A stretch of DNA of 64,000 nt, from positions 100,872 to 164,871 of the forward strand of contig CALGLP010000023.1 of NCBI GenBank assembly GCA_937930175.1, given 5' to 3'. A model generated the notes under the pieces. The model was not told where the DNA came from, did no database searches, and saw only the letters and a program-made list of their open reading frames with translations. The DNA comes from an uncultured bacterium. Its GTDB lineage: Bacteria > Omnitrophota > Gorgyraeia > Zapsychrales > Aceulaceae. Shown here in pieces: positions 1 through 64,000 of this stretch (within the stretch, counting starts at the first letter, position 1; every line of letters starts with the position of its first letter). The position numbers and the translations under genes are program-made.

Positions 1-685
1 CAATACTATTGATAAGAAAATTATTACGATTGAAGACCCCGTGGAGTATCAACTTAAAGGTATTACGCAAATCCAGATCCATCCGCACATTGGACTTACC
101 TTCGCCGCTGGATTGCGTTCGATGTTGCGTCATGATCCTGACATTATGATGGTTGGTGAGGTGCGTGATATGGAAACCGCGCAGATTACGGTGCAAGTTG
201 CGCTGACAGGTCATCTTGTTTTCTCAACGTTGCATACCAATGACGCGGCGTCAGCGGTAGCGCGATTGATGGATATGGGTGTTGAGCCCTATTTGATTTC
301 AAGTTCTGCCTTGTGTTTTATTGCTCAGCGACTTGTTCGCTTGCTTTGCCCTCATTGTAAAGTACCTATACCTATGACCGAGCAGCTATTAAAAGAGTTT
401 CATGTGCATAAAGAAGACCTTAAGGGCCTTGTTGTTTACGAGGCTCAAGGATGTAAGGTGTGTAATGGCACTGGCTATCAGGGCCGACATGGCATTTTTG
501 AATTCCTTGTTGTTAATGAAGAGATCCGCAATCTTATCCTCCAAAAAGCCTCCAACACGCAAATCAGCGTTAAAGCCTGCCAGCAGGGGATGAAAACTCT
601 GCGTCAGTCTGGCTGGGAAAAAATCAAGCAAGGCCTTACGAGTCCTAGCGAAGTGATCCGCGTGACCCAAGAAGAAGATCTCTAG
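1..685 (+). CDS. gspE: Type II secretion / type IV pilus assembly ATPase GspE/PilB, C-terminal part. The gene starts upstream of the window.
   Basis: The translation contains the GspE His-box region ([34 protein letters not shown]) and the C-terminal CxxC...CxxC zinc-binding motif (CPHCK...CKVCNGTG). The reading frame is open from nt 1. Confidence 0.85.
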
Positions 686-817
686 TTTTTTCATCGTTTT
701 TCCTGTCTACGGAGAAGATGTGTGCGGTTGCAAGGCGCAACATTGATTCCCAGATTCATTATTTTGCTTTTGAGTTGTCTTGCATCACTTTTCATCGTAT
801 GTTAGAATGACAGCGTT

Positions 818-2047
818 ATGGCAAAATTTTTTTATCGCGCTAAAAAAGGTGTGAGCAACATCGTCGAGGATATTGTGGAAGCGGCCAATATTAACGATGC
901 CGTACTTAAAGTGACACAGCAAGGATATGTCCCTTTAGATCTTGAGCCTTTTGAAGAAAAGAGACGTTCTGTTTCGCACCTTAAGAAGCCTTTCTTTCAT
1001 TTTACATCATCGCCTATTTCTAAAAAGCATGTTGTTGTTTTGACACGTCAACTTTATGATTTAGTTGATGCGGGCATTCCTCTTTTAAGGGCGTTACGCC
1101 TTCTGGCCAAGCAGGATAGCCATTCTTCCATGAAAAAGATGATAGAGGATATTGCGAATTTTGTTCAAGACGGGGGATCTTTGTCGCAAGGGTTGGCGCG
1201 TTATCCCGCGGTATTTTCTTCGTTGTATATTAATTTAACAAAATCCGGGGAAAGCAGCGGACAGCTCAGTAGCGTTCTGGGGCGGCTCGCGGATTTCTTA
1301 GAAAAAGATCAAGAAATTTCTTCTAAGGCCAAGGCTAGCCTGATTTATCCATCGCTTATTTTAAGCGTGGGAGCTGTTACGGTCTTTGTTCTTTTGTCTT
1401 TCGTGATCCCTCGGCTGACAGAGATGTTTGATGAACTTTCTCAGCAGCTTCCATGGCCGACCGTTTTTTTAATTGCCGTTAGTCATTTTTTTGCGCAATT
1501 TTGGTGGGCTATCCTTTTATTTCTTGGTATAGGAGGGTTTTACTTTTTAAGGCTTCAGCAAACCCCACATGTCAGGATCGTTATTGATCGTTTTAAGCTA
1601 AGAATTCCTGTTTTTGGTGAGTTTATTCTAAAACTTGAAATGGTGCGGTTTGCTCAGACGCTAGCCACGCTTTTAGAGGGTGGGGTGAGTATTGTTGAGG
1701 CGATCAAGGGCGTCTCGGCGGTCGTTTCCAATCACGCCTTGCGACAAGAAATTGAAAAGGTGGCCCAAGATGTTGCGGCAGGGTCAAGCTTGACGGAGAG
1801 TTTAAAAACCGTTTCTTTTTTTTCGACAACCGTGATCAATATGATTTTAGTTGGTGAGGAATCAGGCCACATGGAAAAAGCCTTGCAAAAGATTGCCTCC
1901 TCTTATGAGCGCCAGACCGATCAGGTCATCAAGACGATGACCTCTTTGCTTGAGCCCGTGCTGATTGTTTTTATGGGAGCGATCATTGGCTTTATTGTGA
2001 TCGCGATGTTGCTGCCTATTTTTCAGATGAATCTTACGATCCAATAA
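818..2047 (+). CDS. gspF: Type II secretion inner-membrane platform protein GspF/PilC
   Basis: The 409-aa product has the duplicated GspF domain architecture with three TM segments. A GspF-like motif is present (LTKSGESSGQLSSVLGRLADFLE / LVGEESGHMEKALQKIA). It lies immediately downstream of gspE. Confidence 0.85.
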   Translation: MAKFFYRAKKGVSNIVEDIVEAANINDAVLKVTQQGYVPLDLEPFEEKRRSVSHLKKPFFHFTSSPISKKHVVVLTRQLYDLVDAGIPLLRALRLLAKQDSHSSMKKMIEDIANFVQDGGSLSQGLARYPAVFSSLYINLTKSGESSGQLSSVLGRLADFLEKDQEISSKAKASLIYPSLILSVGAVTVFVLLSFVIPRLTEMFDELSQQLPWPTVFLIAVSHFFAQFWWAILLFLGIGGFYFLRLQQTPHVRIVIDRFKLRIPVFGEFILKLEMVRFAQTLATLLEGGVSIVEAIKGVSAVVSNHALRQEIEKVAQDVAAGSSLTESLKTVSFFSTTVINMILVGEESGHMEKALQKIASSYERQTDQVIKTMTSLLEPVLIVFMGAIIGFIVIAMLLPIFQMNLTIQ

Positions 2048-2062
2048 TGAAAGGAAAGCGAT

Positions 2063-2512
2063 ATGAAGAAAGTACGTCAGCTCCACGGATTTACCTTGGT
2101 TGAAATTATGCTTGTTGTTATTATTATTGGTGTCTTGGTCGCCATGGTTGTGCCAAATCTTGCGGGACGCGGTGAGCAGGCTCGTCGGGCAGCTGCGTCG
2201 GCTGATATTGAGTCCAATTTAGCAACGTCTTTGGATTTGTATGAGTTTGACAATGGTCGTTATCCCACCACCGAGCAGGGTCTTGCGGCCTTATTGGTTG
2301 CTCCCACGACGTCTCCGCTGCCTTCAAATTGGAATGGGCCTTATTTGAAAAAAAGAAAAATGCCTAAAGATCCCTGGGGGAAGGAATATCATTATGTATG
2401 TCCAGGGCTTAAGAATACCGACGCCTATGACTTGTCATCGTATGGTTCCGATGGGGTTGAAGGTAATGATGATGTGACGAATTGGACTCAAGAGCAAAAA
2501 CAAACTCCGTGA
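2063..2512 (+). CDS. gspG: Major pseudopilin GspG
   Basis: The prepilin N-terminus (MKKVRQLHG|FTLVEIMLVVIIIGVL) has G at -1, F at +1 and E at +5. The GspG core (AAASADIESNLATSLDLYEFDNGRYPTTEQGLAAL) is present. RBS aaaggaa precedes the start. Confidence 0.85.
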   Translation: MKKVRQLHGFTLVEIMLVVIIIGVLVAMVVPNLAGRGEQARRAAASADIESNLATSLDLYEFDNGRYPTTEQGLAALLVAPTTSPLPSNWNGPYLKKRKMPKDPWGKEYHYVCPGLKNTDAYDLSSYGSDGVEGNDDVTNWTQEQKQTP

Positions 2513-3075
2513 AACGTGAGCGTTTATTTATTGGGCGAGGTTTTCTTTGCGAGGCCCAAAAGCGTGCTTTTACCATGATCGAGCTTCTTTTGGTTGTAGC
2601 TTTGATGGTGGTAATGGCGGGGCTTGCGATCCCCAATTTCTCCAAGCATTTCTCTTCCCTGGGATTTGATCAGACTACGAAGCATGTCAGCTACTTGATG
2701 CGTTATGCGCAAAGCCTAGCGATCGTTCATCAGAAAGAATATCAAATTTGTTTTTCTTCCGATTACGCGCAATATTGGCTTGAGGAAGAAAGCTTGCTCC
2801 AGGATACGAGCGCTCCTCAACCCGTTTTGAAAAAAGATGCGGGGACGGGGTTTCAAAAAGTTGCTGGAGAGAAAGGAAGGGTCTTTTTTGTTCCCTCGGG
2901 TATTAGTGTGGAAGCAGAAAAGACGGCGATCCGTTTTTATCCTGATGGAACGATTGACAGAATGAGAATAATCTTTAAAAGCGCAAATCGAAAAGAGATT
3001 GTTGTTTCGACGCAAGAACGTCGGGGGCAAATTGATGTTTTTTCATCAGCAGAGCAAATCCAAAGTCCACAATAG
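2509..3075 (+). CDS. Minor pseudopilin, GspH-like
   Basis: Prepilin-type N-terminus (...QKRA|FTMIELLLVVALMVVMAGLAIP) with E at +5 and Ala at -1. The likely start is a GTG overlapping the gspG stop. The ORF track begins at 2482, but that start overlaps gspG. Confidence 0.55.
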   Translation: MKRERLFIGRGFLCEAQKRAFTMIELLLVVALMVVMAGLAIPNFSKHFSSLGFDQTTKHVSYLMRYAQSLAIVHQKEYQICFSSDYAQYWLEEESLLQDTSAPQPVLKKDAGTGFQKVAGEKGRVFFVPSGISVEAEKTAIRFYPDGTIDRMRIIFKSANRKEIVVSTQERRGQIDVFSSAEQIQSPQ

Positions 3076-3448
3076 AGCCCGAGGCTCATTTTTGCTGGAG
3101 GCCTTGATCGCGGTTTCCATCCTTGCGATCAGCCTTGTTATTATTATTCGTTCTCACATGGTCGCGCTTCAGGCGCAGGTTTTTGCGAAAGATTACGCGC
3201 TAGCGACTTTGCTTCTTGAGCGTGAACTAACCGAGGTCATTGAGACGGGTTATTTTGCGAGTGATATCAGTAAGGAAAAGAAGCTTGATAAGCCTTATGA
3301 ACGTTTTACCTTTTCGTTACATACGGCTCCTGCGGGCAGGGAAGAGGTTTTGGATAAATTAAACGAAGTTGAGTTGACCTTGGCCTGGAAACAGGGAACC
3401 AAGCTTCATAAACTTTCTGTTGTGACGTTTGTTTTTGATAAAGAGTAA
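3035..3448 (+). CDS. Minor pseudopilin, GspI-like
   Basis: Prepilin N-terminus (HNRARG|SFLLEALIAVSILAISLVIII) with G at -1 and E at +5. Its small size (~137 aa) is typical of GspI. Confidence 0.55.
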   Translation: MFFHQQSKSKVHNRARGSFLLEALIAVSILAISLVIIIRSHMVALQAQVFAKDYALATLLLERELTEVIETGYFASDISKEKKLDKPYERFTFSLHTAPAGREEVLDKLNEVELTLAWKQGTKLHKLSVVTFVFDKE

Positions 3449-3455
3449 GGCCTCT

Positions 3456-4181
3456 ATGAAAAGATATGCGAAAACACAATACGCGTTTACATTTGTAGAA
3501 ACTCTTTTGGGGTTTCTTATTTTTTCTATCGTAGCGCTTGTTTTGTACAGCACGTTCTTTAGTGGGCTTAAGATCCAGCAGCGCTCTCATGATGATACCG
3601 CGATGTATCATGAAGTGAAGATGGCCCTGGACATGATGGGGCGCGAGCTTGAGCAGGCCATGGCGTTTGATTTTTCTAAGATGTCGTCGGATCTTAAAGA
3701 TTTTGAGCCTACAGCGCAGAGCATCTCTTTTCTCATGGCTGATCGCCATGGCGCCATCAAGAGGATCAGCTATTATTTAGAAGATAAGGACAGGGTTCAA
3801 ATTTTTAAGACATTAATCGGAGAGCATTATCAAAATAATGTTTCCGTTGTTAATGTAAAGCAAGAACAGATTCCGTCGGTCGTTTTGATGCGCAGGGAAG
3901 AGCCTTTTGCCGATTTTATCGCCGGCGCCCATACTTCACACGAGCGCCAAGAAGTATTGCTTGATCATGTTGAACCTAAATCATTTCGGTTTCTTTATGC
4001 CCTTGGACTCGCGGAAGACAAGACTTCTCTTGCGTGGCAGGAGACCTGGGATAAAGAATATATCCCTGCTTTTATTCGCCTTGAGATGACGCTGATTCCC
4101 TCGCAGCCTAAGGAAAAGCCGCTAATGATCAAAAAAGATATCTATATCCCAACAGGATCTTGGGAGGAAACGTCTTCATGA
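3456..4181 (+). CDS. Minor pseudopilin, GspJ-like
   Basis: Prepilin N-terminus (MKRYAKTQYA|FTFVETLLGFLIFSIVALV) with E at +5 and Ala at -1. The ~240-aa product is consistent with GspJ. The ATG at 3456 follows the gspI stop. Confidence 0.55.
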   Translation: MKRYAKTQYAFTFVETLLGFLIFSIVALVLYSTFFSGLKIQQRSHDDTAMYHEVKMALDMMGRELEQAMAFDFSKMSSDLKDFEPTAQSISFLMADRHGAIKRISYYLEDKDRVQIFKTLIGEHYQNNVSVVNVKQEQIPSVVLMRREEPFADFIAGAHTSHERQEVLLDHVEPKSFRFLYALGLAEDKTSLAWQETWDKEYIPAFIRLEMTLIPSQPKEKPLMIKKDIYIPTGSWEETSS

Positions 4182-5257
4182 AATTTACAGGGTTTTGTTT
4201 GAGGCGTGATAATAAATCTGGCATAATATTGATAGTTGTTCTTTGGGTGTTGGCGATTTTGTCTGTCTTGGCCATCGGGCTTGGCCGCGGCGCACGCATT
4301 GATTTAGGCTTGGCCAGGCATGTGGTTGGCAAGCTCAAGGCCGAAGGTTTGGTGCAAGCTGCTGTGACCTATGCGCAGAATCAAATTAGCCTTAAGGCTG
4401 ATAAAGAAGCAACAAAGCCTTTAGTCGGCGATACCCTTTATCAGTGTGGTTTTTATTTGCCAGAGGGTAAAACCTCAGAAGATCTTTTTAAGAATGTTAG
4501 CTTAAAGGATGGTTCTTTTGATATTAGCTATGTCTTGGAGGATCGTTTAGGTAAGAAAGAGATTTGCTATGGGTTTCAGGATGAAGAGCGACGGATCAAT
4601 GTCAATGGTATCACGAGAGAAAATCAAGGCATTCTCGTCAATCTTTTTCTGCTGCTCAATGTGCCCGAAGAACAAGCAACGGCACTCGCCGGTGAAATTG
4701 TATCTTGGAGCTTAGGCCCGGAATCTGTTGGTAGTGGGGCAGGAGAGGGCGATGACATAGGAAAGGTGCAGTCTCTTGAGCATAAGGGGTTGCCGTTTCA
4801 AAATATTGAGGAGCTTTTGCTTGTTAAGGGCATGACAGAAGATATTTTTAAAAAGGTTAAGGACTATTTAACTGTTTTTCCACAAGATGGCGCAGGCGTT
4901 AATATCAACACTGCGTCGGAGATTGTTTTGAGGGCGCTGTTTCGTTTCGTTGTGGAAAAAGACACCAATTATGAAATGACGGCGGCAGATAATGTGGCTC
5001 GGGCAATTCTTTTGTATCGCCAAGGGGATGACGGGCGATCGTGTACCTTCGATGATCGCGTGATCGAGGATGCGAAGATAGGTGAATTTCTTTCGAGTGG
5101 GAGCGAACAGTCTATTTATAATGGATTGTCCAATAAAGTACAGAATTCTCAGTATTTTCGCGTGCATATTCAAGGCAGGGATAAACAATATGGTGTTTCT
5201 TCCCGGGTGGAAACAGTTATCAACAAGGACAGTATTCTTTTTTGGAAGCGACAATAA
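4178..5257 (+). CDS. Minor pseudopilin, GspK-like
   Basis: The N-terminus (GIILIVVLWVLAILSVLAIGLG) matches the GspK signature, which lacks the +5 Glu. The ~360-aa size fits. The ATG overlaps the gspJ stop (ATGA). Confidence 0.6.
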   Translation: MKFTGFCLRRDNKSGIILIVVLWVLAILSVLAIGLGRGARIDLGLARHVVGKLKAEGLVQAAVTYAQNQISLKADKEATKPLVGDTLYQCGFYLPEGKTSEDLFKNVSLKDGSFDISYVLEDRLGKKEICYGFQDEERRINVNGITRENQGILVNLFLLLNVPEEQATALAGEIVSWSLGPESVGSGAGEGDDIGKVQSLEHKGLPFQNIEELLLVKGMTEDIFKKVKDYLTVFPQDGAGVNINTASEIVLRALFRFVVEKDTNYEMTAADNVARAILLYRQGDDGRSCTFDDRVIEDAKIGEFLSSGSEQSIYNGLSNKVQNSQYFRVHIQGRDKQYGVSSRVETVINKDSILFWKRQ

Positions 5258-6703
5258 ATGAAACGCAAAGATCTTCTTATTTTTGAAATCATAGAAAATC
5301 AGCTTAGGGTTTTGCGGGCAAAATTCCTCTCGGACCAATCCTTGCATGTTGTGAGTTTCCATGTGTTTCCCTTGGAGCAGCCGCAGCGGGAGAACTTTCC
5401 TAAGATATTGTCATCGTTTCTCACTGCCAAGGATAAGCGAAGTCAGGTCATTGCTGTCATTGCGCGCAATCAGGTGATCCTTAAGAACTTTTCTTTTCCT
5501 TCGCATTCTAAAGACGAGCTGCGAAAAATGATCACGTTGCAGATGGTGGCCCAGGTTCCCTATGCGCGTGAAGATATTGTTTTTGATTATAATGTCTTGG
5601 GCCAAGATTCTCGAGGGTATACCAGTGTTTTAAGCGCTGTTGTTCATAAGGAAGCTATTGATGATCTTTTTAAGATGTTTAAGTCTGCAGGACTTACGAT
5701 CCACCAACTTGTTTTGAGCTCAAGCAGTATTGTCCGTTGGTTTTATGCGCAACAGCCGCAGCAAATAAAAAATGAGCATGCGATCACGGGTATCTTGAAT
5801 ATTGACCCGGCGCGCAGTGAATTTTGTTTTGCCCGCAAGGGGCAGCTTTTGTATGCGCGAGATATCAAATATGGCCAGCGTGATTTGGGAGCGGATACCC
5901 AAGATCTTTTCTTAAAAGACATTCTCCTGACCCTTGAAACATATGCCCGTGACCATGCTAGGGATGTTATTGATCATATGACGATTCTTGCTCCGGTGCA
6001 GATTCAGGGTCTTTTGCGTGAGAAGTTTCAGGCGCAGAGAAATATTATTGTGGATTTTGTTGACCCCTATGCGTCGATTACAGACTCTAAGAATGTGTCG
6101 ATGATGGAGGTTTTGCAAGCAGGGCATTTGTCTCCGGTTGTTTGTCTTGGTGCGGCACAGGAAAGTCATAAAATTTCTTTGAATCTTCTTCCTGAGGACG
6201 TGAGGAAAAGCCAAAGGGCAACAGCGCAAAAATGGCAGTTGGCTCAGCTCTTTGTTTTAGTTTTGATTAACGTTGCTTTATTTTTTTCTGTTTCTTTTCG
6301 GGCTTTGTATCAAGACCAGGCGCAGCTTAGTGATCTCAAAAAGCAGGTCGTTGAGATGCGGTCGCGTGTTGATGCTATTAATCGCCAGAGTGAAAAGCTT
6401 AAGCAAATTCAAGCGCATTTTCAGCCCCAAGGATCCGCGGTGGATATTATTTATCATCTTTATGACATGACTCCTAAGGAAATCTCTTTTCAGCTGTTGT
6501 ATCTTGATCGTGATAATAATTTGACCATTCAGGGGATCGCGGAAACGCGCTCGAGCGTCAATGATTTCAACCGTAGCTTGACAAAAAATCCTTTGTTTAA
6601 AGATGTGAGTCTGCAGTATGCGGCCCAGCGAAGATTTTTTGAGGGTGAGTTGACGGATTTTAAAATAACCGCGGTTGTTAATGACGCCAAGGAGCCCCAA
6701 TGA
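5258..6703 (+). CDS. GspL-like assembly protein: PilM-like cytoplasmic actin-fold domain, one TM segment, and a PilN-like periplasmic coiled-coil domain
   Basis: The 481-aa product has a single central TM (LAQLFVLVLINVALFFSVSF). A coiled-coil region follows it (QDQAQLSDLKKQVVEMRSRVDAINRQSEKLKQIQ). The gene sits between gspK and gspM. Confidence 0.5.
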   Translation: MKRKDLLIFEIIENQLRVLRAKFLSDQSLHVVSFHVFPLEQPQRENFPKILSSFLTAKDKRSQVIAVIARNQVILKNFSFPSHSKDELRKMITLQMVAQVPYAREDIVFDYNVLGQDSRGYTSVLSAVVHKEAIDDLFKMFKSAGLTIHQLVLSSSSIVRWFYAQQPQQIKNEHAITGILNIDPARSEFCFARKGQLLYARDIKYGQRDLGADTQDLFLKDILLTLETYARDHARDVIDHMTILAPVQIQGLLREKFQAQRNIIVDFVDPYASITDSKNVSMMEVLQAGHLSPVVCLGAAQESHKISLNLLPEDVRKSQRATAQKWQLAQLFVLVLINVALFFSVSFRALYQDQAQLSDLKKQVVEMRSRVDAINRQSEKLKQIQAHFQPQGSAVDIIYHLYDMTPKEISFQLLYLDRDNNLTIQGIAETRSSVNDFNRSLTKNPLFKDVSLQYAAQRRFFEGELTDFKITAVVNDAKEPQ

Positions 6704-7233
6704 CGCATCGCTCTTTTTCCAATCGCGAAAAAAGTATTTTTGTCCTTTGCGTCATAATTGTTGGTTTTTACCTTGTCTACTATTTTGGTTATCAGCAGAT
6801 GAAGGGTGACTTGGTTGCACAGCAAGAGTTGATCCTAGAAGGAAAAAAAGATTTAAGAAAATACAGCCGTATTTTGCGCGAAGAAGAGCCTATCCGTCAA
6901 AAGCTGAAAAGTTACGAGGATCTTTTTAAGCAGCAATCCTCCGACGAAGGAGAGAGGACGCGGATTCTTTCTGACATTGAGGCTGTTGCCCAAAAGGCTT
7001 CGATCAAGATCACCAACATGGAGCCGGGGCGCATGAAGAAACAGGATTTCTATAATTATTTTTCAGTGAGTGTTCAGACTCAAAGTTCTTTAAAGAAAAT
7101 CTGTGCGTTTCTCTACGCTTTAGAAGACAAGCCCTATCTTTTTCATATCGATGAAATGAGACTTGAAAAATATTCGATCCAGGCTGAGGAGCTCAAGTGC
7201 CAGTTTACGATCAGCCGATCCCTTCTTCCGTAA
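6700..7233 (+). CDS. GspM/PilO-like bitopic inner-membrane protein
   Basis: The 177-aa product has an N-terminal TM (IFVLCVIIVGFYLVYYF) followed by a coiled-coil. Its start overlaps the gspL stop (ATGA). Confidence 0.4.
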   Translation: MTHRSFSNREKSIFVLCVIIVGFYLVYYFGYQQMKGDLVAQQELILEGKKDLRKYSRILREEEPIRQKLKSYEDLFKQQSSDEGERTRILSDIEAVAQKASIKITNMEPGRMKKQDFYNYFSVSVQTQSSLKKICAFLYALEDKPYLFHIDEMRLEKYSIQAEELKCQFTISRSLLP

Positions 7234-7474
7234 GATTTTTTTATTGTTTTTCCAAAAATAACCAATTTAGCTTCGTCCTTTGTAGAAGCACAGAGCCTTT
7301 CTTCGGGTTTTTTTCAGAAACCTTGTTTCTCCTCTTTTTTAGTTTTCGTTTAAATTATTCCTAATGTTCTTCTTGTTTACGCTTTTTCCGTCGATGAAAG
7401 CGCTTTCCCCAAATGCCTCAAACCCCCTTGTTTTCTCTTATATATATTACATACTTTAAGTATAAGAAGTAGTA

Positions 7475-10400
7475 GTGCAAAACAGGGTAGGGCATATGAT
7501 AAAGAGTATAAAAACTTATAAGAATTCTCTTTTATACAAAGCCATCATTTTGTGCCTTTTGTTCTCTTTTGGGCTCATGAGCATTGCTCCTCAAGAAGCC
7601 TTGTCTCAAACCCTGGCACCAGCTATTAGTAATACCCTCATCCCCTTAAGCCCGGCTTTCACACCTACCCTGGTTCGTGGAATACGTGTCTACCCTGACA
7701 ATCCCCTGAAGTTCGACTTTATTGTCGATTCTGGTGATTCCGGGCTTCAAGGGGATGAGTTAAAGAGCGAAAGCGAAAAGCTTATCCGCTACTTCCTGGC
7801 AAGTCTTACTCTTCCAGAGAATGATCTCTGGGTCAACCTTTCTCCCTATGAAAAAGACCGCATCGTTCCAGCAGAGCTTGGGACTACCGAGATGGGTATT
7901 GATATGCTTGCCCAAGACTATCTCTTAAAGCAAATAACTGCCTCTTTAACCAATCCTGATAGTGATCTTGGTAAAGAATTCTGGCAAAAGATTTACAAGC
8001 AATCCTATGAGAAATTCGGGACAACGAACGTTCCTGTCGACACCTTTAACAAGGTCTGGATCATGCCCGATAAGGCTGAAGTCTACGTTCAAGAGGATAA
8101 GGCCTTTGTCGTTGAATCGCGATTAAAAGTGATGTTAGAACAGGATTACCTCGCGATTCAACAAGCTCATAGCTCATCGCTCATAGCTGATAGCAAAACC
8201 AGCGAGCCAAGAGCCAAGAGCCAAGAGCTCGCCTCCCAGATTGTTAGGGAGGTTTTTATCCCTGTCCTTGAGAAAGAAGTCAATGAAGGCAAGAACTTTG
8301 CCCAGCTAAGGCAGATCTACAACAGCATTATCTTAAGCTACTGGTATAAGACGAATCTCAAGAACTCAATACTGAATAAGGTGTATGCGGATAAGAGAAA
8401 GGTTAAAGGACTAGAAGTCGTGAATAGTGAAAAGTATCTAGTATCTAGCCAAAAAAGCAATGAAGAGTCGTTAGAAAATGGCGAAGAAAAGCACCGGATA
8501 CTAGATACCAGATACCCTTCACAAACTCAGAATAATTCTTCTCTAGATACTATTCACTCTTCACCAGATACTGTTCAAATCATTTACCAACAATACCTCC
8601 AAACCTTTAAAAAAGGCGTTTGCAATATGATGAAGGTCGAGTATGACCCTTACACCAAGAAGAACATCCCCCGGAAATACTTTGCGGGAGGGGTGACGAC
8701 AGGAGACATAGAGAAGGTTTACAAAGAGACCGGCGCCCCGACCGCTGGCAGCGCACTTATTCGTAATTTTAAGAAAGCTACTTTAATAACGCTTATTTCT
8801 TTAATGCTTTTATCAGATCCTGTCCAGGCAAATATGGCAGCTGATGCTAATAAGAAAATGATTGAAGATATCATCGAAATGTTTGAAGAATCTCTTGGTC
8901 CAGAGAAGGCAAAAGAAATTGCCTATGATTATGTCAATACAAATCCAGAACTACGAGATAAGCTTCTTGCTGATGCGATCGCCAAGGCTCTTCGACCACC
9001 TGACGGGACTATTGATCTTGTTGGCATGCCAGAAGATTTTGAGGATCAAGAAATACCAGCTCCAGGGATCAATCTTGGCCGCTTTTCTTCTTTGGAATTT
9101 GATCATAATTCGTTTTCGCAAGATGCACCAAAAATAGAAAGGGATTCACTGAGAGAGGATGCCATGGCAAATGGAGAGATTGTCGATCGTCAAATAATTA
9201 TGTTGCCAGATGGCAGCAAAGTAACAATTGATTTTCTGCCATATTATTATCCTCCGGGTGGTCGTGTTGGGTCTATTGTAGACGAAAATTATATTGAGTT
9301 ATATCTCAGCGTATTCTTTGATGATATTGAAAATATTTCTATTGATATGCAGGATCCAAATAGTTTCTTAGGGTCCTTTTTAAATAAAGATTTGTTTTCG
9401 TCGAAAGAAGGAAAACTTGCTTTCCTGAAAGAGTGGATACGAACAGTCATGATTTATGAAATAACTAATGTTAATAGAAAAAAAGATCAATTTGAAGATA
9501 ACAAATTTCCAGATCTTGATAAATTGCTTGATCATTACCGTGTTCCCTATGGTAACCGTTCTTATCAGACTGCTGAAGCATTTGAGGCCTATTTGGCTAT
9601 GCTAGCATCAAGCCGAGATGCCAAAATGGTTATGGCGCAACTCTTTTTGTCAGAAATGCAAATACGAACTCCAATCCATTATGCGTCCAAGATGATCCTA
9701 AGAGAAATATTAGATACCTTAGGGTATAAAAAGTTTGTCTTCGCAAAAGAAAAGGAATTTTCTGAAAATACTGAAGAATCTATTGAGAAAGCATATATCA
9801 AGGGAGAGTATTTTCATGATTATGAAATGCTGTCAGAATTTATGCAGTTGCTTAAGGATAGCGAAATTATTCAAGCGGCAAAAGATTTGCATCGGAAAAT
9901 TTTCAACAAAGAAGCTTACAATATCGACGACTATATTTTTTCATTTATTAAGCAGTATTTTGATGAACAATGGCCTTCCAAAGACCTGTATCCTTTTAAT
10001 AATGACACCATTAATTATGAAAATCTTTCTGCGAATGAATTTCGAGAAATACTACAAAAGGCAATCAACCAATTTTCTGATGGATTTTGGACCTATAGCC
10101 CTTTCAATGAAGAACAAAAACCTGAATTATTTTTAAATATTATCAAGAAATCTCCGGTCCTTGGCCTTCAGAATTTCGGGATTGCTTTCCGCTCACTGAA
10201 CAGCAATAAAACAAGAAGGGAATTTGCTGATGGGTTGATGCTTATTTTTGAAAATAATCCTGAAATTGTTTCAACATATGCGGTTGATATTGTTGTGAAT
10301 AATTTAGATTTTTTTATGGATAAAGCATCTGGATTTAACAACAACCTCAAGAAAACACCTGAATACGAGAAAATACCGATTTTCATTTCTTCACTGAGAA

Positions 10401-13400
10401 CCCTCGCTGACTCCAAAGCACCCTTTAGCGACGTGAGCGAAGTGATAAAAGCTGCTTTAAAAAACAAGCATGCTCTCATCGTAGAATATCTAGATACGCA
10501 GATTGATTCCAATCAAATTTTAAGGGATGAGAATCATTTTAATATGTTGACCTATGCTGTTTATGAAATAGAGTTATCGCCTAATAAGAAAATGAAATAT
10601 CTCAAAGTATTGTATGACATTGCAATAAACAAAGTTAATGATTTTGAGCGATTTAAGCACATACGTGCGCTTAGTTCCTTAGTCAGATTGATCGAAGAGG
10701 ACATGCCTTTGCTGGAAGCAATAGATGGACCATTCATCGAGAATCTTAAGACTTTATTAGCCTCGAAGACTTATCCTGACTACAAGATGATGCGAAAAAC
10801 CAATGAGGTGAATGTCGCGCTCTACAATCCACTTGACCCTGAATACGTTATATCAAGATTTATAGACGCAGGATACACGAAAAGCACAAAAGATAATTTG
10901 ATTGTATTAACAAAAACGCTAAATGGGAAAAACGTAACAGTTACCCTTGATCCCACTGGAGACGCAGATAATTATCAAGGTCAGATATTCAAGCTTATGC
11001 TTGACCCAAAAATAAATATTATTAGCTACAGCGGTCATGCAGGAATGGGGGCAACTTTGTTGTTTGCTTTATATCAAGCCCCTGATTTAAAAGATAACCT
11101 GCAAGCAGGCTCAAAGATAATCGCACTCTTAGCATGCTACAGTGCACAGAATTATTTGACACAAGTTATGCAAAAATATCAATATTCTCATTTTTTTGGA
11201 ACATTAACGGATTCATATATGCCAGACGATACAGATGCGCTATTAAACTTGCTCGAGGGTTACAGCTTAGAGGAGTCTTGGGAAGAGATCAGTCGGCGCA
11301 TTTCTGAGCAGGAGCAGGAGGCTTATGGGGGAAGAGTAGAGTATATTTCTCCGAATAATGAGGAACTGTTAGATTATTTAGATTTGGATGGGGATGGTTA
11401 CCCTGATGGAAAAAATAGAGCGGAAAATATTTATTTAACGCCGTTGTCTGATATTTTTCTACTTGAACAGGAAAATTTTAATTATGAGCCTGGTGGAAAC
11501 ATAGACGAAGAAAGAATTGTTTCTAATAAAGTAGGAATCGTAACTGAGAGAGTAAAACATTTCTTTAGATACAATGATTTGCTAAAGACTTTTTCTGAAA
11601 GAATAAACCCTGGAACATTTGAGAGGCCACTGCAGGATCAACAAAATGCATTGTTTGTCGAAGAAAACCGAGTTGCCTTTCAAGACCTTTCCTATGATAT
11701 GAACGTTAATCTTGGATATCGAAACAAATCAGAAGCAGTATTGATAATGATGAGCTTGTGGGAAGCAAATAAATATTTCTCAGGGGATGATGTTTTTGAT
11801 CAAGTAAGAGGGCTTCAATTAGTTGCGGAATTTGTAAAATATTTTAATAAAGAGCATTTATTTCCACTTTTTCTGGAGAAATATAAGCTAAAGTATAAGG
11901 GTATTACGTTATCGACACTCATAAAGACACTAGATATTTATAAAACAGAAGATCGCATTGAAGCAATAAAAGAAATATTAAAGATTTTTAATTATAAGGA
12001 AATATTGAGTGAGGATGAGTTGAAAGATAAGTTGAAAAAAGAGGGATTGCTCTCGGGCTCTGCGGCAACAGGCCAGAATCTAACACCTCAAAAAGATCCT
12101 ATTTTTAAAGGTGTGTATAATCCTGAAGCTATCCCTCCGGGGGCAACCATTGAAGGTTATGGACGAAAAGTTAATAATAAAATGATTTATTATCCTTTGG
12201 CCCTGGGACAGGATTGGCTCTCTCCTGTTCTTTCTGCTATGGTGAACAACACGGATCTTTCTGTTGTTTTTAGAAGATCTCCTAAGGAGGGCCTAGCTCT
12301 TAAGGAGGGCAAAAATCCCACGAAAACCGAGGAAGTCTGGATCGTCAAGGCCGTGGCGCCGGGTGAAAAAGGCAAGAAGGCCGTGGCGTCGTCAAGTGCG
12401 AGCGTTAATCAAGGTTCAGCAAGCGTGTCGTCGTCGAATATTGTGTTCTTAAGAAATTTAAAACAATTAGAAGGGCGCACTGTTTCTTTTGACGGCAAAG
12501 AATATGCATTGAATATTGAGATAGAAGGGGAAAGCGTTAGCATGTACCTCTTTGATGATTTTGGAAGAAGAACTTATCATCCTATTGTTCGCTTGGGGAT
12601 AGATTCAAGCCACGTAGATTTGGCCATGATTGATATTTTTGAGTTTTCTTTGGGAAGCGTAGCTTTTTCTCATGACCATCCCCGTTATGGCAACGAAAAA
12701 AAAGCGATGGAAGCGATTGCGCAAGGAAGAATGGAGGAGGGCTTTGAAGATTTAGAACTCGCCAACTTGAAAGAAAAAGATCCGGATGCCTATATAAAAG
12801 AACTTATTAAAAGGCAAAACGCCACATACAATAAGAACGCAATGAATTTATCGGGAAAAGGAGTTGAACAGCAAGTTTTAAAACATATTCAAAGCACTAT
12901 TCCTCAGAATTCTTTCGCAAGCATTCTTGTGCGTTTGCCGGAGTTTCAAGTCTTTGGGATCCAATCGCCTTATGCAATTTTTTATGATGAAAAAAATGAC
13001 TTTTATAAAAAGTTAAAAGAAGATAATATTGGGCATTATTTTATTATTGAATATGAGGAAGACCGACCTAGAGCTGAGCTATTTCTGGAAGAAGGAGATT
13101 CTGTTTTAACATTAAAAGAGCTGGGAGCACTTCTTATTTTTAAAGATCCTTCTTTTTCAAAGAATTTTGCACGTGCTGGTTGGTACTGGGAAAGGGATGG
13201 GGATTTCTTAGAACTCGATGGCTTGGAAGTTATCGAGGAATTAATTAATTATCAAAACGAAGCAAGGGAGCATTATAAGCTTGTCAGCCTGGGGCTTAAA
13301 AAGGATGACCTGCTTGGCTTTACTCGGATAGATGAAAACGGTGATCCTATGATTGAGAATTTTGTTTTTCAGATTATTCTTGGCGGCACGGCCTCAGCCC

Positions 13401-14974
13401 CCGGCATTGCGTCGTTGAATATGGAAGCCGGGATTGACCACGCGACAATAAGAAAACAAGAGAAGAGCTTGGAAGAAAAGGGTAATGTGTTTATCAAATT
13501 CCTCGCTTCAGGCGCGCAGTATGGAGGCTTGCACCCGGAATTGGTTAAAACCGTCTTTTTGTCTTTTAGCACAGAGATCGAGCAAGAGCTTCTTAGGATC
13601 AAGACAAAGTGGTATCCCAATGATCCTCGGGATGTTTGGGCATTGCTGATGGATCCTCGGGCAACGCTTTTCAAAGATGACTTCAGGAAAAGTGAATTTT
13701 TGTATGAGATCCTCAGGGGCCAGTCGTCTAAGATTATCCGATACCCGGATGAATATTTAGCGCTGATCAATAGTGACGAGTTTTTGGGTATGGTTAAAAA
13801 GGCTGTAACCCAACATCAGGAGAGCCAAAAGCCCCAAGAAATTCGCATTGGTTTGGTGGGCGCAGGTTACGGGCAGGAGGCTGTGTTCTTTCCACTTTTG
13901 GTCCAGAACAAGATCCGAGAGATTTGCCGAACCTTGAACGCGCCTGAATCTACGATCCGTTTGAAGGTCAATGTATATTCCAGAAAAAATAAAATTACAG
14001 ACAAACTTAAGAAAAACGAGATTCTTTATCCGAAATCTGAGGTCATAAAAGCATTGAAATCGACGTATTTTCTTGCGGCCAAGAATAAAACCAAACCCCT
14101 GTACTCGGAGGATGAGATTGAAAGTCAGCTTAAAGGATTTTTACAGTCCCTGCCGGATGATCCCGAGGCCTTACAACGGACTGATATGCTTAATGACATC
14201 TTGAGCTTTCACGACGTCGACCTTGTTTTGTTGATCGATGTTCAGGCAAAGTCATTAGAGAAGAACGATATTCTTCTTGTTCATAATGTGTTTCAATATC
14301 TTAGGCCGAAGGACACCCCTGAGGAAACTTGGGAAAATAACGTGCATAAAGCATTTGTGTTCCTTGATTCCATTGCCTCACCAGGCGCTGTTATTTCCGT
14401 TGTTAACCAGGACAATTGGGATTCTGAAGTCTTTAAGGCGTACGAACAACAATATCGATCTGGCTCCGAATATGAACCGATCATGCCGAAATTTACTCAG
14501 AAGATGAAAAATGAATTGTTATTCGAGGGAAGAGAGTCCGCAGAGAAGGCCTTTTTTAGGAAAAAAGGCCTGGCGATGGAAACGGATGGCACCTTAATAG
14601 ATGCGAACAATGAAAGTACTGGAGGAATCGACTTTAACGCCAAAAATATGAACGTGGAAGTAAGAACAGAAGGGATAAAGGATGGTGAAAAGTTTCAAGT
14701 GTCAAGTGTCAAGGAAGGCCAAAACAATCTAACACCTAACACTTTAAACATGACACAATCTGATTCCTCAAATCCTTTCATCCTCAATTCCTCTAGCCCT
14801 ATTTTTTCTGGCAACTTTGAGGGCCTGTTTCCGGTCATCATCAGCATTACGCCTGTGACAAATTTTTATCATCTTTTAGGATTGTCTCAAGAAGAAAATC
14901 CCGAGGCCTTGCCTCAGCCTGTGGCCCAAGGCGAGCGCATCCTAGCCCTCCAACCTGCTGAAGTAAGAACATAG
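7475..14974 (+). CDS. Giant multidomain protein of 2499 aa. It has an N-terminal hydrophobic/signal-like region, a CHAT/caspase-like His-Cys dyad, a DxDxDG Ca-binding loop and a C-terminal CheR-like Rossmann methyltransferase-like region.
   Basis: The ORF is uninterrupted for 7.5 kb. N-terminal hydrophobic stretch: KAIILCLLFSFGLMSIAPQEALSQ. Clan-CD-like dyad: NIISYSGHAGMG ... KIIALLACYSAQN, about 35 aa apart. Ca-binding loop: DYLDLDGDGYPDGKN. CheR-like motifs: IRIGLVGAGYGQEA ... DILLVHNVFQYL ... SPGAVISV. Confidence 0.7.
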   Translation: MQNRVGHMIKSIKTYKNSLLYKAIILCLLFSFGLMSIAPQEALSQTLAPAISNTLIPLSPAFTPTLVRGIRVYPDNPLKFDFIVDSGDSGLQGDELKSESEKLIRYFLASLTLPENDLWVNLSPYEKDRIVPAELGTTEMGIDMLAQDYLLKQITASLTNPDSDLGKEFWQKIYKQSYEKFGTTNVPVDTFNKVWIMPDKAEVYVQEDKAFVVESRLKVMLEQDYLAIQQAHSSSLIADSKTSEPRAKSQELASQIVREVFIPVLEKEVNEGKNFAQLRQIYNSIILSYWYKTNLKNSILNKVYADKRKVKGLEVVNSEKYLVSSQKSNEESLENGEEKHRILDTRYPSQTQNNSSLDTIHSSPDTVQIIYQQYLQTFKKGVCNMMKVEYDPYTKKNIPRKYFAGGVTTGDIEKVYKETGAPTAGSALIRNFKKATLITLISLMLLSDPVQANMAADANKKMIEDIIEMFEESLGPEKAKEIAYDYVNTNPELRDKLLADAIAKALRPPDGTIDLVGMPEDFEDQEIPAPGINLGRFSSLEFDHNSFSQDAPKIERDSLREDAMANGEIVDRQIIMLPDGSKVTIDFLPYYYPPGGRVGSIVDENYIELYLSVFFDDIENISIDMQDPNSFLGSFLNKDLFSSKEGKLAFLKEWIRTVMIYEITNVNRKKDQFEDNKFPDLDKLLDHYRVPYGNRSYQTAEAFEAYLAMLASSRDAKMVMAQLFLSEMQIRTPIHYASKMILREILDTLGYKKFVFAKEKEFSENTEESIEKAYIKGEYFHDYEMLSEFMQLLKDSEIIQAAKDLHRKIFNKEAYNIDDYIFSFIKQYFDEQWPSKDLYPFNNDTINYENLSANEFREILQKAINQFSDGFWTYSPFNEEQKPELFLNIIKKSPVLGLQNFGIAFRSLNSNKTRREFADGLMLIFENNPEIVSTYAVDIVVNNLDFFMDKASGFNNNLKKTPEYEKIPIFISSLRTLADSKAPFSDVSEVIKAALKNKHALIVEYLDTQIDSNQILRDENHFNMLTYAVYEIELSPNKKMKYLKVLYDIAINKVNDFERFKHIRALSSLVRLIEEDMPLLEAIDGPFIENLKTLLASKTYPDYKMMRKTNEVNVALYNPLDPEYVISRFIDAGYTKSTKDNLIVLTKTLNGKNVTVTLDPTGDADNYQGQIFKLMLDPKINIISYSGHAGMGATLLFALYQAPDLKDNLQAGSKIIALLACYSAQNYLTQVMQKYQYSHFFGTLTDSYMPDDTDALLNLLEGYSLEESWEEISRRISEQEQEAYGGRVEYISPNNEELLDYLDLDGDGYPDGKNRAENIYLTPLSDIFLLEQENFNYEPGGNIDEERIVSNKVGIVTERVKHFFRYNDLLKTFSERINPGTFERPLQDQQNALFVEENRVAFQDLSYDMNVNLGYRNKSEAVLIMMSLWEANKYFSGDDVFDQVRGLQLVAEFVKYFNKEHLFPLFLEKYKLKYKGITLSTLIKTLDIYKTEDRIEAIKEILKIFNYKEILSEDELKDKLKKEGLLSGSAATGQNLTPQKDPIFKGVYNPEAIPPGATIEGYGRKVNNKMIYYPLALGQDWLSPVLSAMVNNTDLSVVFRRSPKEGLALKEGKNPTKTEEVWIVKAVAPGEKGKKAVASSSASVNQGSASVSSSNIVFLRNLKQLEGRTVSFDGKEYALNIEIEGESVSMYLFDDFGRRTYHPIVRLGIDSSHVDLAMIDIFEFSLGSVAFSHDHPRYGNEKKAMEAIAQGRMEEGFEDLELANLKEKDPDAYIKELIKRQNATYNKNAMNLSGKGVEQQVLKHIQSTIPQNSFASILVRLPEFQVFGIQSPYAIFYDEKNDFYKKLKEDNIGHYFIIEYEEDRPRAELFLEEGDSVLTLKELGALLIFKDPSFSKNFARAGWYWERDGDFLELDGLEVIEELINYQNEAREHYKLVSLGLKKDDLLGFTRIDENGDPMIENFVFQIILGGTASAPGIASLNMEAGIDHATIRKQEKSLEEKGNVFIKFLASGAQYGGLHPELVKTVFLSFSTEIEQELLRIKTKWYPNDPRDVWALLMDPRATLFKDDFRKSEFLYEILRGQSSKIIRYPDEYLALINSDEFLGMVKKAVTQHQESQKPQEIRIGLVGAGYGQEAVFFPLLVQNKIREICRTLNAPESTIRLKVNVYSRKNKITDKLKKNEILYPKSEVIKALKSTYFLAAKNKTKPLYSEDEIESQLKGFLQSLPDDPEALQRTDMLNDILSFHDVDLVLLIDVQAKSLEKNDILLVHNVFQYLRPKDTPEETWENNVHKAFVFLDSIASPGAVISVVNQDNWDSEVFKAYEQQYRSGSEYEPIMPKFTQKMKNELLFEGRESAEKAFFRKKGLAMETDGTLIDANNESTGGIDFNAKNMNVEVRTEGIKDGEKFQVSSVKEGQNNLTPNTLNMTQSDSSNPFILNSSSPIFSGNFEGLFPVIISITPVTNFYHLLGLSQEENPEALPQPVAQGERILALQPAEVRT

Positions 14975-15078
14975 AATTCTTGTGTGGATGCTTTTGTTAG
15001 GTATTCTTTAGCTTTGTCTTTGTCCGAAATTTCCCTCTTTCTCCTTGTTTCAGATTTTTAATTTTGTTAATCTATAAG

Positions 15079-15104
15079 CAGAGCGTTCTCTAGAGAGGGC
15101 TCTG
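15079..15104. promoter_or_regulatory. A 26-bp near-perfect palindrome (cagagcgTTCTCTAGAGAGggctctg), 43 bp upstream of exeA/gspA. Candidate operator.
   Basis: The inverted repeat is visible directly in the sequence. A perfect internal 10-bp palindrome (tctctagaga) lies at its centre. Confidence 0.3.
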
Positions 15105-15146
15105 CAAAAAATTATATATATAGATATTAATTTAGAAAATATTATC

Positions 15147-15974
15147 ATGAGCTATTATCAAGCACTGCATTGCTATAAAGAACCATTTTCGTTAAGTCCG
15201 GATCCGGATTTTCTTTATTATTCGCAAGAGCATGCCACGGTTTTAAAACGCTTGGAGATCGCGGTGCGCCTCAAGAAGGGATTGAGCATTGTCTTAGGCG
15301 ATGTGGGGGCAGGCAAGACCACGATTTCGCGGGCGTTATTTCAATCCTTTAGCGGGGAGGAAGATAAGTTTATTTTTCATATGATTTTGGATCCAGATTT
15401 TAAGAATGAGTATCAGTTTTTAGCACATTTGACCAAGATGTTTGGGGTGAGCCCTTTTTTTCGCTCATCTATGGATCAGCGTCAAGCCATTGAGCAGTAT
15501 CTTTTTCGCAAGGCTGTGGAAGAAGGCAAGACCGTGGTCTTAGTCATTGATGAAAGTCAAAAGTTGACCCTGCCTTTTATTGAAATTTTGCGAACCCTTC
15601 TTAACTATGAAACCAATGAATATAAGCTTTTGCAACTTGTTCTTTTTGGGCAGATGGAATTGCTGCCGCGGATTAAGGATGTGAAAAATTTTATGGATCG
15701 CGTGGCCTTAAAATATATTATCAATCCTCTGGATGAACAAGAAACCGCGCAGATGATCCGTTTTCGTTTGGCCATGGCTGGTCTCGACGGACACCGTGAA
15801 GTTTTTACCCCTGAAGCGCTTAAGAAAGTCTACGAAGCAACCCAAGGGTATCCACGAAAAATTACGTTGTTGTGCCATAATGCCTTGGAGCGCTTGGTTA
15901 TGGATGGTTGCGAGACTGTAGGCGGGGATATGATCGAGGCCCTGCTCGATGAAGAAAAAAGGTGGCGTGCCTAA
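15147..15974 (+). CDS. gspA: ExeA/GspA-family AAA ATPase (T2SS protein A / MshM-like)
   Basis: Walker A motif (LSIVLGDVGAGKTTI). The ~275-aa size fits the family. The conserved ExeA region (GYPRKITLLCHNALE) is present. The next gene is a small bitopic partner. Confidence 0.7.
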   Translation: MSYYQALHCYKEPFSLSPDPDFLYYSQEHATVLKRLEIAVRLKKGLSIVLGDVGAGKTTISRALFQSFSGEEDKFIFHMILDPDFKNEYQFLAHLTKMFGVSPFFRSSMDQRQAIEQYLFRKAVEEGKTVVLVIDESQKLTLPFIEILRTLLNYETNEYKLLQLVLFGQMELLPRIKDVKNFMDRVALKYIINPLDEQETAQMIRFRLAMAGLDGHREVFTPEALKKVYEATQGYPRKITLLCHNALERLVMDGCETVGGDMIEALLDEEKRWRA

Positions 15975-16546
15975 TGCGAGAGAATCTTCCGGAAGAAAAG
16001 TTGCTTAAGTTGATTCGTACGAAAAAAGGAGAGGAGCAGAATCCTCTTGCGCAGCCGACACCTAAAGCGTCGGAAGGCGTTGATCTTAAATATTTCTTTT
16101 TTTTGGTGAATGGGGTCTTAATCCTTGCGGCGCTTGGATTGTTAGGATTTTTAGCCTATCATCTTTTTTTTGTTGTTGACGAAAAGCCATTGGTTATCCC
16201 TCAGGAGGTAGCGGTGACTCCTCCAGATGAATTGCTTGAACCTCAAGGGATTGTGGTAGAGAAGAAGCCTTTTGAGTTTTATAGTGAGCAATTTGCTAAG
16301 CGTGATTTGTTTACGCGGTCTCTTAAGGAAGTTGCAGCGAGTGCAAGCGTTGACTTGACCAAACGCTACAAGCTTGTGGGGATTGTTTTAGGTGGCGTTC
16401 CGGAGGCGATCATTGAAGATCTGACGGCGAAGACTACAAAGTTTGTTCATGAAGGTGATCGTTTGGATGCCGTGGAAGTCAAAAGCATTAAAGAGGGACG
16501 GATTGTTTTTCTTCAGGAAGGTCTCGAGATTGAGCTCAAGCAATAG
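15974..16546 (+). CDS. Bitopic membrane protein, possible GspB/ExeB-like or GspC-like partner of ExeA
   Basis: One TM segment (FFFLVNGVLILAALGLLGFLAYHLFFVV). Its start overlaps the exeA stop (TAATG). It lies between exeA and the secretin gene. Confidence 0.35.
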   Translation: MRENLPEEKLLKLIRTKKGEEQNPLAQPTPKASEGVDLKYFFFLVNGVLILAALGLLGFLAYHLFFVVDEKPLVIPQEVAVTPPDELLEPQGIVVEKKPFEFYSEQFAKRDLFTRSLKEVAASASVDLTKRYKLVGIVLGGVPEAIIEDLTAKTTKFVHEGDRLDAVEVKSIKEGRIVFLQEGLEIELKQ

Positions 16547-16744
16547 GATATTTGATAAAAATTGGGGATTAAAAGGAATTGTTGCAAAGAGTTTGATATA
16601 ATAATATTAAACTTTTTGTTTTGCTAATGAAATTAGTAGCAGATTCATTTTCTCGCCAAAGACAGCGAGATAAATTTGCCTGTCAATACAATAATGGCGG
16701 GCTCATTGGGACTTCGCTAAAAGACAGCGGAGTAAATTCGCACT

Positions 16745-16781
16745 TTTAAGTTATGTTCACTAGCGTTCCATAACTTAAGTG
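16745..16781. promoter_or_regulatory. 10-bp inverted repeat (ttaagttatg-N13-cataacttaa) just upstream of the secretin RBS and start. Candidate operator or RNA hairpin.
   Basis: The inverted repeat is visible in the sequence. It ends about 15 nt before the RBS (aaaggag) of gspD. Confidence 0.3.
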
Positions 16782-16797
16782 CTCATTTAAAGGAGCT

Positions 16798-18525
16798 ATG
16801 ATGAAGATGAGAAAAAAATTATGGATAAGTTTTTGCGTACTTGGCCTGGTTTTGGGTATGCGGCATGATGTTGCTGCTCAAAAAGCTCCTGGTGTCGTTT
16901 CGCAAACTCCTTTAGAGGTTCAGCAAGCCCTTGATGAAATGGAGCGAAGGGATGCTCTGGTCGTGCCTGTTGCTGGTGATGATTTCCCAAGGGAAAATGC
17001 TTTTATGGACCCTGAAGGCGGCTTTGCGCAGGATGATCCAGTTGTTGCCGCAGGATCTTCAGAGGGTGAAGTTTTAGCGCAAGGTGTTGTGGAGGGGAGG
17101 CCTTCGTTGATTCTTGATGTCCTTGAGCTTAAAGATATGGATATCGGTGATGTTTTGAAACTTATTTCTAAAAAAAGTGGGCTCAACATCATTTCAGGTA
17201 AGAATGTTGTTGGCAAGATAACAATTTATTTGAAGAACGTTGATGTGCGCGATGCCTTGCGGATTATCCTTGAGGCGAATAATCTGGCGTATGTTGAAGA
17301 TAAAGGCATTATCAAGGTTATTCCAGGACAGGAGTTTGAGACTACCTTTGGGTACAAGTTTGGACAAGATCTGACAACCAAGATTATTGAGTTGAAATAC
17401 GCGAAAGTAGAAGATGTGACGGCGGTGCTTAATCAGCTTAAGGGTCAGGCTGGCAAGATATCTTCCGACGGCATATCAAATACGATTATCCTTATCGATC
17501 GCTTAGACAAAGTCCTTTTGATGGAAGATATGATTAAGCGCATGGATATTCCGGTTCTTACCAAGGTGTTTGAGCTTAAATATGCCAAGGCGGAAGACAT
17601 TACAAAGAACGTAGAAACTCTTTTATCAAAGAATGTTGGCAAGATTGAATTTGATAAACGATCGAATAAGCTTTTTATTACGGATACGTTAGACAAGCTT
17701 AAAGAAGTTGCGAAGATGCTTCAGGCCTTTGACCAGCGGCATTCTGAGGTCATGATCGAGGCCAAGATCGTTCAGGTTACATTGAGTGATGACTATAAAC
17801 TGGGTATTGATTGGGAAGCGATTGTGAGTGATTTTCATAATTTAACGCTGGCTAGTCAATTTCCTGTCTTTCAGTCAGTAGTTGCTGGTCAGGTCGTTGA
17901 TGACAACAGTGATCGAGGAAAGCTTAAGATTGGAACACTTGCTGCTGATGATTATGAAGTCTTAATTGAAGCATTGGATGTTGTTGGGAAGACCAATGTC
18001 TTGTCTAACCCGCGTATTACGGTAATCAACAATGAAGAGGCCAAGATCCTTGTTGGATCAAACGAGCCTTATGTGACATCTCAAACTACAACGAGCTCTT
18101 CGGGTCCAGCGACGACAGCTGAAACCATTAATTTTATTGAGGTGGGTGTGAAGCTTTTTGTAACGCCGACGATTCATGGCGATGGCTATATCACAATGAA
18201 GATTAGGCCAGAGGTCAGTTCTGCTGCAAATTTCTTACTCACGAGCACGAATAATAAAATTCCTATTGTAGAAACATCTCAGGCTGAAACAATAGTTATG
18301 GTTAAGGATAATGCTACGGTTGTAATCGGCGGACTCATTAAGGATGAAGAGAACCATACGGTTAATAAAGTTCCTGTGTTGGGGGATGTGCCTTTCTTGG
18401 GTCGTATTTTTCGCAGCGAAACGAGAACCAAAGATAAGACAGAGATCGTGATCTTCTTGACGCCTAAAATTGTGACTGGCGAAAATCCTTCGAAAACAAA
18501 CAATTCGGCAGAAAGTTCAAAATAG
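16798..18525 (+). CDS. gspD: Secretin GspD/PilQ (outer-membrane channel)
   Basis: Signal peptide present. The C-terminal secretin domain motifs are present (NPRITVINNEEAKILVGSNEPY ... VPVLGDVPFLGRIFRSETRTKDKTEIVIFLTPKIV). Confidence 0.85.
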   Translation: MMKMRKKLWISFCVLGLVLGMRHDVAAQKAPGVVSQTPLEVQQALDEMERRDALVVPVAGDDFPRENAFMDPEGGFAQDDPVVAAGSSEGEVLAQGVVEGRPSLILDVLELKDMDIGDVLKLISKKSGLNIISGKNVVGKITIYLKNVDVRDALRIILEANNLAYVEDKGIIKVIPGQEFETTFGYKFGQDLTTKIIELKYAKVEDVTAVLNQLKGQAGKISSDGISNTIILIDRLDKVLLMEDMIKRMDIPVLTKVFELKYAKAEDITKNVETLLSKNVGKIEFDKRSNKLFITDTLDKLKEVAKMLQAFDQRHSEVMIEAKIVQVTLSDDYKLGIDWEAIVSDFHNLTLASQFPVFQSVVAGQVVDDNSDRGKLKIGTLAADDYEVLIEALDVVGKTNVLSNPRITVINNEEAKILVGSNEPYVTSQTTTSSSGPATTAETINFIEVGVKLFVTPTIHGDGYITMKIRPEVSSAANFLLTSTNNKIPIVETSQAETIVMVKDNATVVIGGLIKDEENHTVNKVPVLGDVPFLGRIFRSETRTKDKTEIVIFLTPKIVTGENPSKTNNSAESSK

Positions 18526-18529
18526 CCTC

Positions 18530-19564
18530 ATGAAAAAGGAGATTAAGGGCAGTTGCCTTTTGAGCGTCATCATTCTTGGTCTTCTTTTTTTGCATGGATG
18601 CGCGTCCGTGCCACCCCCCACGCCTTCTTCGCAAGAGCCGGATGTTATTCTTAAAGATCTGTGTGTTCGCTATGGAATTAGTTGCGTTGTGGATACGGTG
18701 AGTCAAGTAATTACTCTTGAAAAGCAGGATTTGTGCGCCAAGGCGATTGTCGGTAGCGACATTGTCATGGTGGATAACGATAAGATTAATCTGAGTAGCC
18801 CTGTGCGCATGAGTCAGGGTGTTGTTTATATTCCCGCTGATTTTAAAACAAAGGTGATCTCTCCGTTACTTAAGAAAGTTTCCTCGATTAAGGGCGCTTT
18901 TTGTATTATGCTTGATGCCGGCCACGGAGGGGATAATTGGGGGGGTGTAGGAGCTCTAGGGACAAAAGAAAAAGATGTTGTTTTAGATATTACTAAGCGA
19001 CTCAAAAGCTTGCTAGAGGAAAAAGGGATTGATGTTAAGCTGACGCGCGCGGATGATCGATTTCTTTCTTTGGAGCAAAGAGCTGATTTGGCTAATCAAG
19101 AACATGTCGATCTTTTTGTTAGTATCCATGCCAATATTGCCCAGAATCGGCAGGCCAAGGGATTTGAAGTTTTCTGTTTACGCCCTCTTGATTTTAAAGA
19201 AAGAAAAGAGGTCTTGGATCCCGAGAAGTATCATAAGATGTTTCAAGGATATAAAATGAAACAAAACGATATGCTTCTCAAGAAAACCGTGATCGACATG
19301 CTTAGTGATTATAAAAATTATGAATCTAATCGCCTGGCACGCTCGTTAGCTCAAGAAGTTTCTGTTAATATCAATTTACGTAACCGCGGGGACAAGGAAG
19401 CAGGTTTTTATGTTTTAAAGTATACTCTTGCTCCGGCGGTTTTGATTGAGGTTGGATTTTTATCTAATCGCAATGAAGAAAAAAATCTTAGGACGCCAAG
19501 TTATCGTCAGAAAATTGCTGAGGGTCTTGCGCGGAGTTTGACACGTTATGTGAACACGAGGTAA
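18530..19564 (+). CDS. N-acetylmuramoyl-L-alanine amidase (Amidase_3 / AmiC-like) lipoprotein
   Basis: Lipobox LLFLHGCAS. Amidase_3 motifs are present (IMLDAGHGGDNWG ... DLFVSIHANI ... GFLSN). Confidence 0.8.
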   Translation: MKKEIKGSCLLSVIILGLLFLHGCASVPPPTPSSQEPDVILKDLCVRYGISCVVDTVSQVITLEKQDLCAKAIVGSDIVMVDNDKINLSSPVRMSQGVVYIPADFKTKVISPLLKKVSSIKGAFCIMLDAGHGGDNWGGVGALGTKEKDVVLDITKRLKSLLEEKGIDVKLTRADDRFLSLEQRADLANQEHVDLFVSIHANIAQNRQAKGFEVFCLRPLDFKERKEVLDPEKYHKMFQGYKMKQNDMLLKKTVIDMLSDYKNYESNRLARSLAQEVSVNINLRNRGDKEAGFYVLKYTLAPAVLIEVGFLSNRNEEKNLRTPSYRQKIAEGLARSLTRYVNTR

Positions 19565-19568
19565 GACA

Positions 19569-20366
19569 ATGCATAAAAATCATTGTCCCATTGGTGTTTT
19601 TGATTCTGGACTTGGAGGCTTGACCGCGGTCAAGGAGTTGATGCGTCAACTGCCTCAAGAGGATATTGTTTATTTTGGGGATACGGCCCGCGTGCCTTAT
19701 GGCACAAAGTCTAAAGAGGCGATCATTCGTTTTTCGCAAGAGAACGCTGAGTTTTTGATTAAGCATAAGGTTAAAATGATCGTTGTGGCTTGCAATTCTT
19801 CATCGAGTTTTGCCTTAGAATATTTGCGCAAAAAATATTCTTTGCCGATTGTGGGCGTGATTGTTCCTGGCGCGTGCAAGGCCGTGCAAATGACCCGCAA
19901 GCAGCTTATTGGTGTGATCGCCACTTCAGCAACGATCAATAGCGGGGAGTATGAACGGACCATCAAGGGTATTGATAAAAATATACGAGTTGTGAACACT
20001 GCCTGTCCGCTTTTTGTTCCATTAGTTGAGGAAGGGTGGTTTCAAGGCCCTGTAACAGAGGGGGCGGCTAAGATTTATTTGAAGGGTGTGATGCGCGCTA
20101 AGGTGGATGTCCTTATTTTAGGGTGTACGCATTATCCATTGCTCAAAAGCGTGATTCAAAAGATTGTTGGCCCCAAAGTTTATTTAGTGGACTCTGCGAA
20201 AGAAATTGCGAATAATGTGAAGGAGCTTCTGGGGGTCATGGGCATTGCCAATGTGAAAAGTCATCGTGGGCAGCAAAAATTTTTTGTGAGTGATAAGCCG
20301 CAGCATTTTAAAAAACTTGCGAAACGGTTTTTGGGCTGTGATATTAAAAATATTACCAAGGTGTGA
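19569..20366 (+). CDS. murI: Glutamate racemase
   Basis: N-terminal IGVFDSGLGGLT motif. Second active-site region VVACNSSS. The 265-aa size fits. Confidence 0.9.
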   Translation: MHKNHCPIGVFDSGLGGLTAVKELMRQLPQEDIVYFGDTARVPYGTKSKEAIIRFSQENAEFLIKHKVKMIVVACNSSSSFALEYLRKKYSLPIVGVIVPGACKAVQMTRKQLIGVIATSATINSGEYERTIKGIDKNIRVVNTACPLFVPLVEEGWFQGPVTEGAAKIYLKGVMRAKVDVLILGCTHYPLLKSVIQKIVGPKVYLVDSAKEIANNVKELLGVMGIANVKSHRGQQKFFVSDKPQHFKKLAKRFLGCDIKNITKV

Positions 20367-20734
20367 TCATGTATGAATTGACGGTTAAGGGTGAGTTTGC
20401 AGCGTCGCACTCCCTTCGCGATTATGAAGGCAAGTGCAAGAATTTACACGGACATACTTGGCGCGTGGATATTGTTGTTGCTGGTAAGGCGCTTAATAAT
20501 GTGGGGATGGTGATCGACTTTAAAGAAATCAAAAGCCATCTACACGCGTTTCTTGAAACCCTTGATCATCAGCATTTAAATGATTTGGAACATTTTAAAG
20601 TCGTGAATCCAACCTCGGAACAGATTGCCAAGTATCTTTTTGATTGCCTCAAAGAAAAGTTGCACACCGTTAAGGTCAAAAAAGTCACTGTGTGGGAATC
20701 GGACAAGTCTGGCGCTTCTTATGACGAAGCCTAA
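20363..20734 (+). CDS. queD: 6-carboxy-5,6,7,8-tetrahydropterin synthase (QueD / PTPS family)
   Basis: CxxxHGH zinc motif (CKNLHGHTWRVDIVV). The product is 123 aa and the gene is immediately followed by queC/E/F. Confidence 0.8.
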   Translation: MIMYELTVKGEFAASHSLRDYEGKCKNLHGHTWRVDIVVAGKALNNVGMVIDFKEIKSHLHAFLETLDHQHLNDLEHFKVVNPTSEQIAKYLFDCLKEKLHTVKVKKVTVWESDKSGASYDEA

Positions 20735-21401
20735 AAATAATAAAGCGGTTGTTTTGCTTTCTGGAGGACTTGATTCAGCGACAACCCTTTACGTTGCTCT
20801 CCATCAAGGGTATTGGCCTCTAGCACTTATTTTTGATTATGGGCAACGTCACAGAAAAGAAATCATCCGGGCTAAGGCTATTGCAAAGCGCGCAGGTTGT
20901 CCTTGCAAGGTGGTTAAGCTTTCGTTCCCTTGGAAAGGTTCTGCGTTGACCGATCGCGCGATGGATATTGCCCCACACCGGCCTTTTAAGCGTAGGCAAG
21001 AAGCAATCCCTTCCACTTATGTCCCCTCGAGAAATATTATCTTTCTAAGTGTTGCTGCTTCCTGGGCGGAGGTCATAGGTGCGCAGGCGATTTTTATCGG
21101 TGCTAATGCCATTGATTATTCGGGATATCCGGATTGTCGGCCTAAGTTTTTAAACGCTTTTCAGACCATGCTTTCTCTTGGGACAAAAACAGGTGTCGAG
21201 AATAAAAAGATTAAGATTTGCGCGCCACTTTTACGCAAAACAAAACAAGAGATCATTCGCTTAGGCGTAAGCCTCAATGTTCCTTATCGTCTGACATGGT
21301 CGTGCTATCAAGGAAAACAAAAGCCCTGTGGTGTTTGCGATAGTTGTCAGTTGCGTCAAAAAGGTTTTGCAGCGCTTAAAATGAAAGATCCGGGTTTGTG
21401 A
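20721..21401 (+). CDS. queC: 7-cyano-7-deazaguanine synthase
   Basis: PP-loop motif AVVLLSGGLDS. C-terminal Cys cluster (CGVCDSC). The ATG at 20721 avoids the long overlap with queD implied by the track start at 20625. Confidence 0.85.
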   Translation: MTKPKNNKAVVLLSGGLDSATTLYVALHQGYWPLALIFDYGQRHRKEIIRAKAIAKRAGCPCKVVKLSFPWKGSALTDRAMDIAPHRPFKRRQEAIPSTYVPSRNIIFLSVAASWAEVIGAQAIFIGANAIDYSGYPDCRPKFLNAFQTMLSLGTKTGVENKKIKICAPLLRKTKQEIIRLGVSLNVPYRLTWSCYQGKQKPCGVCDSCQLRQKGFAALKMKDPGL

Positions 21402-22087
21402 TGAGCGCGAGAATTAGTGAAATTTTTAAATCCATTCAAGGCGAAGGAATCTATCTGGGTGTGTCCCAGGTTTTTGTCCGCTTCTTTGGATGCAGCTTAA
21501 ATTGCAGAATTTGTGATACGCCCCAAGGCAAAGATCTTGCGTATGGTTTTAAAGAATACACGGCGCAAGAACTTTTGAGCCAGGTGTGGTTGTTGTCGCA
21601 AGGCATTCATTCGGTGAGCCTTTCGGGTGGCGAGCCTTTAGAGCAAAAAGAATTTTTGAAAAGTTTTTTACTTCTTCTTAAAGGTAAGGGGCTCAAGACT
21701 TATTTAGAAACAAACGGGATCTTGGCGGAGTCTCTGCAGGATGTGATTGGCCTGGTTGATATTGTGGCGATGGATATGAAACTTCCAAGCTCGACGGGGG
21801 AAAGGGCATTCTGGCCGGAGCATCGCGCTTTTCTTCATATCGCTAAGCAACGAGATGTTTTTGTTAAAGTCGTGATGACGCTTGGGACGCTCTTTGATGA
21901 TGTTGCGAACGCGGCAAGACTTGCATCAGAGGTGAATCGTGGTATAGTATTTATCCTGCAGCCTAATTTTTTTGAGTCAAGCGCGAAACTGTTAGAGATC
22001 TGTCAAGAGGCGCATGGGATTGCAAGAGAATATTTAGATGATGTTCGTATTATTCCGCAGATGCATAAACATTTAGGAATCCGATGA
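21398..22087 (+). CDS. queE: 7-carboxy-7-deazaguanine synthase (radical SAM)
   Basis: Radical-SAM Cys triad (FFGCSLNCRICDT). The gene sits between queC and queF, with ATGA start/stop overlap. Confidence 0.8.
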   Translation: MMSARISEIFKSIQGEGIYLGVSQVFVRFFGCSLNCRICDTPQGKDLAYGFKEYTAQELLSQVWLLSQGIHSVSLSGGEPLEQKEFLKSFLLLLKGKGLKTYLETNGILAESLQDVIGLVDIVAMDMKLPSSTGERAFWPEHRAFLHIAKQRDVFVKVVMTLGTLFDDVANAARLASEVNRGIVFILQPNFFESSAKLLEICQEAHGIAREYLDDVRIIPQMHKHLGIR

Positions 22088-22491
22088 TGGGAAAAAGAAA
22101 GAAAACATACGAAGGATTGCAAGAAAACGTCCGTACGCTGAAGACCCCTAGCATTGATGTTTGGCGTAATAAATACGCAGATCGTGATTATGTTGTGGAT
22201 TTAACTACTGATGAGTTTACCTGTATTTGTCCTAAAACAGGTTTGCCGGATTTTGCCACGATTAAGGTGTATTATAAACCTGATCAAAAATGTCTTGAGC
22301 TTAAATCATTTAAATATTATTTAATGTTTTATCGGGATATTGGTATTTTTCATGAACATCTGACCAATCGGATTTTAGATGATATTATTAAGGCGTCTAA
22401 TCCTCGCTGGGTCAAGGTTGAGGTTGCGATGAAACCCCGGGGAGGTATTGAGACGGTGGTGACGGCAGAGTATCCTCAAACAAAACGATGA
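22084..22491 (+). CDS. queF: NADPH-dependent 7-cyano-7-deazaguanine reductase (unimodular type)
   Basis: The catalytic Cys region (FTCICPKTGLPDFATIKVYY) and the QueF motif (EHLTNRI, E-x-h-T-N-R) are present. The product is 135 aa. Confidence 0.8.
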   Translation: MMGKRKKTYEGLQENVRTLKTPSIDVWRNKYADRDYVVDLTTDEFTCICPKTGLPDFATIKVYYKPDQKCLELKSFKYYLMFYRDIGIFHEHLTNRILDDIIKASNPRWVKVEVAMKPRGGIETVVTAEYPQTKR

Positions 22492-22500
22492 AAGGTTTTT

Positions 22501-23208
22501 ATGCCAAGAGCTCATGGACGTCGTGCGGATGAACTGAGATCGGTCAAGATCACCAAGCCTTATTTAAAGCATGCGCCAGGCTCATGCTTGATCGAGTTTG
22601 GCGAAACTAAGGTTATCTGCAGCGCCATTTTGGAAAATATGGTTCCGCTTTTTTTAAAAGGTACGGGTACGGGTTGGTTGACAGCTGAGTATGGCATGCT
22701 TCCCTGTTCTTGCGATCAGCGTGTGGCACGCAATAAGACATCCGGAAGGACTTTTGAGATCCAGCGTTTGATTGGGCGTTCGCTTCGTAGTATTGTTGAT
22801 TTTTCTGCCATTGGCGAAAGAACGATTAAGATTGATTGCGATGTGATCCAGGCGGATGGAGGCACAAGGACAGCTGCGATCACTGGAAGTTATGTTGCTT
22901 TGGTATGCCTTTTGAAACAATGTAAAAAAGAATTGCGATGGCTAGAGCTTCCTTTGAAAGATATTGTCGCGGCGGTTAGCGTTGGGGTTCTTAAAGGTGA
23001 GACGTTGCTTGATCTAAACTTTGAAGAAGATTCTAAGGCAGATATGGATATGAACGTTGTCATGCGCGGATGCGGTGATTTTATTGAAGTGCAAGGGACA
23101 GCGGAAGGTGTTCCTTTTTCACGCGCCAGAATGAATGCAGCCCTAGATTTAGCAGAAAAGGGAATTGAAGAGCTTTTTGATATTCAAAAGAATGCTTTGG
23201 CAGAGTAA
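22501..23208 (+). CDS. rph: Ribonuclease PH
   Basis: The N-terminus ([33 protein letters not shown]) and [14 protein letters not shown] are classic RNase PH motifs. Confidence 0.9.
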
Positions 23209-23235
23209 AGTGTAGGGAGTTAAGAGGTAATAGGG

Positions 23236-23270
23236 AAGGCGCCTTTTTCTTCAAAGAAAAAGGCGCCTTA
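23236..23270. terminator. Bidirectional intrinsic terminator between the convergent rph gene and the minus-strand hypothetical gene
   Basis: Perfect 13-bp stem (aaggcgccttttt/aaaaaggcgcctt) with loop cttcaaag. It is flanked by T-runs on both strands. Confidence 0.6.
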
Positions 23271-23318
23271 TGTTTTTATCTTGAAAGCGTTAGGAAGCTT
23301 TAAGAATAAAAGGCCTTT

Positions 23319-23981
23319 TTAAATCTCGAGATCTTGTTGATACGTATGTACAAAAGGATCCACATAAAGCTCTACGCTTGAAAGGACTTTATTCTTCTCA
23401 CAGATGCAGATTAAGAGTTTCGTATGTTCAGGGAGCCTGCCGTCGCCGTAGGTGTAAAGATGATAGGAACCATCAATGCTAACTGGTGTTTCCGCAAGAA
23501 TGTATCCGGGAGGTGTTTGTAGCTGCGCTATTTTTCCAGAAGAAATACATTCGGTATCTCTATTTTCTTTGACCTTGCCAGAAAAAAGAAGTGGCCGTTC
23601 ACAAAAACTCCAGCTTAAAGGAAGTTGGATCGCGCCTAAATCATAAGCGTTCTGACGAGGCAAGAATACGAATCGTTCAGTTCCAAAAAAGATGGGAAAT
23701 GGTTTGCCAAAGGAAGATGGTGTCGAGTATGTGCAAATATGCACACCGATATCTTGTCCGCGTAAGGACAAGGGGACTTCTTTTTTGAAATAAAAGTGTC
23801 CTGTCGGTCCAGAAAGGGTTTTTCCTAAAGCGAGAAGAGTTTCGCCATTTGGACCACTGGTAACAAACTCAATAACTGCATTCTTAATAGGGGTATTTTC
23901 AAAAAAGATATGCCCTGAAATCTCCAGACTGACGTTGAGTTTTTCTAGGGCTGATTGTTTTTCTTGTTTTTGGATGAGCAT
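23319..23981 (-). CDS. Hypothetical protein (220 aa, no recognisable motif)
   Basis: Long ORF convergent with rph. It shares the bidirectional terminator. No family could be assigned by eye. Confidence 0.45.
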   Translation of the reverse strand: MLIQKQEKQSALEKLNVSLEISGHIFFENTPIKNAVIEFVTSGPNGETLLALGKTLSGPTGHFYFKKEVPLSLRGQDIGVHICTYSTPSSFGKPFPIFFGTERFVFLPRQNAYDLGAIQLPLSWSFCERPLLFSGKVKENRDTECISSGKIAQLQTPPGYILAETPVSIDGSYHLYTYGDGRLPEHTKLLICICEKNKVLSSVELYVDPFVHTYQQDLEI

Positions 23982-24415
23982 GGCAATTCACCTCCTTTTT
24001 GAGAGCTTTAGGTTAGTCAGTTTACGTTTTTATAAGAGAAGAAGTATAAAAGATAACACCCTTGGGGTAGGTTGCGTTACCACAAAGAAGTGTGGATATC
24101 AGTTTTGCAGGCCTGATGGAACAATATGGGAAGATTTTTTAATAAGAAGCGCACGGCCTACCTTTTTGAGAGTGTGATCTTAAAAAGGTTTTGAAAGATC
24201 GCTCGTGGCTATTTTAAGTATAGCATCCAGGCGCATGCAAAAACAATGGGTTTTGGCACTTGTGAGAAAGCGTTTTCTTGGAGCAGCCTTCGGAAGCGAT
24301 TATATCGACGGTAAAAAGTGTTTTGGGGGTTGAAATGTTGGAGAAAATAGTCTAAAACAGGCGGTCTTTTTTAAGAAATAAAGGGGTTTTTGTGGTATAG
24401 TAAAATAAATTTGAT

Positions 24416-25039
24416 TTGAAGCAGGGAGGAAAAATGGTTGAACTGTTGGTGGCCACGCGAAATTTAAAGAAATTTAAAGAGATCAAGGACTTATTGGCTG
24501 ATCTTTGTGTCAAGGTCACATGCCTTGAGGATTATCAGCATATGCCAGAGATCGAGGAAGATGGAAAAACGTTTGCGCAAAACGCTATGAAAAAAGCTGC
24601 CACAATTTCATTGTATACCAAGAAACTTGTGATGGGGGAGGATTCTGGGTTGGAAGTTCGCGTCTTAGGAAATCGGCCAGGGGTGTATTCTGCGCGGTTT
24701 TCTGGGTTTCAGGCCACGGATAGGAAGAACAATCAAAAGCTTTTGCGTTTGCTCAAAGGTGTACCTTTAAAAAAGAGACAAGCCCGATATCGTTGCTGTG
24801 CTGCATTGACTGACGCGCAAGGGATCGTAGGCATGGCCTCAGGCAGTTGCCAGGGGTTGATTGCTCTGCGATCAAAGGGCAAAAATGGGTTTGGCTATGA
24901 TCCGTTGTTTCTTGTTAAGAGGTTCGGTAAGACTTTTGGTGAATTGGATGCTTCCGTTAAGGCGCAGATGAGCCATAGGGCGCGAGCCCTTAAGAAATTG
25001 CGCCAGCTTATTGAAAAATATTTGGCAAGGTGTCGATAA
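24416..25039 (+). CDS. rdgB: Non-canonical purine NTP pyrophosphatase (dITP/XTP pyrophosphatase, Ham1/RdgB family)
   Basis: N-terminal VELLVATRNLKKFKEI and C-terminal GFGYDPLF motifs. The true start is probably the ATG at 24434 (MVELL). Confidence 0.85.
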   Translation: MKQGGKMVELLVATRNLKKFKEIKDLLADLCVKVTCLEDYQHMPEIEEDGKTFAQNAMKKAATISLYTKKLVMGEDSGLEVRVLGNRPGVYSARFSGFQATDRKNNQKLLRLLKGVPLKKRQARYRCCAALTDAQGIVGMASGSCQGLIALRSKGKNGFGYDPLFLVKRFGKTFGELDASVKAQMSHRARALKKLRQLIEKYLARCR

Positions 25040-27878
25040 TGAAATCTTTTGTTTTTTGAATAACATTCAATGGTTTTGAGGTAACTTTGTATTTTGGTTC
25101 TTGAATCGTTCCCGTAACTTTAACCGTTAGGATATCCTCGGCTTGTGCTAAAAAGGCTGCAATGGTTTTCTGAAGCGAGTCAGAGCTTCGGATGACCCCT
25201 TCCGCAAATTGCGACACAATATCAAAATCAAGATCTCCTTTAAACGTAACGGCCCCGTTGCAGGTGAGCTCAACTTGATTGCCTTTAATAATAGCATCCT
25301 TCACGATGACCTTTTCGTTGACGACAGAAAAGTTGCTTTCGGCGCTGTCGAGGGTAATGTTTTCATGCTCAGGAACAAAGAGCATTTGGGCTAATCCTTT
25401 AAAAACATCAAATTGCCAGAGCTTGCCATTTTTTATGGATAGAAATCCTTGACCCTGGCTGAAATTGAGATTGGATAAAGGACCGGTTCCGGCATAGGTC
25501 AGGGAGGCTAGGCCGGAGAGGTCTTTGTCCTTGAGGGGGGTGTCTTTTTTCAGGCTTGCGAGATTGACGTCTTTGATATCAACGTTAATTTTGTAAGGCG
25601 TCTCCGGGATCGATAAGTCCGATGAGCCTTGCATGGCAAGGACGCCATTATAAAATAGCGATCCTAGTGTGCATTCATTAATAAAACGGTCGCGTTGAAC
25701 GTATTTGATGGAAAGCTGATTAAACTTGTAATGATAAAAGGAAGCTTCTTTGCTGGTAATGTTGAGGACTAAGGCCCAGTCGCGCCATTGTTGCGGGTTT
25801 CCAGCAAATAATCCATCGATCAGGCAAAGGCCTTGAGGTGCGATAGGCAGTAGTTTTTCTTTAAGTTCTGGAAAAAGACTTGATAAGTCTTCGAGCAAGA
25901 GCTTTCCTTTCATTTTGATGTTAAATCTTGGCCCTTGCTGTTTCTCTTTAGGATAAAAGATTTCTCCTTGAGCGCTCATATTCGACTCATGATATTGTCC
26001 AGTGAGGCTAAGGATCGTGAGTCTTTCCGGAAAGATTTTTGAGGTAAGGTCAATATGTAAATCATCACGTTTAAGCGTCGTTAACAAGTTGTTGAATTGG
26101 AGGGTTCCGTTGAGAAGGTAGGGTTTATCCTGGAAGGTGAAGCGCAGATTATTCCAAGAACCCTGGTCAGGAAGAAAGTGTGATGGGTTGAAGCGTTCAA
26201 TCATGTAGCGAATATCTCCGGAGACGTCAAAGATGCCATCGGCTATGAGCTTTGTTTTAAAGGCAACGTCTTTGAGTGAGGCGGTGCAATCAATGGTGGC
26301 GCCCGCGAGCTGTTTTGTTGTACCTCGGTACTTGAGGTCAATTGTAGCGATCCCTTTCGCGTCAAGATTAAGCTCTGGGAGATATTGATTGATTAAGCCT
26401 GTCCATGCGCCGAGATTAAGATTTTTGGCGTTAAAAGTTATATTCAAGAAAGGATTCTTAAAGTTTTCAACAACGCCAGACAAGGCCACCGGAGTTTGGT
26501 TGACAACGGCGCTTAAGGACTCTACAGATATTTTGTTTGGCTCAAAAGTTGCCTTTCCAGAAATATTGTCAGCGGTTTGTAGGGCGGGAAGGTTGATCGC
26601 TTTAGCATCGGTGACTGTGATAGAGACTTTATAGGTAGATTGCGTAACTTCTGTTTTTGGTGACTGAGAACTTAGTGAAATATCAATCAAAGGGTTTCCG
26701 GTGACTTGGATGTCGGGCGGTAAGCTGATCCTTGTATTTTGGAGCTTGAGTTGAGATTGGCCTTGGAAGAGGCCATCGGCATAAACAAAGTCCGTTTTGC
26801 CTTGCACCTGGGCGGTTATATTTGCCTTGGGGCCAAATTGTCCTGAGAGATTCGGCGCCGTTAACGTTCCTTGTACCGCGATTTTATTGATCATTCTCGA
26901 AGCAACAAACGCATAAGAGATATCGGTTGTGATTTTCTTATCTTGTTCTAAAAGGACTTCGCCTTGCTTAAGATCAAGAAGCCCCTGAAGGCGTAGTTCT
27001 TCATTGACGATGGTCATGTCATCGAGTTTGAGCACAGGAAGACATGCGATGCTTGTTTTGTCCTCAAGAAGGACCTTGATGGGGTCAAAGATGATTTCGC
27101 CTTTGCCGGAGATTTTCCCGCTGCGCCTTGATAAATCTAACGAAGCGATGTTGATCTTTGCCTTTTGTAGAACAAAGCCTGGCAGGATGGCGTAGGCAGC
27201 TATTTTTTCGAGATTGACATTCTCAGCACGAAGTTGACATAAAAAGTCTTTGGAGAGAAAATTAAAATTAAGATCGGAGAAAACTTTGAGCGCGCCTTGT
27301 TTTTTGGGAAAGATTTTAATAGTGGCTTTGACGCTATCAGGAAGGGCAAGGGACGCATGGATGTTGATATTGTCAATGGTTTCGATCGGATCGGGGGCGA
27401 TATTTTTATCAAAGATAATCGTTGTTCCGTTGAAAATAGTGAGACCTGTCAGATAAATCTCTAAAGGCGGTTTTTCATTGTTGTTTTGAAAGAGATTCGC
27501 GAGGTCCGCAAAATTCCAGGCCCCGGTACGTTCCAGGCTGAGCATCACGATGGGCCGCGTGATCACAATCGATGGTATCATTAATTTTTTTTGCGTCAGA
27601 AGCGGTAAATAAAAAATACTGACAGCGATCTCATCGGCGGAGAAGATGTTTCCGGCTTGAGGGGCTATCTCTTGAACAGAGACATTTCTAAAGACAAGAC
27701 CTTTGAAGGGGGCGTAGTAAAGGCTTGTGATGTTGACGCGGCGATTGAGTTTTTTCGAGGCTTCATGCATAATGAATTCTTTGAGCTTGATAGGCAAGAA
27801 AACATTGTTGAGATACACCAAGCCAGCCGTGAGCAGCGCAAGGATGAGGAGGATGATTAAAATGGGTTTTTTATGCAT
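25008..27878 (-). CDS. AsmA/TamB-like large membrane-anchored protein
   Basis: 956 aa. It has an N-terminal signal anchor (KPILIILLILALLTAGLVYL). The long low-complexity beta-rich body is typical of the AsmA family. It converges on and overlaps the rdgB 3' end. Confidence 0.55.
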   Translation of the reverse strand: MHKKPILIILLILALLTAGLVYLNNVFLPIKLKEFIMHEASKKLNRRVNITSLYYAPFKGLVFRNVSVQEIAPQAGNIFSADEIAVSIFYLPLLTQKKLMIPSIVITRPIVMLSLERTGAWNFADLANLFQNNNEKPPLEIYLTGLTIFNGTTIIFDKNIAPDPIETIDNINIHASLALPDSVKATIKIFPKKQGALKVFSDLNFNFLSKDFLCQLRAENVNLEKIAAYAILPGFVLQKAKINIASLDLSRRSGKISGKGEIIFDPIKVLLEDKTSIACLPVLKLDDMTIVNEELRLQGLLDLKQGEVLLEQDKKITTDISYAFVASRMINKIAVQGTLTAPNLSGQFGPKANITAQVQGKTDFVYADGLFQGQSQLKLQNTRISLPPDIQVTGNPLIDISLSSQSPKTEVTQSTYKVSITVTDAKAINLPALQTADNISGKATFEPNKISVESLSAVVNQTPVALSGVVENFKNPFLNITFNAKNLNLGAWTGLINQYLPELNLDAKGIATIDLKYRGTTKQLAGATIDCTASLKDVAFKTKLIADGIFDVSGDIRYMIERFNPSHFLPDQGSWNNLRFTFQDKPYLLNGTLQFNNLLTTLKRDDLHIDLTSKIFPERLTILSLTGQYHESNMSAQGEIFYPKEKQQGPRFNIKMKGKLLLEDLSSLFPELKEKLLPIAPQGLCLIDGLFAGNPQQWRDWALVLNITSKEASFYHYKFNQLSIKYVQRDRFINECTLGSLFYNGVLAMQGSSDLSIPETPYKINVDIKDVNLASLKKDTPLKDKDLSGLASLTYAGTGPLSNLNFSQGQGFLSIKNGKLWQFDVFKGLAQMLFVPEHENITLDSAESNFSVVNEKVIVKDAIIKGNQVELTCNGAVTFKGDLDFDIVSQFAEGVIRSSDSLQKTIAAFLAQAEDILTVKVTGTIQEPKYKVTSKPLNVIQKTKDFIIDTLPNIFQ

Positions 27879-28058
27879 GGCGGCATTATATCGAAATTTG
27901 GCGCACTGTACAATACATGCCTTTTCTGGAATTTAATTGAAGGTAGGTATGGGCTTCCATCATTTTTAATGGCAGGAAGGCTCATAGTTGCAACTTTACT
28001 TTTCCCGTGATATACTCATGGCTCGTTGTTCCTCATGAAAAGGAAAGACCAGTAAAAT

Positions 28059-28136
28059 CGGGGAGTAGCGCAGCTTGGTTAGCGCGTCTGTTTTGGGAAC
28101 AGAAGGTCGAGAGTTCAAATCTCTCCTCCCCGACCA
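28059..28136 (+). tRNA. tRNA-Pro (anticodon TGG)
   Basis: Hand-folded cloverleaf. Acceptor cggggag/ctccccg, D-stem gcgc, anticodon stem tctgt/acaga with loop ttTGGga. T-stem gagag/ctctc with loop ttcaaat. CCA is encoded. Confidence 0.85.
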
Positions 28137-28145
28137 TTTTTCCTC

Positions 28146-29819
28146 ATGCATAAACTCTCTGCTGTTTTAAGGTCGTTATTTCTTTCCTCGTGGCATCCGT
28201 TTGCCTCTTTTGCGGTGATTGGGTTTTTGGTTTACGGCCAAGCGCTCTTTTTCGGCTTTTCTTATCTTGACGATCATGTCTTGATACTCGAGCATCTTGG
28301 GGATCTCACAGATTTCTCACGCATGGGACAAATCTTCCAAGCAGATGTTTTTCGTCTTGCGGGGCAATCGGAAAGTTATTATCGGCCGCTTTTAATCCTG
28401 TCGTTTATGGTTAATGCTTTTGTGGGAGGGGCCCATCCTTGGGGCTACCATTTTGTCAATATCATGATCCATGTTATTGCTGCAGGCCTTGTCTTTGCAT
28501 TGCTTCTGCGTATGGGATTTGATCGCGTAAAAGCCTTCTGTTTGTCACTCTTGTTTCTGATCCATCCCGCGTTGACTCAGGCTGTGGCCTGGATTCCTGG
28601 ACGAAACGATTCTCTACTGGCGGTTTTCATTCTTTCTTCTTTTCTTTTCTTTATTCATTATGTTAAAACGTTTCGTGCTCGAGATTATTGGGGGCATCTT
28701 GTTTTTTTTCTTTGCGCGCTTCTGACCAAGGAATCTGCGGTTGTTCTGCCTCTTATGCTGGGTTCTTATTATTTCTTGGTCCAAAAAGAGAAATTTTTAG
28801 ACTTCCCGCTGAAAGTATCTGTCGGGTGGTTAGGATGTTTTTGTTTTTGGTTTGTTTTAAGAATGAGGGTTATTCACACAGATGCTCTATTGTTGCGGGA
28901 TGGGATAGCGTCGATCGCTACCAATAGCCCTGCGGTTCTTCTTTATTTGGGAAAGGTTTTTTTTCCATTTAATCTTTGTGTTTTTCCTATTCTTCCTGAT
29001 TCCCATTTTTGGTATGGCGCCCTATCTGCGATAACTATTGCAGCCCTTATTGTTTTCTCGAAAGAAAAGAATGGCAGGATGCTTTTTTTTGGATTTTTAT
29101 GGTTTTTTGTTTTTCTGGTGTTTGCCTTAATGCGCTTAGCGCAAAAAGCTGATTCGCCGGATTTCTTAGAACACCGTCTTTATGTGCCTATGATAGGATT
29201 AATTTTTGTATTAGCTGAATTAAAACCGTTTTCGTTTTTTGCGTATCGCAAAGTTTTGATGAGGTTTGTTTTCGTAACAGTTTTTTGTGTTTTTCTTGTG
29301 ATGAATGTAACCTATGTTCAGCATTTTAAGGATCGCGTGCTTTTTTGGCAAAACGCTGTTCACTGTTCGCCTCATTCAGCGTTTGCCCATGGCAACATGG
29401 GAGCCATGTATTTCTTGGAAGGTAAGGAGGAGGCCGCCGTTTATGAATATGCTAAGGCTCTCTATTTAAATCCGAAGCAAAAAATGATCTATAATAATTT
29501 CGGTCTTATTTTTATGCGACAACAGAAGTGGCGGGAAGCGCAGAAGGCTTTTCTGAAGGAAATTGATATCAATCCTCGCTATGCGGATGCGTATTATAAT
29601 TTTGGCCTTCTTTGCTATCGCCAGGGAAAGAAAGAACAGGCGCGTCAACTTATGCAGAAAGCTCTTAAGATTAATCCGGATTTTATTAGTGCCTATGAAG
29701 CCTTGGCGGTTGATTTTTATCAACAAGGGGATGAGCCTAAAGCCCGCTATTATTTTGAAGAACTTAAAAAGAGAAAAGTTTACGTAAGCAAGGAAATGCT
29801 AGACAATCTGGCCCTTTAA
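28146..29819 (+). CDS. Polytopic membrane protein with C-terminal TPR repeats (PMT_2 / DUF2723-like glycosyltransferase-family architecture)
   Basis: The 557-aa product has about 11 TM segments. These are followed by TPR repeats (AAVYEYAKALYLNPKQ ... ADAYYNFGLLCYRQGKKEQA ... AYEALAVDFYQQGD). Confidence 0.55.
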   Translation: MHKLSAVLRSLFLSSWHPFASFAVIGFLVYGQALFFGFSYLDDHVLILEHLGDLTDFSRMGQIFQADVFRLAGQSESYYRPLLILSFMVNAFVGGAHPWGYHFVNIMIHVIAAGLVFALLLRMGFDRVKAFCLSLLFLIHPALTQAVAWIPGRNDSLLAVFILSSFLFFIHYVKTFRARDYWGHLVFFLCALLTKESAVVLPLMLGSYYFLVQKEKFLDFPLKVSVGWLGCFCFWFVLRMRVIHTDALLLRDGIASIATNSPAVLLYLGKVFFPFNLCVFPILPDSHFWYGALSAITIAALIVFSKEKNGRMLFFGFLWFFVFLVFALMRLAQKADSPDFLEHRLYVPMIGLIFVLAELKPFSFFAYRKVLMRFVFVTVFCVFLVMNVTYVQHFKDRVLFWQNAVHCSPHSAFAHGNMGAMYFLEGKEEAAVYEYAKALYLNPKQKMIYNNFGLIFMRQQKWREAQKAFLKEIDINPRYADAYYNFGLLCYRQGKKEQARQLMQKALKINPDFISAYEALAVDFYQQGDEPKARYYFEELKKRKVYVSKEMLDNLAL

Positions 29820-29916
29820 ATGGTATTATTCTTTTTACGTGTTAGCTTTTAGTGACGACAAAAGAATAAAGAATTTTTATCCGGGGATCAATAGTATTTA
29901 GTGAAAGGGGAAGCAA

Positions 29917-30441
29917 ATGAATAAAAAGTTTTTTATTGTTTTGGCCATGAGTTTGATTTTGGCAGGATGCAGCTCTCCAAGCTCTTCGAATCTTTCTGAG
30001 GGTGTTTCTACGGAGGCTGTCTCAGCTCCCAATACCCCTGAGGCTTTTCAGCAAAAAGCCATGATGCTTTTGGCTCAAGGACAAGTGCCTGCCGCTATTG
30101 AGACCTTGCAGGAATCTATTGACCTTTTTCCGCAGGATCAGAATTCGTACTTTGCGTTAGCTCAAGTTTTTATGAAAATGGGTTCTTTTGATAATGCCAT
30201 TGCAGTTTGTCAAAAAGCAATCCAAAGCAATCCGGACAATGGCCACATCTATCTTCTTATGGCTGGGTGTTATGATCTCAAGAATGAGCCTCAAAAGGCG
30301 AGCGATCTTGTGAAGTTGAGCATGGCTGTTTTTCAGAAACAAAATGACACGAAGAATGCTGAAGCTGCCGCAGCTGTGTTGCAAAAACTGACAACTCAGG
30401 TAACAGATCAAGCACAAGCTTTGCAAAAGAACATTAAATAA
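29917..30441 (+). CDS. TPR-repeat lipoprotein
   Basis: Lipobox LILAGCSS. TPR-like repeats are present (FALAQVFMKMGSFDNAIAVCQKAIQSNPDN). Confidence 0.55.
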   Translation: MNKKFFIVLAMSLILAGCSSPSSSNLSEGVSTEAVSAPNTPEAFQQKAMMLLAQGQVPAAIETLQESIDLFPQDQNSYFALAQVFMKMGSFDNAIAVCQKAIQSNPDNGHIYLLMAGCYDLKNEPQKASDLVKLSMAVFQKQNDTKNAEAAAAVLQKLTTQVTDQAQALQKNIK

Positions 30442-30464
30442 AAAGGATCGTAATGAGCTGGAAC

Positions 30465-30500
30465 AGGGCGCCAGGTTCTGGCGCCCTTCTTATTTTTGTT
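30465..30500 (+). terminator. Intrinsic terminator downstream of the TPR lipoprotein gene
   Basis: Stem gggcgccag/ctggcgccc with loop gttc. It is followed by ttcttatttttgttt. Confidence 0.55.
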
Positions 30501-30600
30501 TCGTTTAAAAGGTTTACGATTACCTTAAACTAGTGGTATAATTTCTTTCAGTGATTCTTGTGGTGATTGAAATGAGAATTTTAATACAAGAAAGGATGTT

Positions 30601-30945
30601 ATGAAAAGGATAGGCGTGTTAACGATTTTTTGTCTTTTTCTTGGCCTAAGTCTGGCGCATGCTCATCCGCCAGCGTCGATAGATATCAAATACGATCAAG
30701 CTGCAAAGCAGATCACAGCGACGATTGATCATCAAGTGAGCAATCCTAAGAAGCATTTTATTGATCATATTATTCTGAAGGCTAATGGAATTGTTTTAGA
30801 GACAAAACGGTTTAGTTTCCAGGTAACGGCTCAAAAACAGATCGCTGTTTTCGCTATTCCTGACGCTAAGCCAGGGGACGTTATTGTCCTGGAATCTTAT
30901 TGCAACAAAGGTGGAAGGTTGAGCCAGCAGATTAGGGTTGAATAA
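30601..30945 (+). CDS. Small secreted protein of unknown function (114 aa)
   Basis: Signal peptide MKRIGVLTIFCLFLGLSLAHA. An RBS aaaggatg lies upstream. Confidence 0.45.
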   Translation: MKRIGVLTIFCLFLGLSLAHAHPPASIDIKYDQAAKQITATIDHQVSNPKKHFIDHIILKANGIVLETKRFSFQVTAQKQIAVFAIPDAKPGDVIVLESYCNKGGRLSQQIRVE

Positions 30946-31069
30946 TAAAATGTTCTTTATACAAGAAGGTTTTTGAAGATATGAATTTCTCTTTTGTTGC
31001 GTCTTCAATTTTCCTGTAAATGAAGTACCAAGGATGCTTGTCCTTGGTATAATGGGAAAGATTTTATTT

Positions 31070-31136
31070 AGGAAAATGTCCCTTGCTTACAATTACATCT
31101 GATTTTTAAATGAGGAAGTTGGAGCAGGGATAGATC
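31070..31136. repeat. Copy 1 of a ~67-nt direct repeat (aggaaaatgtcccttgct...aagttggagcagg)
   Basis: About 80% identical to the copy at 31320–31386, including an identical 18-mer at the 5' end and the shared aagttggagcagg. Further partial copies begin at 31154 and 31267. Confidence 0.5.
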
Positions 31137-31319
31137 TTTTAAGTAAGTCAATTGAGGAAAATGTCCCGTGCCCCGACTCTTCTGGAAAACGGAAAGGTTG
31201 TTGGGACAGGGACAAGACTTCTTAAAAATAGATAATAATGTAGCTTGTCCCTGACTCGATTTTCCTGGAAAATGTTTTTAGCGGTAATCGAGACGTGGTT
31301 ATTTCATCTGTAACAAATT

Positions 31320-31386
31320 TAGGAAAATGTCCCTTGCTCGCAACATCTCTAGATTTTTAAAGCAGGGAAGTTGGAGCAGGTCCAGA
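31320..31386. repeat. Copy 2 of the ~67-nt direct repeat, immediately upstream of tRNA-Arg. It may carry the tRNA promoter.
   Basis: See copy 1. It ends about 30 nt before the tRNA-Arg 5' end. Confidence 0.5.
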
Positions 31387-31417
31387 TTTCCCTAGAATGA
31401 AAACATTAAGGTTATCT

Positions 31418-31491
31418 GTCCCTGTAGCTCAGTTGGATAGAGCAACAGCCTTCTAAGCTGTGGGTCGGCCGTTCGACTCGGCCCAGGGACG
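31418..31491 (+). tRNA. tRNA-Arg (anticodon TCT)
   Basis: Cloverleaf: acceptor gtccctg/cagggac, D-arm gctcagttggatagagc, anticodon stem acagc/gctgt with loop ctTCTaa, T-stem ggccg/cggcc. CCA is not encoded. Confidence 0.85.
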
Positions 31492-31656
31492 TTTGAATTT
31501 AAAAGAAAGGTTTGCTCTCGATGGTTCATGAAGGAAAGTTTGTTAAACTTTAAAGCCTTGCGCTTGGATCGAGAATATAATCTTTGTTAAAATAAAGGAT
31601 GGAAAACTTATAGTTGCGAAGAATATTGACCAAGGGGTTTTAGCCCAAGGTGGTTT

Positions 31657-32619
31657 ATGAGAAAAATTCTAAGAATGTTGATTATTTTCTTTTTGGCGAT
31701 TCTTATCCTTTTAACGAGTGCGTATTTTTATTTGCGTTTGAAAGGCAAGGATCTTATTGTCCAAAGAATCGAGCAACAGCTTGGCCGGAAGGTTTCATTT
31801 GGTTCTGTTCTTTTTTCTTATCCTTTGACGGTTAAGATTGGTAATTTGAGCGTTGAAGGCTATGGGAGTGCTCAACAAGCCATTTTTTCTTTAAATGTGC
31901 CATATTTATTTATAGGAGAAGTTTATTTTTTTAGCATTGAGCTTCTGGACCCTTGGATGATCTCTACAAGAGGCGCCGATGAAAAGATTTCTTGGATTCC
32001 CGCATTGGTGCAGCCGCCCCAAACACAAGCGATAGGAGCTGCTGTTACGTCGGCAAAGTCTAAAAAAGCTGGGTTTGCTTTGTTTGCGCGCAAGGTCATT
32101 GTTCGCAACGGGACTTTTCAGGTCTTTGAAAGTTTAGGGGACAGCGCAAAACTTGCATTTCAGATAAAAAACATTGATGCTGAGATAGGGCACGTCAGTT
32201 TTCCCGTTAGCAAGCCTTTGAAGACAACTCTTGCGCTTAAAGCTCTTGTTTCTGGCTTTGATAGTCGCTTAACAGAGGAAGAATTTTCAATGAATGGATG
32301 GGTTGATTTTTATCAAAAGGACATGCTTGTGCAAGCTAAGCTTATTGGGGCCAATGGTCAAGTAGGTTTAAGCGCAGATATGACATCGATAACGAATGAT
32401 ATGACTGTTAAGGGTGTGATGAGTTTTGATTTTAAGGCCAAGACATCTGGGTCTAGTGAGAAGGAGTCAAGGGATGTGGAGAGTTTTCTTCTGCAGGCTT
32501 TGCAGTCCAGCGGGGCGAATGTGGATCTGAAATTTCAATTTAAGACGAAGATGGACGACTTTAAGGTGGAAAAAGTTTCATTGTCGGGAGAACTTAACAA
32601 GGAGTCGATTGCGAAATGA
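31657..32619 (+). CDS. Hypothetical membrane-anchored protein (320 aa). N-terminal signal anchor.
   Basis: N-terminal TM (MLIIFFLAILILLTSAYFYL). No recognisable catalytic motif. It lies between two tRNA genes. Confidence 0.45.
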   Translation: MRKILRMLIIFFLAILILLTSAYFYLRLKGKDLIVQRIEQQLGRKVSFGSVLFSYPLTVKIGNLSVEGYGSAQQAIFSLNVPYLFIGEVYFFSIELLDPWMISTRGADEKISWIPALVQPPQTQAIGAAVTSAKSKKAGFALFARKVIVRNGTFQVFESLGDSAKLAFQIKNIDAEIGHVSFPVSKPLKTTLALKALVSGFDSRLTEEEFSMNGWVDFYQKDMLVQAKLIGANGQVGLSADMTSITNDMTVKGVMSFDFKAKTSGSSEKESRDVESFLLQALQSSGANVDLKFQFKTKMDDFKVEKVSLSGELNKESIAK

Positions 32620-32719
32620 AGCCAGAGATGTGGCGTGGCGGGGTGACCAAATTTTCTTGAGAGAGTGTTAAGGAAATTTGGTCACCCCGCTACTGTTCTG
32701 GAAAAAAAATAGAGGTAAT

Positions 32720-32798
32720 GGTGGATGTAGCTCAGTTTGGTTAGAGCACAAGATTGTGGATCTTGGGGTCGAGGGTTCAAATCCCTTCATCCACCCCA
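32720..32798 (+). tRNA. tRNA-His (anticodon GTG), with the characteristic extra 5' G(-1)
   Basis: G-1 plus acceptor gtggatg/catccac. Discriminator C, CCA encoded. Anticodon stem caaga/tcttg with loop ttGTGga. T-loop ttcaaat. Confidence 0.85.
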
Positions 32799-33013
32799 GT
32801 AATTATCCTTTCTAGTAAGAGAGGGTCGAGATAGAAGCCTAGATGATATTAAATCATCTGGGCTTTGTGCATCTCCAAACGTTCCACATTGTTAGTCAGT
32901 AGTAATGATAGGCATATTTTTTTAAGCTATATTTATGCTACAATCTAATAAATTAATTTATTTGGAAATTATAAGTATTTTATAAAACAAATCATCGTTG
33001 CAGAGGACCATCA

Positions 33014-35143
33014 ATGGAAGCAAAAAGATTTGGAACATTTGAAGGCGTTTTTACGCCCACGGTCTTAAGTATTTTGGGCGTGGTCATGTATCTGCGTTTG
33101 GGTTGGGTTGTGGGTCAGGTTGGCCTCGCTGGAGCGCTGACCATTGTTGTCATGAGCAATCTGATTACGTTGTGCACCGGGCTTTCGATTGCAAGCATTA
33201 CGACTAACATTCGAATAGGCACGGGAGGTGCTTATGCGATTATTTCGAAGTCTCTTGGGCTTGAGGTTGGAGGGGCCATTGGGATTCCGCTGTATCTTTG
33301 CCAATCCATTTCTGTAGCTTTTTATATTACTGGTTTTAGTGAATGTTGGGTTTCTATTTTTCCTCAACATATTTTTATATTTGTTTCTGTTATCACCTGG
33401 TTTGCCTTGCTTATTATTTCATATATTAGTGCAAAATTTGCTTTTCGCCTTCAAATTGTTATTTTGGGTATTATTGCGCTTTCTCTTTTATCTATTTTTT
33501 TAGGTAAGAGCACGCTTGATCAACCTATTGCTTTTTGGTATGGCTTGGGGCAGATGAGTTTTTGGAAAGTGTTTGCGATCTTTTTTCCTGCCGTCACGGG
33601 TATTTTAGCAGGCGTTAGCATGTCTGGAGAGCTTAAGGAGCCCGAGCGCAGCATTCCTTATGGAACGCTTCTGGCGATTGTGGTTACCTTTGGTGTTTAT
33701 GTGGCATTGTCGTCTTGGTTTGCGTTTGCTGCCAAGCCGCAAGATTTGGTTGAGAACACGTCGATTATTATTGGCTTGGCGCGATGGCGTTCTTTGGTTA
33801 TTGCCGGGATTATGGGCGCAACGCTTTCTTCGGCCCTGAGCATGTTTGTGGCATCTCCTAGGACTCTTTTGGCGCTTAGCAAGCAGAGGATTGTTCCATT
33901 CTCTTCAGTTTTTAATCGTCTTAATGCTAAGGGTGAGCCTGCCCCAGCCATTCTTTTTACTGCCTTACTTGCGTTGGCAACGATTTCCATGGGAACCCTT
34001 AATACCATTGCAGGTATTCTGACTATGTTCTTTCTTATTACGTATGGAACGCTGAATGTCACTGTTTTTATAGAGAAGGTGACTGGGATTGCAAGCTTTC
34101 GCCCCACATTCAAGATCCCTGCCGTTGTATCGCTGGTCGGTGGATTTGGTTGTTTATACGCGATGGTTCTTATTAATCAACTTTTTAGCATTATTGCTAT
34201 AGCTGTCACGGCTATTATTTATATCGTTCTTGTGCGAAAACATATTCAGAGCAATCTTCCTGATGCGCGTAAAGGTATTTTTATTTTTATTGCAGAACAG
34301 GCAACTAAGGTTGCTTCGCGACTTCCTTATCATCCCAAGATATGGAAGCCTAATCTTCTTATTCCTGTTAAAGATCCTCGGGATTGGTTAAACATGGTTG
34401 ATTTTATCAAAGCTATTGTTTCCCCTCGGGGAAGGGTTGTTCTTTTTAATATTATGGATCAAAAGGTTTCTGATCTAGCTACTGAAAAAAAGAAGGTTTC
34501 CCAAGGGCTTTTGTCTTTGGCTGCACCGCTTAAGGATGACGATATTTTTATTTCTTCTTTTGTGGTGGATGCAAGTCAATTTGTAGAAGGAGCGACAATT
34601 GTGACGCAAACCTTGCTAGGATCGCCTTTACCTCCTAATGTATTGTTTGTTATGCTTGGGATCGATCAAGGTAAAGATCAGAAGATTAAAGATTTTATCT
34701 CTCAGGCAAAGGTTTTAGGATTAGGTATTATTATTTTTAGGCTTCATCCAAGAATCGCTTTCGCCAAGAAGCAAGTGATTAATCTCTGGGTTAGAAGGGG
34801 GAGTCCTAATATTCATTTGGCTATCTTGATTAGTTTACAGTTAGAAAGAAATTGGGAAGGTCGCTTGCGACTTGTACAAGTTTTCAAAGACGCTGGTGAG
34901 AAGTTAGAGGCGCAAATTTATTTTGATAAGCTTAAAAAACTTATGAGGCTACCGCAGGAAACAGAGGTTGCCATCATGTGCGGCTCTTTTGAAGAATCGC
35001 TGCTTAAGGCACCTTTGGCTGATATCAATATTTTTGGCGTAACAAAAGAGCTCAATACTTCTTTTATCAGGGAGATTTCTGATAAGATTAATACATCGGT
35101 ACTTTTTTTAGAAGATTCTCACCAAGAAAACGCTATTGAATAG
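33014..35143 (+). CDS. SLC12-family cation-chloride cotransporter homologue (APC superfamily)
   Basis: The N-terminus (FGTFEGVFTPTVLSILGVVMYLRLGWVVGQ) is near-identical to the SLC12 TM1 signature. The product has 12 TM segments plus a large C-terminal cytoplasmic domain (709 aa). Confidence 0.75.
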   Translation: MEAKRFGTFEGVFTPTVLSILGVVMYLRLGWVVGQVGLAGALTIVVMSNLITLCTGLSIASITTNIRIGTGGAYAIISKSLGLEVGGAIGIPLYLCQSISVAFYITGFSECWVSIFPQHIFIFVSVITWFALLIISYISAKFAFRLQIVILGIIALSLLSIFLGKSTLDQPIAFWYGLGQMSFWKVFAIFFPAVTGILAGVSMSGELKEPERSIPYGTLLAIVVTFGVYVALSSWFAFAAKPQDLVENTSIIIGLARWRSLVIAGIMGATLSSALSMFVASPRTLLALSKQRIVPFSSVFNRLNAKGEPAPAILFTALLALATISMGTLNTIAGILTMFFLITYGTLNVTVFIEKVTGIASFRPTFKIPAVVSLVGGFGCLYAMVLINQLFSIIAIAVTAIIYIVLVRKHIQSNLPDARKGIFIFIAEQATKVASRLPYHPKIWKPNLLIPVKDPRDWLNMVDFIKAIVSPRGRVVLFNIMDQKVSDLATEKKKVSQGLLSLAAPLKDDDIFISSFVVDASQFVEGATIVTQTLLGSPLPPNVLFVMLGIDQGKDQKIKDFISQAKVLGLGIIIFRLHPRIAFAKKQVINLWVRRGSPNIHLAILISLQLERNWEGRLRLVQVFKDAGEKLEAQIYFDKLKKLMRLPQETEVAIMCGSFEESLLKAPLADINIFGVTKELNTSFIREISDKINTSVLFLEDSHQENAIE

Positions 35144-35176
35144 ATTTTTTTTGTAATTTATAGAGAGGAGTACAAA

Positions 35177-35863
35177 ATGATTGCGTTGTTTAGTTTATTA
35201 ATCATTATTGCTATGTCTGTTGTTGTTGTGCGTATAGGTTCGATTGCCTTAGAGCTTACAGGAATCTCTTCCGACATAGCCTCTTTTCAGGCGCAGTCAG
35301 CTTTCTCGGGAGTAGGCTTTACGACGGTTGAGTCCGAAGCTATTGTGACACATCCTGTGCGCAGGCGTATTATTAGAATTCTTATCCTTTTGGGAAGCGC
35401 GGGTGTGACAACCGCGATCGCAACGCTTGTCTTGGCATTTGTAGGACAAACCGGTACTAGCATTCTCGCTAAAGGAGGCGTGTTGCTTGCAGGGCTTTTG
35501 TCTATCTTTTTGTTTGCTCGCTCAAAGCATATTTATAATGCCATGAAAGTGATTATTACTGGGGCTCTTGAAAAATGGACGACTTTACGTATTTATGATT
35601 ATGAGCAGCTTTTTGGCTTAGGAGAAGGTTATGCCATTGCAAAAATTACGGTTAGGGAGGATAATCCGTGCAGTGAGAAGTCACTTAAGGACATTAAGGC
35701 ACAGTTAGGCGAAGTGCTTATTTTGGCTATTTATCGCAAGGTTGATAAAAAAATACAATTTATTGGGGCTCCGCATGGAGATGTCGTTCTTAAGATTGAT
35801 GATGAATTAATATGCTATGCCAAGGAACAAGCCATTAGCAAGATTTTTTTACCAACAAAATAA
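35177..35863 (+). CDS. Membrane protein with a C-terminal RCK_C (TrkA-C) domain
   Basis: N-terminal TM helices. The C-terminus (ITVREDNPCSEKSLKDIKAQLGEVLILAIYRKVDKKIQFIGAPHGDVVLKIDDELICYA) looks like TrkA-C. It is adjacent to the SLC12 gene. Confidence 0.5.
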   Translation: MIALFSLLIIIAMSVVVVRIGSIALELTGISSDIASFQAQSAFSGVGFTTVESEAIVTHPVRRRIIRILILLGSAGVTTAIATLVLAFVGQTGTSILAKGGVLLAGLLSIFLFARSKHIYNAMKVIITGALEKWTTLRIYDYEQLFGLGEGYAIAKITVREDNPCSEKSLKDIKAQLGEVLILAIYRKVDKKIQFIGAPHGDVVLKIDDELICYAKEQAISKIFLPTK

Positions 35864-36097
35864 CAATAGCTTGTTTTTAGGGAGATGGTTCTTTATTCAA
35901 GAGTTTTTATGCTGGAGTTTCTTAGTGCAAGCAAGCTTCTAAAGAAAAAATTTTCTTTAGAATGACAAAACTTTTTCAAACAAAGAGAGATTGCCCAGAT
36001 AATAACGCTATTCACTGGACGAGAGGATTTCTTAGGGCAGATAGTCCTAGGACCCTTGTATGTCGTGTCTCATTGCAGCATAATGAGCTACAATAAG

Positions 36098-36130
36098 TCT
36101 CCGACGGGATAACCTGTCGGAGATTTTTAT
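36098..36130 (+). terminator. Orphan intrinsic terminator in an AT-rich non-coding region
   Basis: 11-bp stem (tctccgacggg/cctgtcggaga, one G·U pair) with tetraloop ataa, followed by tttttat. No annotated ORF ends here. Confidence 0.5.
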
Positions 36131-36542
36131 CTATCGATGTTCTTAGGATTTAGGGCATTATTTCTGTTGCGGAATTCTGTGATATTTTAAGACACGATTT
36201 CCGTTGGAAAAAAGAGAACTATAAAGAATAATTTTTTAAGAAATCGTGAAAATCCTCTTGTAGTTCTTGATTCCTAGTTTATGGCATATTTGTTAGTTTT
36301 TTAAGATTTTATTTTCTAAAATAAGTATAAACTAAAGGTGAGGACAACAATCAACAGAGAGTAGAATTTTACTTTGCAAGATAAATATCTTATTAACGCA
36401 TTATTTATTGATAATATTGATTATTATTGGTGAAATAGTTCGAATTTCTTTAAGGAATGATGAGAGGATGTTTTCTCGCAAGGTTTAGGCCTCTCCAGAG
36501 CCTTAGTAATATGCCTTTTGACGGGAGAGATAATCCAACGAT

Positions 36543-36580
36543 AGCGCTGATCCGAAATCGGGATCAGCGCTATTTTTTTA
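36543..36580 (+). terminator. Second orphan intrinsic terminator, ~75 bp upstream of the epimerase gene
   Basis: Perfect 11-bp stem (agcgctgatcc/ggatcagcgct) with loop gaaatcg, followed by attttttta. Confidence 0.55.
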
Positions 36581-36585
36581 AATTT

Positions 36586-36616
36586 TTGTGTAATGTCATG
36601 AGGAGTCAGTATAATA
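36586..36616 (+). promoter_or_regulatory. Candidate sigma70 promoter for the epimerase/M15 operon (ttgtgt-N18-tataat)
   Basis: -35-like and consensus -10 hexamers with 18-nt spacing, about 40 nt upstream of the ATG at 36654. Identified by eye. Confidence 0.3.
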
Positions 36617-36653
36617 CTAATAGAGTATTCTTCTAAAATTTAACAGGAACATA

Positions 36654-37742
36654 ATGCCAAGTAAAAAGCTTCGTATTCTTAAAGTCGCAGTGCGTGACCT
36701 GAAAATGCCTTTGATTTATCCTTTTTGGATTGCTTCTGGGAAGCACGATGTCCTTGAGAATGTTTTGTTTGAGATCGAGTGTGAAAACGGAATCAAGGGA
36801 CTTGGCGAGGCCGCGGTGGCTACGCATATTACCAGCGAGACCGTTACACAAACTCGTGGCAATCTTCAGCGGTTGGCTGACCATCTTATTGGTCAAGATA
36901 TTGCGGATTATCCTTTATTATCAACATTTGCCGCGAAGCGATTGCAGGGGAATAAGTCAGCCCTTGCCGCTGTGGAAATGGCTTTGCTTGATGCCTATAC
37001 CCGCAGCCGAGGCTTGCCGCTATGGAAGTTTTTTGGAAAAAGATTGCACCGGATTGTCACCGACATCACGATCGTTATTTCTCAATTGTCTGACACGAAA
37101 AACGCAGCTAGAAAATTTTACAGCCAGGGTTTTCGCACGTTTAAAGTTAAAATTGGACGCGATTTCGATGGTGATATTAATCGCGTTTGCGCGATCGCGA
37201 AGATCGCGCCACGAGCTAAAATGATATTGGATGCGAATCAGGCTTTTAGCACAAAGCAGGCTTTGGCTTTCTTGCACGAACTTAAGAAGGTGAACATTCA
37301 TCCCCTCTTGATCGAACAGCCCGTCCCGAAAGCGGACTGGGAAGGCTTGCAGGAGATTACGCGAGAATCGCAGGTCAAGGTTTGCGCGGATGAGAGTATC
37401 AGCAGTTTCAAGGAGGCTTTATTTGTTATTCAACGTAAAGCAGTGGACGTGATTAATGTTAAGTTTATGAAAACTGGTATTTTTGAAGCGCAACAAATTG
37501 CCAAGTTGGCTGTTAAACATCATGTTGAGTTGATGTTGGGCTCGATGATGGAAAGTCCAATATCTGCTTTAGCCGCGGCCCATTTTGCCGGTGGTAGCGG
37601 GTTTTTTAAGTATATTGACCTGGATACACCTTTTTTTATTAAGGGAAATATCTTGAAAAATGCCTATTTGGGTTCTAATGGTATTTATCATCTAGTGAAA
37701 ATAAAGCAGGGAATAGGGGTTGTTTCTAAAAGGGAGGATTAA
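36654..37742 (+). CDS. Enolase-superfamily (MR/MLE) enzyme, likely L-Ala-D/L-Glu dipeptide epimerase
   Basis: MR/MLE motifs (KVKIGRDFDGDINRVCAIAKI ... ILDANQAFS ... IEQP) are present. The metal-ligand D/E/D pattern matches. Neighbouring M15 and NlpC/P60 peptidase genes support a murein-peptide substrate. Confidence 0.7.
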   Translation: MPSKKLRILKVAVRDLKMPLIYPFWIASGKHDVLENVLFEIECENGIKGLGEAAVATHITSETVTQTRGNLQRLADHLIGQDIADYPLLSTFAAKRLQGNKSALAAVEMALLDAYTRSRGLPLWKFFGKRLHRIVTDITIVISQLSDTKNAARKFYSQGFRTFKVKIGRDFDGDINRVCAIAKIAPRAKMILDANQAFSTKQALAFLHELKKVNIHPLLIEQPVPKADWEGLQEITRESQVKVCADESISSFKEALFVIQRKAVDVINVKFMKTGIFEAQQIAKLAVKHHVELMLGSMMESPISALAAAHFAGGSGFFKYIDLDTPFFIKGNILKNAYLGSNGIYHLVKIKQGIGVVSKRED

Positions 37743-37752
37743 AGAGAGAGCG

Positions 37753-38544
37753 ATGAAGAAAGTTTTCGTATTTTTTATGGCATGTTGCTTGGTTGTTGGG
37801 TTGAGTGTTCTAGCGTTTGGCGAATTAGCGCTTGATGGACTGCCAGCAAAAGACATTAGGATGGTCAAATCGCTGCTCAAGAAACTTGAACCTTTGATCA
37901 AGGCAAGAGAAAAGATGAGCACTCTGGCCACGCTGACCTTTGATGAATTGTATGCTCCTTTAAGTGGTGACGAGGCGCAGTTTTTGAAAGAATTTCAGGA
38001 GCTCGACGCCAAAGTGCTGAATGTTAAAATCCCCTTTCGCGGTATGGCCACGGGTGAAGAGCCTTTGATAAAAATTACTGGGCAGAGGATACGCTATATT
38101 CATATCCAGAATGGCGATTCCCATGAGATGGGCGTTCAATATTTGCCGCAAGATGTTTATGAAAAATATCAAGACATGATGGCCGCCATGGAAAAAGATA
38201 TCGGTAAGCGTTTGCTCGTCGAGTCTGGATATCGCTCAAGTGCGTATCAGCTTTATCTTTTTGTGTATTATCTTAAGAATCATGCCTATTCTATTCGAGA
38301 GACCGTGAAGTTTGTGGCGCTTCCTGGCTATAGCGAGCATGGTGCGCCGGCGCATCAGGCAATTGATTTTATCAATGAGTTTGGCATCAACGGGGAGTAT
38401 AATACCAAAGAGTTTGAGGACCTGCCGGAATACCAGTGGCTGTTGGCGCATGCTTCTGAGTTTGGATTTGTTTTATCGTATCCAAAAGCGGATCAAAGCG
38501 GTATTACGTATGAGCCGTGGCATTGGCGGCTTGATGCACGCTGA
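37753..38544 (+). CDS. Peptidase M15 (VanY / D-Ala-D-Ala carboxypeptidase-like) with signal peptide
   Basis: Signal peptide MKKVFVFFMACCLVVGLSVLA. M15 motifs VESGYRS ... LPGYSEHGAPAHQAIDF ... EPWHWR. Confidence 0.75.
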   Translation: MKKVFVFFMACCLVVGLSVLAFGELALDGLPAKDIRMVKSLLKKLEPLIKAREKMSTLATLTFDELYAPLSGDEAQFLKEFQELDAKVLNVKIPFRGMATGEEPLIKITGQRIRYIHIQNGDSHEMGVQYLPQDVYEKYQDMMAAMEKDIGKRLLVESGYRSSAYQLYLFVYYLKNHAYSIRETVKFVALPGYSEHGAPAHQAIDFINEFGINGEYNTKEFEDLPEYQWLLAHASEFGFVLSYPKADQSGITYEPWHWRLDAR

Positions 38545-38565
38545 GCATATTGACCTTAGCGCATA

Positions 38566-39816
38566 ATGAGGAGAATGAAAATGAATAAGAGAAAAGGAGC
38601 ATTTTTCAAGAATTATGCTTTTTCGCTTATTTTGATCGGCTCGATTGTGATTGGTTCGATCACGGGATTGATCTTTAAGGAAAAAGCCGTTATCTTAAAG
38701 CCTTTTGGAGACATTTTTCTTAATCTTCTTTTTACGATCGTTGTTCCTCTGGTATTTTTTTCGATTTCATCGGCGGTAGGGTCCATGTCCGATGTCCGGA
38801 GATTGGGGAAAATTATATCCTGGATGTTGGTGATCTTTTTGGCCACCAGTTTCGTTTCGTCGCTTCTGATGGTGGTTGCGGTTAAAACTTTTCCTCTAAC
38901 GCAGGGGATGCAGCTCCAAACACTTTCGAGTTATCATCCACCCGATATCAGCGTGTCGCAGCAAATTGTTAAGGCCTTAACTGTTTCTGATTTTAATGAA
39001 CTTTTTAGCAAAAAGAATATGTTGGCTCTTATTTTGTTTGCGATGTTTATTGGTTTGGCGGCTTCCTTGTCAGGAGAAAAGGGAAAGCTGTTTGTGCAGT
39101 TTCTTCAGGCCTCAAGCGCTGTGATGGAAAAGGCTATGTCGTTTATCATGCTTTACGCGCCGGTTGGTTTGGGCGCGTATTTTGCCTATTTGTTAGGGTC
39201 TTTCGGCCCGCAGCTTTTTGGTTCGTATTTTAAGGCTCTTCTTTTATATTATCCAATGGCGATTGGGTATTTTGTGGTGGGATTTTCTTTGTATGCGTAT
39301 TGTGCTGGGGGGCTTCACGCGATCAAGAAATTTTGGGCGAATATCCTTCCGGTCGCTGTAACGGCTTGGGCCACTGGGAGCAGTATCGCGACGATCCCTG
39401 TGAATTTAAAAGCCGCCGAAGACATCGGCACACCAAAAGATATTCGCGAGATCATGATCCCCATCGGTGCTACGACGCACATGGATGGCTCCTGCCTGGC
39501 GGCTATTTTGAAGATTGCTTTTTTGTTTGGAATTTTTGGCATGGATTTTTCATCTTTGCACGTTATCCTTTCCGCGATCGGGGTGGCCATGGTCGCTGGC
39601 GTTGTCATTGGTGGTATTCCGAGCGGCGGTATGTTGGGAGAGTTGATGATTGTGACCTTGTATGGGTTTCCAATTGAGGCGTTGCCGATGATCACCATGA
39701 TCGGAACGCTTGTGGATCCACCGGCTACGATGGTCAATGCCGCTGGCGATAATGTGGTGAGCATGGTGATTGCCAGGATTCTTAACGGGAAAGGATGGAT
39801 GAAGAAAGTCCTATGA
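38566..39816 (+). CDS. Dicarboxylate/amino acid:cation symporter (DAACS / SDF family)
   Basis: The 416-aa polytopic product carries typical SDF-family motifs (NLLFTIVVPLVFFSISSAVGSM ... IPIGATTHMDGS ... NAAGD). Confidence 0.8.
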   Translation: MRRMKMNKRKGAFFKNYAFSLILIGSIVIGSITGLIFKEKAVILKPFGDIFLNLLFTIVVPLVFFSISSAVGSMSDVRRLGKIISWMLVIFLATSFVSSLLMVVAVKTFPLTQGMQLQTLSSYHPPDISVSQQIVKALTVSDFNELFSKKNMLALILFAMFIGLAASLSGEKGKLFVQFLQASSAVMEKAMSFIMLYAPVGLGAYFAYLLGSFGPQLFGSYFKALLLYYPMAIGYFVVGFSLYAYCAGGLHAIKKFWANILPVAVTAWATGSSIATIPVNLKAAEDIGTPKDIREIMIPIGATTHMDGSCLAAILKIAFLFGIFGMDFSSLHVILSAIGVAMVAGVVIGGIPSGGMLGELMIVTLYGFPIEALPMITMIGTLVDPPATMVNAAGDNVVSMVIARILNGKGWMKKVL

Positions 39817-40979
39817 TTCAAAATCCTCTTTTGATTATTTTGGTCCTTGTCGTAATCGAAGCATTTATTATATTTGTTTCGGAGCGAAGGATTTATAAAA
39901 AATACTTTTCGTTCTTTCCGGCAGTATTTTGGATTTATTTCTTGCCTATGCTGTGTTCCTCGCTAGGGTTGCTTCATAACAAGAGTCCTGTTTATTCAGC
40001 GATCACAAATTATTTTCTGCCGGCTAGCCTTATTCTTTTACTGATGTGCGTCGATATCAAGGCGATTATGCATCTGGGGCGGACAGCCTTGGGGATGTTT
40101 TTGATCGGAAGTTTGGGGATCATGACGGGAACCGTTTTGGTTTTTGCTGTTTTAAAAAGGATTGTCGGGCCGCAATTTTGGGGTGGGTTTGGAGCGCTGG
40201 CGGGTTCTTGGACTGGGGGCAGTGCTAATATGATCGCGGTCAAGGAGGCCTTATCAGTGCCAAGCGATGTTTTTTTTCCGATGGTAGTCGTTGATACCGT
40301 TGTGCCGTATGTTTGGATGGCCTTCCTTATATTAATGGTAGGATGGCAGAAGCTGTTTGATCCGTGGAATCACGCACGAATGGATCTTTTGACGGAGTTT
40401 AATAAGAAGGTTCATTTTACCTTGGTGAAAAGTTTTAACGGATGGCAAATAAAGCAAGTCTTCTTGATTTTAGTTATTGCTGCCGCAGGAAGTGTTTTAT
40501 CAGGTCTGCTGGCACAGTGTTTACCTGAAATGCCAGGCATTATTTCAACTTATACGTGGACGATCATCCTTGTTTCCTTTTTGGGAATTGGATTATCCTT
40601 GACGCGTTGCCGGAATCTCGAGCATGATGGTGCTTCACGGATGGGTGCGGGGATCCTTTATTTTGTGTTGACATCGATTGGCGCAAAAGCTAGCTTAACT
40701 AACTTGGGAAGCACTTGTGTTTTGATCTTTGCTGGATTCTGTATTGTTTTTGTCCATGCGGTGTTTATGTTGGTGGGCGCGCGCTTATTGCGCGCGCCCT
40801 TATATTTAGCGGCGATTGCCAGTCAGGCCAATATTGGAGGCGTTGCGTCGGCTCCGATGGTGGCTGCTTGTTATCAACCGAGCTTAGCTCCGGTGGGATT
40901 GTTGTTAGCGGTGTTAGGCAATATCCTTGGAACTTATTGTGGCATTATAACTGGCCAGTTGTGCCATTGGATCAGATGA
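39795..40979 (+). CDS. Polytopic membrane protein, DUF819-like (putative transporter)
   Basis: The 394-aa product has ~10 TM segments. Its family resemblance is weak and was judged by eye only. Confidence 0.35.
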   Translation: MDEESPMIQNPLLIILVLVVIEAFIIFVSERRIYKKYFSFFPAVFWIYFLPMLCSSLGLLHNKSPVYSAITNYFLPASLILLLMCVDIKAIMHLGRTALGMFLIGSLGIMTGTVLVFAVLKRIVGPQFWGGFGALAGSWTGGSANMIAVKEALSVPSDVFFPMVVVDTVVPYVWMAFLILMVGWQKLFDPWNHARMDLLTEFNKKVHFTLVKSFNGWQIKQVFLILVIAAAGSVLSGLLAQCLPEMPGIISTYTWTIILVSFLGIGLSLTRCRNLEHDGASRMGAGILYFVLTSIGAKASLTNLGSTCVLIFAGFCIVFVHAVFMLVGARLLRAPLYLAAIASQANIGGVASAPMVAACYQPSLAPVGLLLAVLGNILGTYCGIITGQLCHWIR

Positions 40980-42388
40980 TGAATCGAAGAAAGTATATTT
41001 TAAGTTTCTTAGTTTTTGCAGTCTTCTTGGTTGCGCTTAGCGGGTGCTGTCAAATTTCTCAAAAACGAGAACTCAGGGCTCCGAGCATTTTGCCTTATAC
41101 AACACGCCAGATGAAAACCGCTGGATTTTGGATTTCGAAGATCGCGGACCCTGACAAAGTCATTCTTACCATGCAGGAAATCAATGCCGTTAATTTGCAT
41201 ACTCAGGATCAAGTGAAGCTGGTTGAAGATATCATGCTGTCTCAGCCATCTATTAAAGGTAAAGAAGTGGCTGCGGTCTTGATGAAGTCTTTAAATTCTA
41301 TTCGGGCGCGATCGTTATTTGTAGAATCTGGGAACAAGGTAGGTGAGGAGTTCTTTGCTTCTATTGTTCAACAGATGAATTTGGAAGCCATGCCTGATCA
41401 AGTTATTGTACGTTATGGCTTGGCAGTTCATTATACCGATCAGCGTGTTTTGCCGACAACGCATGCATTGTATGGTGCAAAAGGTGATGTTGATTTTGAT
41501 GAATTACAAAATAGCAGTCTTGATATCGGGGAACCAATTCTGATTTTGCACCAAACTCAGGATGGCCAATGGATTTATGGGAAGACGCAGCTCAGTGCGG
41601 GTTGGGTTCAGGCGCGTGATGTTGCAATAGCGGATTTTAATGATATAAAGCGCTATGTGGCGCGGGACCGTTTTGTGGTTGTGATTGCGCCTAAGGCTGA
41701 TATTTTTCTTAACAGGGAACTTACGCAATATTATGATTATGTTCGCATGGGAACTGTTTTGCCGTTATTAAAGGAGGATGGCAATTGCGTTGAGGTGAAG
41801 ATCCCGACACGAAACCCTGACGGCACATTAGTCGAAGTTTCTGGATACATGAAAAAAGAAGCGATTAATGTCGGATTCTTGCCGTACACGCCAAGGAATA
41901 TCATCGACCAAGCTTTTAAAATGCTCAATAGCCCTTATGGCTGGGGGGATATGTATGGCGAGCAAGATTGCTCGCGTTTTATCCAGGAAGTTTTTTCAAC
42001 TGTCGGACTCGTTTTACCAAGAAATTCAAGCCAACAGGCACAAGTCGGCACCTTGGTGGCGGATTTCTCGTATCAAGAAAAGAGCGATGTCAAGCTGGCA
42101 GCATTGCAACAAAAGGCAATTCCTGGCATGACGACGCTGTACATGAAAGGCCACATCATGCTTTATTTAGGATCGGTGGAGGGTCGGGCCTATGCTATTC
42201 ATGCATCGTGGGGTTATCGAGACAAGTGTCCTGAGACAGAAAGCGGCCAAGAATGTCGTCAAGATATTATCCGTGTAATGAACCGTGTTGTCGTGAGTGA
42301 TTTATCGTTAGGTGAGGGTTCTGCGAAGAAATCGTTGCTTGAACGGTTGTTAATTGTCCGGCGCTTTGATAGTTCAGAAGAGCAATAA
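40976..42388 (+). CDS. NlpC/P60 (C40) peptidase lipoprotein with N-terminal SH3b-like region (YkfC-like gamma-D-Glu-L-diamino acid endopeptidase)
   Basis: Lipobox LVALSGCC. C40 catalytic Cys (GWGDMYGEQDCSRFIQEVF) and His (MKGHIMLYLG). The ATG at 40976 is preferred over the track start at 40715, which overlaps the previous gene in another frame. Confidence 0.7.
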   Translation: MMNRRKYILSFLVFAVFLVALSGCCQISQKRELRAPSILPYTTRQMKTAGFWISKIADPDKVILTMQEINAVNLHTQDQVKLVEDIMLSQPSIKGKEVAAVLMKSLNSIRARSLFVESGNKVGEEFFASIVQQMNLEAMPDQVIVRYGLAVHYTDQRVLPTTHALYGAKGDVDFDELQNSSLDIGEPILILHQTQDGQWIYGKTQLSAGWVQARDVAIADFNDIKRYVARDRFVVVIAPKADIFLNRELTQYYDYVRMGTVLPLLKEDGNCVEVKIPTRNPDGTLVEVSGYMKKEAINVGFLPYTPRNIIDQAFKMLNSPYGWGDMYGEQDCSRFIQEVFSTVGLVLPRNSSQQAQVGTLVADFSYQEKSDVKLAALQQKAIPGMTTLYMKGHIMLYLGSVEGRAYAIHASWGYRDKCPETESGQECRQDIIRVMNRVVVSDLSLGEGSAKKSLLERLLIVRRFDSSEEQ

Positions 42389-42575
42389 CTCTTGCTTGGC
42401 TTCGCAGCGCAGGCAAGATTTTTGGAAGGAATGATTTTTATGGGGGGGCAAAACTTCTTGATATCAAGAAGTTTTGCCCATATAATAATGCTATTATGTT
42501 AGGAGAGGGCTCTTTAGAATGAAGATTTGAAGGGCCCTTGATTTTTCTATTTAAAAATCTTTTAGGAGGTGCTGT

Positions 42576-43532
42576 ATGAAGGCTTATGGCAGGATTTTAC
42601 TCATGGTAAGTTTTGTTTGTCTTGCTTTTCATTGCCACACAGTTTGGGGTCAGGATCAGAAGACGGAAAGAAAGCAGCAAGAACAGCAGCAATTACAAAA
42701 AGAATTTGAGTGGTGGCCAACGGATGCCCAACCCGCTCCTGTTAAAGATGAGGGACGTGGAGGCTATTGGTGGTGGCCGACGCAACCAGGCCAGGCTAAA
42801 CCCTGGGGCAATCGCGGATATGTTTATGTGTATAAGATAATCTATGACTATCAAGCTCCCGATGAAGAAGTCCTCAATCGGCCAGACATGAGGCCGTCTT
42901 TGTTGATCAAAAAGATTGTTAAGAATATTAAGATTTATTTTGATTGCAACAAAGCTGATTTAAGAGAGGATCATATCTCCATTTTGAAGAATGCCGTCAG
43001 AACGCTTCAACGCAATCCTGAGGCCGATATTCTTATCACGGGCAATTGTGATGCCCGTGGGTCTGATGAATACAATCTTAAGCTTGGCAAGAAAAGAGGG
43101 GAAGTGGTTGAGCAGTTCATGATCGAGCAAGGGATCTCGGAAGACCGCATTAAGATCGTCAGCCGAGGCAAGCTGGATGCTGCGGCGCCCCTTAGCGATC
43201 TCGATGGAATGCAGAAGGATCGAAACGCCCAGTTTGTTATTGCAGAAGTTGAGGAGATCATGATCCCTGCTGGGGATATTCCGGAAGAGCCCAATGCGAA
43301 AATTATTGAAGAAGGCAAATATGTCGTTGAGCAAGATGAAAAAATTGAATCCGCGCCAAAGGTTTCAACGCGGGAATATATCATCAAGAAAAATGATTCG
43401 TTGTGGAAAATTGCCGCAAGGGAAATGGGCAACGGAAACCGCTGGAAATATCTTTATGAGCTAAACAAGGAGAGAATTAAGAATCCAAGTAAGCTTAAGG
43501 TTGGGCAAAGCATTACGATTCCTATCGAGTAG
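42576..43532 (+). CDS. OmpA-family peptidoglycan-binding protein with C-terminal LysM
   Basis: Signal peptide present. OmpA_C motifs ILITGNCDARGSDEYNLKLGKKRGEVV. LysM motif YIIKKNDSLWKIAAR...VGQSITIP. A W-rich repeat (EWWPTDAQP / YWWWPTQPGQ) is present. Confidence 0.75.
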   Translation: MKAYGRILLMVSFVCLAFHCHTVWGQDQKTERKQQEQQQLQKEFEWWPTDAQPAPVKDEGRGGYWWWPTQPGQAKPWGNRGYVYVYKIIYDYQAPDEEVLNRPDMRPSLLIKKIVKNIKIYFDCNKADLREDHISILKNAVRTLQRNPEADILITGNCDARGSDEYNLKLGKKRGEVVEQFMIEQGISEDRIKIVSRGKLDAAAPLSDLDGMQKDRNAQFVIAEVEEIMIPAGDIPEEPNAKIIEEGKYVVEQDEKIESAPKVSTREYIIKKNDSLWKIAAREMGNGNRWKYLYELNKERIKNPSKLKVGQSITIPIE

Positions 43533-43636
43533 GCTTGGCGCGATGATTGTTGCGTTAGATTAAGGAGGGGTTTTTGGGTAGAAGAGCCCCAGGATCCCAG
43601 ATGTATGCTTTTTAAGGGGGAGCCCTATAGACAGTA

Positions 43637-43678
43637 GCGCTGATTCTTCATAAGAATCAGCGCTGCTTTTTGTTTTGA
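43637..43678 (+). terminator. Intrinsic terminator downstream of the OmpA-LysM gene
   Basis: Perfect 13-bp stem (agcgctgattctt/aagaatcagcgct) with loop cat, followed by gctttttgtttt. Confidence 0.55.
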
Positions 43679-43798
43679 GGGGCATGCCGAGATTGGTTAG
43701 GCTTCCATTAAATTCATTGAATACGCTGCATTTTAGTGGTATATCTAAGCATGCCTTAACTCTGGTGGATCATGTTTCTTGTATTATAGGAGGTCTCG

Positions 43799-44272
43799 AT
43801 GAAAAGAATCTTTATCGTTTCGCTATTCATGTGCTTTATAAGTTGTTTAGGCCCCCTGACGACAAAAGCGCAGGCCTTGGATGTCAATACGCTTTTTACA
43901 GCGTTGAAAAATGAACTTGGGGATAAGGTTGTGGCGGCCAGCGATATCAATGCGGCTGAGCAACCGATTAAGAAATTGCTTGGCATGGGAGCAAGCTTAG
44001 CCGAGGTCAAGACCGTTTTGCTTGATTTTATTGGTAAGGGATTTAAAGGCAACGATCTTAACAGCTTGGTCAGCTGTGTTAGTGATTTAATGAAAAATAA
44101 AGAGGCGATTAAGACCGCTGCTAGTTTTGTTTCTCAGGCTATAGGGCAGGCGAGCGCCATGGGCTTAAAAGGAAAAGACCTGATTGCAAAAGTTCAGGGA
44201 CTCGTTTCCCAGAAAAAGGTTTCTCAAGATTTATTGGATAAAAAAGGGTTAAGTTCATTTTTCGGTAAATAA
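43799..44272 (+). CDS. Small secreted protein of unknown function (157 aa)
   Basis: Signal peptide MKRIFIVSLFMCFISCLGPLTTKAQA. The mature part is helical and Lys-rich. Confidence 0.45.
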   Translation: MKRIFIVSLFMCFISCLGPLTTKAQALDVNTLFTALKNELGDKVVAASDINAAEQPIKKLLGMGASLAEVKTVLLDFIGKGFKGNDLNSLVSCVSDLMKNKEAIKTAASFVSQAIGQASAMGLKGKDLIAKVQGLVSQKKVSQDLLDKKGLSSFFGK

Positions 44273-44293
44273 CAAACAACAAAGGAGGAGCGC

Positions 44294-44620
44294 ATGTCTT
44301 TTATCAAAGAATTTAAAGAATTTGCTGTCAAGGGTGATGCCGTGGATATGGCTGTAGGTATCGTGATAGGCGCTTCATTTAGTAAAATCGTTACCTCGCT
44401 CGTCGGTGACGTGATCATGCCTCCGATCGGGTTGCTTTTGGGAGGAGTCGATTTTAAAAATTTGAAGGTTGTTCTCAAAGCGGCTGTTGGCGAGGCCCCT
44501 GCCGTCACTCTCAACTATGGCGCATTCATTAACACAACGATTGATTTTCTCATCGTGGCATTCTCGATATTTTTAGTGGTGAAGGGTATTAATCATTTAA
44601 AAAAGAAACAAGTGGGGTAA
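44294..44620 (+). CDS. mscL: Large-conductance mechanosensitive channel
   Basis: Near-canonical MscL N-terminus ([54 protein letters not shown]). Confidence 0.9.
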
Positions 44621-44623
44621 GCG

Positions 44624-45169
44624 GTGTTTTCCTTTATTAATATTCCGGCGCGTATTCTCGCCATTTTGGAGCTTAACATTTCTCCGGCGCAGGTGGCTGG
44701 AGGAGTTTGCTTGGGAATGTTTTTAGGGTTTACTCCGTTGAACGGTCCGATGGCGCTTGTGCTTTTTATTTTTTTCTTTCTTTTTAAAGTGAACAGGTTT
44801 TCTACGGTAGCGACCCTGCCCCTGTTCAAGTTGCTTTATGTGCTTGGGTTCAGCTCGTTAACTGATCGTATTGGCGGATATCTTTTGATCGATGCAAGCT
44901 TTTTGGCCGGGTTTTGGAAATGGGTCACAAGTTTACCGATTTTGGCTCTCCTGGATCTCAATAATACCTTGGTCATTGGAGGCCTGGCCTTGTCTGGGAT
45001 TCTTTGCCTTCCGGTTTATTTCTTGGTAAGACTTCTCTATATTCATTTCATCGCGCCCCGCTTAAATAAAATTCAAGAATTAAAATTTGTAAAGCGGATC
45101 AAGGGATATAAAGTGATCAACACCGTGATCAAAAAGATGGATGTTGTCAGGAGAAAAACGCAATCATGA
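44624..45169 (+). CDS. DUF2062-like small membrane protein
   Basis: GTG start right after the mscL stop. Motif CLGMFLGFTPLNGPMALVLFIFF. Confidence 0.45.
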   Translation: MFSFINIPARILAILELNISPAQVAGGVCLGMFLGFTPLNGPMALVLFIFFFLFKVNRFSTVATLPLFKLLYVLGFSSLTDRIGGYLLIDASFLAGFWKWVTSLPILALLDLNNTLVIGGLALSGILCLPVYFLVRLLYIHFIAPRLNKIQELKFVKRIKGYKVINTVIKKMDVVRRKTQS

Positions 45170-46533
45170 AGTATCTGAATATCAGAAATATTATCATCGT
45201 GCTATTGGTTCTTGCGGTGGTTCATTTTAGCGTGGGGTTGTTGATTAGCCCAAAGCTCGGTAAGCTTATGGTTGAGAAAATGAATCAATATAGCCGGGCA
45301 AAGATTTCTGTTGAACGGGTCAATATTTGGCCACTGACATTTTCATTCTTTTTAAAGAACTTAAAAATTTTTGATCCAGAAAGCACAGATAAAAGAATTG
45401 CTGAAATAAAGGAAGCCTCTGTTCGCGTAAGTCCACTAGGATTGCTTTCCAAACGGTTAGTTATTGGGGTTAAGATAAAGGGTGCGCAGGTTAACCTACA
45501 GGGCGAACCTGATGGAACTTTTAATATTCAGAAACTTGCCGAGCCCAAAACTCCTGGCAAGCCTATTGAGCTGACGGGAATCAGGGAAGGCGTCCTCAAG
45601 AATAAGGATTGGTTTGCTAAGGGCTACGATTTGTTGAAAAAGAAGTTTTCTGGCGATGCGCTCAAGAAAGAAAAAGCGCAAGCCATCGAGGCAAAAAAGA
45701 TTACAAAGACCGTGGATGCTTTGCCGCGAGGGCGTAGGGTTCACTTTAAGTCAAAAGACAGTTATCTCTTGGAAATTAAGAGTTTGGGCATTGCAGACGC
45801 TTCCCTTGACTTAAGGAATCAAGATGGCCGTTCTGTACAGATTGAAGATGTTCGAATCGAATTACGGAATGCTGCTTTTGATCCTGAGCTAGGTTTTCGC
45901 TTAGGAGTGGCGCAGGCAAAAGGGAAGATTAAAAATGCTGGGGTTGATGCGGGGAGTTTGACGTTTGTGTATAAGAGAGCGTGGAGTGAGAATAATCGTA
46001 AGGTCCAATTTAATCTTGGGCTTAAAGAGGTTGATCTGGATGCCGTGCGTTTTATTTATGAAAATTCTTTGCCCATAGAAATAGTTAGGGGAACAACTAG
46101 CATGACTTCAGAAACTCTTTTGGATCAGGGCAATATTCATTCTGTTAATCAGATTTCTCTTGGGAGCCACGAGCTAAAACCTAAAGGAGCATCAGGGGCT
46201 TCCGATATTTTTATGCCGATGCCTTTACTGTGTGAGGCGCTCAACGGGATCAATCCACTACGCTTGGATTTTACTATTTCTGGCACCGTTGAAAATCCAG
46301 AATTTAAAGGATTGATGCGTTCGCTTGCGGAGCTGGTTAAGCCAAGCATGAAAAATCTCGGCGAGGTTATGAAAGGTGAGTTGAAGCGCAAAGGCGTTAC
46401 GGGGATGCTTGAAGCCGTTTCGGGAAAGAAAGAAGACAAGGCTCAGAGTGTCTCTTCTCAAGAAAAAGAGAAGAACGTGAGCGCGGAAGACGTTGTCAAT
46501 TCCTTGCAGTCGATCTTTGGTCAGAAGAAATAG
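45166..46533 (+). CDS. Hypothetical membrane-anchored protein (AsmA/DUF748-like N-terminus)
   Basis: N-terminal TM (IIIVLLVLAVVHFSVGLLI). The beta-rich body is 455 aa. Confidence 0.4.
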   Translation: MKYLNIRNIIIVLLVLAVVHFSVGLLISPKLGKLMVEKMNQYSRAKISVERVNIWPLTFSFFLKNLKIFDPESTDKRIAEIKEASVRVSPLGLLSKRLVIGVKIKGAQVNLQGEPDGTFNIQKLAEPKTPGKPIELTGIREGVLKNKDWFAKGYDLLKKKFSGDALKKEKAQAIEAKKITKTVDALPRGRRVHFKSKDSYLLEIKSLGIADASLDLRNQDGRSVQIEDVRIELRNAAFDPELGFRLGVAQAKGKIKNAGVDAGSLTFVYKRAWSENNRKVQFNLGLKEVDLDAVRFIYENSLPIEIVRGTTSMTSETLLDQGNIHSVNQISLGSHELKPKGASGASDIFMPMPLLCEALNGINPLRLDFTISGTVENPEFKGLMRSLAELVKPSMKNLGEVMKGELKRKGVTGMLEAVSGKKEDKAQSVSSQEKEKNVSAEDVVNSLQSIFGQKK

Positions 46534-46561
46534 GATGTTAGGGTAGTCTTTTTGGAAGCTT

Positions 46562-46591
46562 AAGGGCCCAGGAGAAAATTTTCTCCTGGGC
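46562..46591. terminator. Bidirectional hairpin between convergent genes
   Basis: Perfect 15-bp inverted repeat (gggcccaggagaaaa/ttttctcctgggccc). Confidence 0.5.
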
Positions 46592-46650
46592 CCCTTTAAA
46601 CAACTTTGAACTATTAGAATGAATGTGAAAAGTCTACAGCGGCGCTTAGA

Positions 46651-46866
46651 TTAGCGGCTGTTATTTTTGCGCTTGGAAAAACAATCCTTGCAGTAGACCG
46701 GACGGTCGCCGCTGGGTTTGAAAGGAACTTCGCATTCTTTTTTGCATTCTGAACAAGTTGCTTTGTGGAACGTTGTCGGGCGATTGTTGCCGTACCCACT
46801 TCTACCACCATCTCTGTCAAAACCCATACTTCCTCCTTGATCTTTGGACCCAACCCGGTTGGACAC
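46651..46866 (-). CDS. Small zinc-ribbon protein (CxxC-x17-CxxC) with a Gly/Arg-rich N-terminal tail
   Basis: Motif TCSECKKECEVPFKPSGDRPVYCKDCF. The N-terminus is GFDRDGGRSGYGNNR. The start may be the internal Met (MGFDRDGG). Confidence 0.5.
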   Translation of the reverse strand: MSNRVGSKDQGGSMGFDRDGGRSGYGNNRPTTFHKATCSECKKECEVPFKPSGDRPVYCKDCFSKRKNNSR

Positions 46867-47173
46867 GAGTACAACCTTCTTGCTAGGTCACTTCGTTATC
46901 CTAGATAATACACCAACTTTGTTGAAAGCCAAGATAAATTTTTGATTATCGTTTTTTTAAGGGTTTCGTAGGTTATCAGAAACAAAAAGTTTTTATGATG
47001 CAAATTTTGCTCTCTTTTGTGATATTGTCTCAACAAGAGGCGCTTTTTAAGTTGCTTTCTTGAATATTTATGTTAAATTTAGACATATTTTAGGAGAAAT
47101 ACTTTCTATGAATTGCAAGAACGTCTTTTGATTCTTGTGCAGAAAAAGCAAACTCTTGAAGGAGGTTATCGGG

Positions 47174-47962
47174 ATGAAGGCAGGTATTTATTATTTCTCA
47201 GGCACTGGCAATTCTCTTGTGGTTGCGCAAGATATCACGCGTGGATTGGGCCAGGCAGCAGAGCTTGTCCCTATGGTCAAGGCTTTAGCTAGAAGCAATC
47301 AATCAGATTATGATGTCGTAGGTTTTGTTTATCCTGTCTACATGTTTGGCTTGCCGCGTATCGTTGTTGATTTTCTAAAGAAAATAGAAATAATATCTAA
47401 CGCTTATGTTTTTAGCGTTGCTACGTTTGGAGGGTTGCAAGGCAGGCCTCATAGCTTGGCCAAAGAGATTTTAGGAAAGCGCGGCATTGATTTGAGCGCA
47501 GGGTTTTCAGTCCTGATGCCTGGAAATTATACGCCGCTTTACGGGGCTATTGCCCAACAGGAGCAAGAGGCGATGTTTACGCGGCAAAAAACCAAGACGC
47601 AGGAGATTGTTGATTCTGTGCGTGTGAAAAAGAAAGGTTTACTAGAAGAAAAACCTTTTTTGCTTAATTTATTGCTTTATGTCGCGCTTTACAAAGGTGG
47701 GTCTTCTCAGATTCCTCTTGCCGCGAAAGGTTTCTGGCTGACCGAAGCTTGTACGCGATGCGGGATGTGCTCTAAGGTTTGTCCAGCTAAAAATATTCAG
47801 ATGAAAGAGGGAAAGCCTTTATGGCTTGCGCATTGTCAGCATTGTATGGCGTGTTTGCAATGGTGCCCGGTGGAAGCTATTCAATATAAGAAAGCGACTT
47901 TAGGTAAGAAGCGGTATCATCATCCGCGCGTTACGGCGCAAGATATCATGAGCCAGAAATAG
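47174..47962 (+). CDS. Flavodoxin-like domain fused to a 2x[4Fe-4S] ferredoxin domain
   Basis: The flavodoxin-like N-terminus is MKAGIYYFSGTGNS. Two Cys clusters are present (CTRCGMCSKVCP, CQHCMACLQWCP). An RBS gaaggagg precedes the ATG at 47174. Confidence 0.6.
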   Translation: MKAGIYYFSGTGNSLVVAQDITRGLGQAAELVPMVKALARSNQSDYDVVGFVYPVYMFGLPRIVVDFLKKIEIISNAYVFSVATFGGLQGRPHSLAKEILGKRGIDLSAGFSVLMPGNYTPLYGAIAQQEQEAMFTRQKTKTQEIVDSVRVKKKGLLEEKPFLLNLLLYVALYKGGSSQIPLAAKGFWLTEACTRCGMCSKVCPAKNIQMKEGKPLWLAHCQHCMACLQWCPVEAIQYKKATLGKKRYHHPRVTAQDIMSQK

Positions 47963-47983
47963 GAATTTCTTGGTAGGTGTTCT

Positions 47984-48424
47984 ATGAAAAACATTAAGAA
48001 CCTGACACCACAAAATTTTAAAATTTACGGTAAGATTATTGATTATCCTGGCAGAGAAAAGAAGGGAAGGGTGCGCAATCTTTGGCGTATTGTTCATAGT
48101 GAAAGCGCTAAGGTTGGTTGGCGCATCGCGTATCTTGTTTTAAGGGATCGCTCCCTTGGGCGACTGGAGCGTCATCCTCATTCGGATGAAACTTTTGAGC
48201 CTGTTCATGGAAAGGCTTTGCTATTTGTTTCATTGACAAAAGATATCAGCAAGGTTCAGTGTTTTTTGTTAGATCGCCCGATTGTTTTGCGTAAAGGGAT
48301 ATGGCACGGATTAATGAGCGTGGATCAAGAAGCGGAGATCAAGATAACAGAGAACAATATTGTTGTTTGTCAATACTGGCCCTTTGGTTTTCGCGTTCAA
48401 AGCCTGGCTGATTTTCAAAAATAG
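47984..48424 (+). CDS. Small cupin-like protein, possibly ureidoglycolate-lyase-like
   Basis: The N-terminal pattern FKIYGKIID resembles the AllA family. The similarity is weak. Confidence 0.3.
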   Translation: MKNIKNLTPQNFKIYGKIIDYPGREKKGRVRNLWRIVHSESAKVGWRIAYLVLRDRSLGRLERHPHSDETFEPVHGKALLFVSLTKDISKVQCFLLDRPIVLRKGIWHGLMSVDQEAEIKITENNIVVCQYWPFGFRVQSLADFQK

Positions 48425-48486
48425 TCCAACTTTTTCTTGTCTTGACAGGAGAAAGAAGTAGACTATAATCAAACGAAAAAAAATAG

Positions 48487-49413
48487 GTGTTTATGCTTAA
48501 GAAATATCACATTTTAGACGGTAAGCTCATCGAAAATGGTTTGCATGAAAGCCCGATCCAGGTTTATGTCAATCCGGATAAGGAGGAGAAGAACTTTCTT
48601 ATCAATACTTTGCAGATCGATGAGCACACCCTTAACTCAGCCTTGGATCCCGACGAGTTAAGTCGTCTTGAGTTCGAATCTAATCATGCTGTCGTAATCA
48701 TTAAAAGTCCCAAGCGTTATACTGCGGAAGATAATTTTCTTTTTAAAGTTTATTCGCTAGGTCTTTTTCTTTTTGCAGACAAACTCGTTATTGTTTTAAG
48801 TGAAGATGGGCTGTTGTTTGATGGCCGTCCGTTTCAGAGGCTTCGCTCCAATTTGGATGTTTTTTTAAAAGTCATTTTTCGTTCTATGCAGCATTTTGAA
48901 GGACATCTGAACATTATCCACAAGATTTCCAACGAGCTTGAATCAGAAATCAACCATGCCTTAACCAATAAAGATTTAATTAATATGTTTAATCTTGAAA
49001 AAAGCCTTGTTTATTATCTCAAGGCGATCAGCTCTAATAGCAAGGTGATTGAAAAGGTTAAAATAAATGCGGGAAAGCTTGGACTTTCTAATGAAGATAT
49101 TGAGTTTATTGAAGACATCACGATCGAAACGGCTCAATGTTTTGAAGAGGCGAATACCTATTTGCAGGTTATCTCGAACCTGATGGATGCCTGGGCTTCG
49201 ATGGTGAGCAATAATATTAATATTCGTATGAAGACACTAACGATTCTTTCAATTTGTATTATGGCGCCTACATTTATCGTAAGTCTTTTTTCTATGAACC
49301 TTCCTTTACCTTTGCCGCATCAAACGACGCTACTGCCGTTCTGGATCGTGGCCATTTTTGCTGCTATTTCGGTTGCTGTTATTGTTATTTTCTGGCGTAT
49401 TAAAAAATGGTAG
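48487..49413 (+). CDS. CorA-family divalent cation transporter. The GMN motif is replaced by SMN.
   Basis: Two C-terminal TM helices flank the motif FSMNLPLP. The N-terminal soluble domain is CorA-like. Confidence 0.65.
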   Translation: MFMLKKYHILDGKLIENGLHESPIQVYVNPDKEEKNFLINTLQIDEHTLNSALDPDELSRLEFESNHAVVIIKSPKRYTAEDNFLFKVYSLGLFLFADKLVIVLSEDGLLFDGRPFQRLRSNLDVFLKVIFRSMQHFEGHLNIIHKISNELESEINHALTNKDLINMFNLEKSLVYYLKAISSNSKVIEKVKINAGKLGLSNEDIEFIEDITIETAQCFEEANTYLQVISNLMDAWASMVSNNINIRMKTLTILSICIMAPTFIVSLFSMNLPLPLPHQTTLLPFWIVAIFAAISVAVIVIFWRIKKW

Positions 49414-49453
49414 AAATAGAGAGAAAATAAAAAGAGGGAGAGAACCAATTATT

Positions 49454-51223
49454 ATGCCTACACCGTTAGAAAAATGGGTTGAAGAACAAGCGCGCTTGAC
49501 CAAGCCAGAAAAGATTTATTGGTGTAATGGCTCCGAAGAAGAGGCGCGTACGCTGATCCAAATTGGCATGCAGGAAGAAAAAATCGAAGGATCGGCTGTT
49601 TTTCAAGCTCTCAATCCAACCACGTGGCCTGACGCCTATCTTCATCGCAGTCATCCTACCGATGTTGCGCGCACGGAACACTTGACCTTTGTTTGCCATC
49701 CTGATAAAGAAACCGCTGGGCCCAACAATAATTGGATGGCACCTGCCGAAGCTAAGGCATTGATGACCAAGATTTCTGAGGGGTGCATGAAGGGTCGCAC
49801 GATGTATGTCTTGCCCTATATGATGGGTCACCCTGATTCACCGTATGCTAAGGCCTGTGTCCAGCTGACAGATATTTCCTATGTGGCTGTCAGTATGCGG
49901 ATCATGACGCGCATGAGTAAAAAGGTGATTGAAAAGATTGGGCGTCGTAAAGATTTCGTTAAAGGTCTTCACTCCGTCGGAGATTTTGATATCAACAAGC
50001 GTTTTGTGATGCATTTTCCTGATGAAAATTTTGTCTGGAGCATTGGCTCAGGATATGGAGGCAACGCCCTTTTAGGAAAGAAATGTTTTTCCCTGCGTAT
50101 CGCAGCGTGTCAGGGATATAAAGAAGGATGGCTCGCAGAACACATGGTCATTTTAGGCATTGAAGATCCCCAAGGCCAGATCACTTATGTGACGGCGGCC
50201 TTGCCTTCAGCTTGTGGAAAAACAAACCTTGCTATGCTTCAGGCGACCTTGCCTGGTTATCGCGTGTGGACCTTAGGAGATGACATCGCGTGGCTTAACG
50301 TGGGCAAAGATGGACGCCTCTATGCGATCAACCCCGAGACAGGATTTTTTGGCGTGGCTCCGGGAACATCGATGAAAACGAATCCCAATATGATGCGTAC
50401 GCTACGATCGAATAAGTTTTATCCGACACTTTTTACCAATACGGCGTTTAATACCGAGGTCAATGAACCTTGGTGGGATGGTATTGATGGTCCAGTTCCG
50501 CATAATATTATGGATTGGCAGGGTAAGCCATGGAACCCAACCTTAGGAACAAAGGCTGCGCACGCGAATTCACGTTTCACGGTTTCGATTTATAACTGCC
50601 CAACTCTTTCTAAGGAGATTGATAATCCTAAAGGTGTTCCCATCTCGGCGATTATTTTAGGTGGTCGACGAACTCAGCGTGTGCCACTCGTAACCGAATC
50701 TATGGATTGGCAAAACGGTGTTTTTTTAGGAGCGAGAACAGGCTCTGAAACAACCGCAGCCGCCTTGGGACAAGTGGGTGCTCTTCGACGTGATCCTATG
50801 GCCATGATCCCGTTTTGTGGATACAATATGGGAGATTATTTTGGCCATTGGCTCAAAGTTGGGTCGCGCTTAAAACATCCGCCTAAGATCTTTTCTGTTA
50901 ATTGGTTTAGGGCGAATGAGCAGGGTGAGTATATCTGGCCTGGATTTGGTGAAAATATTCGGGTTTTGAAATGGATTGTCGATCGTGTTAATGATCGCGT
51001 AGGTGTTAGGGAGACACCTATTGGTTTTTTACCTCAGGTGAAAGATCTAGATATGACTGGGCTGCATATTCCAGCTGATAAATTGGAGCAACTTTTTTCT
51101 GTCGATAAGGCGCAGTGGCAGGATGAAGTGAAAGATATTGAAAAGTTCTTTGCTCAATTTGGCCATCACTTACCTAAGGCGATGGCGGATGAGTGCGCTA
51201 AGCTTAAAAAGGCATTTGCCTAG
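49454..51223 (+). CDS. pckG: Phosphoenolpyruvate carboxykinase (GTP)
   Basis: MPTPLEKWVEE N-terminus. Kinase-1a motif GSGYGGNALLGKKCFSLRIA. Motif CGKTN. The ATG at 49454 is preferred over the track start at 49358. Confidence 0.9.
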   Translation: MPTPLEKWVEEQARLTKPEKIYWCNGSEEEARTLIQIGMQEEKIEGSAVFQALNPTTWPDAYLHRSHPTDVARTEHLTFVCHPDKETAGPNNNWMAPAEAKALMTKISEGCMKGRTMYVLPYMMGHPDSPYAKACVQLTDISYVAVSMRIMTRMSKKVIEKIGRRKDFVKGLHSVGDFDINKRFVMHFPDENFVWSIGSGYGGNALLGKKCFSLRIAACQGYKEGWLAEHMVILGIEDPQGQITYVTAALPSACGKTNLAMLQATLPGYRVWTLGDDIAWLNVGKDGRLYAINPETGFFGVAPGTSMKTNPNMMRTLRSNKFYPTLFTNTAFNTEVNEPWWDGIDGPVPHNIMDWQGKPWNPTLGTKAAHANSRFTVSIYNCPTLSKEIDNPKGVPISAIILGGRRTQRVPLVTESMDWQNGVFLGARTGSETTAAALGQVGALRRDPMAMIPFCGYNMGDYFGHWLKVGSRLKHPPKIFSVNWFRANEQGEYIWPGFGENIRVLKWIVDRVNDRVGVRETPIGFLPQVKDLDMTGLHIPADKLEQLFSVDKAQWQDEVKDIEKFFAQFGHHLPKAMADECAKLKKAFA

Positions 51224-51417
51224 CGATAAAAAGATTGCGCGACCAAGCCCTGCAGGTGCTCAAAAAATCTTCTTAAGATCTGCCTTTGGCTTATTGTAAA
51301 ATATACAATACCCTTTTCATTTAAAGCATTATTTTCCATTGTTAGCGGGGAAAGTATCTGCGCTCGGAAACTATATGTGTTTAATATTATTCTGTTTTTG
51401 ACCCAAGGAAGCTAAAA

Positions 51418-53034
51418 ATGATTTCTGTTAATAATGTTTCGTTGCAGTATGGCCAGCGCAAGCTTTTTGCCGGCGTGAACATTGTGTTCTCGTCGGGTAA
51501 TTGCTATGGGCTTATTGGAGCCAATGGCTCAGGGAAGTCGACATTCTTGAAGATCCTTTCGGGGGAAATTGAAACAACGACCGGCGAGGTCACTGTGGTC
51601 AAGGGCAAACGCGTTTCAATTCTAAAACAAGATCAGTTTGCCTTTGATGAGTTTTCTGTTCTGACAACCGTGATCATGGGGCACAAGCGGCTTTACGATA
51701 TTATGATGGAAAAAGAAGCGCTTTACGCCAAGGCGGATTTTTCTGACGCGGATGGGATGCGCATTGCGGACTTGGACCATGAGTTTTCTGAGCTTAACGG
51801 GTGGAACGCCGAGTCTGAGGCCTCACAGCTGTTAAGTCGGCTTGGCATCGGCGAAGACCTTTGTGCGTTGCCGATGAAACAGCTTGAGGCAGGGCAGAAG
51901 GTGCGCGTACTTTTAGCGCAGGCGCTGTTTGGCAATCCAGATATTTTACTTTTGGATGAGCCGACCAATCATTTGGATATTGAAACATGTATGTGGCTTG
52001 AAGAATTTTTGTGTGATTTTGAAAATACCGCGATCGTCGTCTCCCACGACCGCCATTTTCTCGATAAGGTCTGCACGCATATTGCGGATATTGATTTTGG
52101 CAAGATCCAGCTTTATCCCGGCAACTATGCCTTTTGGCAGGAGTCAAGCCAGCTGGCGCTGCGTCAACGCAGCGAGGCCAACAAAAAGATTGAAGAAAAG
52201 CGAAAAGAGCTCATGGATTTTATTGCGCGCTTTAGCGCCAATGCGTCAAAGGCCAAGCAGGCCACAAGCCGCAAAAAAAGCCTAGAGAAGCTTACCATTG
52301 AAGAAATTCGCCCATCGTCGAGAAAATATCCTTATGTTGGGTTTGACCAAGAGCGCGAAGCGGGCAACGACCTTTTGCATATCAACGGTTTGTCGAAATC
52401 CATTGACGGCCAAGTGATGTTTGAGAATTTAAATATGACGATTGAAAAAGGAGACAAGGTTGCTTTTGTGGGCCCCAACGATCTCGCCAAGACTCTGCTT
52501 TTCCAGATCCTGATGGAGGAGCTCAAGGCGGATAGCGGAGAGTTTAAGTGGGGTTTCTCGACCCGGCGCGCGTATTATCCTAAGGAGAATCTGAAGTATT
52601 TCGATAATGAATTGAATATCATTGATTGGCTCCGCCAGTTTTCGGATAATACGGACGAAAATTTTGTGCGCGGATTCTTAGGTCGTATGCTTTTTTCCGG
52701 GGATGAGACTTTTAAGCCTGTCAAGGTTCTCTCCGGCGGGGAAAAGGTGAGGTGTATGCTTGCGCGGATGATGCTTTTACGGGCGAATGTGTTGATCCTC
52801 GATGAGCCCACCAATCATTTAGATCTGGAATCGTTAACTGCCCTCAACCGTGGCCTTGAAAAATTTCGCGGTACGATCCTTTTTTCCTCCCACGACCATG
52901 AGCTTGTCCAAACCGTAGCCAACCGCATTGTTGAGATCACCCCTAAGGGCTACATTGACCTGGTTGGCACAACCTTTGATGAATATTTAGCTGATGAGAA
53001 GACCAGAGAACGGTTAAAAAAGATGTACGCATAA
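51418..53034 (+). CDS. ABC-F family ATPase (two ABC domains, no TMD; EttA/Uup-like)
   Basis: Two Walker A motifs (GANGSGKST, GPNDLAKT). Two signature motifs (LSGGEK variants). Two Walker B motifs (LLLDEPTNHLD, LILDEPTNHLD). Confidence 0.85.
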   Translation: MISVNNVSLQYGQRKLFAGVNIVFSSGNCYGLIGANGSGKSTFLKILSGEIETTTGEVTVVKGKRVSILKQDQFAFDEFSVLTTVIMGHKRLYDIMMEKEALYAKADFSDADGMRIADLDHEFSELNGWNAESEASQLLSRLGIGEDLCALPMKQLEAGQKVRVLLAQALFGNPDILLLDEPTNHLDIETCMWLEEFLCDFENTAIVVSHDRHFLDKVCTHIADIDFGKIQLYPGNYAFWQESSQLALRQRSEANKKIEEKRKELMDFIARFSANASKAKQATSRKKSLEKLTIEEIRPSSRKYPYVGFDQEREAGNDLLHINGLSKSIDGQVMFENLNMTIEKGDKVAFVGPNDLAKTLLFQILMEELKADSGEFKWGFSTRRAYYPKENLKYFDNELNIIDWLRQFSDNTDENFVRGFLGRMLFSGDETFKPVKVLSGGEKVRCMLARMMLLRANVLILDEPTNHLDLESLTALNRGLEKFRGTILFSSHDHELVQTVANRIVEITPKGYIDLVGTTFDEYLADEKTRERLKKMYA

Positions 53035-53069
53035 GCGTTACGTGTCGATCAGGGGTGTTATCTTTACCC

Positions 53070-53097
53070 TTGACGCCTGGAAGAGTTGGCCTATACT
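53070..53097 (+). promoter_or_regulatory. Candidate sigma70 promoter (TTGACG-N16-TATACT) upstream of the Arg/Ser-rich protein gene
   Basis: Near-consensus hexamers seen directly in the sequence, about 70 nt upstream of the ATG at 53170. Confidence 0.35.
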
Positions 53098-53169
53098 GAC
53101 GGTGCTATCGTTTGCATTCTTAAGCAAAATAATTTTAAAGTTATGAGTATTTAACGAAAGGAAGGCGAC

Positions 53170-53658
53170 ATGAGTGAAGAATTGAAGAATGAGGGTGTTC
53201 CCGTAATGCCCGAGACCCAAACAGATGTTGTTGCCATGATCAAAAAGATGCAGCAGCAATTAATTGCGCTCGATAAGAAGATCGAGATCTTGATGGGTCG
53301 GCCCAGAGAAAGTTCATTTGGGCATAAGCCTTACGCGCGACCATCTGGTTCTTTTAGTCGCCCTTCGTTTCATGGCAGAAGCGATCGTCGTCCGTCTGAC
53401 AGGGGAGAATATCGTCATGGCGGCCGATCATCTTTTGGCAGCCGCGATTCATTTCGCTCAGGAGAAACGCGGGAAGGTCATTTTAGAGAGCGAGATTCGA
53501 GGGAAGGTTCTTCGTTTGAGAAAAAACCGTATAGCAGCGCAAGGTCTTATCATGGCGGTGAGAGATCACGTAGCAGCGATAGGTCTCATGGTGGAGAACC
53601 GCGTGCCTTTGCATCCAAAAAGAAGCCATTCTTTCTAAAGCGCAAAGAACGGGAATAG
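53170..53658 (+). CDS. Arg/Ser/Gly-rich intrinsically disordered protein (162 aa) with a short N-terminal helical segment
   Basis: The C-terminal ~110 aa are low-complexity (SFGHKPYARPSGSFSRPSFHGRSDRRPSDRGEYRHGGRSSFGSRDSFRSGETREGHF...). RBS gaaaggaagg. Confidence 0.5.
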   Translation: MSEELKNEGVPVMPETQTDVVAMIKKMQQQLIALDKKIEILMGRPRESSFGHKPYARPSGSFSRPSFHGRSDRRPSDRGEYRHGGRSSFGSRDSFRSGETREGHFRERDSREGSSFEKKPYSSARSYHGGERSRSSDRSHGGEPRAFASKKKPFFLKRKERE

Positions 53659-54066
53659 GAAATAGGTAAAGATTTCATAGTCTGAAGGGAGGCCTTTTTA
53701 ATCGGTTCTTGTTGTTCATTGATACTATTATTAAGAATAGATGCGTGCGAAAAGTTTGCAGTAGGTCAAGACTTTGAAAATCAATCGTTTGGAGATGATC
53801 GACCGATCGTTCGCTAGGAAGTGGTTTAAGCATAAGCGAAGTCATTTCCTATGACTGAGGATAAAATGTTTGAAGAAAAGCCGAGACCTTCCGGCTAGGG
53901 CCTGCTAACTTTTACTCAAAGCGCGTCATGTTATCTGTGTATTTTCTTGTTAGATGCCTACTGTCACTCAATGTCCACTCAATCGTGGGCATTTTTTTTG
54001 TATTAATGCCGTTGGCGTAAGTCTGAGGATTTTCATATTGACAGGAAAATCTTTTTTGCTATTATA

Positions 54067-54085
54067 AACAGAAATCATTTCTATT
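54067..54085. promoter_or_regulatory. Fur-box-like inverted repeat (acAGAAATcATTTCTatt) immediately upstream of fur-family gene 1
   Basis: 6-1-6 palindrome overlapping the -10 / RBS region of the TTG-start fur-family gene at 54099. Confidence 0.45.
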
Positions 54086-54098
54086 TGAGGAGGCGCTA

Positions 54099-54515
54099 TT
54101 GGAACAGTATTTAGGGAAGCTAAAAGAAGGTGGTTTTAAGCTCACGCCGCGCAGGCAGGCGATCATTGAGCTTTTTGTTGATGGGAAGACTCATCTGACG
54201 CCGGAAGAGGCGTGGGAGGGGCTCAAGAAGCAGTTTGACCGGTGCGGGCTTCCCAGCGTGTACCGCAATCTTGAGAGTTTGGTTGAATGTGGAATATTAA
54301 CGAGGATCCAGCAGTTTGACCGCAAAAAGCATTACGGGTTATGTTCCGCGCTTCACGGCGATCATCACCATCATCACATCACCTGTATCAAGTGCGGGAA
54401 GGTCGATGAGATAAAAGACTGCGCGATTAATGAGGTTAAGAAGATCAAGGGGTATAAAGTCGTGAGTCATTTTATGCAGGTTAACGGGGTATGCGCCGGT
54501 TGCTCTAAAGAGTAA
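54099..54515 (+). CDS. Fur-family transcriptional regulator (Fur/Zur/PerR-type). TTG start.
   Basis: DNA-binding helix region LTPRRQAIIELF...PSVYRNLESLVECGIL. HHHHH plus CxxC...CxxC metal sites (ITCIKCG...CAGCS). RBS gaggagg precedes the TTG start. Confidence 0.8.
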   Translation: MEQYLGKLKEGGFKLTPRRQAIIELFVDGKTHLTPEEAWEGLKKQFDRCGLPSVYRNLESLVECGILTRIQQFDRKKHYGLCSALHGDHHHHHITCIKCGKVDEIKDCAINEVKKIKGYKVVSHFMQVNGVCAGCSKE

Positions 54516-54533
54516 AATTTTTTAATTTCTAAA

Positions 54534-54548
54534 TAGAAATGATTTCTA
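54534..54548. promoter_or_regulatory. Fur-box-like inverted repeat (TAGAAATgATTTCTA) upstream of the His/Cys-rich membrane protein gene
   Basis: Perfect 7-1-7 palindrome, related to the site at 54067. Confidence 0.45.
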
Positions 54549-54633
54549 CTTAAAATGTGTCAATATTGCGGGAATACTGGATTATGCGGGTTATTTTTTG
54601 GCACTGTCATGTTGAAATTAGGGCAATGGATAG

Positions 54634-55317
54634 TTGCATTATATAAAAGCCTCCGCAAGAAACCAAGAAAGGATCAATCAAATGCTCTTGAAAATAATAC
54701 ATGAATTAAAAGCGCACGCGCCATTTACTTTATTCGGCGCATTAACGGGTATCGTTTTGATGTTTGTTTTCCGCGGCATATCTCATGAAGCGGCTCATAA
54801 TTTCTTTTACATTTTTCACCCGCTGCATATCTGCTTAAGTGCTATCGTCACCGCTGCTATGTACAAGAGGTATCTTTCCAGCGAGCGCCCTGGGATTAAG
54901 CTATTTTTGAAAGTTCTAGTGGTTGGATATGTAGGATCGGTAACTGTTGGAACGTTAAGTGATTCTTTGATCCCGTTCTGGGGCGAATCGTTACTTCATA
55001 TGCCTCATCGGCATGTTCATATTGGTTTTGTCGAGAAATGGTGGCTGATCAATCCTCTTGCGGTATCGGCCATTGTTTTTGCCTATTTTAAGCCGGTGAC
55101 AAAATTCCCGCATGCCGGACATGTTCTTGTTAGCACGTGGGCATCGCTTTTTCATATGCTGATGGCCACCGACCATAGCCACAGTATTCCCTATTTGGGT
55201 ATATTTATTTTCTTGTTTCTAGCGGTGTGGATTCCGTGTTGTTTTAGCGATATTGTTTTTCCTTTGCTGTTTATACGTGACAAGAATGCCGTGATGGCCT
55301 GTGGGCATTGCAAATAA
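54634..55317 (+). CDS. His/Cys-rich polytopic membrane protein, probably metal-related
   Basis: Clusters HNFFYIFHPLH, HMPHRHVHIGF, HMLMATDHSHS. C-terminal ACGHCK. It sits between two Fur-family genes, behind a Fur-box-like site. Confidence 0.4.
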   Translation: MHYIKASARNQERINQMLLKIIHELKAHAPFTLFGALTGIVLMFVFRGISHEAAHNFFYIFHPLHICLSAIVTAAMYKRYLSSERPGIKLFLKVLVVGYVGSVTVGTLSDSLIPFWGESLLHMPHRHVHIGFVEKWWLINPLAVSAIVFAYFKPVTKFPHAGHVLVSTWASLFHMLMATDHSHSIPYLGIFIFLFLAVWIPCCFSDIVFPLLFIRDKNAVMACGHCK

Positions 55318-55348
55318 CGATTGAATTAAGAGAGAAGGAAAGATTGGC

Positions 55349-55834
55349 ATGAGGAAATGTTTAGGTTTTGTAGTTGTGATGCTTTTTTTATTGCAAAGTG
55401 TTTTAAGTAATATGGCATTCGCTCAGACATCGGTGTTTGATCTTGGGCAGGGGGTTGTTTCTAAGGAGTGGGATCAAGAAGAAAAGCTGACCATCGAAGA
55501 AAAAGAGAAGATCACGCAGAAGACCCTTAAGTCTCACAAGGTGGTTGACTTGGCTGAGATATTGCCCGATGAATTGATCGAGGCATTCATGATCCGCAAA
55601 AGCTGTTATGGCAATGAGGTAGGACTACGGGGTTTTACGAAAAGCAATTTACGTTTTACGTTAGATGATGCTTTAATCGAAGGTTCTTGCGGAAGCCGTA
55701 AAGACCCGCCGCTTTCACACATTAATATGCTTACGGTTAAAAGTTTAGAGGTTAAACAAGGGCCTTATGACGTCAGTGCTACTGGGACGCTGGGAGTTGA
55801 TATTAATGTTATTTCAAAAGATACTCAAAAATGA
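55349..55834 (+). CDS. Secreted protein of unknown function (161 aa)
   Basis: Signal peptide MRKCLGFVVVMLFLLQSVLSNMAFA. Confidence 0.4.
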   Translation: MRKCLGFVVVMLFLLQSVLSNMAFAQTSVFDLGQGVVSKEWDQEEKLTIEEKEKITQKTLKSHKVVDLAEILPDELIEAFMIRKSCYGNEVGLRGFTKSNLRFTLDDALIEGSCGSRKDPPLSHINMLTVKSLEVKQGPYDVSATGTLGVDINVISKDTQK

Positions 55835-55991
55835 GTGAAAAGATAAAGATAGAGTTGGATATTATGTTTATCTTTTATTTGTTTGCGAAGTAGTTTCTAA
55901 AGAATTTCTTTTGAATAATAAGAATAAGGCCGCTACAATTTTTTTAAAGATCGATATTGTTAAATGCCGTAAATCTGCGCAGGTAGGCTAA

Positions 55992-56687
55992 ATGATGAAC
56001 ACCTTACAAACAATCATTACGCAATCGCCTTTTCTGGCAATTGTTATTGTCTTTTGGGCTGGATTTGTTGCGTCTTTGAGTTCTTGCACGCTCGTCAGGA
56101 TCCCGATTGTTTTTGGATATGTTTCGGGGGCCTCCAACTCCAAGAAGCACTCTTTTTTATTGTCGCTATCTTTGGTCGCAGGCTTGGTTGTTAGTTATAC
56201 ACTGGTAGGAATACTGCTTATCTTTTTAAAGAATTTTGCGTCTCATCTGGTGCAAATGAGCAGGTACACGTATTTGGTGCTTGGAATTCTTTTGCTTGGC
56301 TCAGGCTTAGTTTATACTGGCCTTATCCCGACCAAGCATGCGCACGCGCAATGCCACACCAAGAATACGTTTAAAAAGTCTGGGTTTGTTGGCGCCTTTC
56401 TTTTTGGCCTGATGTTTGCATTTCTCGAGATGCCGGCTTGTCCTTGCTGCGCATCCGTACTTTTTGTGATCGTTGGCGTTGTGAGCTTGTGTGGTTCATG
56501 GGTTTATTCTTTTATTATTTTGTTAAGCTTTGCTCTTGGGCAAGGTTTGCCGATTCTTTTGATCGGGTCTTCGACAAGCTTAACGAAGATCTTGGCGCCT
56601 AAGATGGAGAGATTTGAAAAATATATTCAATTTATCGCGGGAACGATTTTGATCCTTATTGCTTCATACTTCTTTATTATCGCATAA
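55992..56687 (+). CDS. CcdA/DsbD-transmembrane-domain-like protein with paired Cys motifs
   Basis: Six TM segments. Cys in TM1 (FVASLSSCTLVRIP) and a CPCC motif (EMPACPCCASV). Confidence 0.45.
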   Translation: MMNTLQTIITQSPFLAIVIVFWAGFVASLSSCTLVRIPIVFGYVSGASNSKKHSFLLSLSLVAGLVVSYTLVGILLIFLKNFASHLVQMSRYTYLVLGILLLGSGLVYTGLIPTKHAHAQCHTKNTFKKSGFVGAFLFGLMFAFLEMPACPCCASVLFVIVGVVSLCGSWVYSFIILLSFALGQGLPILLIGSSTSLTKILAPKMERFEKYIQFIAGTILILIASYFFIIA

Positions 56688-56696
56688 AGGTGTTTA

Positions 56697-57275
56697 ATGA
56701 AAATACATCATCCTACTTGTAGTTGCGGACACGCTCACAAAATCCAATATCGATTATGGCACAAGTGGTTATTTGTCCTTTATGTTGTCGTCATAAGTTT
56801 CATCGCGATGAAGCCGTTGATCATCCGACAGCTTTCTACTCGTGCGTCTTCCTACATGACGTGCGCATTGTATCATGACGCGATACGTATTTATAAGAAG
56901 GCGATTCTTTTTGATAGGAAGAATGCTGTTCTCTGGGAAGATCTTGGATATGCGTATCAGGTCAGTGGAGATATCGAAAAGGCTAGCCAGGCTTATCGTG
57001 ATGCTCTTAGGGCTGATCCTAAAAGTAAAAGTGCTTACCTGAGCTTGGGAGCGATTTTCATGGCGCAAGAGCGATACAGGGAAGCCGTCTTGTGTTTTGA
57101 GTCAATACGACTGCTGGGGCCGGAAAACAAAAAAGATTTAGAGGTCAACGTTCTTGCCTATCATCGATCCGCCCTTCAGATGCTAGTTAAGTGTTATGAC
57201 GTCTTGGGTGAAGACCAGAAGAAAGAAGATGTTTTAAAAGACTTTAGGCGTTATTATCCAGAGAGTAACTTTTAA
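56697..57275 (+). CDS. TPR-repeat protein with N-terminal Cys/His cluster and one TM segment
   Basis: N-terminus HHPTCSCGHAH. TM WLFVLYVVVISFIAM. TPR repeats AVLWEDLGYAYQVSGDIEKASQAYRDAL. Confidence 0.45.
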   Translation: MKIHHPTCSCGHAHKIQYRLWHKWLFVLYVVVISFIAMKPLIIRQLSTRASSYMTCALYHDAIRIYKKAILFDRKNAVLWEDLGYAYQVSGDIEKASQAYRDALRADPKSKSAYLSLGAIFMAQERYREAVLCFESIRLLGPENKKDLEVNVLAYHRSALQMLVKCYDVLGEDQKKEDVLKDFRRYYPESNF

Positions 57276-57896
57276 GTGATCAAGCTGATGGCTAAGGATT
57301 TCTTTCTGATGAGAAATAAAATGATCCGTTTTGTGAAATATGTGATCGTCGTGATGGTTGTCTTTTTCTTGGCGAGTAAGAAGCTGCTCCCGGTGCGACC
57401 GCTCCCATTTGTCAATTTTACCCGTGCAGCCTTTGCGGAAATTCCTGATGATAAGAAAGTATATTCATTAGACATAAGCAAGCTTGAGAAGATCCAGAAC
57501 GAGTTGACGCGGGAGGGAGATGATATCACTGGGTTTCCTATTGATATTTTGGCGCTGCATGGCAAGAAAGTAAAAATTACAGGATATCTTTTGATACCTT
57601 ATGACGCTTATCTTGCTGACGGCAAGTCTCTTGACAGCTTTGCCGTTGGAAAGAATGCTTATGGATGCCCATGCTGTGATTGGGGCAATAGCCCGCCGCC
57701 AACGATATTTAATACAGTTTTTGTTAAGACAAAAGAAGGGGAGAAGCTAAGCCCGCCTTTTAAGCCCTTAGTTGAGGTCACGGGAATATTTTCCGCTCAC
57801 CGAGAATATTTTGTGGACGAGGACGGCGTTAAGCAACTCTCCGGATTGTTTTTCATTCAAGACGCAGAAGCTACGACTAGAAACAAATGGTTCTAG
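57276..57896 (+). CDS. Membrane-anchored hypothetical protein with CPCC motif
   Basis: N-terminal TM (FVKYVIVVMVVFFLA). Motif YGCPCCDWG. Confidence 0.4.
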   Translation: MIKLMAKDFFLMRNKMIRFVKYVIVVMVVFFLASKKLLPVRPLPFVNFTRAAFAEIPDDKKVYSLDISKLEKIQNELTREGDDITGFPIDILALHGKKVKITGYLLIPYDAYLADGKSLDSFAVGKNAYGCPCCDWGNSPPPTIFNTVFVKTKEGEKLSPPFKPLVEVTGIFSAHREYFVDEDGVKQLSGLFFIQDAEATTRNKWF

Positions 57897-57967
57897 CACT
57901 TCTTTAAAGTTGCCTTCCTATCTTGCTTTCAAAATAATTATTGACAAATCCTGCTTGGTGATTATAC

Positions 57968-57990
57968 TTGATAATGAAAATCATTTCCAT
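57968..57990. promoter_or_regulatory. Fur box-like site (ttGATAATGAAAATCATTtcc) upstream of fur-family gene 2
   Basis: Matches 15 of 19 positions of the classical GATAATGATAATCATTATC Fur box. It lies 15 nt upstream of the ATG at 58005. Confidence 0.5.
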
Positions 57991-58004
57991 AAAGGAGAAT
58001 TCTA

Positions 58005-58478
58005 ATGTCAAGGGGTAATTGTCAGGGACAGGGTTGGTGGCATGGGAAGTTCAGGGGTTGCGGGTATCGGCTCACTCTAGGTCGCGAGGCGATCCTTGAT
58101 GTTTTGTCTAAAACGGATGATCATTTAAGCGCTGAGGATATCTATATGAAGATCCATCCCAAGCATCCGGGGGTAGGGTTAACAACGATTTATCGCACCT
58201 TGGATGTATTATCAAATCTTGGGATGGTTTACAAGCTTGATTTTGGAGACGGGAGAGCCCGTTATGAATTTGCTGAGGGACCTAAGGGTGCGCATCATCA
58301 TCACCACTTGGTCTGCACGGAATGTGGGAGAGTTGTTGAATATACTGATTTTATAGATGAAGAAATGGAGCTTCTTAAGCAAACTGAGGATGGGCTTTCT
58401 AAAAAGTATCATTTTAAGATTACGAATCATCTCATACAGTTTTATGGTTTATGTCAAGAATGTAACGGCAAGAAATAA
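58005..58478 (+). CDS. Fur-family transcriptional regulator, second copy (possibly PerR-like)
   Basis: Helix region LSAEDIYMKIHPKHPGVGLTTIYRTLDVLSNLGMVY. HHHHH and CTECG...CQEC metal sites. Confidence 0.8.
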   Translation: MSRGNCQGQGWWHGKFRGCGYRLTLGREAILDVLSKTDDHLSAEDIYMKIHPKHPGVGLTTIYRTLDVLSNLGMVYKLDFGDGRARYEFAEGPKGAHHHHHLVCTECGRVVEYTDFIDEEMELLKQTEDGLSKKYHFKITNHLIQFYGLCQECNGKK

Positions 58479-58501
58479 TTAATTTTTTTTTCATTCTTAG
58501 T

Positions 58502-58514
58502 GAAAATGATTTCC
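58502..58514. promoter_or_regulatory. Fur-box-like half-palindrome (GAAAATGATTTCC) upstream of the DUF5320 gene
   Basis: Shares the core AAATSATTT with the other three sites. Confidence 0.4.
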
Positions 58515-58539
58515 AATAAAAAGAAAGGAGACGATTGCA

Positions 58540-58875
58540 ATGCCAAATAAAGACGGAACAGGCCCTATGGGGCAAGGTGCGATGACGGGAAGAGGAAATG
58601 GGTATTGTGTTGTACCGCTTAATAGAGAAAATGGTAGGATTTTTGATGGAGGTGGTTTTTATGGCAGAGGTGGAGGGAGGGGAAGGCGTAATTGTTTTTA
58701 CGCGACTAATCTTCCGGGATGGATGAGGGGTCAAGGAGGCGGGCAGGCGTTTGGCGGCTTTGGAAGAGTAATGTCCAAGGAAGATGAGCTAGCGGCCCTT
58801 AAAAATAAAGTTGTTTATCTTAAAGAGGAGCTTGAAGCTGTTCAGGGGCGTGTTCAGGTCTTAGAAAGTAAATAA
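58540..58875 (+). CDS. DUF5320-like Gly-rich small protein with C-terminal coiled-coil
   Basis: N-terminus MPNKDGTGPMGQGAMTGRGNGYC. C-terminal coiled-coil (ELAALKNKVVYLKEELEAVQGRVQVLE). Confidence 0.55.
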   Translation: MPNKDGTGPMGQGAMTGRGNGYCVVPLNRENGRIFDGGGFYGRGGGRGRRNCFYATNLPGWMRGQGGGQAFGGFGRVMSKEDELAALKNKVVYLKEELEAVQGRVQVLESK

Positions 58876-58921
58876 AAAGAAAGAAAATAGTTATTATAGC
58901 GTTTCACTAAAAAAGGAGTTT

Positions 58922-59305
58922 GTGCTTATGAGAGTCGGAGTCGTACTAGAGGATGAGTCGGGTGTGCAGGGCAATGTTTGTGCACATTTTGGTCAGTGTA
59001 AGTTTTTTTTCTTAGCGGATATTGACAAGGAAAAGAAGAAAATTATTAGTACGCGTATTGTGCCTAATACTGTTTCTCACGGGGGAGGCGGATGCGTCGC
59101 TGTTGATGAGATATTAAAGCATAAGGTTACTCATGTCATTGCCGGAGGAATGGGTGGTGGCGCTCAGCAGAAGTTTGCGCAAGCAGGCGTGCAGGTGTTT
59201 GGTTATTCTGGCAATGTGCAGAAAGCCTTGGATGATTTTATGAATAACACGTTGGGCGGCCTTAATGCGTGTAAAGATCACGGCCATGCCGGAGAATGTC
59301 ATTAA
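58922..59305 (+). CDS. Dinitrogenase FeMo-cofactor-binding family (Nitro_FeMo-Co; NifB C-terminal / NifX-like) small protein
   Basis: Family pattern VCAHFGQCKFFFLADID ... THVIAGGMGGGAQQKFAQAGVQV. Confidence 0.6.
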   Translation: MLMRVGVVLEDESGVQGNVCAHFGQCKFFFLADIDKEKKKIISTRIVPNTVSHGGGGCVAVDEILKHKVTHVIAGGMGGGAQQKFAQAGVQVFGYSGNVQKALDDFMNNTLGGLNACKDHGHAGECH

Positions 59306-59322
59306 GCAAAGGAGATGCCAAA

Positions 59323-60015
59323 ATGGAAAATGTAACGGACGCTGTAAATCGAATTCCGCTCATTGGCGAAAAAGCTCCAGCCTTTGAAGCAGATACGACT
59401 CAGGGTAAAATTAAGTTTCCTGATGATTATAAAGGAAAATGGGTGATTTTATTTAGCCATCCGGCAGACTTTACCCCGGTGTGCACCACGGAGTTTATGA
59501 CGTTTGCGGCCATGGAAAAAGAATTTGAAGCTCTCAATTGTAAGCTTATTGGCTTGTCTATTGATAGCCATTATAGCCATATCGCATGGTTAAGAACAAT
59601 CAAGGAAAAGATTGAATATAAGGGCATGAAGAACGTTGAGATAAAGTTTCCGGTTATCGCGGATGTTAAAATGGATGTTGCTCATAAGTTTGGGATGGTT
59701 CAGCCTGCCGCTAGTGATATTAGTCCGGTCCGCGCTGTGTTTTTTATGGATCCGGAGGCTAAGGTCAGGGCGATGGTTTTTTATCCATCATCGATGGGGC
59801 GAAATTTTCAGGAAATCAAGCGCATGATCATCGCGATGCAGACTGCGGATACCTATAAAGTGGCGACTCCCGCTGATTGGCAACCCGGCGATGATGTGAT
59901 TGTGCCACCTCCGGGAAGTTGCGGCATGGCTAAGGATAGGGTTGATAATGCTCAAAAAGAAGGTATTAAATGTCTTGATTGGTTTATGTGCTTAAAGCCG
60001 CTTAAGCTTAAGTAA
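59323..60015 (+). CDS. Peroxiredoxin (AhpC/TSA family, Prx6-like 1-Cys type)
   Basis: Peroxidatic Cys motif FTPVCTTEF. Motif HIAWLRT. RBS aaaggaga before the ATG at 59323. Confidence 0.85.
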   Translation: MENVTDAVNRIPLIGEKAPAFEADTTQGKIKFPDDYKGKWVILFSHPADFTPVCTTEFMTFAAMEKEFEALNCKLIGLSIDSHYSHIAWLRTIKEKIEYKGMKNVEIKFPVIADVKMDVAHKFGMVQPAASDISPVRAVFFMDPEAKVRAMVFYPSSMGRNFQEIKRMIIAMQTADTYKVATPADWQPGDDVIVPPPGSCGMAKDRVDNAQKEGIKCLDWFMCLKPLKLK

Positions 60016-60035
60016 TGTGAGGAAGGAAGGGTGTT

Positions 60036-60413
60036 ATGAAAATATGTATTACGTCGGAAGGGAAAACGTTGGATTCCAAGGTCGATCCTCGCTTCGGCCG
60101 GTGTCAGTATTTCATTTTTTTTGATATGGATGCCGGTTCTTTTGAAGTTCAAGAGAACACTAGCGCTCAGTTTCAAGGAGGAGCCGGTATTCAATCAGGC
60201 CAGTTTGTCGTATCCAAAGGTGTCCAAGCCGTGCTTACGGGAAATGTTGGGCCTAACGCGCATCAGGTGTTATCGGCCGCAGGGATTAGTATAATGACCG
60301 GAGTTTCTGGAACGGTAAAAGATGTTATTGCAGCGTATAAAAAAGGAGAACTGAAGGCGGCTTCCGGTCCAAGCGTCGGTTCGCATTTTGGTATGCCCAG
60401 CAAGAATAAATAG
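60036..60413 (+). CDS. Second Nitro_FeMo-Co family small protein
   Basis: DPRFGRCQYFIFFDMD ... VQAVLTGNVGPNAHQVLSAAGISI. Confidence 0.6.
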   Translation: MKICITSEGKTLDSKVDPRFGRCQYFIFFDMDAGSFEVQENTSAQFQGGAGIQSGQFVVSKGVQAVLTGNVGPNAHQVLSAAGISIMTGVSGTVKDVIAAYKKGELKAASGPSVGSHFGMPSKNK

Positions 60414-60423
60414 GAGGTGTAGG

Positions 60424-60594
60424 ATGCCTTATGGTCAAGGTTGTGGAAAAATGAATGGAAATCGTCAGGGTTCTGGGCCTGGGGGAAATTGTGTTTGCCC
60501 AAAATGCGGGGAACGCATTTCGCATCAGCAGGGAGTACCTTGTTATGAAGTGAATTGCCCTAAATGTGGGACAAAAATGGTCCGAGAGCAATAA
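60424..60594 (+). CDS. Gly-rich small zinc-ribbon protein (two CPKCG motifs)
   Basis: MPYGQGCGKMNGNRQGSGPGGNCVCPKCGERISHQQGVPCYEVNCPKCGTKMV. The Gly-rich N-terminus resembles the DUF5320 protein. The start at 60424 has RBS taggaggtg. Confidence 0.5.
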   Translation: MPYGQGCGKMNGNRQGSGPGGNCVCPKCGERISHQQGVPCYEVNCPKCGTKMVREQ

Positions 60595-61207
60595 CGTGGA
60601 TAAAGAAATTCTAGAAAATTTTGAGCGATATTTAGAGCGCAAAGCTCTCTATAAAAGTTTTGGCTACGACGTAGATCAGGAGAGGGGATTTGTTCTTGAG
60701 CAAGCTAAGCCACTTATGGGGAAGATCCTTGAGGCTGGAACAGGAAAGGGACATTTTGCGCTTGCTTTGGCTAAGGCCGGGTATTCGTTTGTGACTTTTG
60801 ATATCTCAGCGCAGGAGCAGCATTTCGCAAGATTAAATATCGCGCATTTTGGTTTTGAAAAACAGGTTGACTTTAAAATTGAAAATGGCGAGCACACAAG
60901 TTTTATTAGCGGTAGTTTTGATGTTATTTTTTCGGTTAATGTTCTTCATCATCTGCATCATCCTTATATGGTTCTTGATGAGTTCATCCGAATACTTTCT
61001 CCAGCTGGAAAAATAGTTTTAGCTGATTTTACTGAAAAAGGATTTCGTATGATGGAAAAGATTCACGCTTCTGAGGGCAATGCCCATGAGGTGGGGAGCG
61101 TGGCACTGGATGATGTCAAAAAATATTTTTTAGAAAAACATTTTATTGTCAACGAAGCGCAGACTGATTATCAACGTGTTATTGTTGCCTCCCAAGGAAG
61201 TGCTTAG
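60566..61207 (+). CDS. Class I SAM-dependent methyltransferase
   Basis: Motif I ILEAGTGKGHFALALAKAGY. Acidic post-I FDIS. The true start may be the GTG at 60596, directly after the upstream stop. Confidence 0.7.
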   Translation: MGQKWSESNNVDKEILENFERYLERKALYKSFGYDVDQERGFVLEQAKPLMGKILEAGTGKGHFALALAKAGYSFVTFDISAQEQHFARLNIAHFGFEKQVDFKIENGEHTSFISGSFDVIFSVNVLHHLHHPYMVLDEFIRILSPAGKIVLADFTEKGFRMMEKIHASEGNAHEVGSVALDDVKKYFLEKHFIVNEAQTDYQRVIVASQGSA

Positions 61208-61210
61208 AGC

Positions 61211-62065
61211 ATGATCATTTCAGTGGCAAGCGGAAAAGGCGGTACAGGAAAGACAACGATTGCGGTCAATTTGGCGTTATCTCTTGGCAGCGTTCAATTT
61301 CTTGATTGTGATGTTGAAGAGCCTAACGCGCAGATATTCTTGAAAGCGCGTATAACCGGCGATAAGAAAGCCTTTGTTCTTGTGCCTAAGGTCGACGAAG
61401 ATAAATGCATTTATTGCGGTCAATGTCGCGAGGTTTGCGCTTATAACGCTATTGCTGTTTTGCCTGGAAGTGGCGGGGCAAAGGGAAAGATTCTTGTTTT
61501 TCCTTATCTTTGTCACGGATGCGGCGCGTGCAGCTTGTTTTGTCCTCAAGGAGCAATAAAGGAAGTTCACAAGGAGATCGGCCTGATCGAAGTTGGTGAT
61601 AAAGACGAAATACAGTTTGTCCACGGCCGCCTTAATATCGGCGAGACCATGTCGCCGCCGCTGATCCGACAGGTTAAAGAATATATCAATCCTACAAGGA
61701 CGGTTATTATTGACGCGCCACCAGGAACATCGTGTCCGGTTATTACAGCCGTGAAGGGAAGTGATTTTTGTATCTTGGTCACGGAGCCGACACCTTTTGG
61801 GTTGAACGATCTTATCCTGGCGGTTGAGGTTTTAAAGAAAATAGAGATACCTTTTGGCGTTATTATTAATCGCGCGGACATCGGTGACCATGGTGTTGAA
61901 CTATATTGTCAAGAAAATAATATTCCGATTTTGATGCGCATCCCTTTTGACCGAGAGATCGCTAAATTATATTCAAACGGTACGCCATTGATCGTCAAAA
62001 AACCGGAGTATATCGCGCAGTTTAAAGATATGTTTAATCTGATCACAAAAGGGTTATCGGCATGA
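61211..62065 (+). CDS. MinD/ParA-superfamily P-loop ATPase with inserted 2x[4Fe-4S] ferredoxin domain
   Basis: Deviant Walker A SGKGGTGKTT. Ferredoxin Cys clusters CIYCGQCREVCAYNAI and CHGCGACSLFCPQGAI. Confidence 0.75.
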   Translation: MIISVASGKGGTGKTTIAVNLALSLGSVQFLDCDVEEPNAQIFLKARITGDKKAFVLVPKVDEDKCIYCGQCREVCAYNAIAVLPGSGGAKGKILVFPYLCHGCGACSLFCPQGAIKEVHKEIGLIEVGDKDEIQFVHGRLNIGETMSPPLIRQVKEYINPTRTVIIDAPPGTSCPVITAVKGSDFCILVTEPTPFGLNDLILAVEVLKKIEIPFGVIINRADIGDHGVELYCQENNIPILMRIPFDREIAKLYSNGTPLIVKKPEYIAQFKDMFNLITKGLSA

Positions 62066-62517
62066 GACTTGTTCCCATCGGCGTCATTCACACCCCGTTT
62101 AAATGTAAAAAAGAAACGCCTATCCAGCCGTTTAAATCAAAAGCAGTCGGCACTGTTGAAGTCTTTAGCAAGTACGCAGAAGGCTTAAGCGATGTTGAAG
62201 GTTTTTCGCATGTGCTGCTGGTTTACCGATTTCATAAGTCAAAAGGATATAAGTTAAAAACGAGGCCATTTCTTGATAAATGTGAGAGAGGTATTTTTTC
62301 ATGTCGCTATCCTCGCAGGCCAAATCAGATCGGGATCAGTGTTGTTAAATTATTGCGCAGGGATAAGAATATTTTAACCGTTAAGCAAGTCGACATGCTA
62401 GACGGGACACCTCTTTTAGATATCAAATCTTACAATCCGCACTTTGATCCTAAAAAGGGGATTAAGGTTGGCTGGTATAAGAATGTCATGAAAGCTATTC
62501 CTCACAAGGAGATATAA
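62062..62517 (+). CDS. TsaA/YaeB-family SAM-dependent methyltransferase (UPF0066)
   Basis: N-terminal IGVIHTPF motif. The ~150-aa size fits. Its start overlaps the upstream stop (ATGA). Confidence 0.7.
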   Translation: MRLVPIGVIHTPFKCKKETPIQPFKSKAVGTVEVFSKYAEGLSDVEGFSHVLLVYRFHKSKGYKLKTRPFLDKCERGIFSCRYPRRPNQIGISVVKLLRRDKNILTVKQVDMLDGTPLLDIKSYNPHFDPKKGIKVGWYKNVMKAIPHKEI

Positions 62518-62521
62518 TTTT

Positions 62522-63303
62522 ATGCTTGAAGGTGCCATTTTGTTGGCAAGCGCGATTGTTGCGGGGATTTTAGGCGGACTTCTGGGGATAGGCGGGGCGT
62601 GATTATCATGCCAGTCCTGTGTTTTGTCTTTGACGTATCAACACCATTTGCGGCAGGAACAACAGCGCTGGCAGTTTTCTTTACGACCTTAAGCGGCGGA
62701 TACAAACATATTAGATTAGGGCATGTCGATATAAAATCGTTGGCGCCTATCATGATCGCAGGTGCCATATCGACAGCATTTTTTTCTTATCTGTTTATAT
62801 TTATGGCTCAGAAACCTATGTGGCTTGATCTGGGAGTAGGATGTATTTTTCTTTTTATCTCTCTTCGTATGGCTTATGAAGGTATCGTTAGAGGTAAAGA
62901 AGCGCAAGAGGTAAAGGATCAGTCTATAAAAGGCATGTCCACGGTAAAAATATTTATTGGAATCGTCTCAGGTGTACTTCCAGGCCTTTTTGGTATCGGA
63001 ACAGGTGCTGTGCTTGTTCCCGCATTTAATTATTGTCTCAAGAGCCCCATTAAGGTGGCTATTGGTTCTTCACTGGCCTGTTTCGCGGTGAACGCTTTGA
63101 TCAGTTCAGCGTTTAAGTTTTTTCAAGGTTTTGTGTTGTTGGATAAAGCACTTATTCTTTGCGCAGGAACAGTCCTTGGTGCATCTATAGGAGCCAAGCT
63201 GAACAAAGGATTTCCTCCATCATTATTGAAACTTTTGTTTGGCTTAGTATTTTTATATGTTTCTTTTAAGTATATTTTTCTTTTTTGGGGAGTGAAGGTT
63301 TAA
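62522..63303 (+). pseudogene. TSUP (TauE/SafE, DUF81) family membrane transporter disrupted by a -1 frameshift in a G4 run
   Basis: A 26-codon ORF (MLEGAILLASAIVAGILGGLLGIGGA*) carries TM1 and the GxGGG motif. The family continues in another frame from 62599 (VIIMPVLCF...). One extra G in ggcgggg would give the contiguous ...GIGGGVIIMPVL. Confidence 0.5.
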
Positions 63304-64000
63304 TGAAAACGTTGTTAGTCATTAGCGGAAAAGGCGGAACAGGCAAGACCGTTGTTACGGCTTCGTTTGCCGCTTTAGCCAAAAACAAGGTCATGGTCGA
63401 TTGCGACGTCGACGCGGCAGACTTGCATCTTTTGCTTCATCCTGTGATTAAAGAGCGTCATGCATTTAGAAGCGGCCAAAGCGCGGTCATTGATAATTTA
63501 CTTTGTAAGAAATGTGGCAAATGCGCGTCAGTGTGCAGATTTGCAGCCATTAAAGCTGATTATACGGTTGAGCATTTTTCCTGCGAGGGGTGCGGACTTT
63601 GTCGTCGTGTGTGTCCTCAGGGTGCAATACATATGGAAGAAAATGTTGCCGGGGAGTGGTTTGTCTCGGAGATAAAGCATGGCCCTTTTGTGCATGCCAA
63701 GCTTGGTATCGCCCAGGAGAATTCAGGTAAGCTCGTGGCAAAGATCAGACAGGTTGCCAAAGAATTGGCCGAGCAACAAGCCCTTGATTATGTCATTATC
63801 GACGGGCCGCCGGGCATAGGATGTCCGGTGATCGCCTCGCTCTCAGGCGTTGATTGCGCTCTGATCGTGACGGAGCCAACGCTTTCGGGCTTGCATGACG
63901 CCAAGCGTGTGGTAGAAGTTGCAAAGCATTTTAATATTCCAGCCAAGCTTGTCATCAATAAATATGATTTAAATTTAACAATGACGGGGATGATCGAGGA
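63303..64000 (+). CDS. Second MinD-type P-loop ATPase with 2x[4Fe-4S] ferredoxin insert. 3' partial; it continues beyond the window.
   Basis: SGKGGTGKT Walker A. CKKCGKCASVCRFAAI and CEGCGLCRRVCPQGAI. The frame is open to nt 64000. Confidence 0.75.
   Translation, partial: MKTLLVISGKGGTGKTVVTASFAALAKNKVMVDCDVDAADLHLLLHPVIKERHAFRSGQSAVIDNLLCKKCGKCASVCRFAAIKADYTVEHFSCEGCGLCRRVCPQGAIHMEENVAGEWFVSEIKHGPFVHAKLGIAQENSGKLVAKIRQVAKELAEQQALDYVIIDGPPGIGCPVIASLSGVDCALIVTEPTLSGLHDAKRVVEVAKHFNIPAKLVINKYDLNLTMTGMIE

Follow-up and report, generated by a model that had tools for sequence, protein, structure and literature searches.

The locus studied here raises the question of why a single 7.5-kb reading frame lies among the genes of a type II secretion system (T2SS), and of what its product does there. 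We looked for the answer in a window of 64,000 nucleotides, the whole stretch of DNA analysed, which comes from an uncultured Omnitrophota bacterium, and in related loci and proteins.

An intact giant gene at the gspM-exeA boundary

The frame at 7475..14974 (+) has zero internal stops over 2,499 aa when counted from GTG 7475, which is a mechanical start. The start codon is likely ATG 7496, giving a giant ORF at 7496..14974 (+, stop codon included) and a product of 2,492 aa, an identical copy of which is already present, nameless, on a 214,015-bp contig in NCBI/ENA. Since a 7.5-kb frame stays open in DNA of ~40% GC and the N-terminus of its product is conserved, the giant ORF is a real gene and not a chance one.

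Upstream of it, an annotation by Pfam and NCBIfam gave one T2SS transcription unit (41..7233, +) with gspE (41-685, truncated by the window end), gspF, gspG, gspH, gspI, gspJ, gspK, gspL and gspM. The assignments of gspI and gspJ come from weak matches; gspL (5258-6703) is PilM/PilN-like, and gspM occupies 6700-7233. The downstream unit (15147..18525, +) contains an exeA/gspA-like AAA_22 ATPase gene (15147-15974), a conserved 194-aa ORF (orf194, 15962-16546) and the secretin gene gspD (16798-18525). This trio is syntenic across 80 Omnitrophota loci, and here it is followed, 3' of the secretin, by amidase_3, a racemase, queDCEF and RNase PH. A sequence-only reading of the window had placed an intact giant ORF between gspE-M and the exeA/gspA-like-orf194-secretin trio, and this arrangement was recovered. 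The same reading had the ORF splitting the gsp operon, which did not hold: the ORF sits at the gspM-exeA boundary, where uninterrupted loci have a spacer of ~100-430 nt. The spacers flanking it measure 262 nt and 172 nt, and the gsp genes mostly abut or overlap. Rfam returned nothing credible for either spacer, and nothing could be concluded from simple scans for sigma-70 promoters and terminators.

Two conserved caps around an exchangeable enzyme-like array

The giant ORF encodes a 2,492-aa modular member of an Omnitrophota-restricted multigene family with two caps. More than 2,343 relatives of the protein were found, each spanning 14-22% of the query, and all those with a named source were from Omnitrophota. 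The N-cap, or N-module (7607..8695, +; aa ~38-400), is ~360 aa long and terminates in PRKYFAGG. Over the N-terminal 400 aa, the giant protein shares 42-81% identity with 120 matched proteins, and an HMM built from 31 paralogs matched its aa 14-442 with an E-value of 1e-184. The signature of this end in the family is a Sec-type signal peptide, then ...LWVNLSPYEKDRI..., ...TFNKVWI.P... and ...PRKYF(S/A)GG. The C-cap, or C-module (14612..14911, +; aa ~2373-2472), reads GGIDFN...(insert)...FEGLFPVIISITPVTNFYHLLGL. An HMM made from paralog C-termini located it at aa 2381-2479 of the stop-to-stop frame (E 1e-27). Its family signature, GGID(L/F)N ... GF.PVIINI.PV.N...LLG, covers ~70 aa, within which the window copy has a ~30-aa insert, and the module is found at the extreme C-terminus in 116 of the 120 top matches. 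An HMM scan of the whole window gave one N-module and one C-module and no more. Both modules had zero matches in Pfam, NCBIfam and PDB, a structure model of the N-module (pLDDT 68.5, moderate confidence) had no fold match, and the cap pair was undescribed in the literature that we searched.

Between the caps lies an array of enzyme-like domains that is quickly exchanged among paralogs and lineages. Paralogs P0004 and P0006, which occupy the same syntenic position, have N-modules that are 67% identical, flanking housekeeping proteins that are 56-61% identical, and unrelated middles. Similarly, when the window copy is compared with that of locus L085, the N-modules are 60% identical and the middles 26-27% identical or unrelated. 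ExeA is 78% identical between the window and locus L003, whose occupant is of the P0006 type, as in L085. Along six segments of the giant ORF, GC3 forms a mosaic of 0.48, 0.31, 0.33, 0.36, 0.50 and 0.44.

The best-defined part of the array (10373..12070, +; aa 960-1525) combines a helical repeat, a clan-CD (CHAT/separase/gingipain-like) cysteine peptidase and an alpha/beta C-subdomain. The clan-CD region has the caspase-hemoglobinase alpha/beta fold, and in the modelled fragment two strands end at residues 221 and 254 and are directly followed by H222 and C255, in the order His then Cys. In the full protein, the predicted catalytic residues are H1181 (nt 11036-11038) and C1214 (nt 11135-11137), and together with G1180 they form the sole invariant columns in 29 aligned sequences. 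The giant protein carries a caspase-like putative protease domain with an intact His1181/Cys1214 dyad, in agreement with the dyad put forward by the sequence-only reading. A name from a curated family was not obtained: CHAT PF12770, Peptidase_C14, C13, C25, C11 and C80 gave no Pfam match for the giant protein, the clan-CD region of 10 homologs had none either, and a PDB profile search was likewise empty. The Pfam identities expected for the protein, CHAT PF12770, Peptidase_C14/C80 and CheR PF01739, amounted to zero matches.

Within the same domain, DLDGDGYPDG (11381..11410, +; aa 1296-1305) is a putative Ca2+-binding loop of the DxDxDG type. The motif is kept across the A2 homologs, with the consensus YxDxDxDG and a nearly invariant G1301, and this conservation (DLDGDG, aa 1296) makes the calcium-binding loop of the sequence-only reading plausible. 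Unlike known clan-CD enzymes (CHAT, separase, gingipains, metacaspases, C11), the domain has an extra C-terminal subdomain with this conserved loop. It constitutes an unnamed family of its own with ~70 representative clusters, whose carriers are capped Omnitrophota proteins and many uncapped ones, some with high-G+C-looking sequences. The N-module is present in only 5 of 68 additional clan-CD representatives, and P0002 and P0005 are two further capped carriers. Since so few proteins combine the two, autoprocessing by this domain is not general to the capped family.

Three other regions of the array were delimited. A degenerate HExxH-like domain (9173..9895, +; aa ~560-800) was aligned with P0003, P0006, P0008 and L003. 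At the HExxH position, the relatives read HEMTH (P0003), HELTH (P0006) and HEVTH (P0008) and the giant protein reads YEITN (aa 654-658, nt 9455-9469), so this domain appears inactivated in the window copy. Following a Ser-rich linker, a domain of unknown function (12443..13345, +; aa ~1650-1950) shares 25-27% identity with P0006, P0007 and L003. Pfam had no match for either domain. The last is a class-I methyltransferase-like region (13832..14401, +; aa ~2113-2302) with the motifs IGLVGAGYGQE and LLVHNVFQYL and with homologs in P0028, P0068 and P0038. The sequence-only reading had called it CheR-like, which it may be, if weakly. In an hhalign comparison with E. coli CheR, the SAM-motif regions fall in register (VGAGYGQE with AASTGEEP, LLVHNVFQYL with IFCRNVMIYF). 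The alignment is weak (26.8% probability, P 6.8e-4, 143 columns), and neither Pfam (CheR PF01739, E<=10) nor PDB, searched with a 4-sequence profile, gave a match.

Searches of Pfam and NCBIfam with the whole protein and five sub-fragments yielded nothing significant, and PDB sequence searches with the whole protein and with profiles of the N-module, clan-CD, methyltransferase-like and C-module regions yielded nothing. A word-indexed homology search retrieved nothing for aa 1560-2350, and for aa 455-985 solely a 100% identical fragment. Because such a word prefilter misses divergent regions of the array, a local jackhmmer on the fetched proteins was used. The N-module, the C-module and the clan-CD subfamily, all unnamed, are candidates for curated models.

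A promoter-like element and a variable slot

Upstream of the giant gene, we detected a promoter-like composite whose upstream element is a perfect 12-bp palindrome, GAAAGCGCTTTC (7396..7407, +), and whose -10-like box, CATACTTT (7450..7457, +), lies ~40 nt before the ATG. In the upstream regions of paralogs, (T/C)ATACT(T) is conserved at a fixed spacing from the palindrome. Among the family genes in the fetched loci, ~20 of 92 have the palindrome with a TATACT-like box ~43 nt downstream of it; elsewhere, ~12 such sites occur in the other ~2.3 Mb. As the GAAARCGYTTTC...TATACT composite is also found before a few unrelated genes, it is enriched at family genes and not exclusive to them, and a strictly family-specific operator was rejected. 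Judged by these motifs, the giant gene possesses a promoter-like element of its own that is typical of the family.

In 53 of 59 related loci, gspM abuts exeA. The remaining 6 have inserts, with a gspL-to-exeA distance of 3.1-9.2 kb, and the insert products are Ig/PKD/Fn3 proteins, a signal-peptide kinase protein, and CARDB or TPR proteins, nearly all with N-terminal signal peptides. In loci L002, L003 and L085 a family member precedes exeA, and in the distant L112 one follows gspM. The L085 gene still has exeA and the secretin on its 3' side, without gspE-M on its 5' side. A T2SS gene was present within the available flanks of 2 of 80 other family genes, and P0004, whose N-module is the closest among the paralogs, lies away from T2SS genes. 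By our own estimate (~20 copies, one 17-kb locus, a ~2-Mb genome), T2SS adjacency at the family level is about what chance would give. Since the family is mostly encoded away from secretion genes, the position in the T2SS locus is a lineage-specific insertion and not proof that the product is T2SS cargo.

The sequence-only reading had pointed to gene order in related genomes, where orthologous gsp loci might lack the ORF and a mobile element might account for it. Most orthologous loci (the 53 of 59) do lack it, and a mobile-element origin is unsupported. It was rejected on finding no above-chance flanking direct or inverted repeats, no tandem repeats, and ordinary chromosomal neighbours; around the giant ORF, no transposase, integrase, tRNA-type or island context was seen. 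Family genes coincide with synteny breakpoints in L001, in L085 and in the window, and the conserved N-module explains the assembly breaks at family genes in these genomes.

Export, rival explanations and known systems

The N-terminal signal-like region of the sequence-only reading is indeed there, as a Sec-type signal peptide (7496..7606, +; aa 1-37, MIKSIKTYKNSLLYK-AIILCLLFSFGLMSIA-PQEALS/Q). On inspection, it has a K-rich n-region, a 16-residue h-region and an ALS/Q site, a layout matched in paralogs, in which the site is ALA/Q; cleavage is predicted before Q. Such a Sec/Tat-type signal peptide is a feature of T2SS substrates. The sole strong hydrophobic peak of the protein falls at aa 12-30 (KD 2.15). 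A short second hydrophobic segment, ATLITLISLMLL (8777..8812, +; aa 428-439), is signal-peptide-like (KK...DPVQA/N). A segment of this kind after the N-module occurs in 36 of 121 family members, the window copy included, and its 12 residues here would probably not suffice for a stable membrane span. In 94 of 121 members, no TM-like segment was found more than ~110 aa past the N-module.

The explanation that we prefer, and to which we give about an even chance, is that the giant protein is a capped modular protein exported in full via Sec and acting as an extracytoplasmic effector, with the adjacent T2SS as its most plausible route. Sec would export the entire protein, given one strong hydrophobic segment and a second of just 12 residues. 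Beyond the cytoplasm, the protein would serve a host-dependent bacterium as an effector, either secreted or held at the surface; the caps may be a common handle for export, sorting or anchoring, and the clan-CD domain could cut either the giant protein itself or external substrates. Gene position suggests the neighbouring T2SS as the most plausible system to carry it across the outer membrane.

Several observations run against this explanation. A SAM methyltransferase here, and kinases, GNATs and glycolytic enzymes in paralogs, are normally cytoplasmic; the second hydrophobic segment present in ~30% of members could be a stop-transfer anchor; and the 2/80 T2SS adjacency, P0004 away from the T2SS and L085 without gspE-M speak against the secretion route. 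The first two would fit a protein retained in the envelope and unrelated to the T2SS, with the N-module in the periplasm and a stop-transfer segment tethering the array on the cytoplasmic face, or with everything periplasmic, the gsp adjacency being accidental. The chance-level adjacency, the family genes at synteny breakpoints and a promoter-like element of its own in place of an operon-internal position are in line with such retention. We consider it a possible but tentative reading, as the segment is only 12 residues long here and ~70% of members have none and would be fully exported. Moreover, with its basic n-region and AxA-like end the segment resembles a signal peptide, whose charges are oriented the wrong way for a return from periplasm to cytoplasm, and the slot is otherwise occupied by typical exported surface proteins. 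An autoprocessing carrier in the manner of MARTX, whose caps deliver the array into a host or prey cell where the clan-CD domain, perhaps triggered by Ca2+, releases the modules, would account for the conserved ends flanking variable enzyme modules, the intact fold with its invariant dyad and conserved DxDxDG loop, the fast cassette turnover typical of conflict proteins and the host dependence of the phylum. It is nonetheless unlikely, considering how seldom the N-module accompanies the clan-CD domain (the 5 of 68, plus P0002 and P0005), that RTX/MARTX repeats were not found in the giant protein, and that a Sec signal peptide takes the place of a T1SS signal.

The place between gspM and exeA, in a locus without a clear gspC and with closest relatives that retain a family gene upstream of exeA, could also hint at a structural or accessory part of the T2SS, for instance a GspC substitute, a pilotin or a regulator of secretin assembly. 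This is very improbable: the gene is missing from 53 of 59 orthologous loci that keep all the others, most of the domains differ between the occupants found in close relatives, these genomes encode dozens of paralogs at other places, and there is zero similarity to any Gsp family. We give equally little credit to a roleless, decaying or selfish insertion, whether the cargo gene of a mobile element or a nascent pseudogene. The lost HExxH motif, the low GC and GC3 over the central 3.3 kb and the absence from most related loci would suit it, but the 7.5-kb frame is unbroken, the protein retains its clan-CD dyad and methyltransferase-like motifs, the N-module is better conserved than housekeeping proteins, and the window otherwise consists of ordinary chromosome, free of the transposase, integrase, flanking repeats or island context looked for around the gene.

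The sequence-only reading had regarded a giant ORF at this position of a T2SS locus as undescribed, which needs correcting. Large genes next to T2SS/Tad-like loci are known in Omnitrophota (West-Roberts et al. 2023, bioRxiv 10.1101/2023.11.21.568195; Nielsen & Lui 2026, bioRxiv 10.64898/2026.06.07.730766), and sslE lies beside the gsp genes of E. coli (PMC3707838). Like the window protein, the Omnitrophota giants have a signal peptide and strung methyltransferase, kinase, GNAT and sugar-metabolism-type domains beside secretion genes in the same phylum, and a SurA/Rotamase_2 gene neighbours the capped paralogs P0004 and P0006 as it does giants. They are far larger, however (10-147 kaa against 2.5 kaa), and the window locus is a canonical gspE-M/gspD one, not of the rcpC/Flp type. 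Pfam detected none of the SecA-DEAD, C39, S8 or dockerin/TSP3 domains of giant proteins in the window protein, and the N-cap/C-cap signature is described in neither of the two giant-protein papers. We rejected the idea that the capped family continues the giant series towards smaller sizes, since one 13,918-aa Aceula giant, read over its C-terminal 3,171 aa, had neither cap there.

SslE (YghJ) is likewise a large Sec-exported protease-type protein encoded beside the gsp genes that secrete it, in the cluster yghJ-pppA-yghG-gspC-M (PMC3707838). It is a single-copy M60-like lipoprotein whose gene is upstream of gspC and co-regulated with the operon, whereas the window gene lies between gspM and exeA with its own promoter-like element and many dispersed paralogs, and its secretion is putative. 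The likeness to MARTX is one of working principle, by analogy: conserved termini around a variable effector array with a clan-CD protease in it. Secretion of MARTX toxins is by a T1SS, and they have glycine-rich A/B/C repeats and an InsP6-activated C80 CPD; the giant protein showed no such repeats, T1SS C-terminal signal or C80 CPD. As in Rhs, CDI and PE/PPE-type families, the capped family is multigenic, with a conserved trafficking-type end, fast-swapped cassettes and paralogs that serve as recombination substrates. Unlike these, it is conserved at both ends, and what varies is a central enzyme array of several kb. At the window gene, we saw neither an adjacent immunity-like gene nor a toxin domain.

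Omnitrophota are host-dependent nanobacteria that are widespread and for the most part uncultured, and their oversized multi-enzyme proteins are an open puzzle. Our results place one gene for such a protein in a family that can be defined by two conserved caps, neither of them annotated, and that swaps its central cassettes rapidly and shares a promoter-like element. They also reveal a variable slot that recurs in the T2SS locus. On a bolder and rather doubtful reading, the caps would define an undescribed delivery platform of more than 2,000 members in host-dependent Omnitrophota; recognised by envelope machinery, possibly the T2SS, they would carry interchangeable arrays of proteases, methyltransferases, kinases and even enzymes of central metabolism to the surface or into host or prey cells; were this true, the copy between gspM and exeA would be a genomic trace of T2SS dependence. 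The hypotheses now opened are that the caps may act as export or sorting handles, that the T2SS may be the route, and that the clan-CD domain may be a processing protease.

The giant gene and its neighbours

The intact ORF claimed in the sequence-only reading was confirmed: the giant ORF (7475..14974, plus strand) is one frame, unbroken by stops, of 2,499 aa counted from its GTG, and a 214,015-bp NCBI/ENA contig already has an identical protein annotated, without a name. Translation likely starts at ATG 7496, with GGGTAGGG just before it, giving 2,492 aa; residues are numbered from there. The neighbours were also as first listed: gspE (cut by the window end), gspF, G, H, I, J, K, L and M upstream, and an AAA_22 ExeA/GspA-like ATPase, a conserved 194-aa ORF and the secretin downstream. 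An amidase_3 gene sits 3' of the secretin, followed by a racemase gene, queDCEF and RNase PH, and the remainder of the window consists of ordinary chromosomal genes. The gspL-position protein (5258-6703, 481 aa) is a PilM-like/PilN-like fusion. The ExeA-like ATPase (15147-15974, 275 aa) has the AAA_22 domain only, without a peptidoglycan-binding domain, and its top NCBIfam match, under the cutoff, is the XrtA/PEP-CTERM-associated ATPase. A 28-nt near-perfect palindrome, GCAGAGCGTTCTCTAGAGAGGGCTCTGC (15078-15105), lies in the spacer from the giant ORF stop to exeA; at L085, one of the loci fetched for comparison, a 74-aa MerR-family gene fills this spacer. No RNA element was detected with Rfam in either spacer flanking the giant ORF.

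Conserved caps and variable middles

When the product was searched against 5.8 billion proteins, the significant matches numbered more than 2,343. Relatives among the matches listed were 1.4-4.3 kaa long with query coverage of just 14-22% apiece, and the named relatives, like those of exeA, were all from Omnitrophota, which places the source of the window in this phylum. When the matches were mapped, the common pieces were the first ~400-430 aa (N-module) and ~70-100 aa at the extreme C-terminus (C-module), with only scattered pairwise similarities between these two caps. A signal peptide of the classical kind, in which a basic n-region and an h-region lead up to ...ALAQ or ALSQ, precedes the N-module. 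The module itself terminates in PRKYF(S/A)GG, and 59 of its positions are invariant across 31 paralogs. The C-module, with the consensus GGIDLNP..L.LqIkRdgnG.PLPl..QPI....I.GF.PVIINI.PVTNLP.LLGL, was found in 116 of the best 120 of the >2,343 matches. Neither cap matched Pfam, including in one-by-one scans of 31 and 26 paralogs, or PDB sequences; NCBIfam, scanned with the whole query only, gave no cap match, and a literature search found no description of either cap. In precomputed Pfam annotations, paralog middles contain methyltransferases, GNATs, kinases, PP2C, response regulators, phosphoglucomutase, TIM, isocitrate lyase, malate synthase and PPDK. The contigs of the closest relatives stop inside or beside a capped-family gene (L003 1-401; L002 and L004 contig ends), the L003 break falling within the N-module. 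A conserved N-module that breaks assemblies as a repeat would be expected to leave contig ends of this kind, and copy numbers of the family in MAGs are probably underestimated.

In the giant protein, the N-terminal hydrophobic region seen earlier corresponds to a signal peptide (aa 1-37) with an ALSQ-type end as in the paralogs. It is followed by the N-module (aa ~38-400) and by a 12-residue hydrophobic, signal-peptide-like segment (aa 428-439; window 8777-8812). An HExxH-like domain (aa ~560-800) comes next. Its motif reads HEMTH, HELTH or HEVTH in the homologous proteins P0003, P0006 and P0008, and L003 likewise has an HExxH form; the giant ORF has YEITN at this position (aa 654-658; window 9455-9469), so both metal-binding histidines are lost and the domain is predicted to be catalytically dead. 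A helical repeat, a clan-CD peptidase and an alpha/beta subdomain occupy aa 960-1525. Neither Pfam nor PDB matched the clan-CD region. Scanned exhaustively with HMMER, 1.84 billion representatives yielded 70 homologs, and in a 29-sequence alignment only G1180, H1181 and C1214 were invariant. The AF2 model was confident (pLDDT 84.5, pTM 0.78) and placed the His and Cys directly after consecutive beta-strands. This fold and the invariant dyad identify the region as a predicted clan-CD peptidase despite the lack of a curated family, which bears out the dyad first proposed, at the level of predicted fold and conserved residues; the resemblance to known clan-CD peptidases is in fold only. The Ca-binding loop also suggested there has a DxDxDG motif (DLDGDG at aa 1296) kept among the homologs, with metal binding still putative. 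The clan-CD domain (P0121-P0188) has no Pfam model and constitutes a family of its own, as yet without a name, with about 70 representative clusters. Some carriers are 400-900 aa with neither cap; several of these have sequences that look high in G+C, and in P0132 the domain is fused to VanY and Hint/intein-like domains. A domain of unknown function common to P0006, P0007 and L003 (aa ~1650-1950) precedes a methyltransferase-like region (aa ~2113-2302) and the C-module (aa ~2373-2472). For the CheR-like assignment of the methyltransferase-like region, hhalign paired VGAGYGQE with CheR AASTGEEP and LLVHNVFQYL with CheR IFCRNVMIYF at a probability of only 27% (P 7e-4), and no match was found in Pfam or PDB, leaving the assignment as a lead. 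No tandem or RTX-type repeats were found in the protein.

Comparison of related copies fits cassette exchange between conserved caps. P0004 and P0006 occupy one syntenic position; their N-modules are 67% identical against 56-61% for flanking housekeeping proteins, and their middles are unrelated and differ in length by 1,300 aa. ExeA of the window is 78% identical to that of L085 (a value taken from L003, where the same P0006-type occupant is found). What the two occupants have in common is limited to the N-module (60%), two domains (26-27%) and the C-module (36%). Within the giant ORF, GC3 is 0.48 in the N-module (window 7496-8785), 0.31-0.36 over aa 431-1920 (window 8786-13255), and back to 0.50 in the methyltransferase-like region and 0.44 in the C-module (window 13256-14971), against 0.37-0.56 in the remaining window genes. 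Such a mosaic would fit a central cassette that was swapped in.

Upstream of the giant ORF, a perfect palindrome, GAAAGCGCTTTC (7396-7407), is followed 42 nt downstream by a CATACTTT box (7450-7457), itself ~40 nt from the ATG. In general form the composite is a GAAARCGYTTTC palindrome, a spacer (about 36-48 nt) that frequently includes CCC(C)TTGTTTT, and (T/C)ATACT(T). Of the 92 family genes in the fetched loci, about 20 have it on their 5' side, whereas the other ~2.3 Mb contain only about 12 sites. Besides the window, sites include L084 9882 and 16495, L086 9870, L118 9822 and L044 7480. One of the ~12 sites away from family genes is at window 24266-24277 (minus strand), upstream of an unknown 220-aa gene (23319-23981, minus strand) whose 220-234-aa orthologs (window, L003, L004, L005, L085) carry it too. 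The giant gene therefore carries a promoter-like element of its own, of the family-typical kind, and is not merely reached by readthrough from the gsp operon. The composite may be the sign of a common regulon or of a class of strong promoters.

The gspM|exeA junction and other family loci

For comparison, 80 Omnitrophota loci were fetched around exeA orthologs. In the 59 holding both gspL and exeA, the distance from the gspL end to exeA had a median of 877 nt; there was space for gspM alone in 53, and inserts were present in six. What lies between gspM and exeA is thus a spacer separating two operons, and mostly an empty one: the giant ORF does lie there, but the gsp operon is not interrupted as had been thought. 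Nearly every insert protein opens with a signal peptide. Inserts include a 2,553-aa He_PIG/PKD/Fn3/Big protein, a 1,327-aa Ig/Fn3 protein, a 1,407-aa signal-peptide protein with a Ser/Thr kinase domain, and CARDB, TPR and small signal-peptide proteins. In one lineage, a 528-aa occupant (L063 1232-2818) has an N-terminus, MKKINNRGFSIILSIFIILTF..., resembling a class III signal of the pseudopilin or PilX type, and may be an additional minor pseudopilin. In the closest relatives, a capped-family member lies immediately 5' of exeA: the C-module in L002 (ExeA 82% identical), and P0006 in L003 (ExeA 78% identical) and L085. In the distant L112 (gspL just 27% identical), gspL-gspM is followed by a small signal-peptide ORF and then a family member.

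The capped family as a whole is without T2SS linkage. T2SS genes were found in the flanks of only 2 of 80 family loci (metagenomes, 985 kb), which we estimate to be roughly chance level for about 20 copies per genome. Other members lie among housekeeping genes, as tandem pairs, or beside a 13,918-aa giant gene. The latter (L083 1-9514, Ca. Aceula meridiana JAVCDE010000026.1) is immediately 5' of family member P0050 and about 19 kb from the T2SS locus of the same genome; both caps are missing from its C-terminal 3,171 aa, which finish in TPR-like repeats. At L085, P0006 is preceded not by gspE-M but by a block (Smr...RmuC-CutA-AhpC-SurA-like) common to L001, where it precedes paralog P0004; the downstream block (exeA-secretin-amidase-racemase-queDCEF-RNase PH) is common to the window. 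L085 therefore joins an L001-type upstream to a window-type downstream, and family genes coincide with synteny breakpoints in L001, L085 and the window, which suggests rearrangement through recombination between paralogous capped genes.

Export and possible roles

Leaving aside the N-module and the ~110 aa that follow it, the protein body lacked TM-like segments in 94 of 121 members. A short hydrophobic segment after the N-module was present in only 36 of the 121 (about 30%), with basic residues, a 12-19-residue h-region and an AxA-like end. The segment might act as a stop-transfer or offer a second signal-peptidase site at which the N-module is shed, or it might be left over from fusion to a pre-existing secreted protein. 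As the signal peptide is the sole TM-like segment of most members, the simplest reading is that capped proteins are exported whole via Sec.

Family membership, domain architecture and variable-slot context are established for the giant gene, together with the predicted clan-CD fold and its conserved dyad. Beyond this, we propose that the capped protein would pass Sec in full and, as an exported, fast-evolving multi-enzyme protein of a host-dependent bacterium, would be a secreted or surface effector, with the caps as sorting handles common to the family and the T2SS as outer-membrane route. We hold this overall reading to be evenly balanced. The T2SS route is suggested by where this copy lies, by the other slot occupants being exported proteins, and by precedents: E. 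coli sslE, a cargo gene within a gsp cluster, adjoins gspC-M (PMC3707838), and Omnitrophota giant genes adjoin T2SS-like loci (bioRxiv 10.1101/2023.11.21.568195). The latter are alike in phylum and domain repertoire but differ in size, and caps are undescribed there. With these precedents, it does not hold in general that T2SS loci are free of large genes; the gspM|exeA slot and the capped family appear undescribed so far. Family-level T2SS linkage at chance counts against the T2SS-cargo step, which we consider tentative and somewhat doubtful. An envelope-retained or membrane-tethered protein, placed beside the gsp genes by accident, is the main rival, though less likely than the export reading. 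A MARTX-like autoprocessing carrier, to which the predicted peptidase could point, is improbable even for the giant ORF copy and is excluded as a family rule because few members have the clan-CD domain; MARTX and polymorphic toxins resemble the giant protein by analogy only. If the caps turn out to be a new export handle, the finding would gain in interest.

Follow-up and report, generated by a model that had tools for sequence, protein, structure and literature searches.

A 2499-residue open reading frame (ORF) lies among type II secretion-like genes in the window, the 64,000-nucleotide stretch of Omnitrophota DNA analysed here. A first-pass annotation noted three short motifs near its C-terminus that resemble those of the methyltransferase CheR. 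We asked whether this resemblance marks a true CheR-type domain and, if so, what such a domain may be doing in a long protein with a signal-peptide-like start.

Layout of the host ORF and its CheR-like domain

The features of the host ORF are as follows, in coordinates of the window.

7475–14974, + strand: long ORF hosting the CheR-like domain, 2499 aa
7496–7609, + strand: signal-peptide-like N-terminus, made up of MIKSIKTYKNS, LLYKAIILCLLFSFGLMSI and APQEALSQ, with a hydropathy peak of 2.15
7610–8734, + strand: conserved N-module (aa ~46–420), ending in KVEYDPYTKKNIPRKYFAGG and common to more than 2,187 proteins
8771–8845, + strand: second, weak hydrophobic segment, FKKATLITLISLMLLSDPVQANMAA, directly after the N-module
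10622–11914, + strand: His/Cys region, the stretch first annotated as CHAT-like, with G1187-H1188 and C1221 invariant
13472–13825, + strand: helical N-terminal subdomain of the CheR-like module (aa ~2000–2117), containing IIRYPDEY
13826–14509, + strand: alpha/beta class I methyltransferase subdomain of the CheR-like module (aa ~2118–2345)
13853–13882, + strand: motif I, Gly-rich SAM loop LVGAGYGQEA (aa 2127–2136), aligned with CheR SAAASTGEEP
13979–13981, + strand: S2169 at the end of beta2, aligned with CheR Asp154
14207–14224, + strand: beta3 motif FHDVDL (aa 2245–2250), D2249 aligned with CheR Asn212, L2250 invariant
14282–14299, + strand: HNVFQY (aa 2270–2275), aligned with CheR RNVMIY, H2270 and N2271 invariant
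14378–14401, + strand: SPGAVISV (aa 2302–2309), beta5, aligned with CheR KPDGLLF
14597–14914, + strand: conserved C-module (aa ~2375–2480), GGIDFN... followed by the hydrophobic stretch GLFPVIISITPVTNFYHLLGL

The likely true start of the ORF is the ATG at 7496 (M8). The full CheR-like domain spans aa ~2000–2345 (nt ~13472–14509) and is wider than the interval originally flagged. When coordinates were checked on the translation of ORF 7475–14974, all three motifs lay where they had been placed: IRIGLVGAGYGQEAVFF (aa 2123–2139, nt 13841–13891), DILLVHNVFQYL (aa 2265–2276, nt 14267–14302) and SPGAVISV. Their proposed pairings with CheR were in the right register in an hhalign alignment with E. 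coli CheR (AAASTGEEP with VGAGYGQEA, CRNVMIYF with VHNVFQYL, and KPDG with SPGA). In motif I, CheR A-x-x-S-T-G-E-E-P-Y-S aligned without gaps to VGAGYGQEA, with G, G and E kept, Thr changed to Tyr and Glu to Gln; in the family, G2129 and G2133 were invariant and Y2132, Q2134 and E2135 were at least 90% conserved. The remark that the motifs are spaced more widely than in CheR was correct, because 142 aa separate motif I from the HNV motif compared with ~107 aa in E. coli CheR (R118 to D225). The extra residues relative to E. coli CheR sit in the beta2–beta3 insertion, which is ~35 aa longer.

Similarity to CheR through relatives and profiles

The host sequence failed every curated model that was searched directly, an observation that runs against assigning it to CheR. 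Pfam gave no CheR or methyltransferase match even at E ≤ 10, whether searched with the whole protein, the isolated region or five pieces. Neither an NCBIfam search of the host protein nor a phmmer search of the PDB returned anything, and BLASTP against E. coli CheR gave an alignment in the wrong register (E = 0.46). Judged from the letters themselves, the three-motif similarity taken alone is not above chance. The CheR similarity is significant because of intermediates, profiles and structure.

When 1.84 billion representatives were searched exhaustively with HMMER, 15 relatives emerged (E = 1.7e-24 to 5.7e-4), only 21–30% identical to the query; the family alignment, A1, comprises 16 sequences. 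Neither the domain alone nor A1 retrieved anything in a word-indexed protein search, a null result that reflects a limit of sensitivity because P0028, P0040 and P0069, which are in that database, carry the domain. Five stand-alone relatives exceeded the gathering score of the Pfam CheR model PF01739 (27 bits): P0131 (41.3), P0129 (35.6), P0126 (34.8), P0134 (31.3) and P0121 (29.5). The host protein itself fell under this score, so that the profile-HMM comparison suggested in the first-pass annotation was negative for the sequence and positive for five homologues (29.5–41.3 bits). The RefSeq name of both P0126 and P0138, a cluster-mate of P0127, is "CheR family methyltransferase".

Searched against the PDB, the A1 profile retrieved only CheR chains at E < 0.1: 5xly, 5xlx and 5y4r at ~1.4e-7, 1bc5 and 1af7 at ~5.6e-5, and 5ftw at 0.022. 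Direct comparison of A1 with E. coli CheR by hhalign gave a probability of 95.1% and E = 3.1e-8.

The stand-alone relatives are ~300 aa long and come from cyanobacteria and Beggiatoaceae. These orphan "CheR family methyltransferases", such as WP_200325923.1 (Sphaerospermopsis), WP_073597399.1 (Phormidium ambiguum) and a protein from a Thiotrichaceae MAG, are the nearest relatives outside the Omnitrophota (E = 1e-17 to 1e-4, 28–34% identity over the matched stretches). They share with the domain the same invariant G..G, Y-P, D-L-L and H-N-V-x-Q-Y, and Asn or Ser in place of Asp154. They differ from it in standing alone, in having no signal peptide and in scoring above the Pfam CheR threshold. 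Their gene neighbourhoods had nothing in common with one another or with secretion, and che genes were absent from them. In Omnitrophota the CheR-like module recurs as cargo of long proteins (P0028, P0040, P0069, P0122, P0124, P0125, P0128, P0130 and P0133). Two shorter relatives, P0123 and P0135, are built from a signal-like N-terminus plus an accessory domain and the CheR-like module.

Predicted structure

An AF2 model of the CheR-like domain (pLDDT 84.6, pTM 0.86) has the two-subdomain CheR fold, with a helical N-domain and a class I alpha/beta domain that carries a beta-subdomain insertion. The seven best Foldseek matches of this model in the PDB were all CheR (E = 3.8e-9 to 6.4e-7), with target TM scores of 0.48–0.65 over full-length two-domain chains; generic class I methyltransferases began at E = 4e-5. 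The first-pass annotation held that the motif similarity would be coincidental if no methyltransferase or Rossmann fold were predicted; such a fold is predicted. The AF2 model with Foldseek, the profile search of the PDB and the five homologues above PF01739 support a CheR-like methyltransferase fold of class I (Rossmann type).

Compared with CheR itself (PF01739/PF03705; 1AF7 and 1BC5 of Salmonella, 5XLY and 5Y4R of P. aeruginosa CheR1, and 5FTW of B. subtilis), the domain has this fold in common, and its motifs follow in the same order and register: an FFR-type Arg, a Gly-rich loop with (E/Q)-E-P, the beta-hairpin insertion, (N/D)-L-L, N-V-x-x-Y and a P-G-G-type beta5. Unlike CheR, it lies below Pfam detection, is embedded in a 2499-aa protein with a predicted signal peptide, and shows only 11–13% identity in structural alignments.

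Putative active-site residues

Arg98 and Tyr235 are the two key catalytic residues of CheR, and their conservation has been used as the criterion of activity for CheR-TPR proteins such as WspC and FrzF (PMC3447774). Both have equivalents in the domain (S. typhimurium numbering, checked on E. coli CheR). R2089 (nt 13739–13741, in IIRYPDEY) aligned with Arg98 of the CheR FFRE/D motif, with at least 90% conservation across the family. Y2275 aligned with Tyr235 and is kept in 12 of the 16 family members. The family-invariant residues G2129, G2133, Y2185, L2250, H2270 and N2271 are concentrated on the SAM-binding and active-site motifs of CheR, as would be expected of a selected active site.

Two other positions have changed, Asp154 of CheR being replaced by Ser2169 and Arg230 by His. 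We take Asp154 to be the acidic end-of-beta2 position that binds the SAM ribose hydroxyls in class I methyltransferases in general; literature searches on SAH contacts of CheR such as Asp154 found nothing. Across A1 the equivalent position holds Asn, Ser or Gly, with Asp only in P0133; P0130, a relative outside A1, also has Asp. As a result of the two replacements, SAM binding could be weakened or lost.

Gene neighbourhood

Genes on both sides of the host ORF are listed below.

41–7233, + strand: upstream type II secretion/type IV pilus-like genes, as follows
41–685, + strand: gspE fragment
818–2047, + strand: gspF
2063–2512, + strand: gspG
2482–3075, + strand: gspH
2999–4181, + strand: two ORFs without an assigned family
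4160–5257, + strand: gspK
5258–6703, + strand: pilM/N (gspL-like)
6700–7233, + strand: pilO/gspM
15147–19564, + strand: downstream genes, as follows
15147–15974, + strand: AAA_22 (GspA/ExeA-like)
15962–16546, + strand: 194-aa ORF without an assigned family
16798–18525, + strand: GspD secretin
18530–19564, + strand: Amidase_3 gene

As in the Omnitrophota T2SS-like loci of West-Roberts (2023), gsp-like genes flank the ORF on both sides and its nearest relatives are from Omnitrophota. A positional orthologue, P0006, has the identical downstream gene order and different cargo, with no CheR-like module. Placement in a secretion operon was considered as a general property of the family and rejected; P0028, P0004 and P0003 lie among housekeeping genes.

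No MCP, CheA, CheB or CheW gene was present among the 30 window ORFs scanned (up to 53 kb), and this absence of chemotaxis partners weighs against a CheR-type function. The 120 best family members contained no MCPsignal or CheB Pfam domains, and the MCP-type methylation consensus was absent from the 2499-aa host protein (0.11 matches expected by chance). CheR-TPR fusions such as WspC and FrzF, from chemosensory pathways with other cellular functions, resemble the domain in that CheR is fused to other modules and works outside flagellar chemotaxis. They differ in that they sit in che-type clusters and methylate MCP-like receptors, none of which were seen beside the domain.

A family of Omnitrophota proteins with variable cargo

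The N-module defines a family of more than 2,187 proteins, and all source-named members among the 120 best were from Omnitrophota. It had no match in Pfam, NCBIfam or the PDB (the last searched with an N-module profile). The C-module was matched in 85 of 134 collected proteins. The family plan, as read from these sequences, is a predicted signal peptide, a conserved N-module, variable enzymes and a conserved C-module, and it is Omnitrophota-specific. Among the cargo of the family are enzymes of a housekeeping type, for example triose-phosphate isomerase, phosphoglucomutase and acyl-CoA dehydrogenase. A CheR-type fold fused to a CHAT-like protease in a putatively exported protein had been called an unusual combination, but it is less so than supposed, methyltransferase and other enzyme domains being regular components of long proteins in Omnitrophota.

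The host protein had also been described as putatively exported. In favour of this, an N-terminal hydrophobic segment was present in 94 of 118 homologues, and a conserved A-x-A-Q (ALAQ/AFAQ) closes the segment in homologues, consistent with a signal peptide. A second strong segment after the N-module occurred in 27/118 homologues and was short (11–15 residues) and signal-peptide-like. In the host protein the weak segment, FKKATLITLISLMLLSDPVQANMAA, may act as a stop-transfer helix or may be a signal-peptide-like element within the chain. A firm claim that the second segment keeps the cargo cytoplasmic was withdrawn on these grounds. SAM is not expected outside the cytoplasm, and the signal-peptide-like start of the host protein, seen also in P0123 and P0135, is hard to square with a SAM-dependent enzyme.

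The giant proteins reported from Omnitrophota (bioRxiv 10.1101/2023.11.21.568195; 10.64898/2026.06.07.730766) offer a comparison. According to the accessible parts of these texts, they come from the same phylum, have gspD/E/F-like genes nearby, combine several enzymes including methyltransferases, and have been proposed, where they lie beside T2SS-like loci, to act on prey. The giant class is set there at a gene of ~25 kb or more (West-Roberts 2023), and at 7.5 kb the host ORF is much shorter. The same accessible parts mention no CheR-type domain, the sole word beginning with "CheR" being unlikely to denote the enzyme, and do not describe the shared N- and C-modules.

Proposed function of the CheR-like domain

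We concluded that aa ~2000–2345 are probably a diverged CheR-lineage, SAM-dependent protein methyltransferase that is carried as interchangeable cargo and works outside chemotaxis. The comparisons above show the homology and the fold, the conserved residues, the architecture of the family and the context of the gene; SAM binding, methyl transfer, a protein-carboxylate substrate and the place of the reaction are inferred. The helical N-subdomain would supply the catalytic Arg to a class I alpha/beta subdomain with its beta-hairpin insertion, and SAM would be held in a pocket formed by the G-A-G-Y-G-Q-E loop, D2249 and H2270-N2271. The methyl acceptor would be a side chain of a protein and, if CheR is a guide, most likely the carboxylate of a glutamate. 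The module is one of many swappable enzyme cargoes, here encoded between the gspM-like and gspA/secretin genes. On present evidence it belongs, in diverged form, to a well-known enzyme superfamily and represents no new mechanism.

A chance likeness of three short motifs in a protein without a methyltransferase fold would fit the non-significant pairwise and curated-model searches with the sequence alone, but it is refuted by the agreement of transitive homology, the profile search of the PDB, hhalign, and AF2 with Foldseek, and we regard it as exceedingly improbable. A generic class I methyltransferase, acting for example on a small molecule or RNA and sharing motifs common to all Rossmann-type methyltransferases, is very unlikely. 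Many non-CheR enzymes, including NNMT, CysG and SgvM, did reach Foldseek probabilities near 1, and some homologues gave weak Pfam matches to Methyltransf_31 or Methyltransf_12. However, CheR chains ranked about four orders of magnitude higher and aligned over both subdomains, the PDB profile search retrieved CheR alone, and the CheR-specific FFR-type Arg motif, the RYF...V.F..(N/D)LL beta-hairpin insertion and the NV.(I/Q)Y motif are all present. Less easily set aside, though still unlikely, is a catalytically dead module, kept for binding, for scaffolding or for the sensing of SAM or SAH, without methyl transfer. Loss of the ribose-binding acid at S2169, the His at Arg230, scores under all curated family thresholds, and a predicted signal peptide that would put the domain where SAM is absent all speak for it. 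Against it, R2089 and Y2275 are kept, and invariant residues fall on cofactor and active-site motifs across relatives of such low identity; moreover, Ser or Asn at the Asp154 position is a family-wide conserved state, with few members retaining Asp, and not random decay.

Export of the whole protein by its signal peptide and the T2SS-like machine, with the domain methylating prey or host proteins at the expense of their SAM, we consider unlikely as well. On this reading the protein would be arranged like polymorphic or MARTX toxins, its N- and C-modules acting in export or translocation and its shuffled middle being what is delivered. The A-x-A-Q terminus conserved across the family, the position of the gene between gspM-like and gspA/secretin genes with the same downstream synteny at P0006, the different cargo of positional orthologues, the architecture of P0123 and P0135, and the published proposals of prey-directed giant proteins, so far as the accessible texts go, are all consistent with an exported effector. 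Yet nothing points to passage of the protein into a second cell, secretion genes are remote from many paralogues (P0028, P0004, P0003), the housekeeping-type cargo is odd for effectors, and the second hydrophobic segment, in the minority of members that have it, could return the cargo to the cytoplasm. The broader proposal, that the signal peptide, the ~370-aa N-module and the ~100-aa C-module form a previously undescribed polymorphic effector system of Omnitrophota that exports payloads into prey or host, seems to us somewhat less likely again. If it were true, thousands of proteins would deliver shuffled methyltransferases, kinases, acetyltransferases and metabolic enzymes; here export would run through the flanking T2SS-like machine, and the domain would methylate the victim's proteins with the victim's SAM.

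The preferred reading, a diverged CheR-lineage methyltransferase, names a recognisable type of enzyme for a stretch that the curated models all missed, and it ties an overlooked small clade, the cyanobacterial and Beggiatoaceae orphans with the Omnitrophota cargo, to testable chemistry. It also sharpens a puzzle that long proteins of Omnitrophota had posed before, in that cofactor-dependent enzymes of a cytoplasmic type are found behind signal peptides and beside secretion genes. Being small and well modelled, with known catalytic residues, the domain offers a practical handle for distinguishing membrane-tethered enzyme arrays from exported predatory or parasitic effectors.

The His/Cys region

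The CHAT-like protease of the first-pass annotation was not confirmed. Pfam gave no match for any of five members of the His/Cys region, and a PDB profile search with the region gave none either. An AF2 model of the region (pLDDT only 67.6) had no Foldseek match at E ≤ 1e-3 and no clan CD structure, caspase or CHAT, among its top 50. We dropped the CHAT/caspase assignment of aa ~1050–1480, unsupported by sequence and by this moderate-quality model, despite the conservation of the two candidate residues: in INIISYSGH(1188)AG and KIIALLAC(1221), His and then Cys each follow a hydrophobic strand, and both are invariant in five homologues.

Location and direct detection of the CheR-like domain

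The three CheR-like peptides singled out by the first-pass annotation were all found in the translation of the long ORF, where it had placed them. The features of this ORF, with coordinates in the window, are as follows.

Features of the 2499-residue protein
7475–14974, +: long ORF, 2499 aa, from ORF calling and translation
7610–8734, +: N-module, about 370 aa (aa ~46–420), conserved; ends KVEYDPYxKKNIPRKYFxGG
10622–11914, +: His/Cys region (aa ~1050–1480), conserved; H1188 at 11036–11038, C1221 at 11135–11137
~13472–14509, +: complete CheR-like domain (aa ~2000–2345), from local phmmer and hmmsearch
13841–13891, +: motif I, IRIGLVGAGYGQEAVFF (aa 2123–2139), found in the translation
14267–14302, +: second motif, DILLVHNVFQYL (aa 2265–2276), found in the translation
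14378–14401, +: third motif, SPGAVISV (aa 2302–2309), found in the translation
14597–14914, +: C-module, about 100 aa (aa ~2375–2480); GGIDFN..., then the hydrophobic stretch GLFPVIISITPVTNFYHLLGL

The true start of the ORF is likely the ATG at 7496. The spacing between the first and second motifs had been described as longer than in CheR, which is correct because it is 142 aa here versus ~107 aa in E. coli CheR. The interval originally flagged contains the alpha/beta core of the domain, but it left out the helical N-subdomain. A local search of the window proteins detected no second CheR-like copy.

Direct comparisons did not recover the domain. Even with the cut-off relaxed to E ≤ 10, Pfam gave no CheR or methyltransferase match for the whole protein or the excised region; NCBIfam had no match for the protein, and phmmer against all PDB chains gave none for the CheR-like region. 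BLASTP against E. coli CheR aligned the two in the wrong register (E = 0.46). Taken alone, the motif resemblance would thus carry no statistical weight.

Evidence for a CheR-lineage fold

An exhaustive HMMER search with aa 2010–2400 against 1.84 billion representative proteins retrieved 15 relatives (E = 1.7e-24 to 5.7e-4, 28–37% identity). Seven were stand-alone proteins of about 300–415 aa, and the others were segments within Omnitrophota proteins of 1,100–6,400 aa. Five of the seven stand-alone relatives scored 29.5–41.3 bits against PF01739, the Pfam CheR SAM-binding domain, above its curated cut-off of 27 bits. Exact-sequence look-up gave the RefSeq name ‘CheR family methyltransferase’ for stand-alone relative P0126 and for a protein clustered with P0127; the two come from Sphaerospermopsis and Phormidium ambiguum. 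A genome scan placed further family members in a Thiotrichaceae MAG, Candidatus Albibeggiatoa and additional cyanobacteria.

An alignment of 16 segments from the family, headed by the query, served for a PDB profile search, for hhalign and as AlphaFold2 input. At E < 0.1 the profile matched only CheR structures, namely P. aeruginosa CheR1 (5xly, 5xlx, 5y4r; about 1.4e-7), Salmonella CheR (1bc5, 1af7; about 5.6e-5) and B. subtilis CheR (5ftw; 0.022). Comparison by hhalign with E. coli CheR (sequence from NC_000913.3) matched 143 columns of the alpha/beta domain with a probability of 95.1% (E = 3.1e-8). The AlphaFold2 model was confident (mean pLDDT 84.6, pTM 0.86). In a Foldseek search of the PDB its best seven matches were CheR chains only (E = 3.8e-9 to 6.4e-7), with target TM-scores of 0.48–0.65 and alignments covering both domains at full length; unrelated class I methyltransferases began at 4e-5, four orders of magnitude below CheR. 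The motif similarity had been proposed to be coincidental if no methyltransferase or Rossmann fold was predicted; profile, hhalign and structural comparisons instead agreed on CheR. We conclude with high confidence that the domain has a class I methyltransferase fold of the CheR lineage.

Active-site residues and predicted activity

Catalysis by Salmonella CheR depends chiefly on two residues, Arg98 and Tyr235, and swarming is abolished by the R98A mutation (PMC3447774). A sequence check showed that the numbering is identical in E. coli CheR. R2089, in ‘IIRYPDEY’, aligns with the Arg of the CheR ‘(F/W)FR(D/E)’ motif at a position at least 90% conserved across the family, and Y2275, in ‘HNVFQYL’, aligns with Tyr235, a position at which 12 of the 16 members have Tyr. 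The Gly-rich loop VGAGYGQEA aligns without gaps to AAASTGEEP of CheR. Six residues were invariant in the family alignment (G2129, G2133, Y2185, L2250, H2270, N2271), and they concentrate on the cofactor and active-site motifs of CheR. A counterpart of the CheR beta-subdomain, the hairpin ‘RYF...G..R....L...(V/L).F..(N/D)LL’, is recognizable in the family.

Two positions deviate. In class I methyltransferases generally, the acidic residue closing beta2 holds the ribose hydroxyls of SAM. The corresponding CheR Asp154 is replaced by Ser2169 here; most relatives have Asn, Ser or Gly at this position, and two have Asp. CheR Arg230 is replaced by an invariant His. We read these deviations as a conserved alternative state, not decay; the residue pattern is compatible with activity and does not prove it. 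Judging from residue conservation, SAM binding and methyl transfer are somewhat favored for this domain. By analogy with CheR the methyl acceptor may be a protein carboxylate, which we propose only tentatively.

The His/Cys region

The first-pass annotation had placed the CheR-like domain in fusion with a CHAT-like protease. The region in question shares 37–39% BLAST identity with homologs P0002 and P0005, and within aa 1180–1225 His1188 and Cys1221 each follow a hydrophobic strand and are invariant in five homologs. None of five members of this region matched any Pfam family, and its profile matched nothing in the PDB. A model of moderate quality (pLDDT 67.6) gave no Foldseek match at E ≤ 1e-3, with no caspase, gingipain or CHAT among the top 50. 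The CHAT-like label was therefore not confirmed, and the region is possibly a Cys-His hydrolase of another alpha/beta fold.

The carrier protein family

Searching with the whole protein gave at least 2,187 matches, which cover only 14–22% of the query; every source-named protein among the best 120 of these came from Omnitrophota. In a BLAST coverage map of those 120, aa 1 to about 470 were common to all, aa ~2375–2480 were matched by many, and the middle by only a handful. Because the ends are shared and the middle is variable, we assign the family a five-part plan: a signal-peptide-like N-terminus ending in a conserved A-x-A-Q, the N-module, a variable cargo, a C-module of ~100 aa, and a hydrophobic stretch inside the C-module. 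The strongly conserved N-module occurs in more than 2,187 proteins, with several paralogs per genome; it averaged 57% column identity with 90 invariant columns in ten members, and had no match in Pfam, NCBIfam or, by sequence profile, the PDB. The C-module was matched in 85 of the 134 proteins compared and was without a match in NCBIfam. Its hydrophobic stretch lies about 30–50 residues before the C-terminal end, and the module might act as a signal for sorting or anchoring.

Precomputed Pfam content of the best 120 of 2,187 matches showed very diverse cargo. Regulatory and modifying domains included several SAM methyltransferase classes, DOT1, GNAT, kinases, phosphatases, HATPase and response-regulator receivers, and metabolic ones included triose-phosphate isomerase, phosphoglucomutase, PEP-utilising enzymes, isocitrate lyase, malate synthase and acyl-CoA dehydrogenase. 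As cargo, the CheR-like module is rare: of the 120 best relatives by N-module, three carry it (P0028, P0040, P0069).

Multi-enzyme content that includes methyltransferases, and proximity to type II secretion-like loci, have been described for long or giant Omnitrophota proteins in the accessible text of two preprints (bioRxiv 10.1101/2023.11.21.568195; 10.64898/2026.06.07.730766), neither of which mentions a CheR-type domain in that text. The carrier protein is unusual but already reported in outline.

In several relatives an accessory domain of ~130 aa (‘...KIYRPRVHFFALG..PLVVIDDKFYSIVVNTD...’) lies directly N-terminal to the CheR-like domain (P0123, 570 aa; P0135, 593 aa; P0124, aa 1495–1579; P0028, aa 489–598); it is missing from the long protein studied here. 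The centre of the long ORF (8001–12000) has a GC content of 0.35–0.39, versus 0.41–0.46 at the ORF ends and in the rest of the window, and could consist of foreign or fast-evolving cargo segments.

Gene neighborhood and relation to chemotactic CheR

Upstream of the long ORF lie a gspE fragment, gspF, gspG, gspH, two small ORFs, gspK, pilM/N (gspL-like) and pilO/gspM; downstream are AAA_22 (GspA/ExeA-like), a 194-aa ORF, the GspD secretin and Amidase_3. Three small ORFs of this secretion operon had no Pfam match. Their positions suggest that those at 2999–3448 and 3429–4181 are minor pseudopilins (GspI/J-like), and that the one at 15962–16546 is a GspB-like partner of the AAA_22 protein.

Homolog P0006 (2531 aa) has an N-module 61% identical to ours and is followed on its contig by AAA_22, a 190-aa ORF, secretin, Amidase_3, Asp/Glu racemase, PTPS, QueC, QueE, QueF and RNase PH. 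This is the gene order at 15147–23208 of the window, so we regard P0006 as the positional ortholog. The CheR-like module was absent from P0006 in a local search; even where the locus is conserved, cargo is exchanged. Upstream of P0006 a divergent SurA/Rotamase_2 gene stands in place of the gspE–M genes. Paralogs P0028, P0004 and P0003 are located among housekeeping genes.

No chemotaxis genes were seen among the scanned window ORFs or adjoining the stand-alone CheR-like homologs, and the giant protein contains no MCP-type methylation consensus. On this gene context the domain probably lies outside any chemosensory pathway. Three defining features of canonical CheR are missing here: the sequence scores below the curated threshold, beta2 lacks its acidic residue, and no chemosensory partners were seen. 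For that reason we set the domain apart from plain CheR members. It represents a divergent form of a familiar enzyme family, and as a whole we consider the explanation offered here a likely one. The carrier family and its localization pose more interesting questions than the methyltransferase fold.

Three ORFs with DUF748/AsmA-like matches, of outer-membrane lipid-transport type, lie within 20 kb: 25008–27878 (−), 31657–32619 (+) and 45166–46533 (+).

Site of action

We remain divided among three readings of where, and whether, the cargo acts. The protein may be tethered at the cell’s own inner membrane with its cargo in the cytoplasm, where a CheR-like enzyme would find the SAM it needs and other family cargo the ATP, CoA or NAD. 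The N-module is directly followed by a second hydrophobic segment, which fits this topology. That segment, however, is strong (KD19 > 1.6) in only 27 of 118 members and weak in the window protein (hydropathy 1.33), and with 11–15 residues it has the build of a signal peptide (basic residues, hydrophobic core, A-x-A). Alternatively, the protein may be exported and act inside or on the surface of another cell. The signal-like N-terminal sequence is conserved, with a strong N-terminal hydrophobic segment in 94 of 118 homologs, the gene lies inside a secretion operon, and two shorter relatives, P0123 and P0135, are made up of a signal-like hydrophobic N-terminus, the accessory domain and the CheR-like domain, all of which argue for export. 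According to the third reading, the CheR-like domain would be non-catalytic.

The second element itself (8771–8845, aa 433–457) resembles a Sec signal peptide in about half of the inspected homologs and lies 20–35 residues past the N-module, with basic residues, 11–15 hydrophobic residues and then A-x-A or AQ. It is too short and weak for a confident transmembrane helix, and might act in stop-transfer or as an internal signal, or be left over from a gene fusion.

Follow-up and report, generated by a model that had tools for sequence, protein, structure and literature searches.

A 4.5-kb stretch of DNA from an uncultivated Omnitrophota bacterium probably comprises two independent, adjoining and self-repressing Fur-family units. 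We put the probability of this explanation at roughly 0.75, a figure that jointly covers a Zur unit under Fur1, a unit under Fur2, the mechanism and the role of the internal boxes. The four palindromes in the stretch are real, conserved predicted repressor sites that form two pairs, one pair per regulator. In each unit, metal-loaded repressor would occupy its own boxes; upon metal loss it would depart and the unit would be transcribed. Fur2 might also depart upon iron-mediated oxidation by peroxide. The locus is an ordinary type of metal switch, some details of which are unusual.

Four operator sites fall into two box classes

An earlier note had reported four Fur-box-like sites in the 64-kb window, which is the whole stretch of DNA analysed here. 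We located their cores at 54070-54082 (S1, AGAAATCATTTCT), 54534-54548 (S2, TAGAAATGATTTCTA), 57970-57988 (S3, GATAATGAAAATCATTTCC) and 58502-58514 (S4, GAAAATGATTTCC). The coordinates of S2 and S4 were the same as reported, and those of S1 and S3 were shifted by 2-3 bases (from 54067 and 57968). Their placement relative to genes was borne out, with S1 upstream of fur1, S2 between fur1 and the gene for a His/Cys-rich membrane protein, S3 upstream of fur2, and S4 between fur2 and a DUF5320 gene (58540). The sites are far above chance. Within the 64-kb window, exact GAAATNATTTC occurred twice against 0.33 expected, exact GAAAATNATTTCC occurred only twice, and the core AAATSATTT was found 10 times against 3.9 expected, a count reached by 0 of 100 shuffles. 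The reading of the sites as predicted Fur-family-type operators is supported.

We observed that the common 9-11 bp core masks two distinct 21-bp boxes. S1 and S2 share the palindrome AAAyAGAAAT-n-ATTTCTrTTT, and S3 and S4 share TAATGrAAAT-s-ATTTyCAwTA. Scored with ortholog-derived 21-bp matrices of the Fur1 and Fur2 type, respectively, the sites reached 29.2 and 3.7 bits (S1), 26.2 and 7.9 bits (S2), 7.2 and 26.8 bits (S3), and 5.2 and 28.6 bits (S4). The next-best position in the window scored 13.0 or 7.9 bits with the two matrices, and in 200 simulated 64-kb windows no position scored above 23.7 or 21.4 bits. In related loci, the mean score of Fur1-type sites was 27.2 bits under the Fur1 matrix and -1.8 under the Fur2 matrix; that of Fur2-type sites was 28.3 bits under the Fur2 matrix and 8.9 under the Fur1 matrix.

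Each class accompanies its own regulator gene, over ~30 related loci for Fur1 and ~80 for Fur2. In 352 kb, the Fur1 matrix gave 42 matches of at least 16 bits, all just upstream of a gene start and on the zur strand; this matrix was trained on upstream sites of the loci scanned, and the independent matches are 16 internal or other ones plus S2 of the window. The genes behind the 42 matches are zur itself or metal-uptake genes. In 856 kb, the Fur2 matrix, for which the window sites alone are the independent test since it was trained on orthologous sites, gave 155 matches of at least 17 bits; apart from one in a duplicated promoter (L069), they all lie 5' of fur2 or closely behind it. We infer that Fur1 acts on S1 and S2, and Fur2 on S3 and S4.

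Both units share a promoter box and an internal box

The genes, promoters and T-runs described here lie on the forward strand. The fur1 promoter (TTGACA-16-TATTAT, 54038..54065) matches the consensus at 11/12 positions, the best in the region, and orthologues carry the same upstream TTGACA...TATAAT promoter. The Zur-type box at S1 (AAACAGAAATCATTTCTATTT, 54066..54086) abuts the -10 hexamer and spans the predicted transcription start. A box occupies the equivalent place in 25/29 orthologous loci and heads znuABC-zur in 3 of the remaining 4; L013 has a weaker, sub-threshold match only at this place. The fur1 gene (54099..54515; PF01475, E 1.5e-27) encodes a 138-aa regulator best read as Zur. Directly after its stop codon comes a T-run (54518..54523), and 7 nt further the internal Zur-type box at S2 (AAATAGAAATGATTTCTACTT, 54531..54551); 12 related loci likewise have an internal box past the stop codon of zur.

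The fur2 promoter (TTGACA-16-TATACT, 57941..57968) likewise has 11/12 consensus matches, and that of its orthologues is TTGACA-17-TATATT. Its box at S3 (TAATGAAAATCATTTCCATAA, 57972..57992) lies 3 nt past the -10 hexamer and is present in 72 orthologous upstream regions, among those long enough to show one. The regulator (58005..58478; PF01475, E 1.4e-32) has 157 aa and a conserved N-terminal arm, WWHGKFRGCGYR. A T-run follows the stop codon (58483..58491), 6 nt before the internal Fur2-type box at S4 (TAGTGAAAATGATTTCCAATA, 58498..58518). In 79 orthologous loci a box lies past the fur2 stop codon, where it precedes the ribosome-binding site of DUF5320 by 10-25 nt.

The layout common to both units is one box just past the -10 element and another 6-7 nt past a T-run after the regulator's stop codon. 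The two best sigma-70-type matches of the region end 0 nt before S1 and 3 nt before S3, and orthologues have the same arrangement. The position of S1 and S3 on the promoters is consistent with autoregulation of both regulator genes. Both regulators show the HHHHH motif reported earlier, and each has CxxC twice. Fur1 would bind its palindrome at S1, overlapping the start of its own sigma-70-type promoter, and at S2, where it would control the probable zinc-acquisition genes downstream of the fur1 stop codon. Fur2 would bind its own palindrome at the same relative positions.

Internal boxes may act as roadblocks

The spacing from T-run to internal box is 7 nt in 9/12 orthologous Fur1-type sites and in the window, and 6 nt in 68/69 distinct orthologous Fur2-type sites. 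Since no internal promoter was seen, the internal boxes would act on transcripts from the upstream promoter. This geometry suggests that a repressor bound 6-7 bp past the U-tract would halt RNA polymerase there, and this could leave the regulator expressed at a basal, self-limited level with the structural genes silent.

Alternatively, the genes downstream could have internal promoters of their own, with S2 and S4 as ordinary operators, a reading that we hold to be possible and the less probable of the two. In the orthologues, a conserved TATATT with the same sequence as the fur2 promoter's -10 hexamer precedes the internal Fur2 box by 11 nt; the window has ATGTCA-17-AATAAT (9/12 matches, ending at 58479), and a TAAAAT shares bases with the zur stop codon. 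In addition, fur2 orthologues have a terminator-like hairpin over the stop codon (-12 to -16 kcal/mol), and a terminator there would otherwise leave the operon untranscribed. The orthologues' hairpin is absent from the window stretch at the fur2 stop, which reaches only -1.3 kcal/mol, and in the hairpin alignment 84% of cells pair without significant covariation. However, the orthologues show by inspection no -35-like hexamer at 16-18 nt from the -10-like elements, and the conserved TATATT doubles as the 3' arm of the hairpin. The stretch of 6-7 nt that separates T-run and box does not look like a -10 element, and the small ORF behind S2 begins 3 nt past the box, which leaves no space for a leader. 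A weak internal promoter using the conserved TATATT may nevertheless exist.

Fur2 is predicted to control one Fe-S-carrier-type operon

Fur2 appears to control only itself and one operon of Fe-S-carrier type. Pfam and NCBIfam matches define the predicted operon (58540..63971) as DUF5320 (58540-58875), NifX-like 1 (58928-59305), a 1-Cys peroxiredoxin (59323-60015), NifX-like 2 (60036-60413), a Zn-ribbon protein (60424-60594), a SAM methyltransferase (60566-61207), a MinD/Mrp-type 4Fe-4S ATPase (61211-62065), TrmO (62062-62517), TauE (62599-63303) and a second MinD-type ATPase (from 63318), found by tblastn. The core order DUF5320, NifX, NifX, (Zn-ribbon), methyltransferase, MinD, MinD is kept in ~36 loci. 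With its NifX-like and MinD/Mrp-type Fe-S proteins, the operon is reminiscent of the Desulfovibrio 'orange protein' cluster.

The earlier note had suggested joint sensing of metal and peroxide, with the peroxiredoxin as a pointer. The metal part agrees with the zinc-like features of Fur1 described below; the peroxide part received mixed support. We consider it conceivable, with the odds somewhat against it, that Fur2 is a genuine PerR, which represses when loaded with iron and is inactivated by H2O2, and that its operon responds to peroxide stress. The equivalents of His37, His91 and His93 are invariant in the Fur2 alignment, and 116/120 orthologues have Asp at the PerR-D104 position, where Asp versus Glu is the published PerR/Fur discriminator (PMC4866751, PMC8638967). 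The window copy, in contrast, has Glu there, and Glu also stands at the PerR-D85 position. Helix 4 (YRTL in 118/118 orthologues) carries the Arg of Fur-type DNA recognition and not the Asn of the PerR type (PMC8638967), and the Fur2 box retains the TG of the Fur heptamer. Overall similarity favours Fur over PerR in both NCBIfam models and solved structures, the nearest of which are Fur proteins (9ire, 113.8 bits; B. subtilis PerR, 79 bits). Fur2 mixes features, with similarity and helix 4 pointing toward Fur, the orthologues' Asp toward PerR, and the window Glu away from it.

A peroxiredoxin sits in the window operon and in three other loci (L071, L091, L111), but 34/37 related operons lack it, and it is a sporadic insertion. 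In Desulfovibrio, the analogous orp operons are under redox control, but OrpR turns the orp genes off upon oxidation, a response opposite in sign to that of PerR (PMC8359166).

Fur1 most likely senses zinc

The most likely identity of Fur1 is Zur, a zinc sensor. Its Zur-type regulatory-site Cys, which aligns with C76 of M. tuberculosis Zur and C79 of S. coelicolor Zur, is kept in 110/110 orthologues. The genes behind S2 form a probable zinc set. A small conserved ORF of 49 aa with one predicted transmembrane helix (MCQYCGNTGLCG..., 54555..54704), the small Cys peptide of the set, gave no match in a family search; homologues stand right after a Zur box or zur in five loci (L008, L012, L014, L020, L021). 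Next is the His/Cys-rich six-helix membrane protein (211 aa, 54682..55317), a candidate metal transporter, which follows a Zur box or zur in L013, L017, L018, L030, L031 and L059. It had no match in Pfam or NCBIfam, its 7410 homologues are all named 'hypothetical', and His, Glu, Asp and Cys are among the residues that never vary in it. An AlphaFold2 model (pLDDT 87) gave no fold match against the PDB.

Downstream lies a decayed TonB-dependent receptor, a truncated remnant of 161 N-terminal aa with signal peptide and plug (55349..55834; Plug domain match). Full-length orthologues (685-695 aa), with ExbB-ExbD-TonB downstream, stand behind a Zur box in both L009 and L024 and 3' of zur in L023. 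The set ends with a trio identified by Pfam matches: a DsbD/CcdA-like membrane protein (55992-56687), a TPR membrane protein (56697-57275) and a DUF3299-like secreted CPCC protein (57276-57896). The three genes also come after zur in L011 and L012, and in L025 they stand behind a Zur box and are succeeded by znuABC. Its DUF3299-like protein resembles ZrgE, a DUF3299 member of the Vibrio Zur regulon (PMC9817125). Box-headed operons of relatives also encode ZnuA (PF01297, E 6e-84, His-rich loops), ZnuC and ZnuB, TonB-dependent receptors with ExbBD-TonB, an OprB-type porin and the His-rich membrane protein.

It is unlikely that Fur1 is instead a Fur/Mur-like sensor of iron, manganese or copper whose operons import that metal. 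The ligand that corresponds to His37 in Fur and PerR is present in Fur1, whereas typical Zur proteins are without it (PMC4866751), and Fur1 has Thr at the Asp-ligand position of actinobacterial Zur proteins. By NCBIfam ranking it is nearer to Fur and PerR than to E. coli Zur, with a Bacillus Fur model closest. For one ZnuA-like type (L032) an MntC model gives a slightly higher score, and the nearest model of the receptor is a TonB-dependent copper receptor, both below cut-off; a DUF2946-like protein adjoins the receptor in L023. Against these stand the invariant Zur-type Cys, the similarity to ZrgE, and ZnuA proteins with long His/Asp/Glu-rich loops such as HDHDEEEEGGHHHHGGKDPH. Such loops are typical of zinc-specific binding proteins. 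Moreover, the L021 ZnuA is nearest to the zinc models AdcA and AztC, and no feo, siderophore or haem gene was found behind a Fur1-type box in the 352 kb of related loci.

The two units are probably separate regulons

The earlier note had joined the four sites into one local regulon, with a single operator type on which both paralogues would act to integrate metal and peroxide signals at the same promoters; the 9-bp core AAATSATTT common to all four sites, a few orthologous Fur2 boxes scoring 17-20 bits with the Fur1 matrix, and the cross-talk reportedly seen among Fur paralogues in Bacillus favour such sharing, but we regard it as very improbable, because the window cross-scores of 3.7-7.9 bits do not exceed the best chance position per simulated 64-kb window (mean best 6.7-11.0 bits), each class is tied to its own regulator, and the discriminating positions (TAGAAAT versus TGrAAAT, flanks AAA versus TAA) are kept within each class over ~110 loci. 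The recognition helices also differ consistently, with YRNL in 120/120 Fur1 orthologues versus YRTL in Fur2. Finally, the fur1 and fur2 units adjoin in only 3 of ~110 related loci (L006, L011 and L059).

Four palindromes flank two fur genes

We read the four Fur-box-like palindromes directly from the window sequence at 53500-60500 and found them, and the genes beside them, where the earlier note had placed them, with the starts of S1 and S3 shifted by 2-3 nt. S1 (AGAAATCATTTCT, 54070-54082, previously started at 54067) and S2 (TAGAAATGATTTCTA, 54534-54548, start unchanged) flank fur1 (54099-54515); S3 (GATAATGAAAATCATTTCC, 57970-57988, previously 57968) and S4 (GAAAATGATTTCC, 58502-58514, start unchanged) flank fur2 (58005-58478). 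Both genes encode PF01475 proteins, and they are followed by the gene for a His/Cys-rich membrane protein and by a DUF5320 gene, respectively. The exact core GAAATNATTTC occurs twice in the 64-kb window, where 0.33 occurrences are expected, and the exact core GAAAATNATTTCC also occurs twice. AAATSATTT occurs 10 times compared to 3.9 expected, a count that no shuffle attains. Scans of the window with AGAAATNATTTCT and GAAAATNATTTCC allowing up to two mismatches did not rise above chance; only exact cores and 21-bp matrices built from orthologous loci discriminate, unlike short patterns with mismatches.

Among sigma-70-type promoter matches in this region, the top two are TTGACA-16-TATTAT, with its last base at 54065, and TTGACA-16-TATACT, with its last base at 57968. 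Both agree with 11 of 12 consensus positions, and S1 and S3 begin 0 and 3 nt past their -10 hexamers, a box-on-promoter layout that is kept in orthologues. As expected of Fur-family boxes, these AT-rich 7-1-7-type inverted repeats overlap the regulators' own promoters, and the conservation of this layout lends good support to the predicted autoregulation of both fur genes.

Upstream of fur1, 53170-53658 encodes a 162-aa Arg/Ser/Gly-rich low-complexity protein without a family match. The following ~380 nt (53659-54037) hold no plus-strand ORF of 60 aa or more, carry a 56-aa minus-strand ORF at 53675-53845, and end in a terminator-like hairpin (53970-53993) just before the fur1 promoter. No known RNA family was found by Rfam in 53000-64000 at E <=0.1.

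Each box class follows its own regulator

We assembled 29 loci whose Fur1 orthologues share 53-92% identity, and 80 metagenome loci whose Fur2 orthologues share 80-87% (numbered L below). The first set is mostly Omnitrophota, with further labels of Elusimicrobia, Auribacterota, Fischerbacteria, Desulfatiglandales and 'Thiomargarita'; the names of homologues come from Candidatus Omnitrophota MAGs. For nearly every fur1 orthologue, an upstream TTGACA...TATAAT promoter is followed immediately by AAATAGAAAT-n-ATTTCTATTT. The fur2 orthologues have an upstream TTGACA-17-TATATT promoter, a gap of 3-4 nt and then TAATGGAAAy-s-ATTTTCATTA, and the same box appears again between the fur2 stop codon and the DUF5320 gene. 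The matrix derived from 26 upstream fur1 sites assigns 29.2 bits to S1, 26.2 to S2 and less than 8 to S3 and S4; its next best position in the window reaches 13.0 bits. Conversely, the Fur2 matrix, from 75 distinct sites of which none comes from the window, gives 26.8 bits for S3 and 28.6 for S4, compared to 3.7 for S1 and 7.9 for S2. As a control, 200 windows of 64 kb were simulated, and the best scores among them were 23.7 and 21.4 bits. The classes are set apart by the heptamer, TAGAAAT for Fur1 and TG(G/A)AAAT for Fur2, and by the outer flanks, AAA and TAA, and the recognition helices differ to match, with YRNL in 120/120 Fur1-type and YRTL in 118/118 Fur2-type proteins.

The Fur1 and Fur2 units adjoin only in the window, L006, L011 and L059. 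These data do not support the earlier proposal that the four related sites form one local regulon integrating a metal and a peroxide signal, since the classes show no cross-scoring, each follows its own regulator across ~110 loci, and the units are rarely adjacent. Both units are standard Fur-family switches made of standard parts, and no new kind of regulatory system is involved. Fuangthong and Helmann reportedly described in 2003 that the B. subtilis Fur, PerR and Zur boxes differ at 1-2 positions per half-site. The two paralogues studied here are alike in that their related 7-1-7 palindromes are separated by 1-2 bases per half-site, here together with the flanks; unlike the Bacillus paralogues, the two units are adjacent, each has a promoter box and an internal box, and the host is an uncultivated member of the Omnitrophota.

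We found nothing relevant in the literature on DUF5320 or on Fur or zinc regulation in Omnitrophota. The motifs are the first operators, with the first regulon sketches, for two Fur-family regulators from Omnitrophota and from uncultivated phyla close to it; MAGs of Elusimicrobia, Auribacterota, Fischerbacteria and Desulfatiglandales carry the Zur-type box as well. Both motifs are immediately usable for annotating metal-responsive genes in thousands of MAGs. In L018 (3126-3542) and L024 (11290-11700), the neighbourhood of the Zur unit includes yet another Fur-family gene, a distant third paralogue that shares 23-28% identity with Fur1 and Fur2; those lineages therefore carry at least three Fur-family regulators.

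Fur1 is read as a zinc regulator

Both proteins match the Fur domain PF01475, which comprises a winged helix and a dimerisation domain, well over the gathering score (E 1.5e-27 for Fur1, 1.4e-32 for Fur2), and both match 25-26 solved Fur-family structures. The four Cys of the two CxxC motifs, which form the structural Zn site, are invariant in both alignments. The 'HYGLCSA' segment of Fur1 aligns with 'YRRCSE' and 'YRRCST', which places its Cys at the regulatory-site Cys of reference Zur proteins (M. tuberculosis Zur C76, sequence checked against 2o03; S. coelicolor Zur C79). An S-donor Cys in the regulatory metal site, such as C84 of B. subtilis Zur, is the Zur signature (PMC4866751). This Cys is present in 110/110 Fur1 orthologues and missing from Fur2, PerR and Fur proteins.

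We read Fur1 as a Zur because of this Cys, the zinc-uptake genes behind its boxes, and a DUF3299 parallel with Vibrio, where the DUF3299 protein ZrgE is encoded in the Zur-regulated zrgABCDE operon (PMC9817125). The designation 'Zur-like' in the earlier note thus appears right for Fur1, as a prediction. The reading carries caveats. At the PerR-His37 position, where a Zur is expected to have no N-donor, 110/111 orthologues have His ('KTHLTP' in Fur1), a predicted ligand that is atypical for Zur; Thr replaces the Asp ligand of actinobacterial Zur; and HMM models do not group Fur1 with E. coli Zur. Otherwise Fur1 resembles the Zur systems of M. tuberculosis (Zur/FurB, 2o03), S. coelicolor (3mwm) and B. 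subtilis in its Fur fold with a Cys4 structural site, the Cys in the regulatory-site strand, an AT-rich 7-1-7-type palindrome on the promoter, predicted autoregulation, and a predicted regulon with ZnuABC, TonB-dependent receptors and a DUF3299 protein. It is unlike them in the second box right after fur1, in an unclassified His-rich membrane protein family in the regulon, and in its box core, TAGAAATnATTTCTA; described Zur boxes are of the Bacillus TCGTAATnATTACGA, actinobacterial TGAAAATnATTTTCA and gammaproteobacterial GTTATAnTATAAC types.

At >=16 bits, the Fur1 matrix has 42 matches in 352 kb of Fur1-type loci, each of which precedes a gene start on the zur (fur1) strand by 0-49 nt. Directly behind these boxes, fur1 itself aside, we found genes for ZnuA-type binding proteins (PF01297, E 6e-84 and 8e-72), whose long loops are rich in His, Asp and Glu and whose genes precede those of ZnuC and ZnuB; for TonB-dependent receptors (685-695 aa, full length in L009, L023 and L024), with ExbB, ExbD and TonB encoded next; for an OprB-type porin, ahead of znuABC; for a small Cys peptide; for a His-rich membrane protein; and for a trio of DsbD-, TPR- and DUF3299-like proteins. 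A box lies directly upstream of znuA in L021, L022 and L034 and of a znuA-containing operon in L006, L010 and L025, and znuA directly follows fur1 in L016, L019, L026, L027, L028, L032 and L033.

The 64-kb window contains no znuABC; downstream of fur1 it has only the gene for the His-rich membrane protein, the trio and what remains of a receptor. A 49-codon ORF (54555-54704, MCQYCGNTGLCG... plus a hydrophobic helix) overlaps the start of the membrane protein gene, and homologues are likewise placed in L008, L012, L014, L020 and L021; its predicted product is a conserved small Cys-rich membrane peptide. The His/Cys-rich membrane protein itself (54682-55317) has 7410 homologues at E <=1e-5, all named 'hypothetical', and matches no Pfam or NCBIfam model. 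Its invariant residues are E8, H12, H46, H49, D94, E102, H113, H144, H147, H158, C186 and D190. An AlphaFold2 model has six long helices (pLDDT 87), and a Foldseek comparison with the PDB gave no fold match (best E 0.44). Because the family sits behind Zur boxes, we consider it a candidate for a new zinc or metal transporter, and the placing of this unclassified family of >7000 members in a predicted zinc regulon is new.

At 55349-55834, only the first 161 residues of a TonB-dependent receptor are encoded, comprising the signal peptide and the plug; the rest of the receptor is missing from the window, and the piece is therefore a gene remnant. No Zur box lies in 55835-55991, before the DsbD gene (best score 2.2 bits). 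The TPR membrane protein and the DUF3299-like protein (56697-57896) complete the trio with the DsbD/CcdA-like protein; the former begins with a Cys/His cluster, MKIHHPTCSCGHAHK, and the latter has YGCPCCDWG. The trio recurs in Zur-box operons of L011, L012 and L025 and may be a thiol-dependent periplasmic metal-handling module.

In related loci, the Fur2 box is confined to fur2 and an ORP-like operon

The Fur2 matrix at >=17 bits has 155 matches in 856 kb of related loci; with one exception they precede fur2 or come directly behind it, where the next gene is DUF5320 or, in a single case, a Zn-ribbon gene. The exception is a duplicated promoter-operator copy in L069. At 340-412 of that locus, ~2.6 kb ahead of the real fur2, the fur2 promoter, operator and ribosome-binding site are repeated with nothing behind them but a 17-codon ORF, which suggests either a duplication of the regulatory module or the decay of a gene. 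The box is not found at iron-uptake genes (feo, siderophore, haem) in the 856 kb. The strongly conserved operon core encodes DUF5320, two NifX-like proteins, in some cases a Zn-ribbon protein, a SAM methyltransferase and two MinD/Mrp-type Fe-S ATPases, between which the window has genes for TrmO and TauE inserted. The operon combines Nitro_FeMo-Co proteins (PF02579 twice) with MinD/Mrp-type ATPases (PF10609/PF01656 plus Fer4), as in orange-protein (ORP) clusters; matches to the NCBIfam model NF041136 (MrpORP) are partial and below the cut-off.

In D. vulgaris, the orp operons are controlled by a dedicated redox-sensing sigma-54 activator, OrpR, which regulates only orp operons (PMC8359166, PMC6345978). 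The Fur2 operon is similar in its small Nitro_FeMo-Co/ORP-like proteins and MinD/Mrp-type ATPases with Fe-S motifs, and Fur2 is predicted, from 856 kb of related loci, to be a dedicated regulator of just one cluster, like OrpR. Unlike the orp operons, it has a Fur-family repressor on sigma-70-type promoters in place of a [4Fe-4S] PAS enhancer-binding activator, sigma-54 and IHF, and it also carries DUF5320, methyltransferase and Zn-ribbon genes; no enhancer-binding protein gene is among the annotated operon genes. E. coli Fur represses the suf Fe-S assembly operon. Similarly, Fur2 is predicted to hold an operon for Fe-S biogenesis or delivery off until iron scarcity or oxidants are met, although there is no SufBCD or SufS in the operon and Fur2 is dedicated, not global. 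The DUF5320/NifX-like/MinD cluster of anaerobes, which is poorly understood, is thereby linked to a repressor predicted to sense metal or oxidants.

Fur2 combines Fur and PerR signatures

Among solved structures, Fur proteins are nearest to Fur2, with 113.8 bits for 9ire and 95 bits for C. jejuni Fur, and B. subtilis PerR scores 79 bits; the Bacillus Fur model ranks first in NCBIfam. In helix 4, Fur has Arg and PerR has Asn (PMC8638967, citing Caux-Thang 2015). Fur2 has the Fur-type Arg, within the YRTL of 118/118 orthologues, and its box core TGrAAATsATTTyCA is related to TGATAATnATTATCA, as in a strict Fur. Each half-site of this core departs from the Bacillus Fur heptamer at a single position.

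The position of PerR D104 is Asp in peroxide-sensitive PerR and Glu in Fur, Zur, Mur and Nur (PMC4866751, PMC8638967). Asp ('VIDYTD') is found in 116/120 Fur2 orthologues; the window copy has Glu ('VVEYTD') at this position, residue 112, encoded by 58338-58340. Equivalents of the PerR ligands His37, His91 and His93 are invariant as H40 and H98-H101, and the D85 position is Glu. Fur2 also has an almost invariant N-terminal arm, WWHGKFRGCGYR, with one Cys among its conserved residues; a two-Cys metal site there was ruled out, as only C19 is conserved and the second Cys, C6, is variable. We concluded that Fur2, as judged from its residues and box, is probably a repressor of the Fe(II) or Mn type that recognises DNA in the manner of Fur.

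A PerR-like response to peroxide is plausible for the Fur2 clade and less likely for the window copy. Like B. subtilis PerR (2fe3), the orthologues have the three His equivalents, Asp at D104 and, in some operons, a peroxiredoxin; unlike it, Fur2 has Arg where PerR has Asn in helix 4, Glu at D85, in the window Glu at D104, a box with the Fur-type TG, and a regulon consisting of an Fe-S carrier operon instead of catalase, AhpCF or MrgA. The conserved operon core has no peroxide-defence genes, and a peroxiredoxin, of 1-Cys type, occurs only in the window, L071, L091 and L111 (3/37 related operons). For Fur2, the description 'PerR-like with a peroxiredoxin downstream' is half right at best. The window Fur2, with its Glu and an operon with an acquired peroxiredoxin, may differ from its relatives in its response.

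Internal boxes lie at a fixed distance behind a T-run

In both systems, the regulator stop codon is followed by a T-run, a fixed gap and the second box. The gap measures 6 nt in 68/69 distinct Fur2 sites and in the window, and 7 nt in 9/12 Zur sites and in the window; in L009, where an internal Zur box follows a methyltransferase gene, it is again 7 nt. Most Fur2 orthologues have a terminator-like hairpin of 12-13 bp over the stop codon, with the T-run as its tail (-12 to -16 kcal/mol, z ~-4 to -6) and the arms AAAAATGTAGCGG and CCGCTATATTTTT around a loop (L053 6454-6485 and equivalents). In the alignment of this hairpin, 84% of cells pair compared to 30-61% in slid controls; covariation was not significantly above shuffles. 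The window (58455-58497) retains the T-run and has lost the hairpin, as the 3' arm is gone, and the zur T-run has no consistent preceding hairpin.

This geometry suggests that the internal boxes may act as roadblocks on transcripts started at the upstream promoter. A repressor bound to the internal box would stall RNA polymerase on the U-tract, where it would terminate, so that the basal, autoregulated expression of the repressor would be uncoupled from that of the structural genes, which would stay off. A live rival explanation is that a weak internal promoter using the conserved TATATT drives the downstream genes; by inspection, however, S2 and S4 have no convincing -35 element. The start of the small ORF lies only 3 nt beyond S2. 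What is new is the conserved combination of a promoter box with a box after the stop codon, behind a T-run, which may offer a simple means of uncoupling the repressor from its targets.

We give a probability of about one in four to the joint proposal that a repressor-assisted terminator is common to both paralogous systems and that Fur2 represents a separate Fur subfamily. The subfamily would be marked by a PerR-type Asp together with a Fur-type helix-4 Arg, by the invariant N-terminal arm and by a regulon restricted to the orange-protein-like Fe-S carrier operon. A dedicated Fur-family regulator of such an operon, with mixed Fur and PerR signatures, is new, and in Omnitrophota it would fill the redox-control role that is held by the unrelated OrpR in Desulfovibrio.
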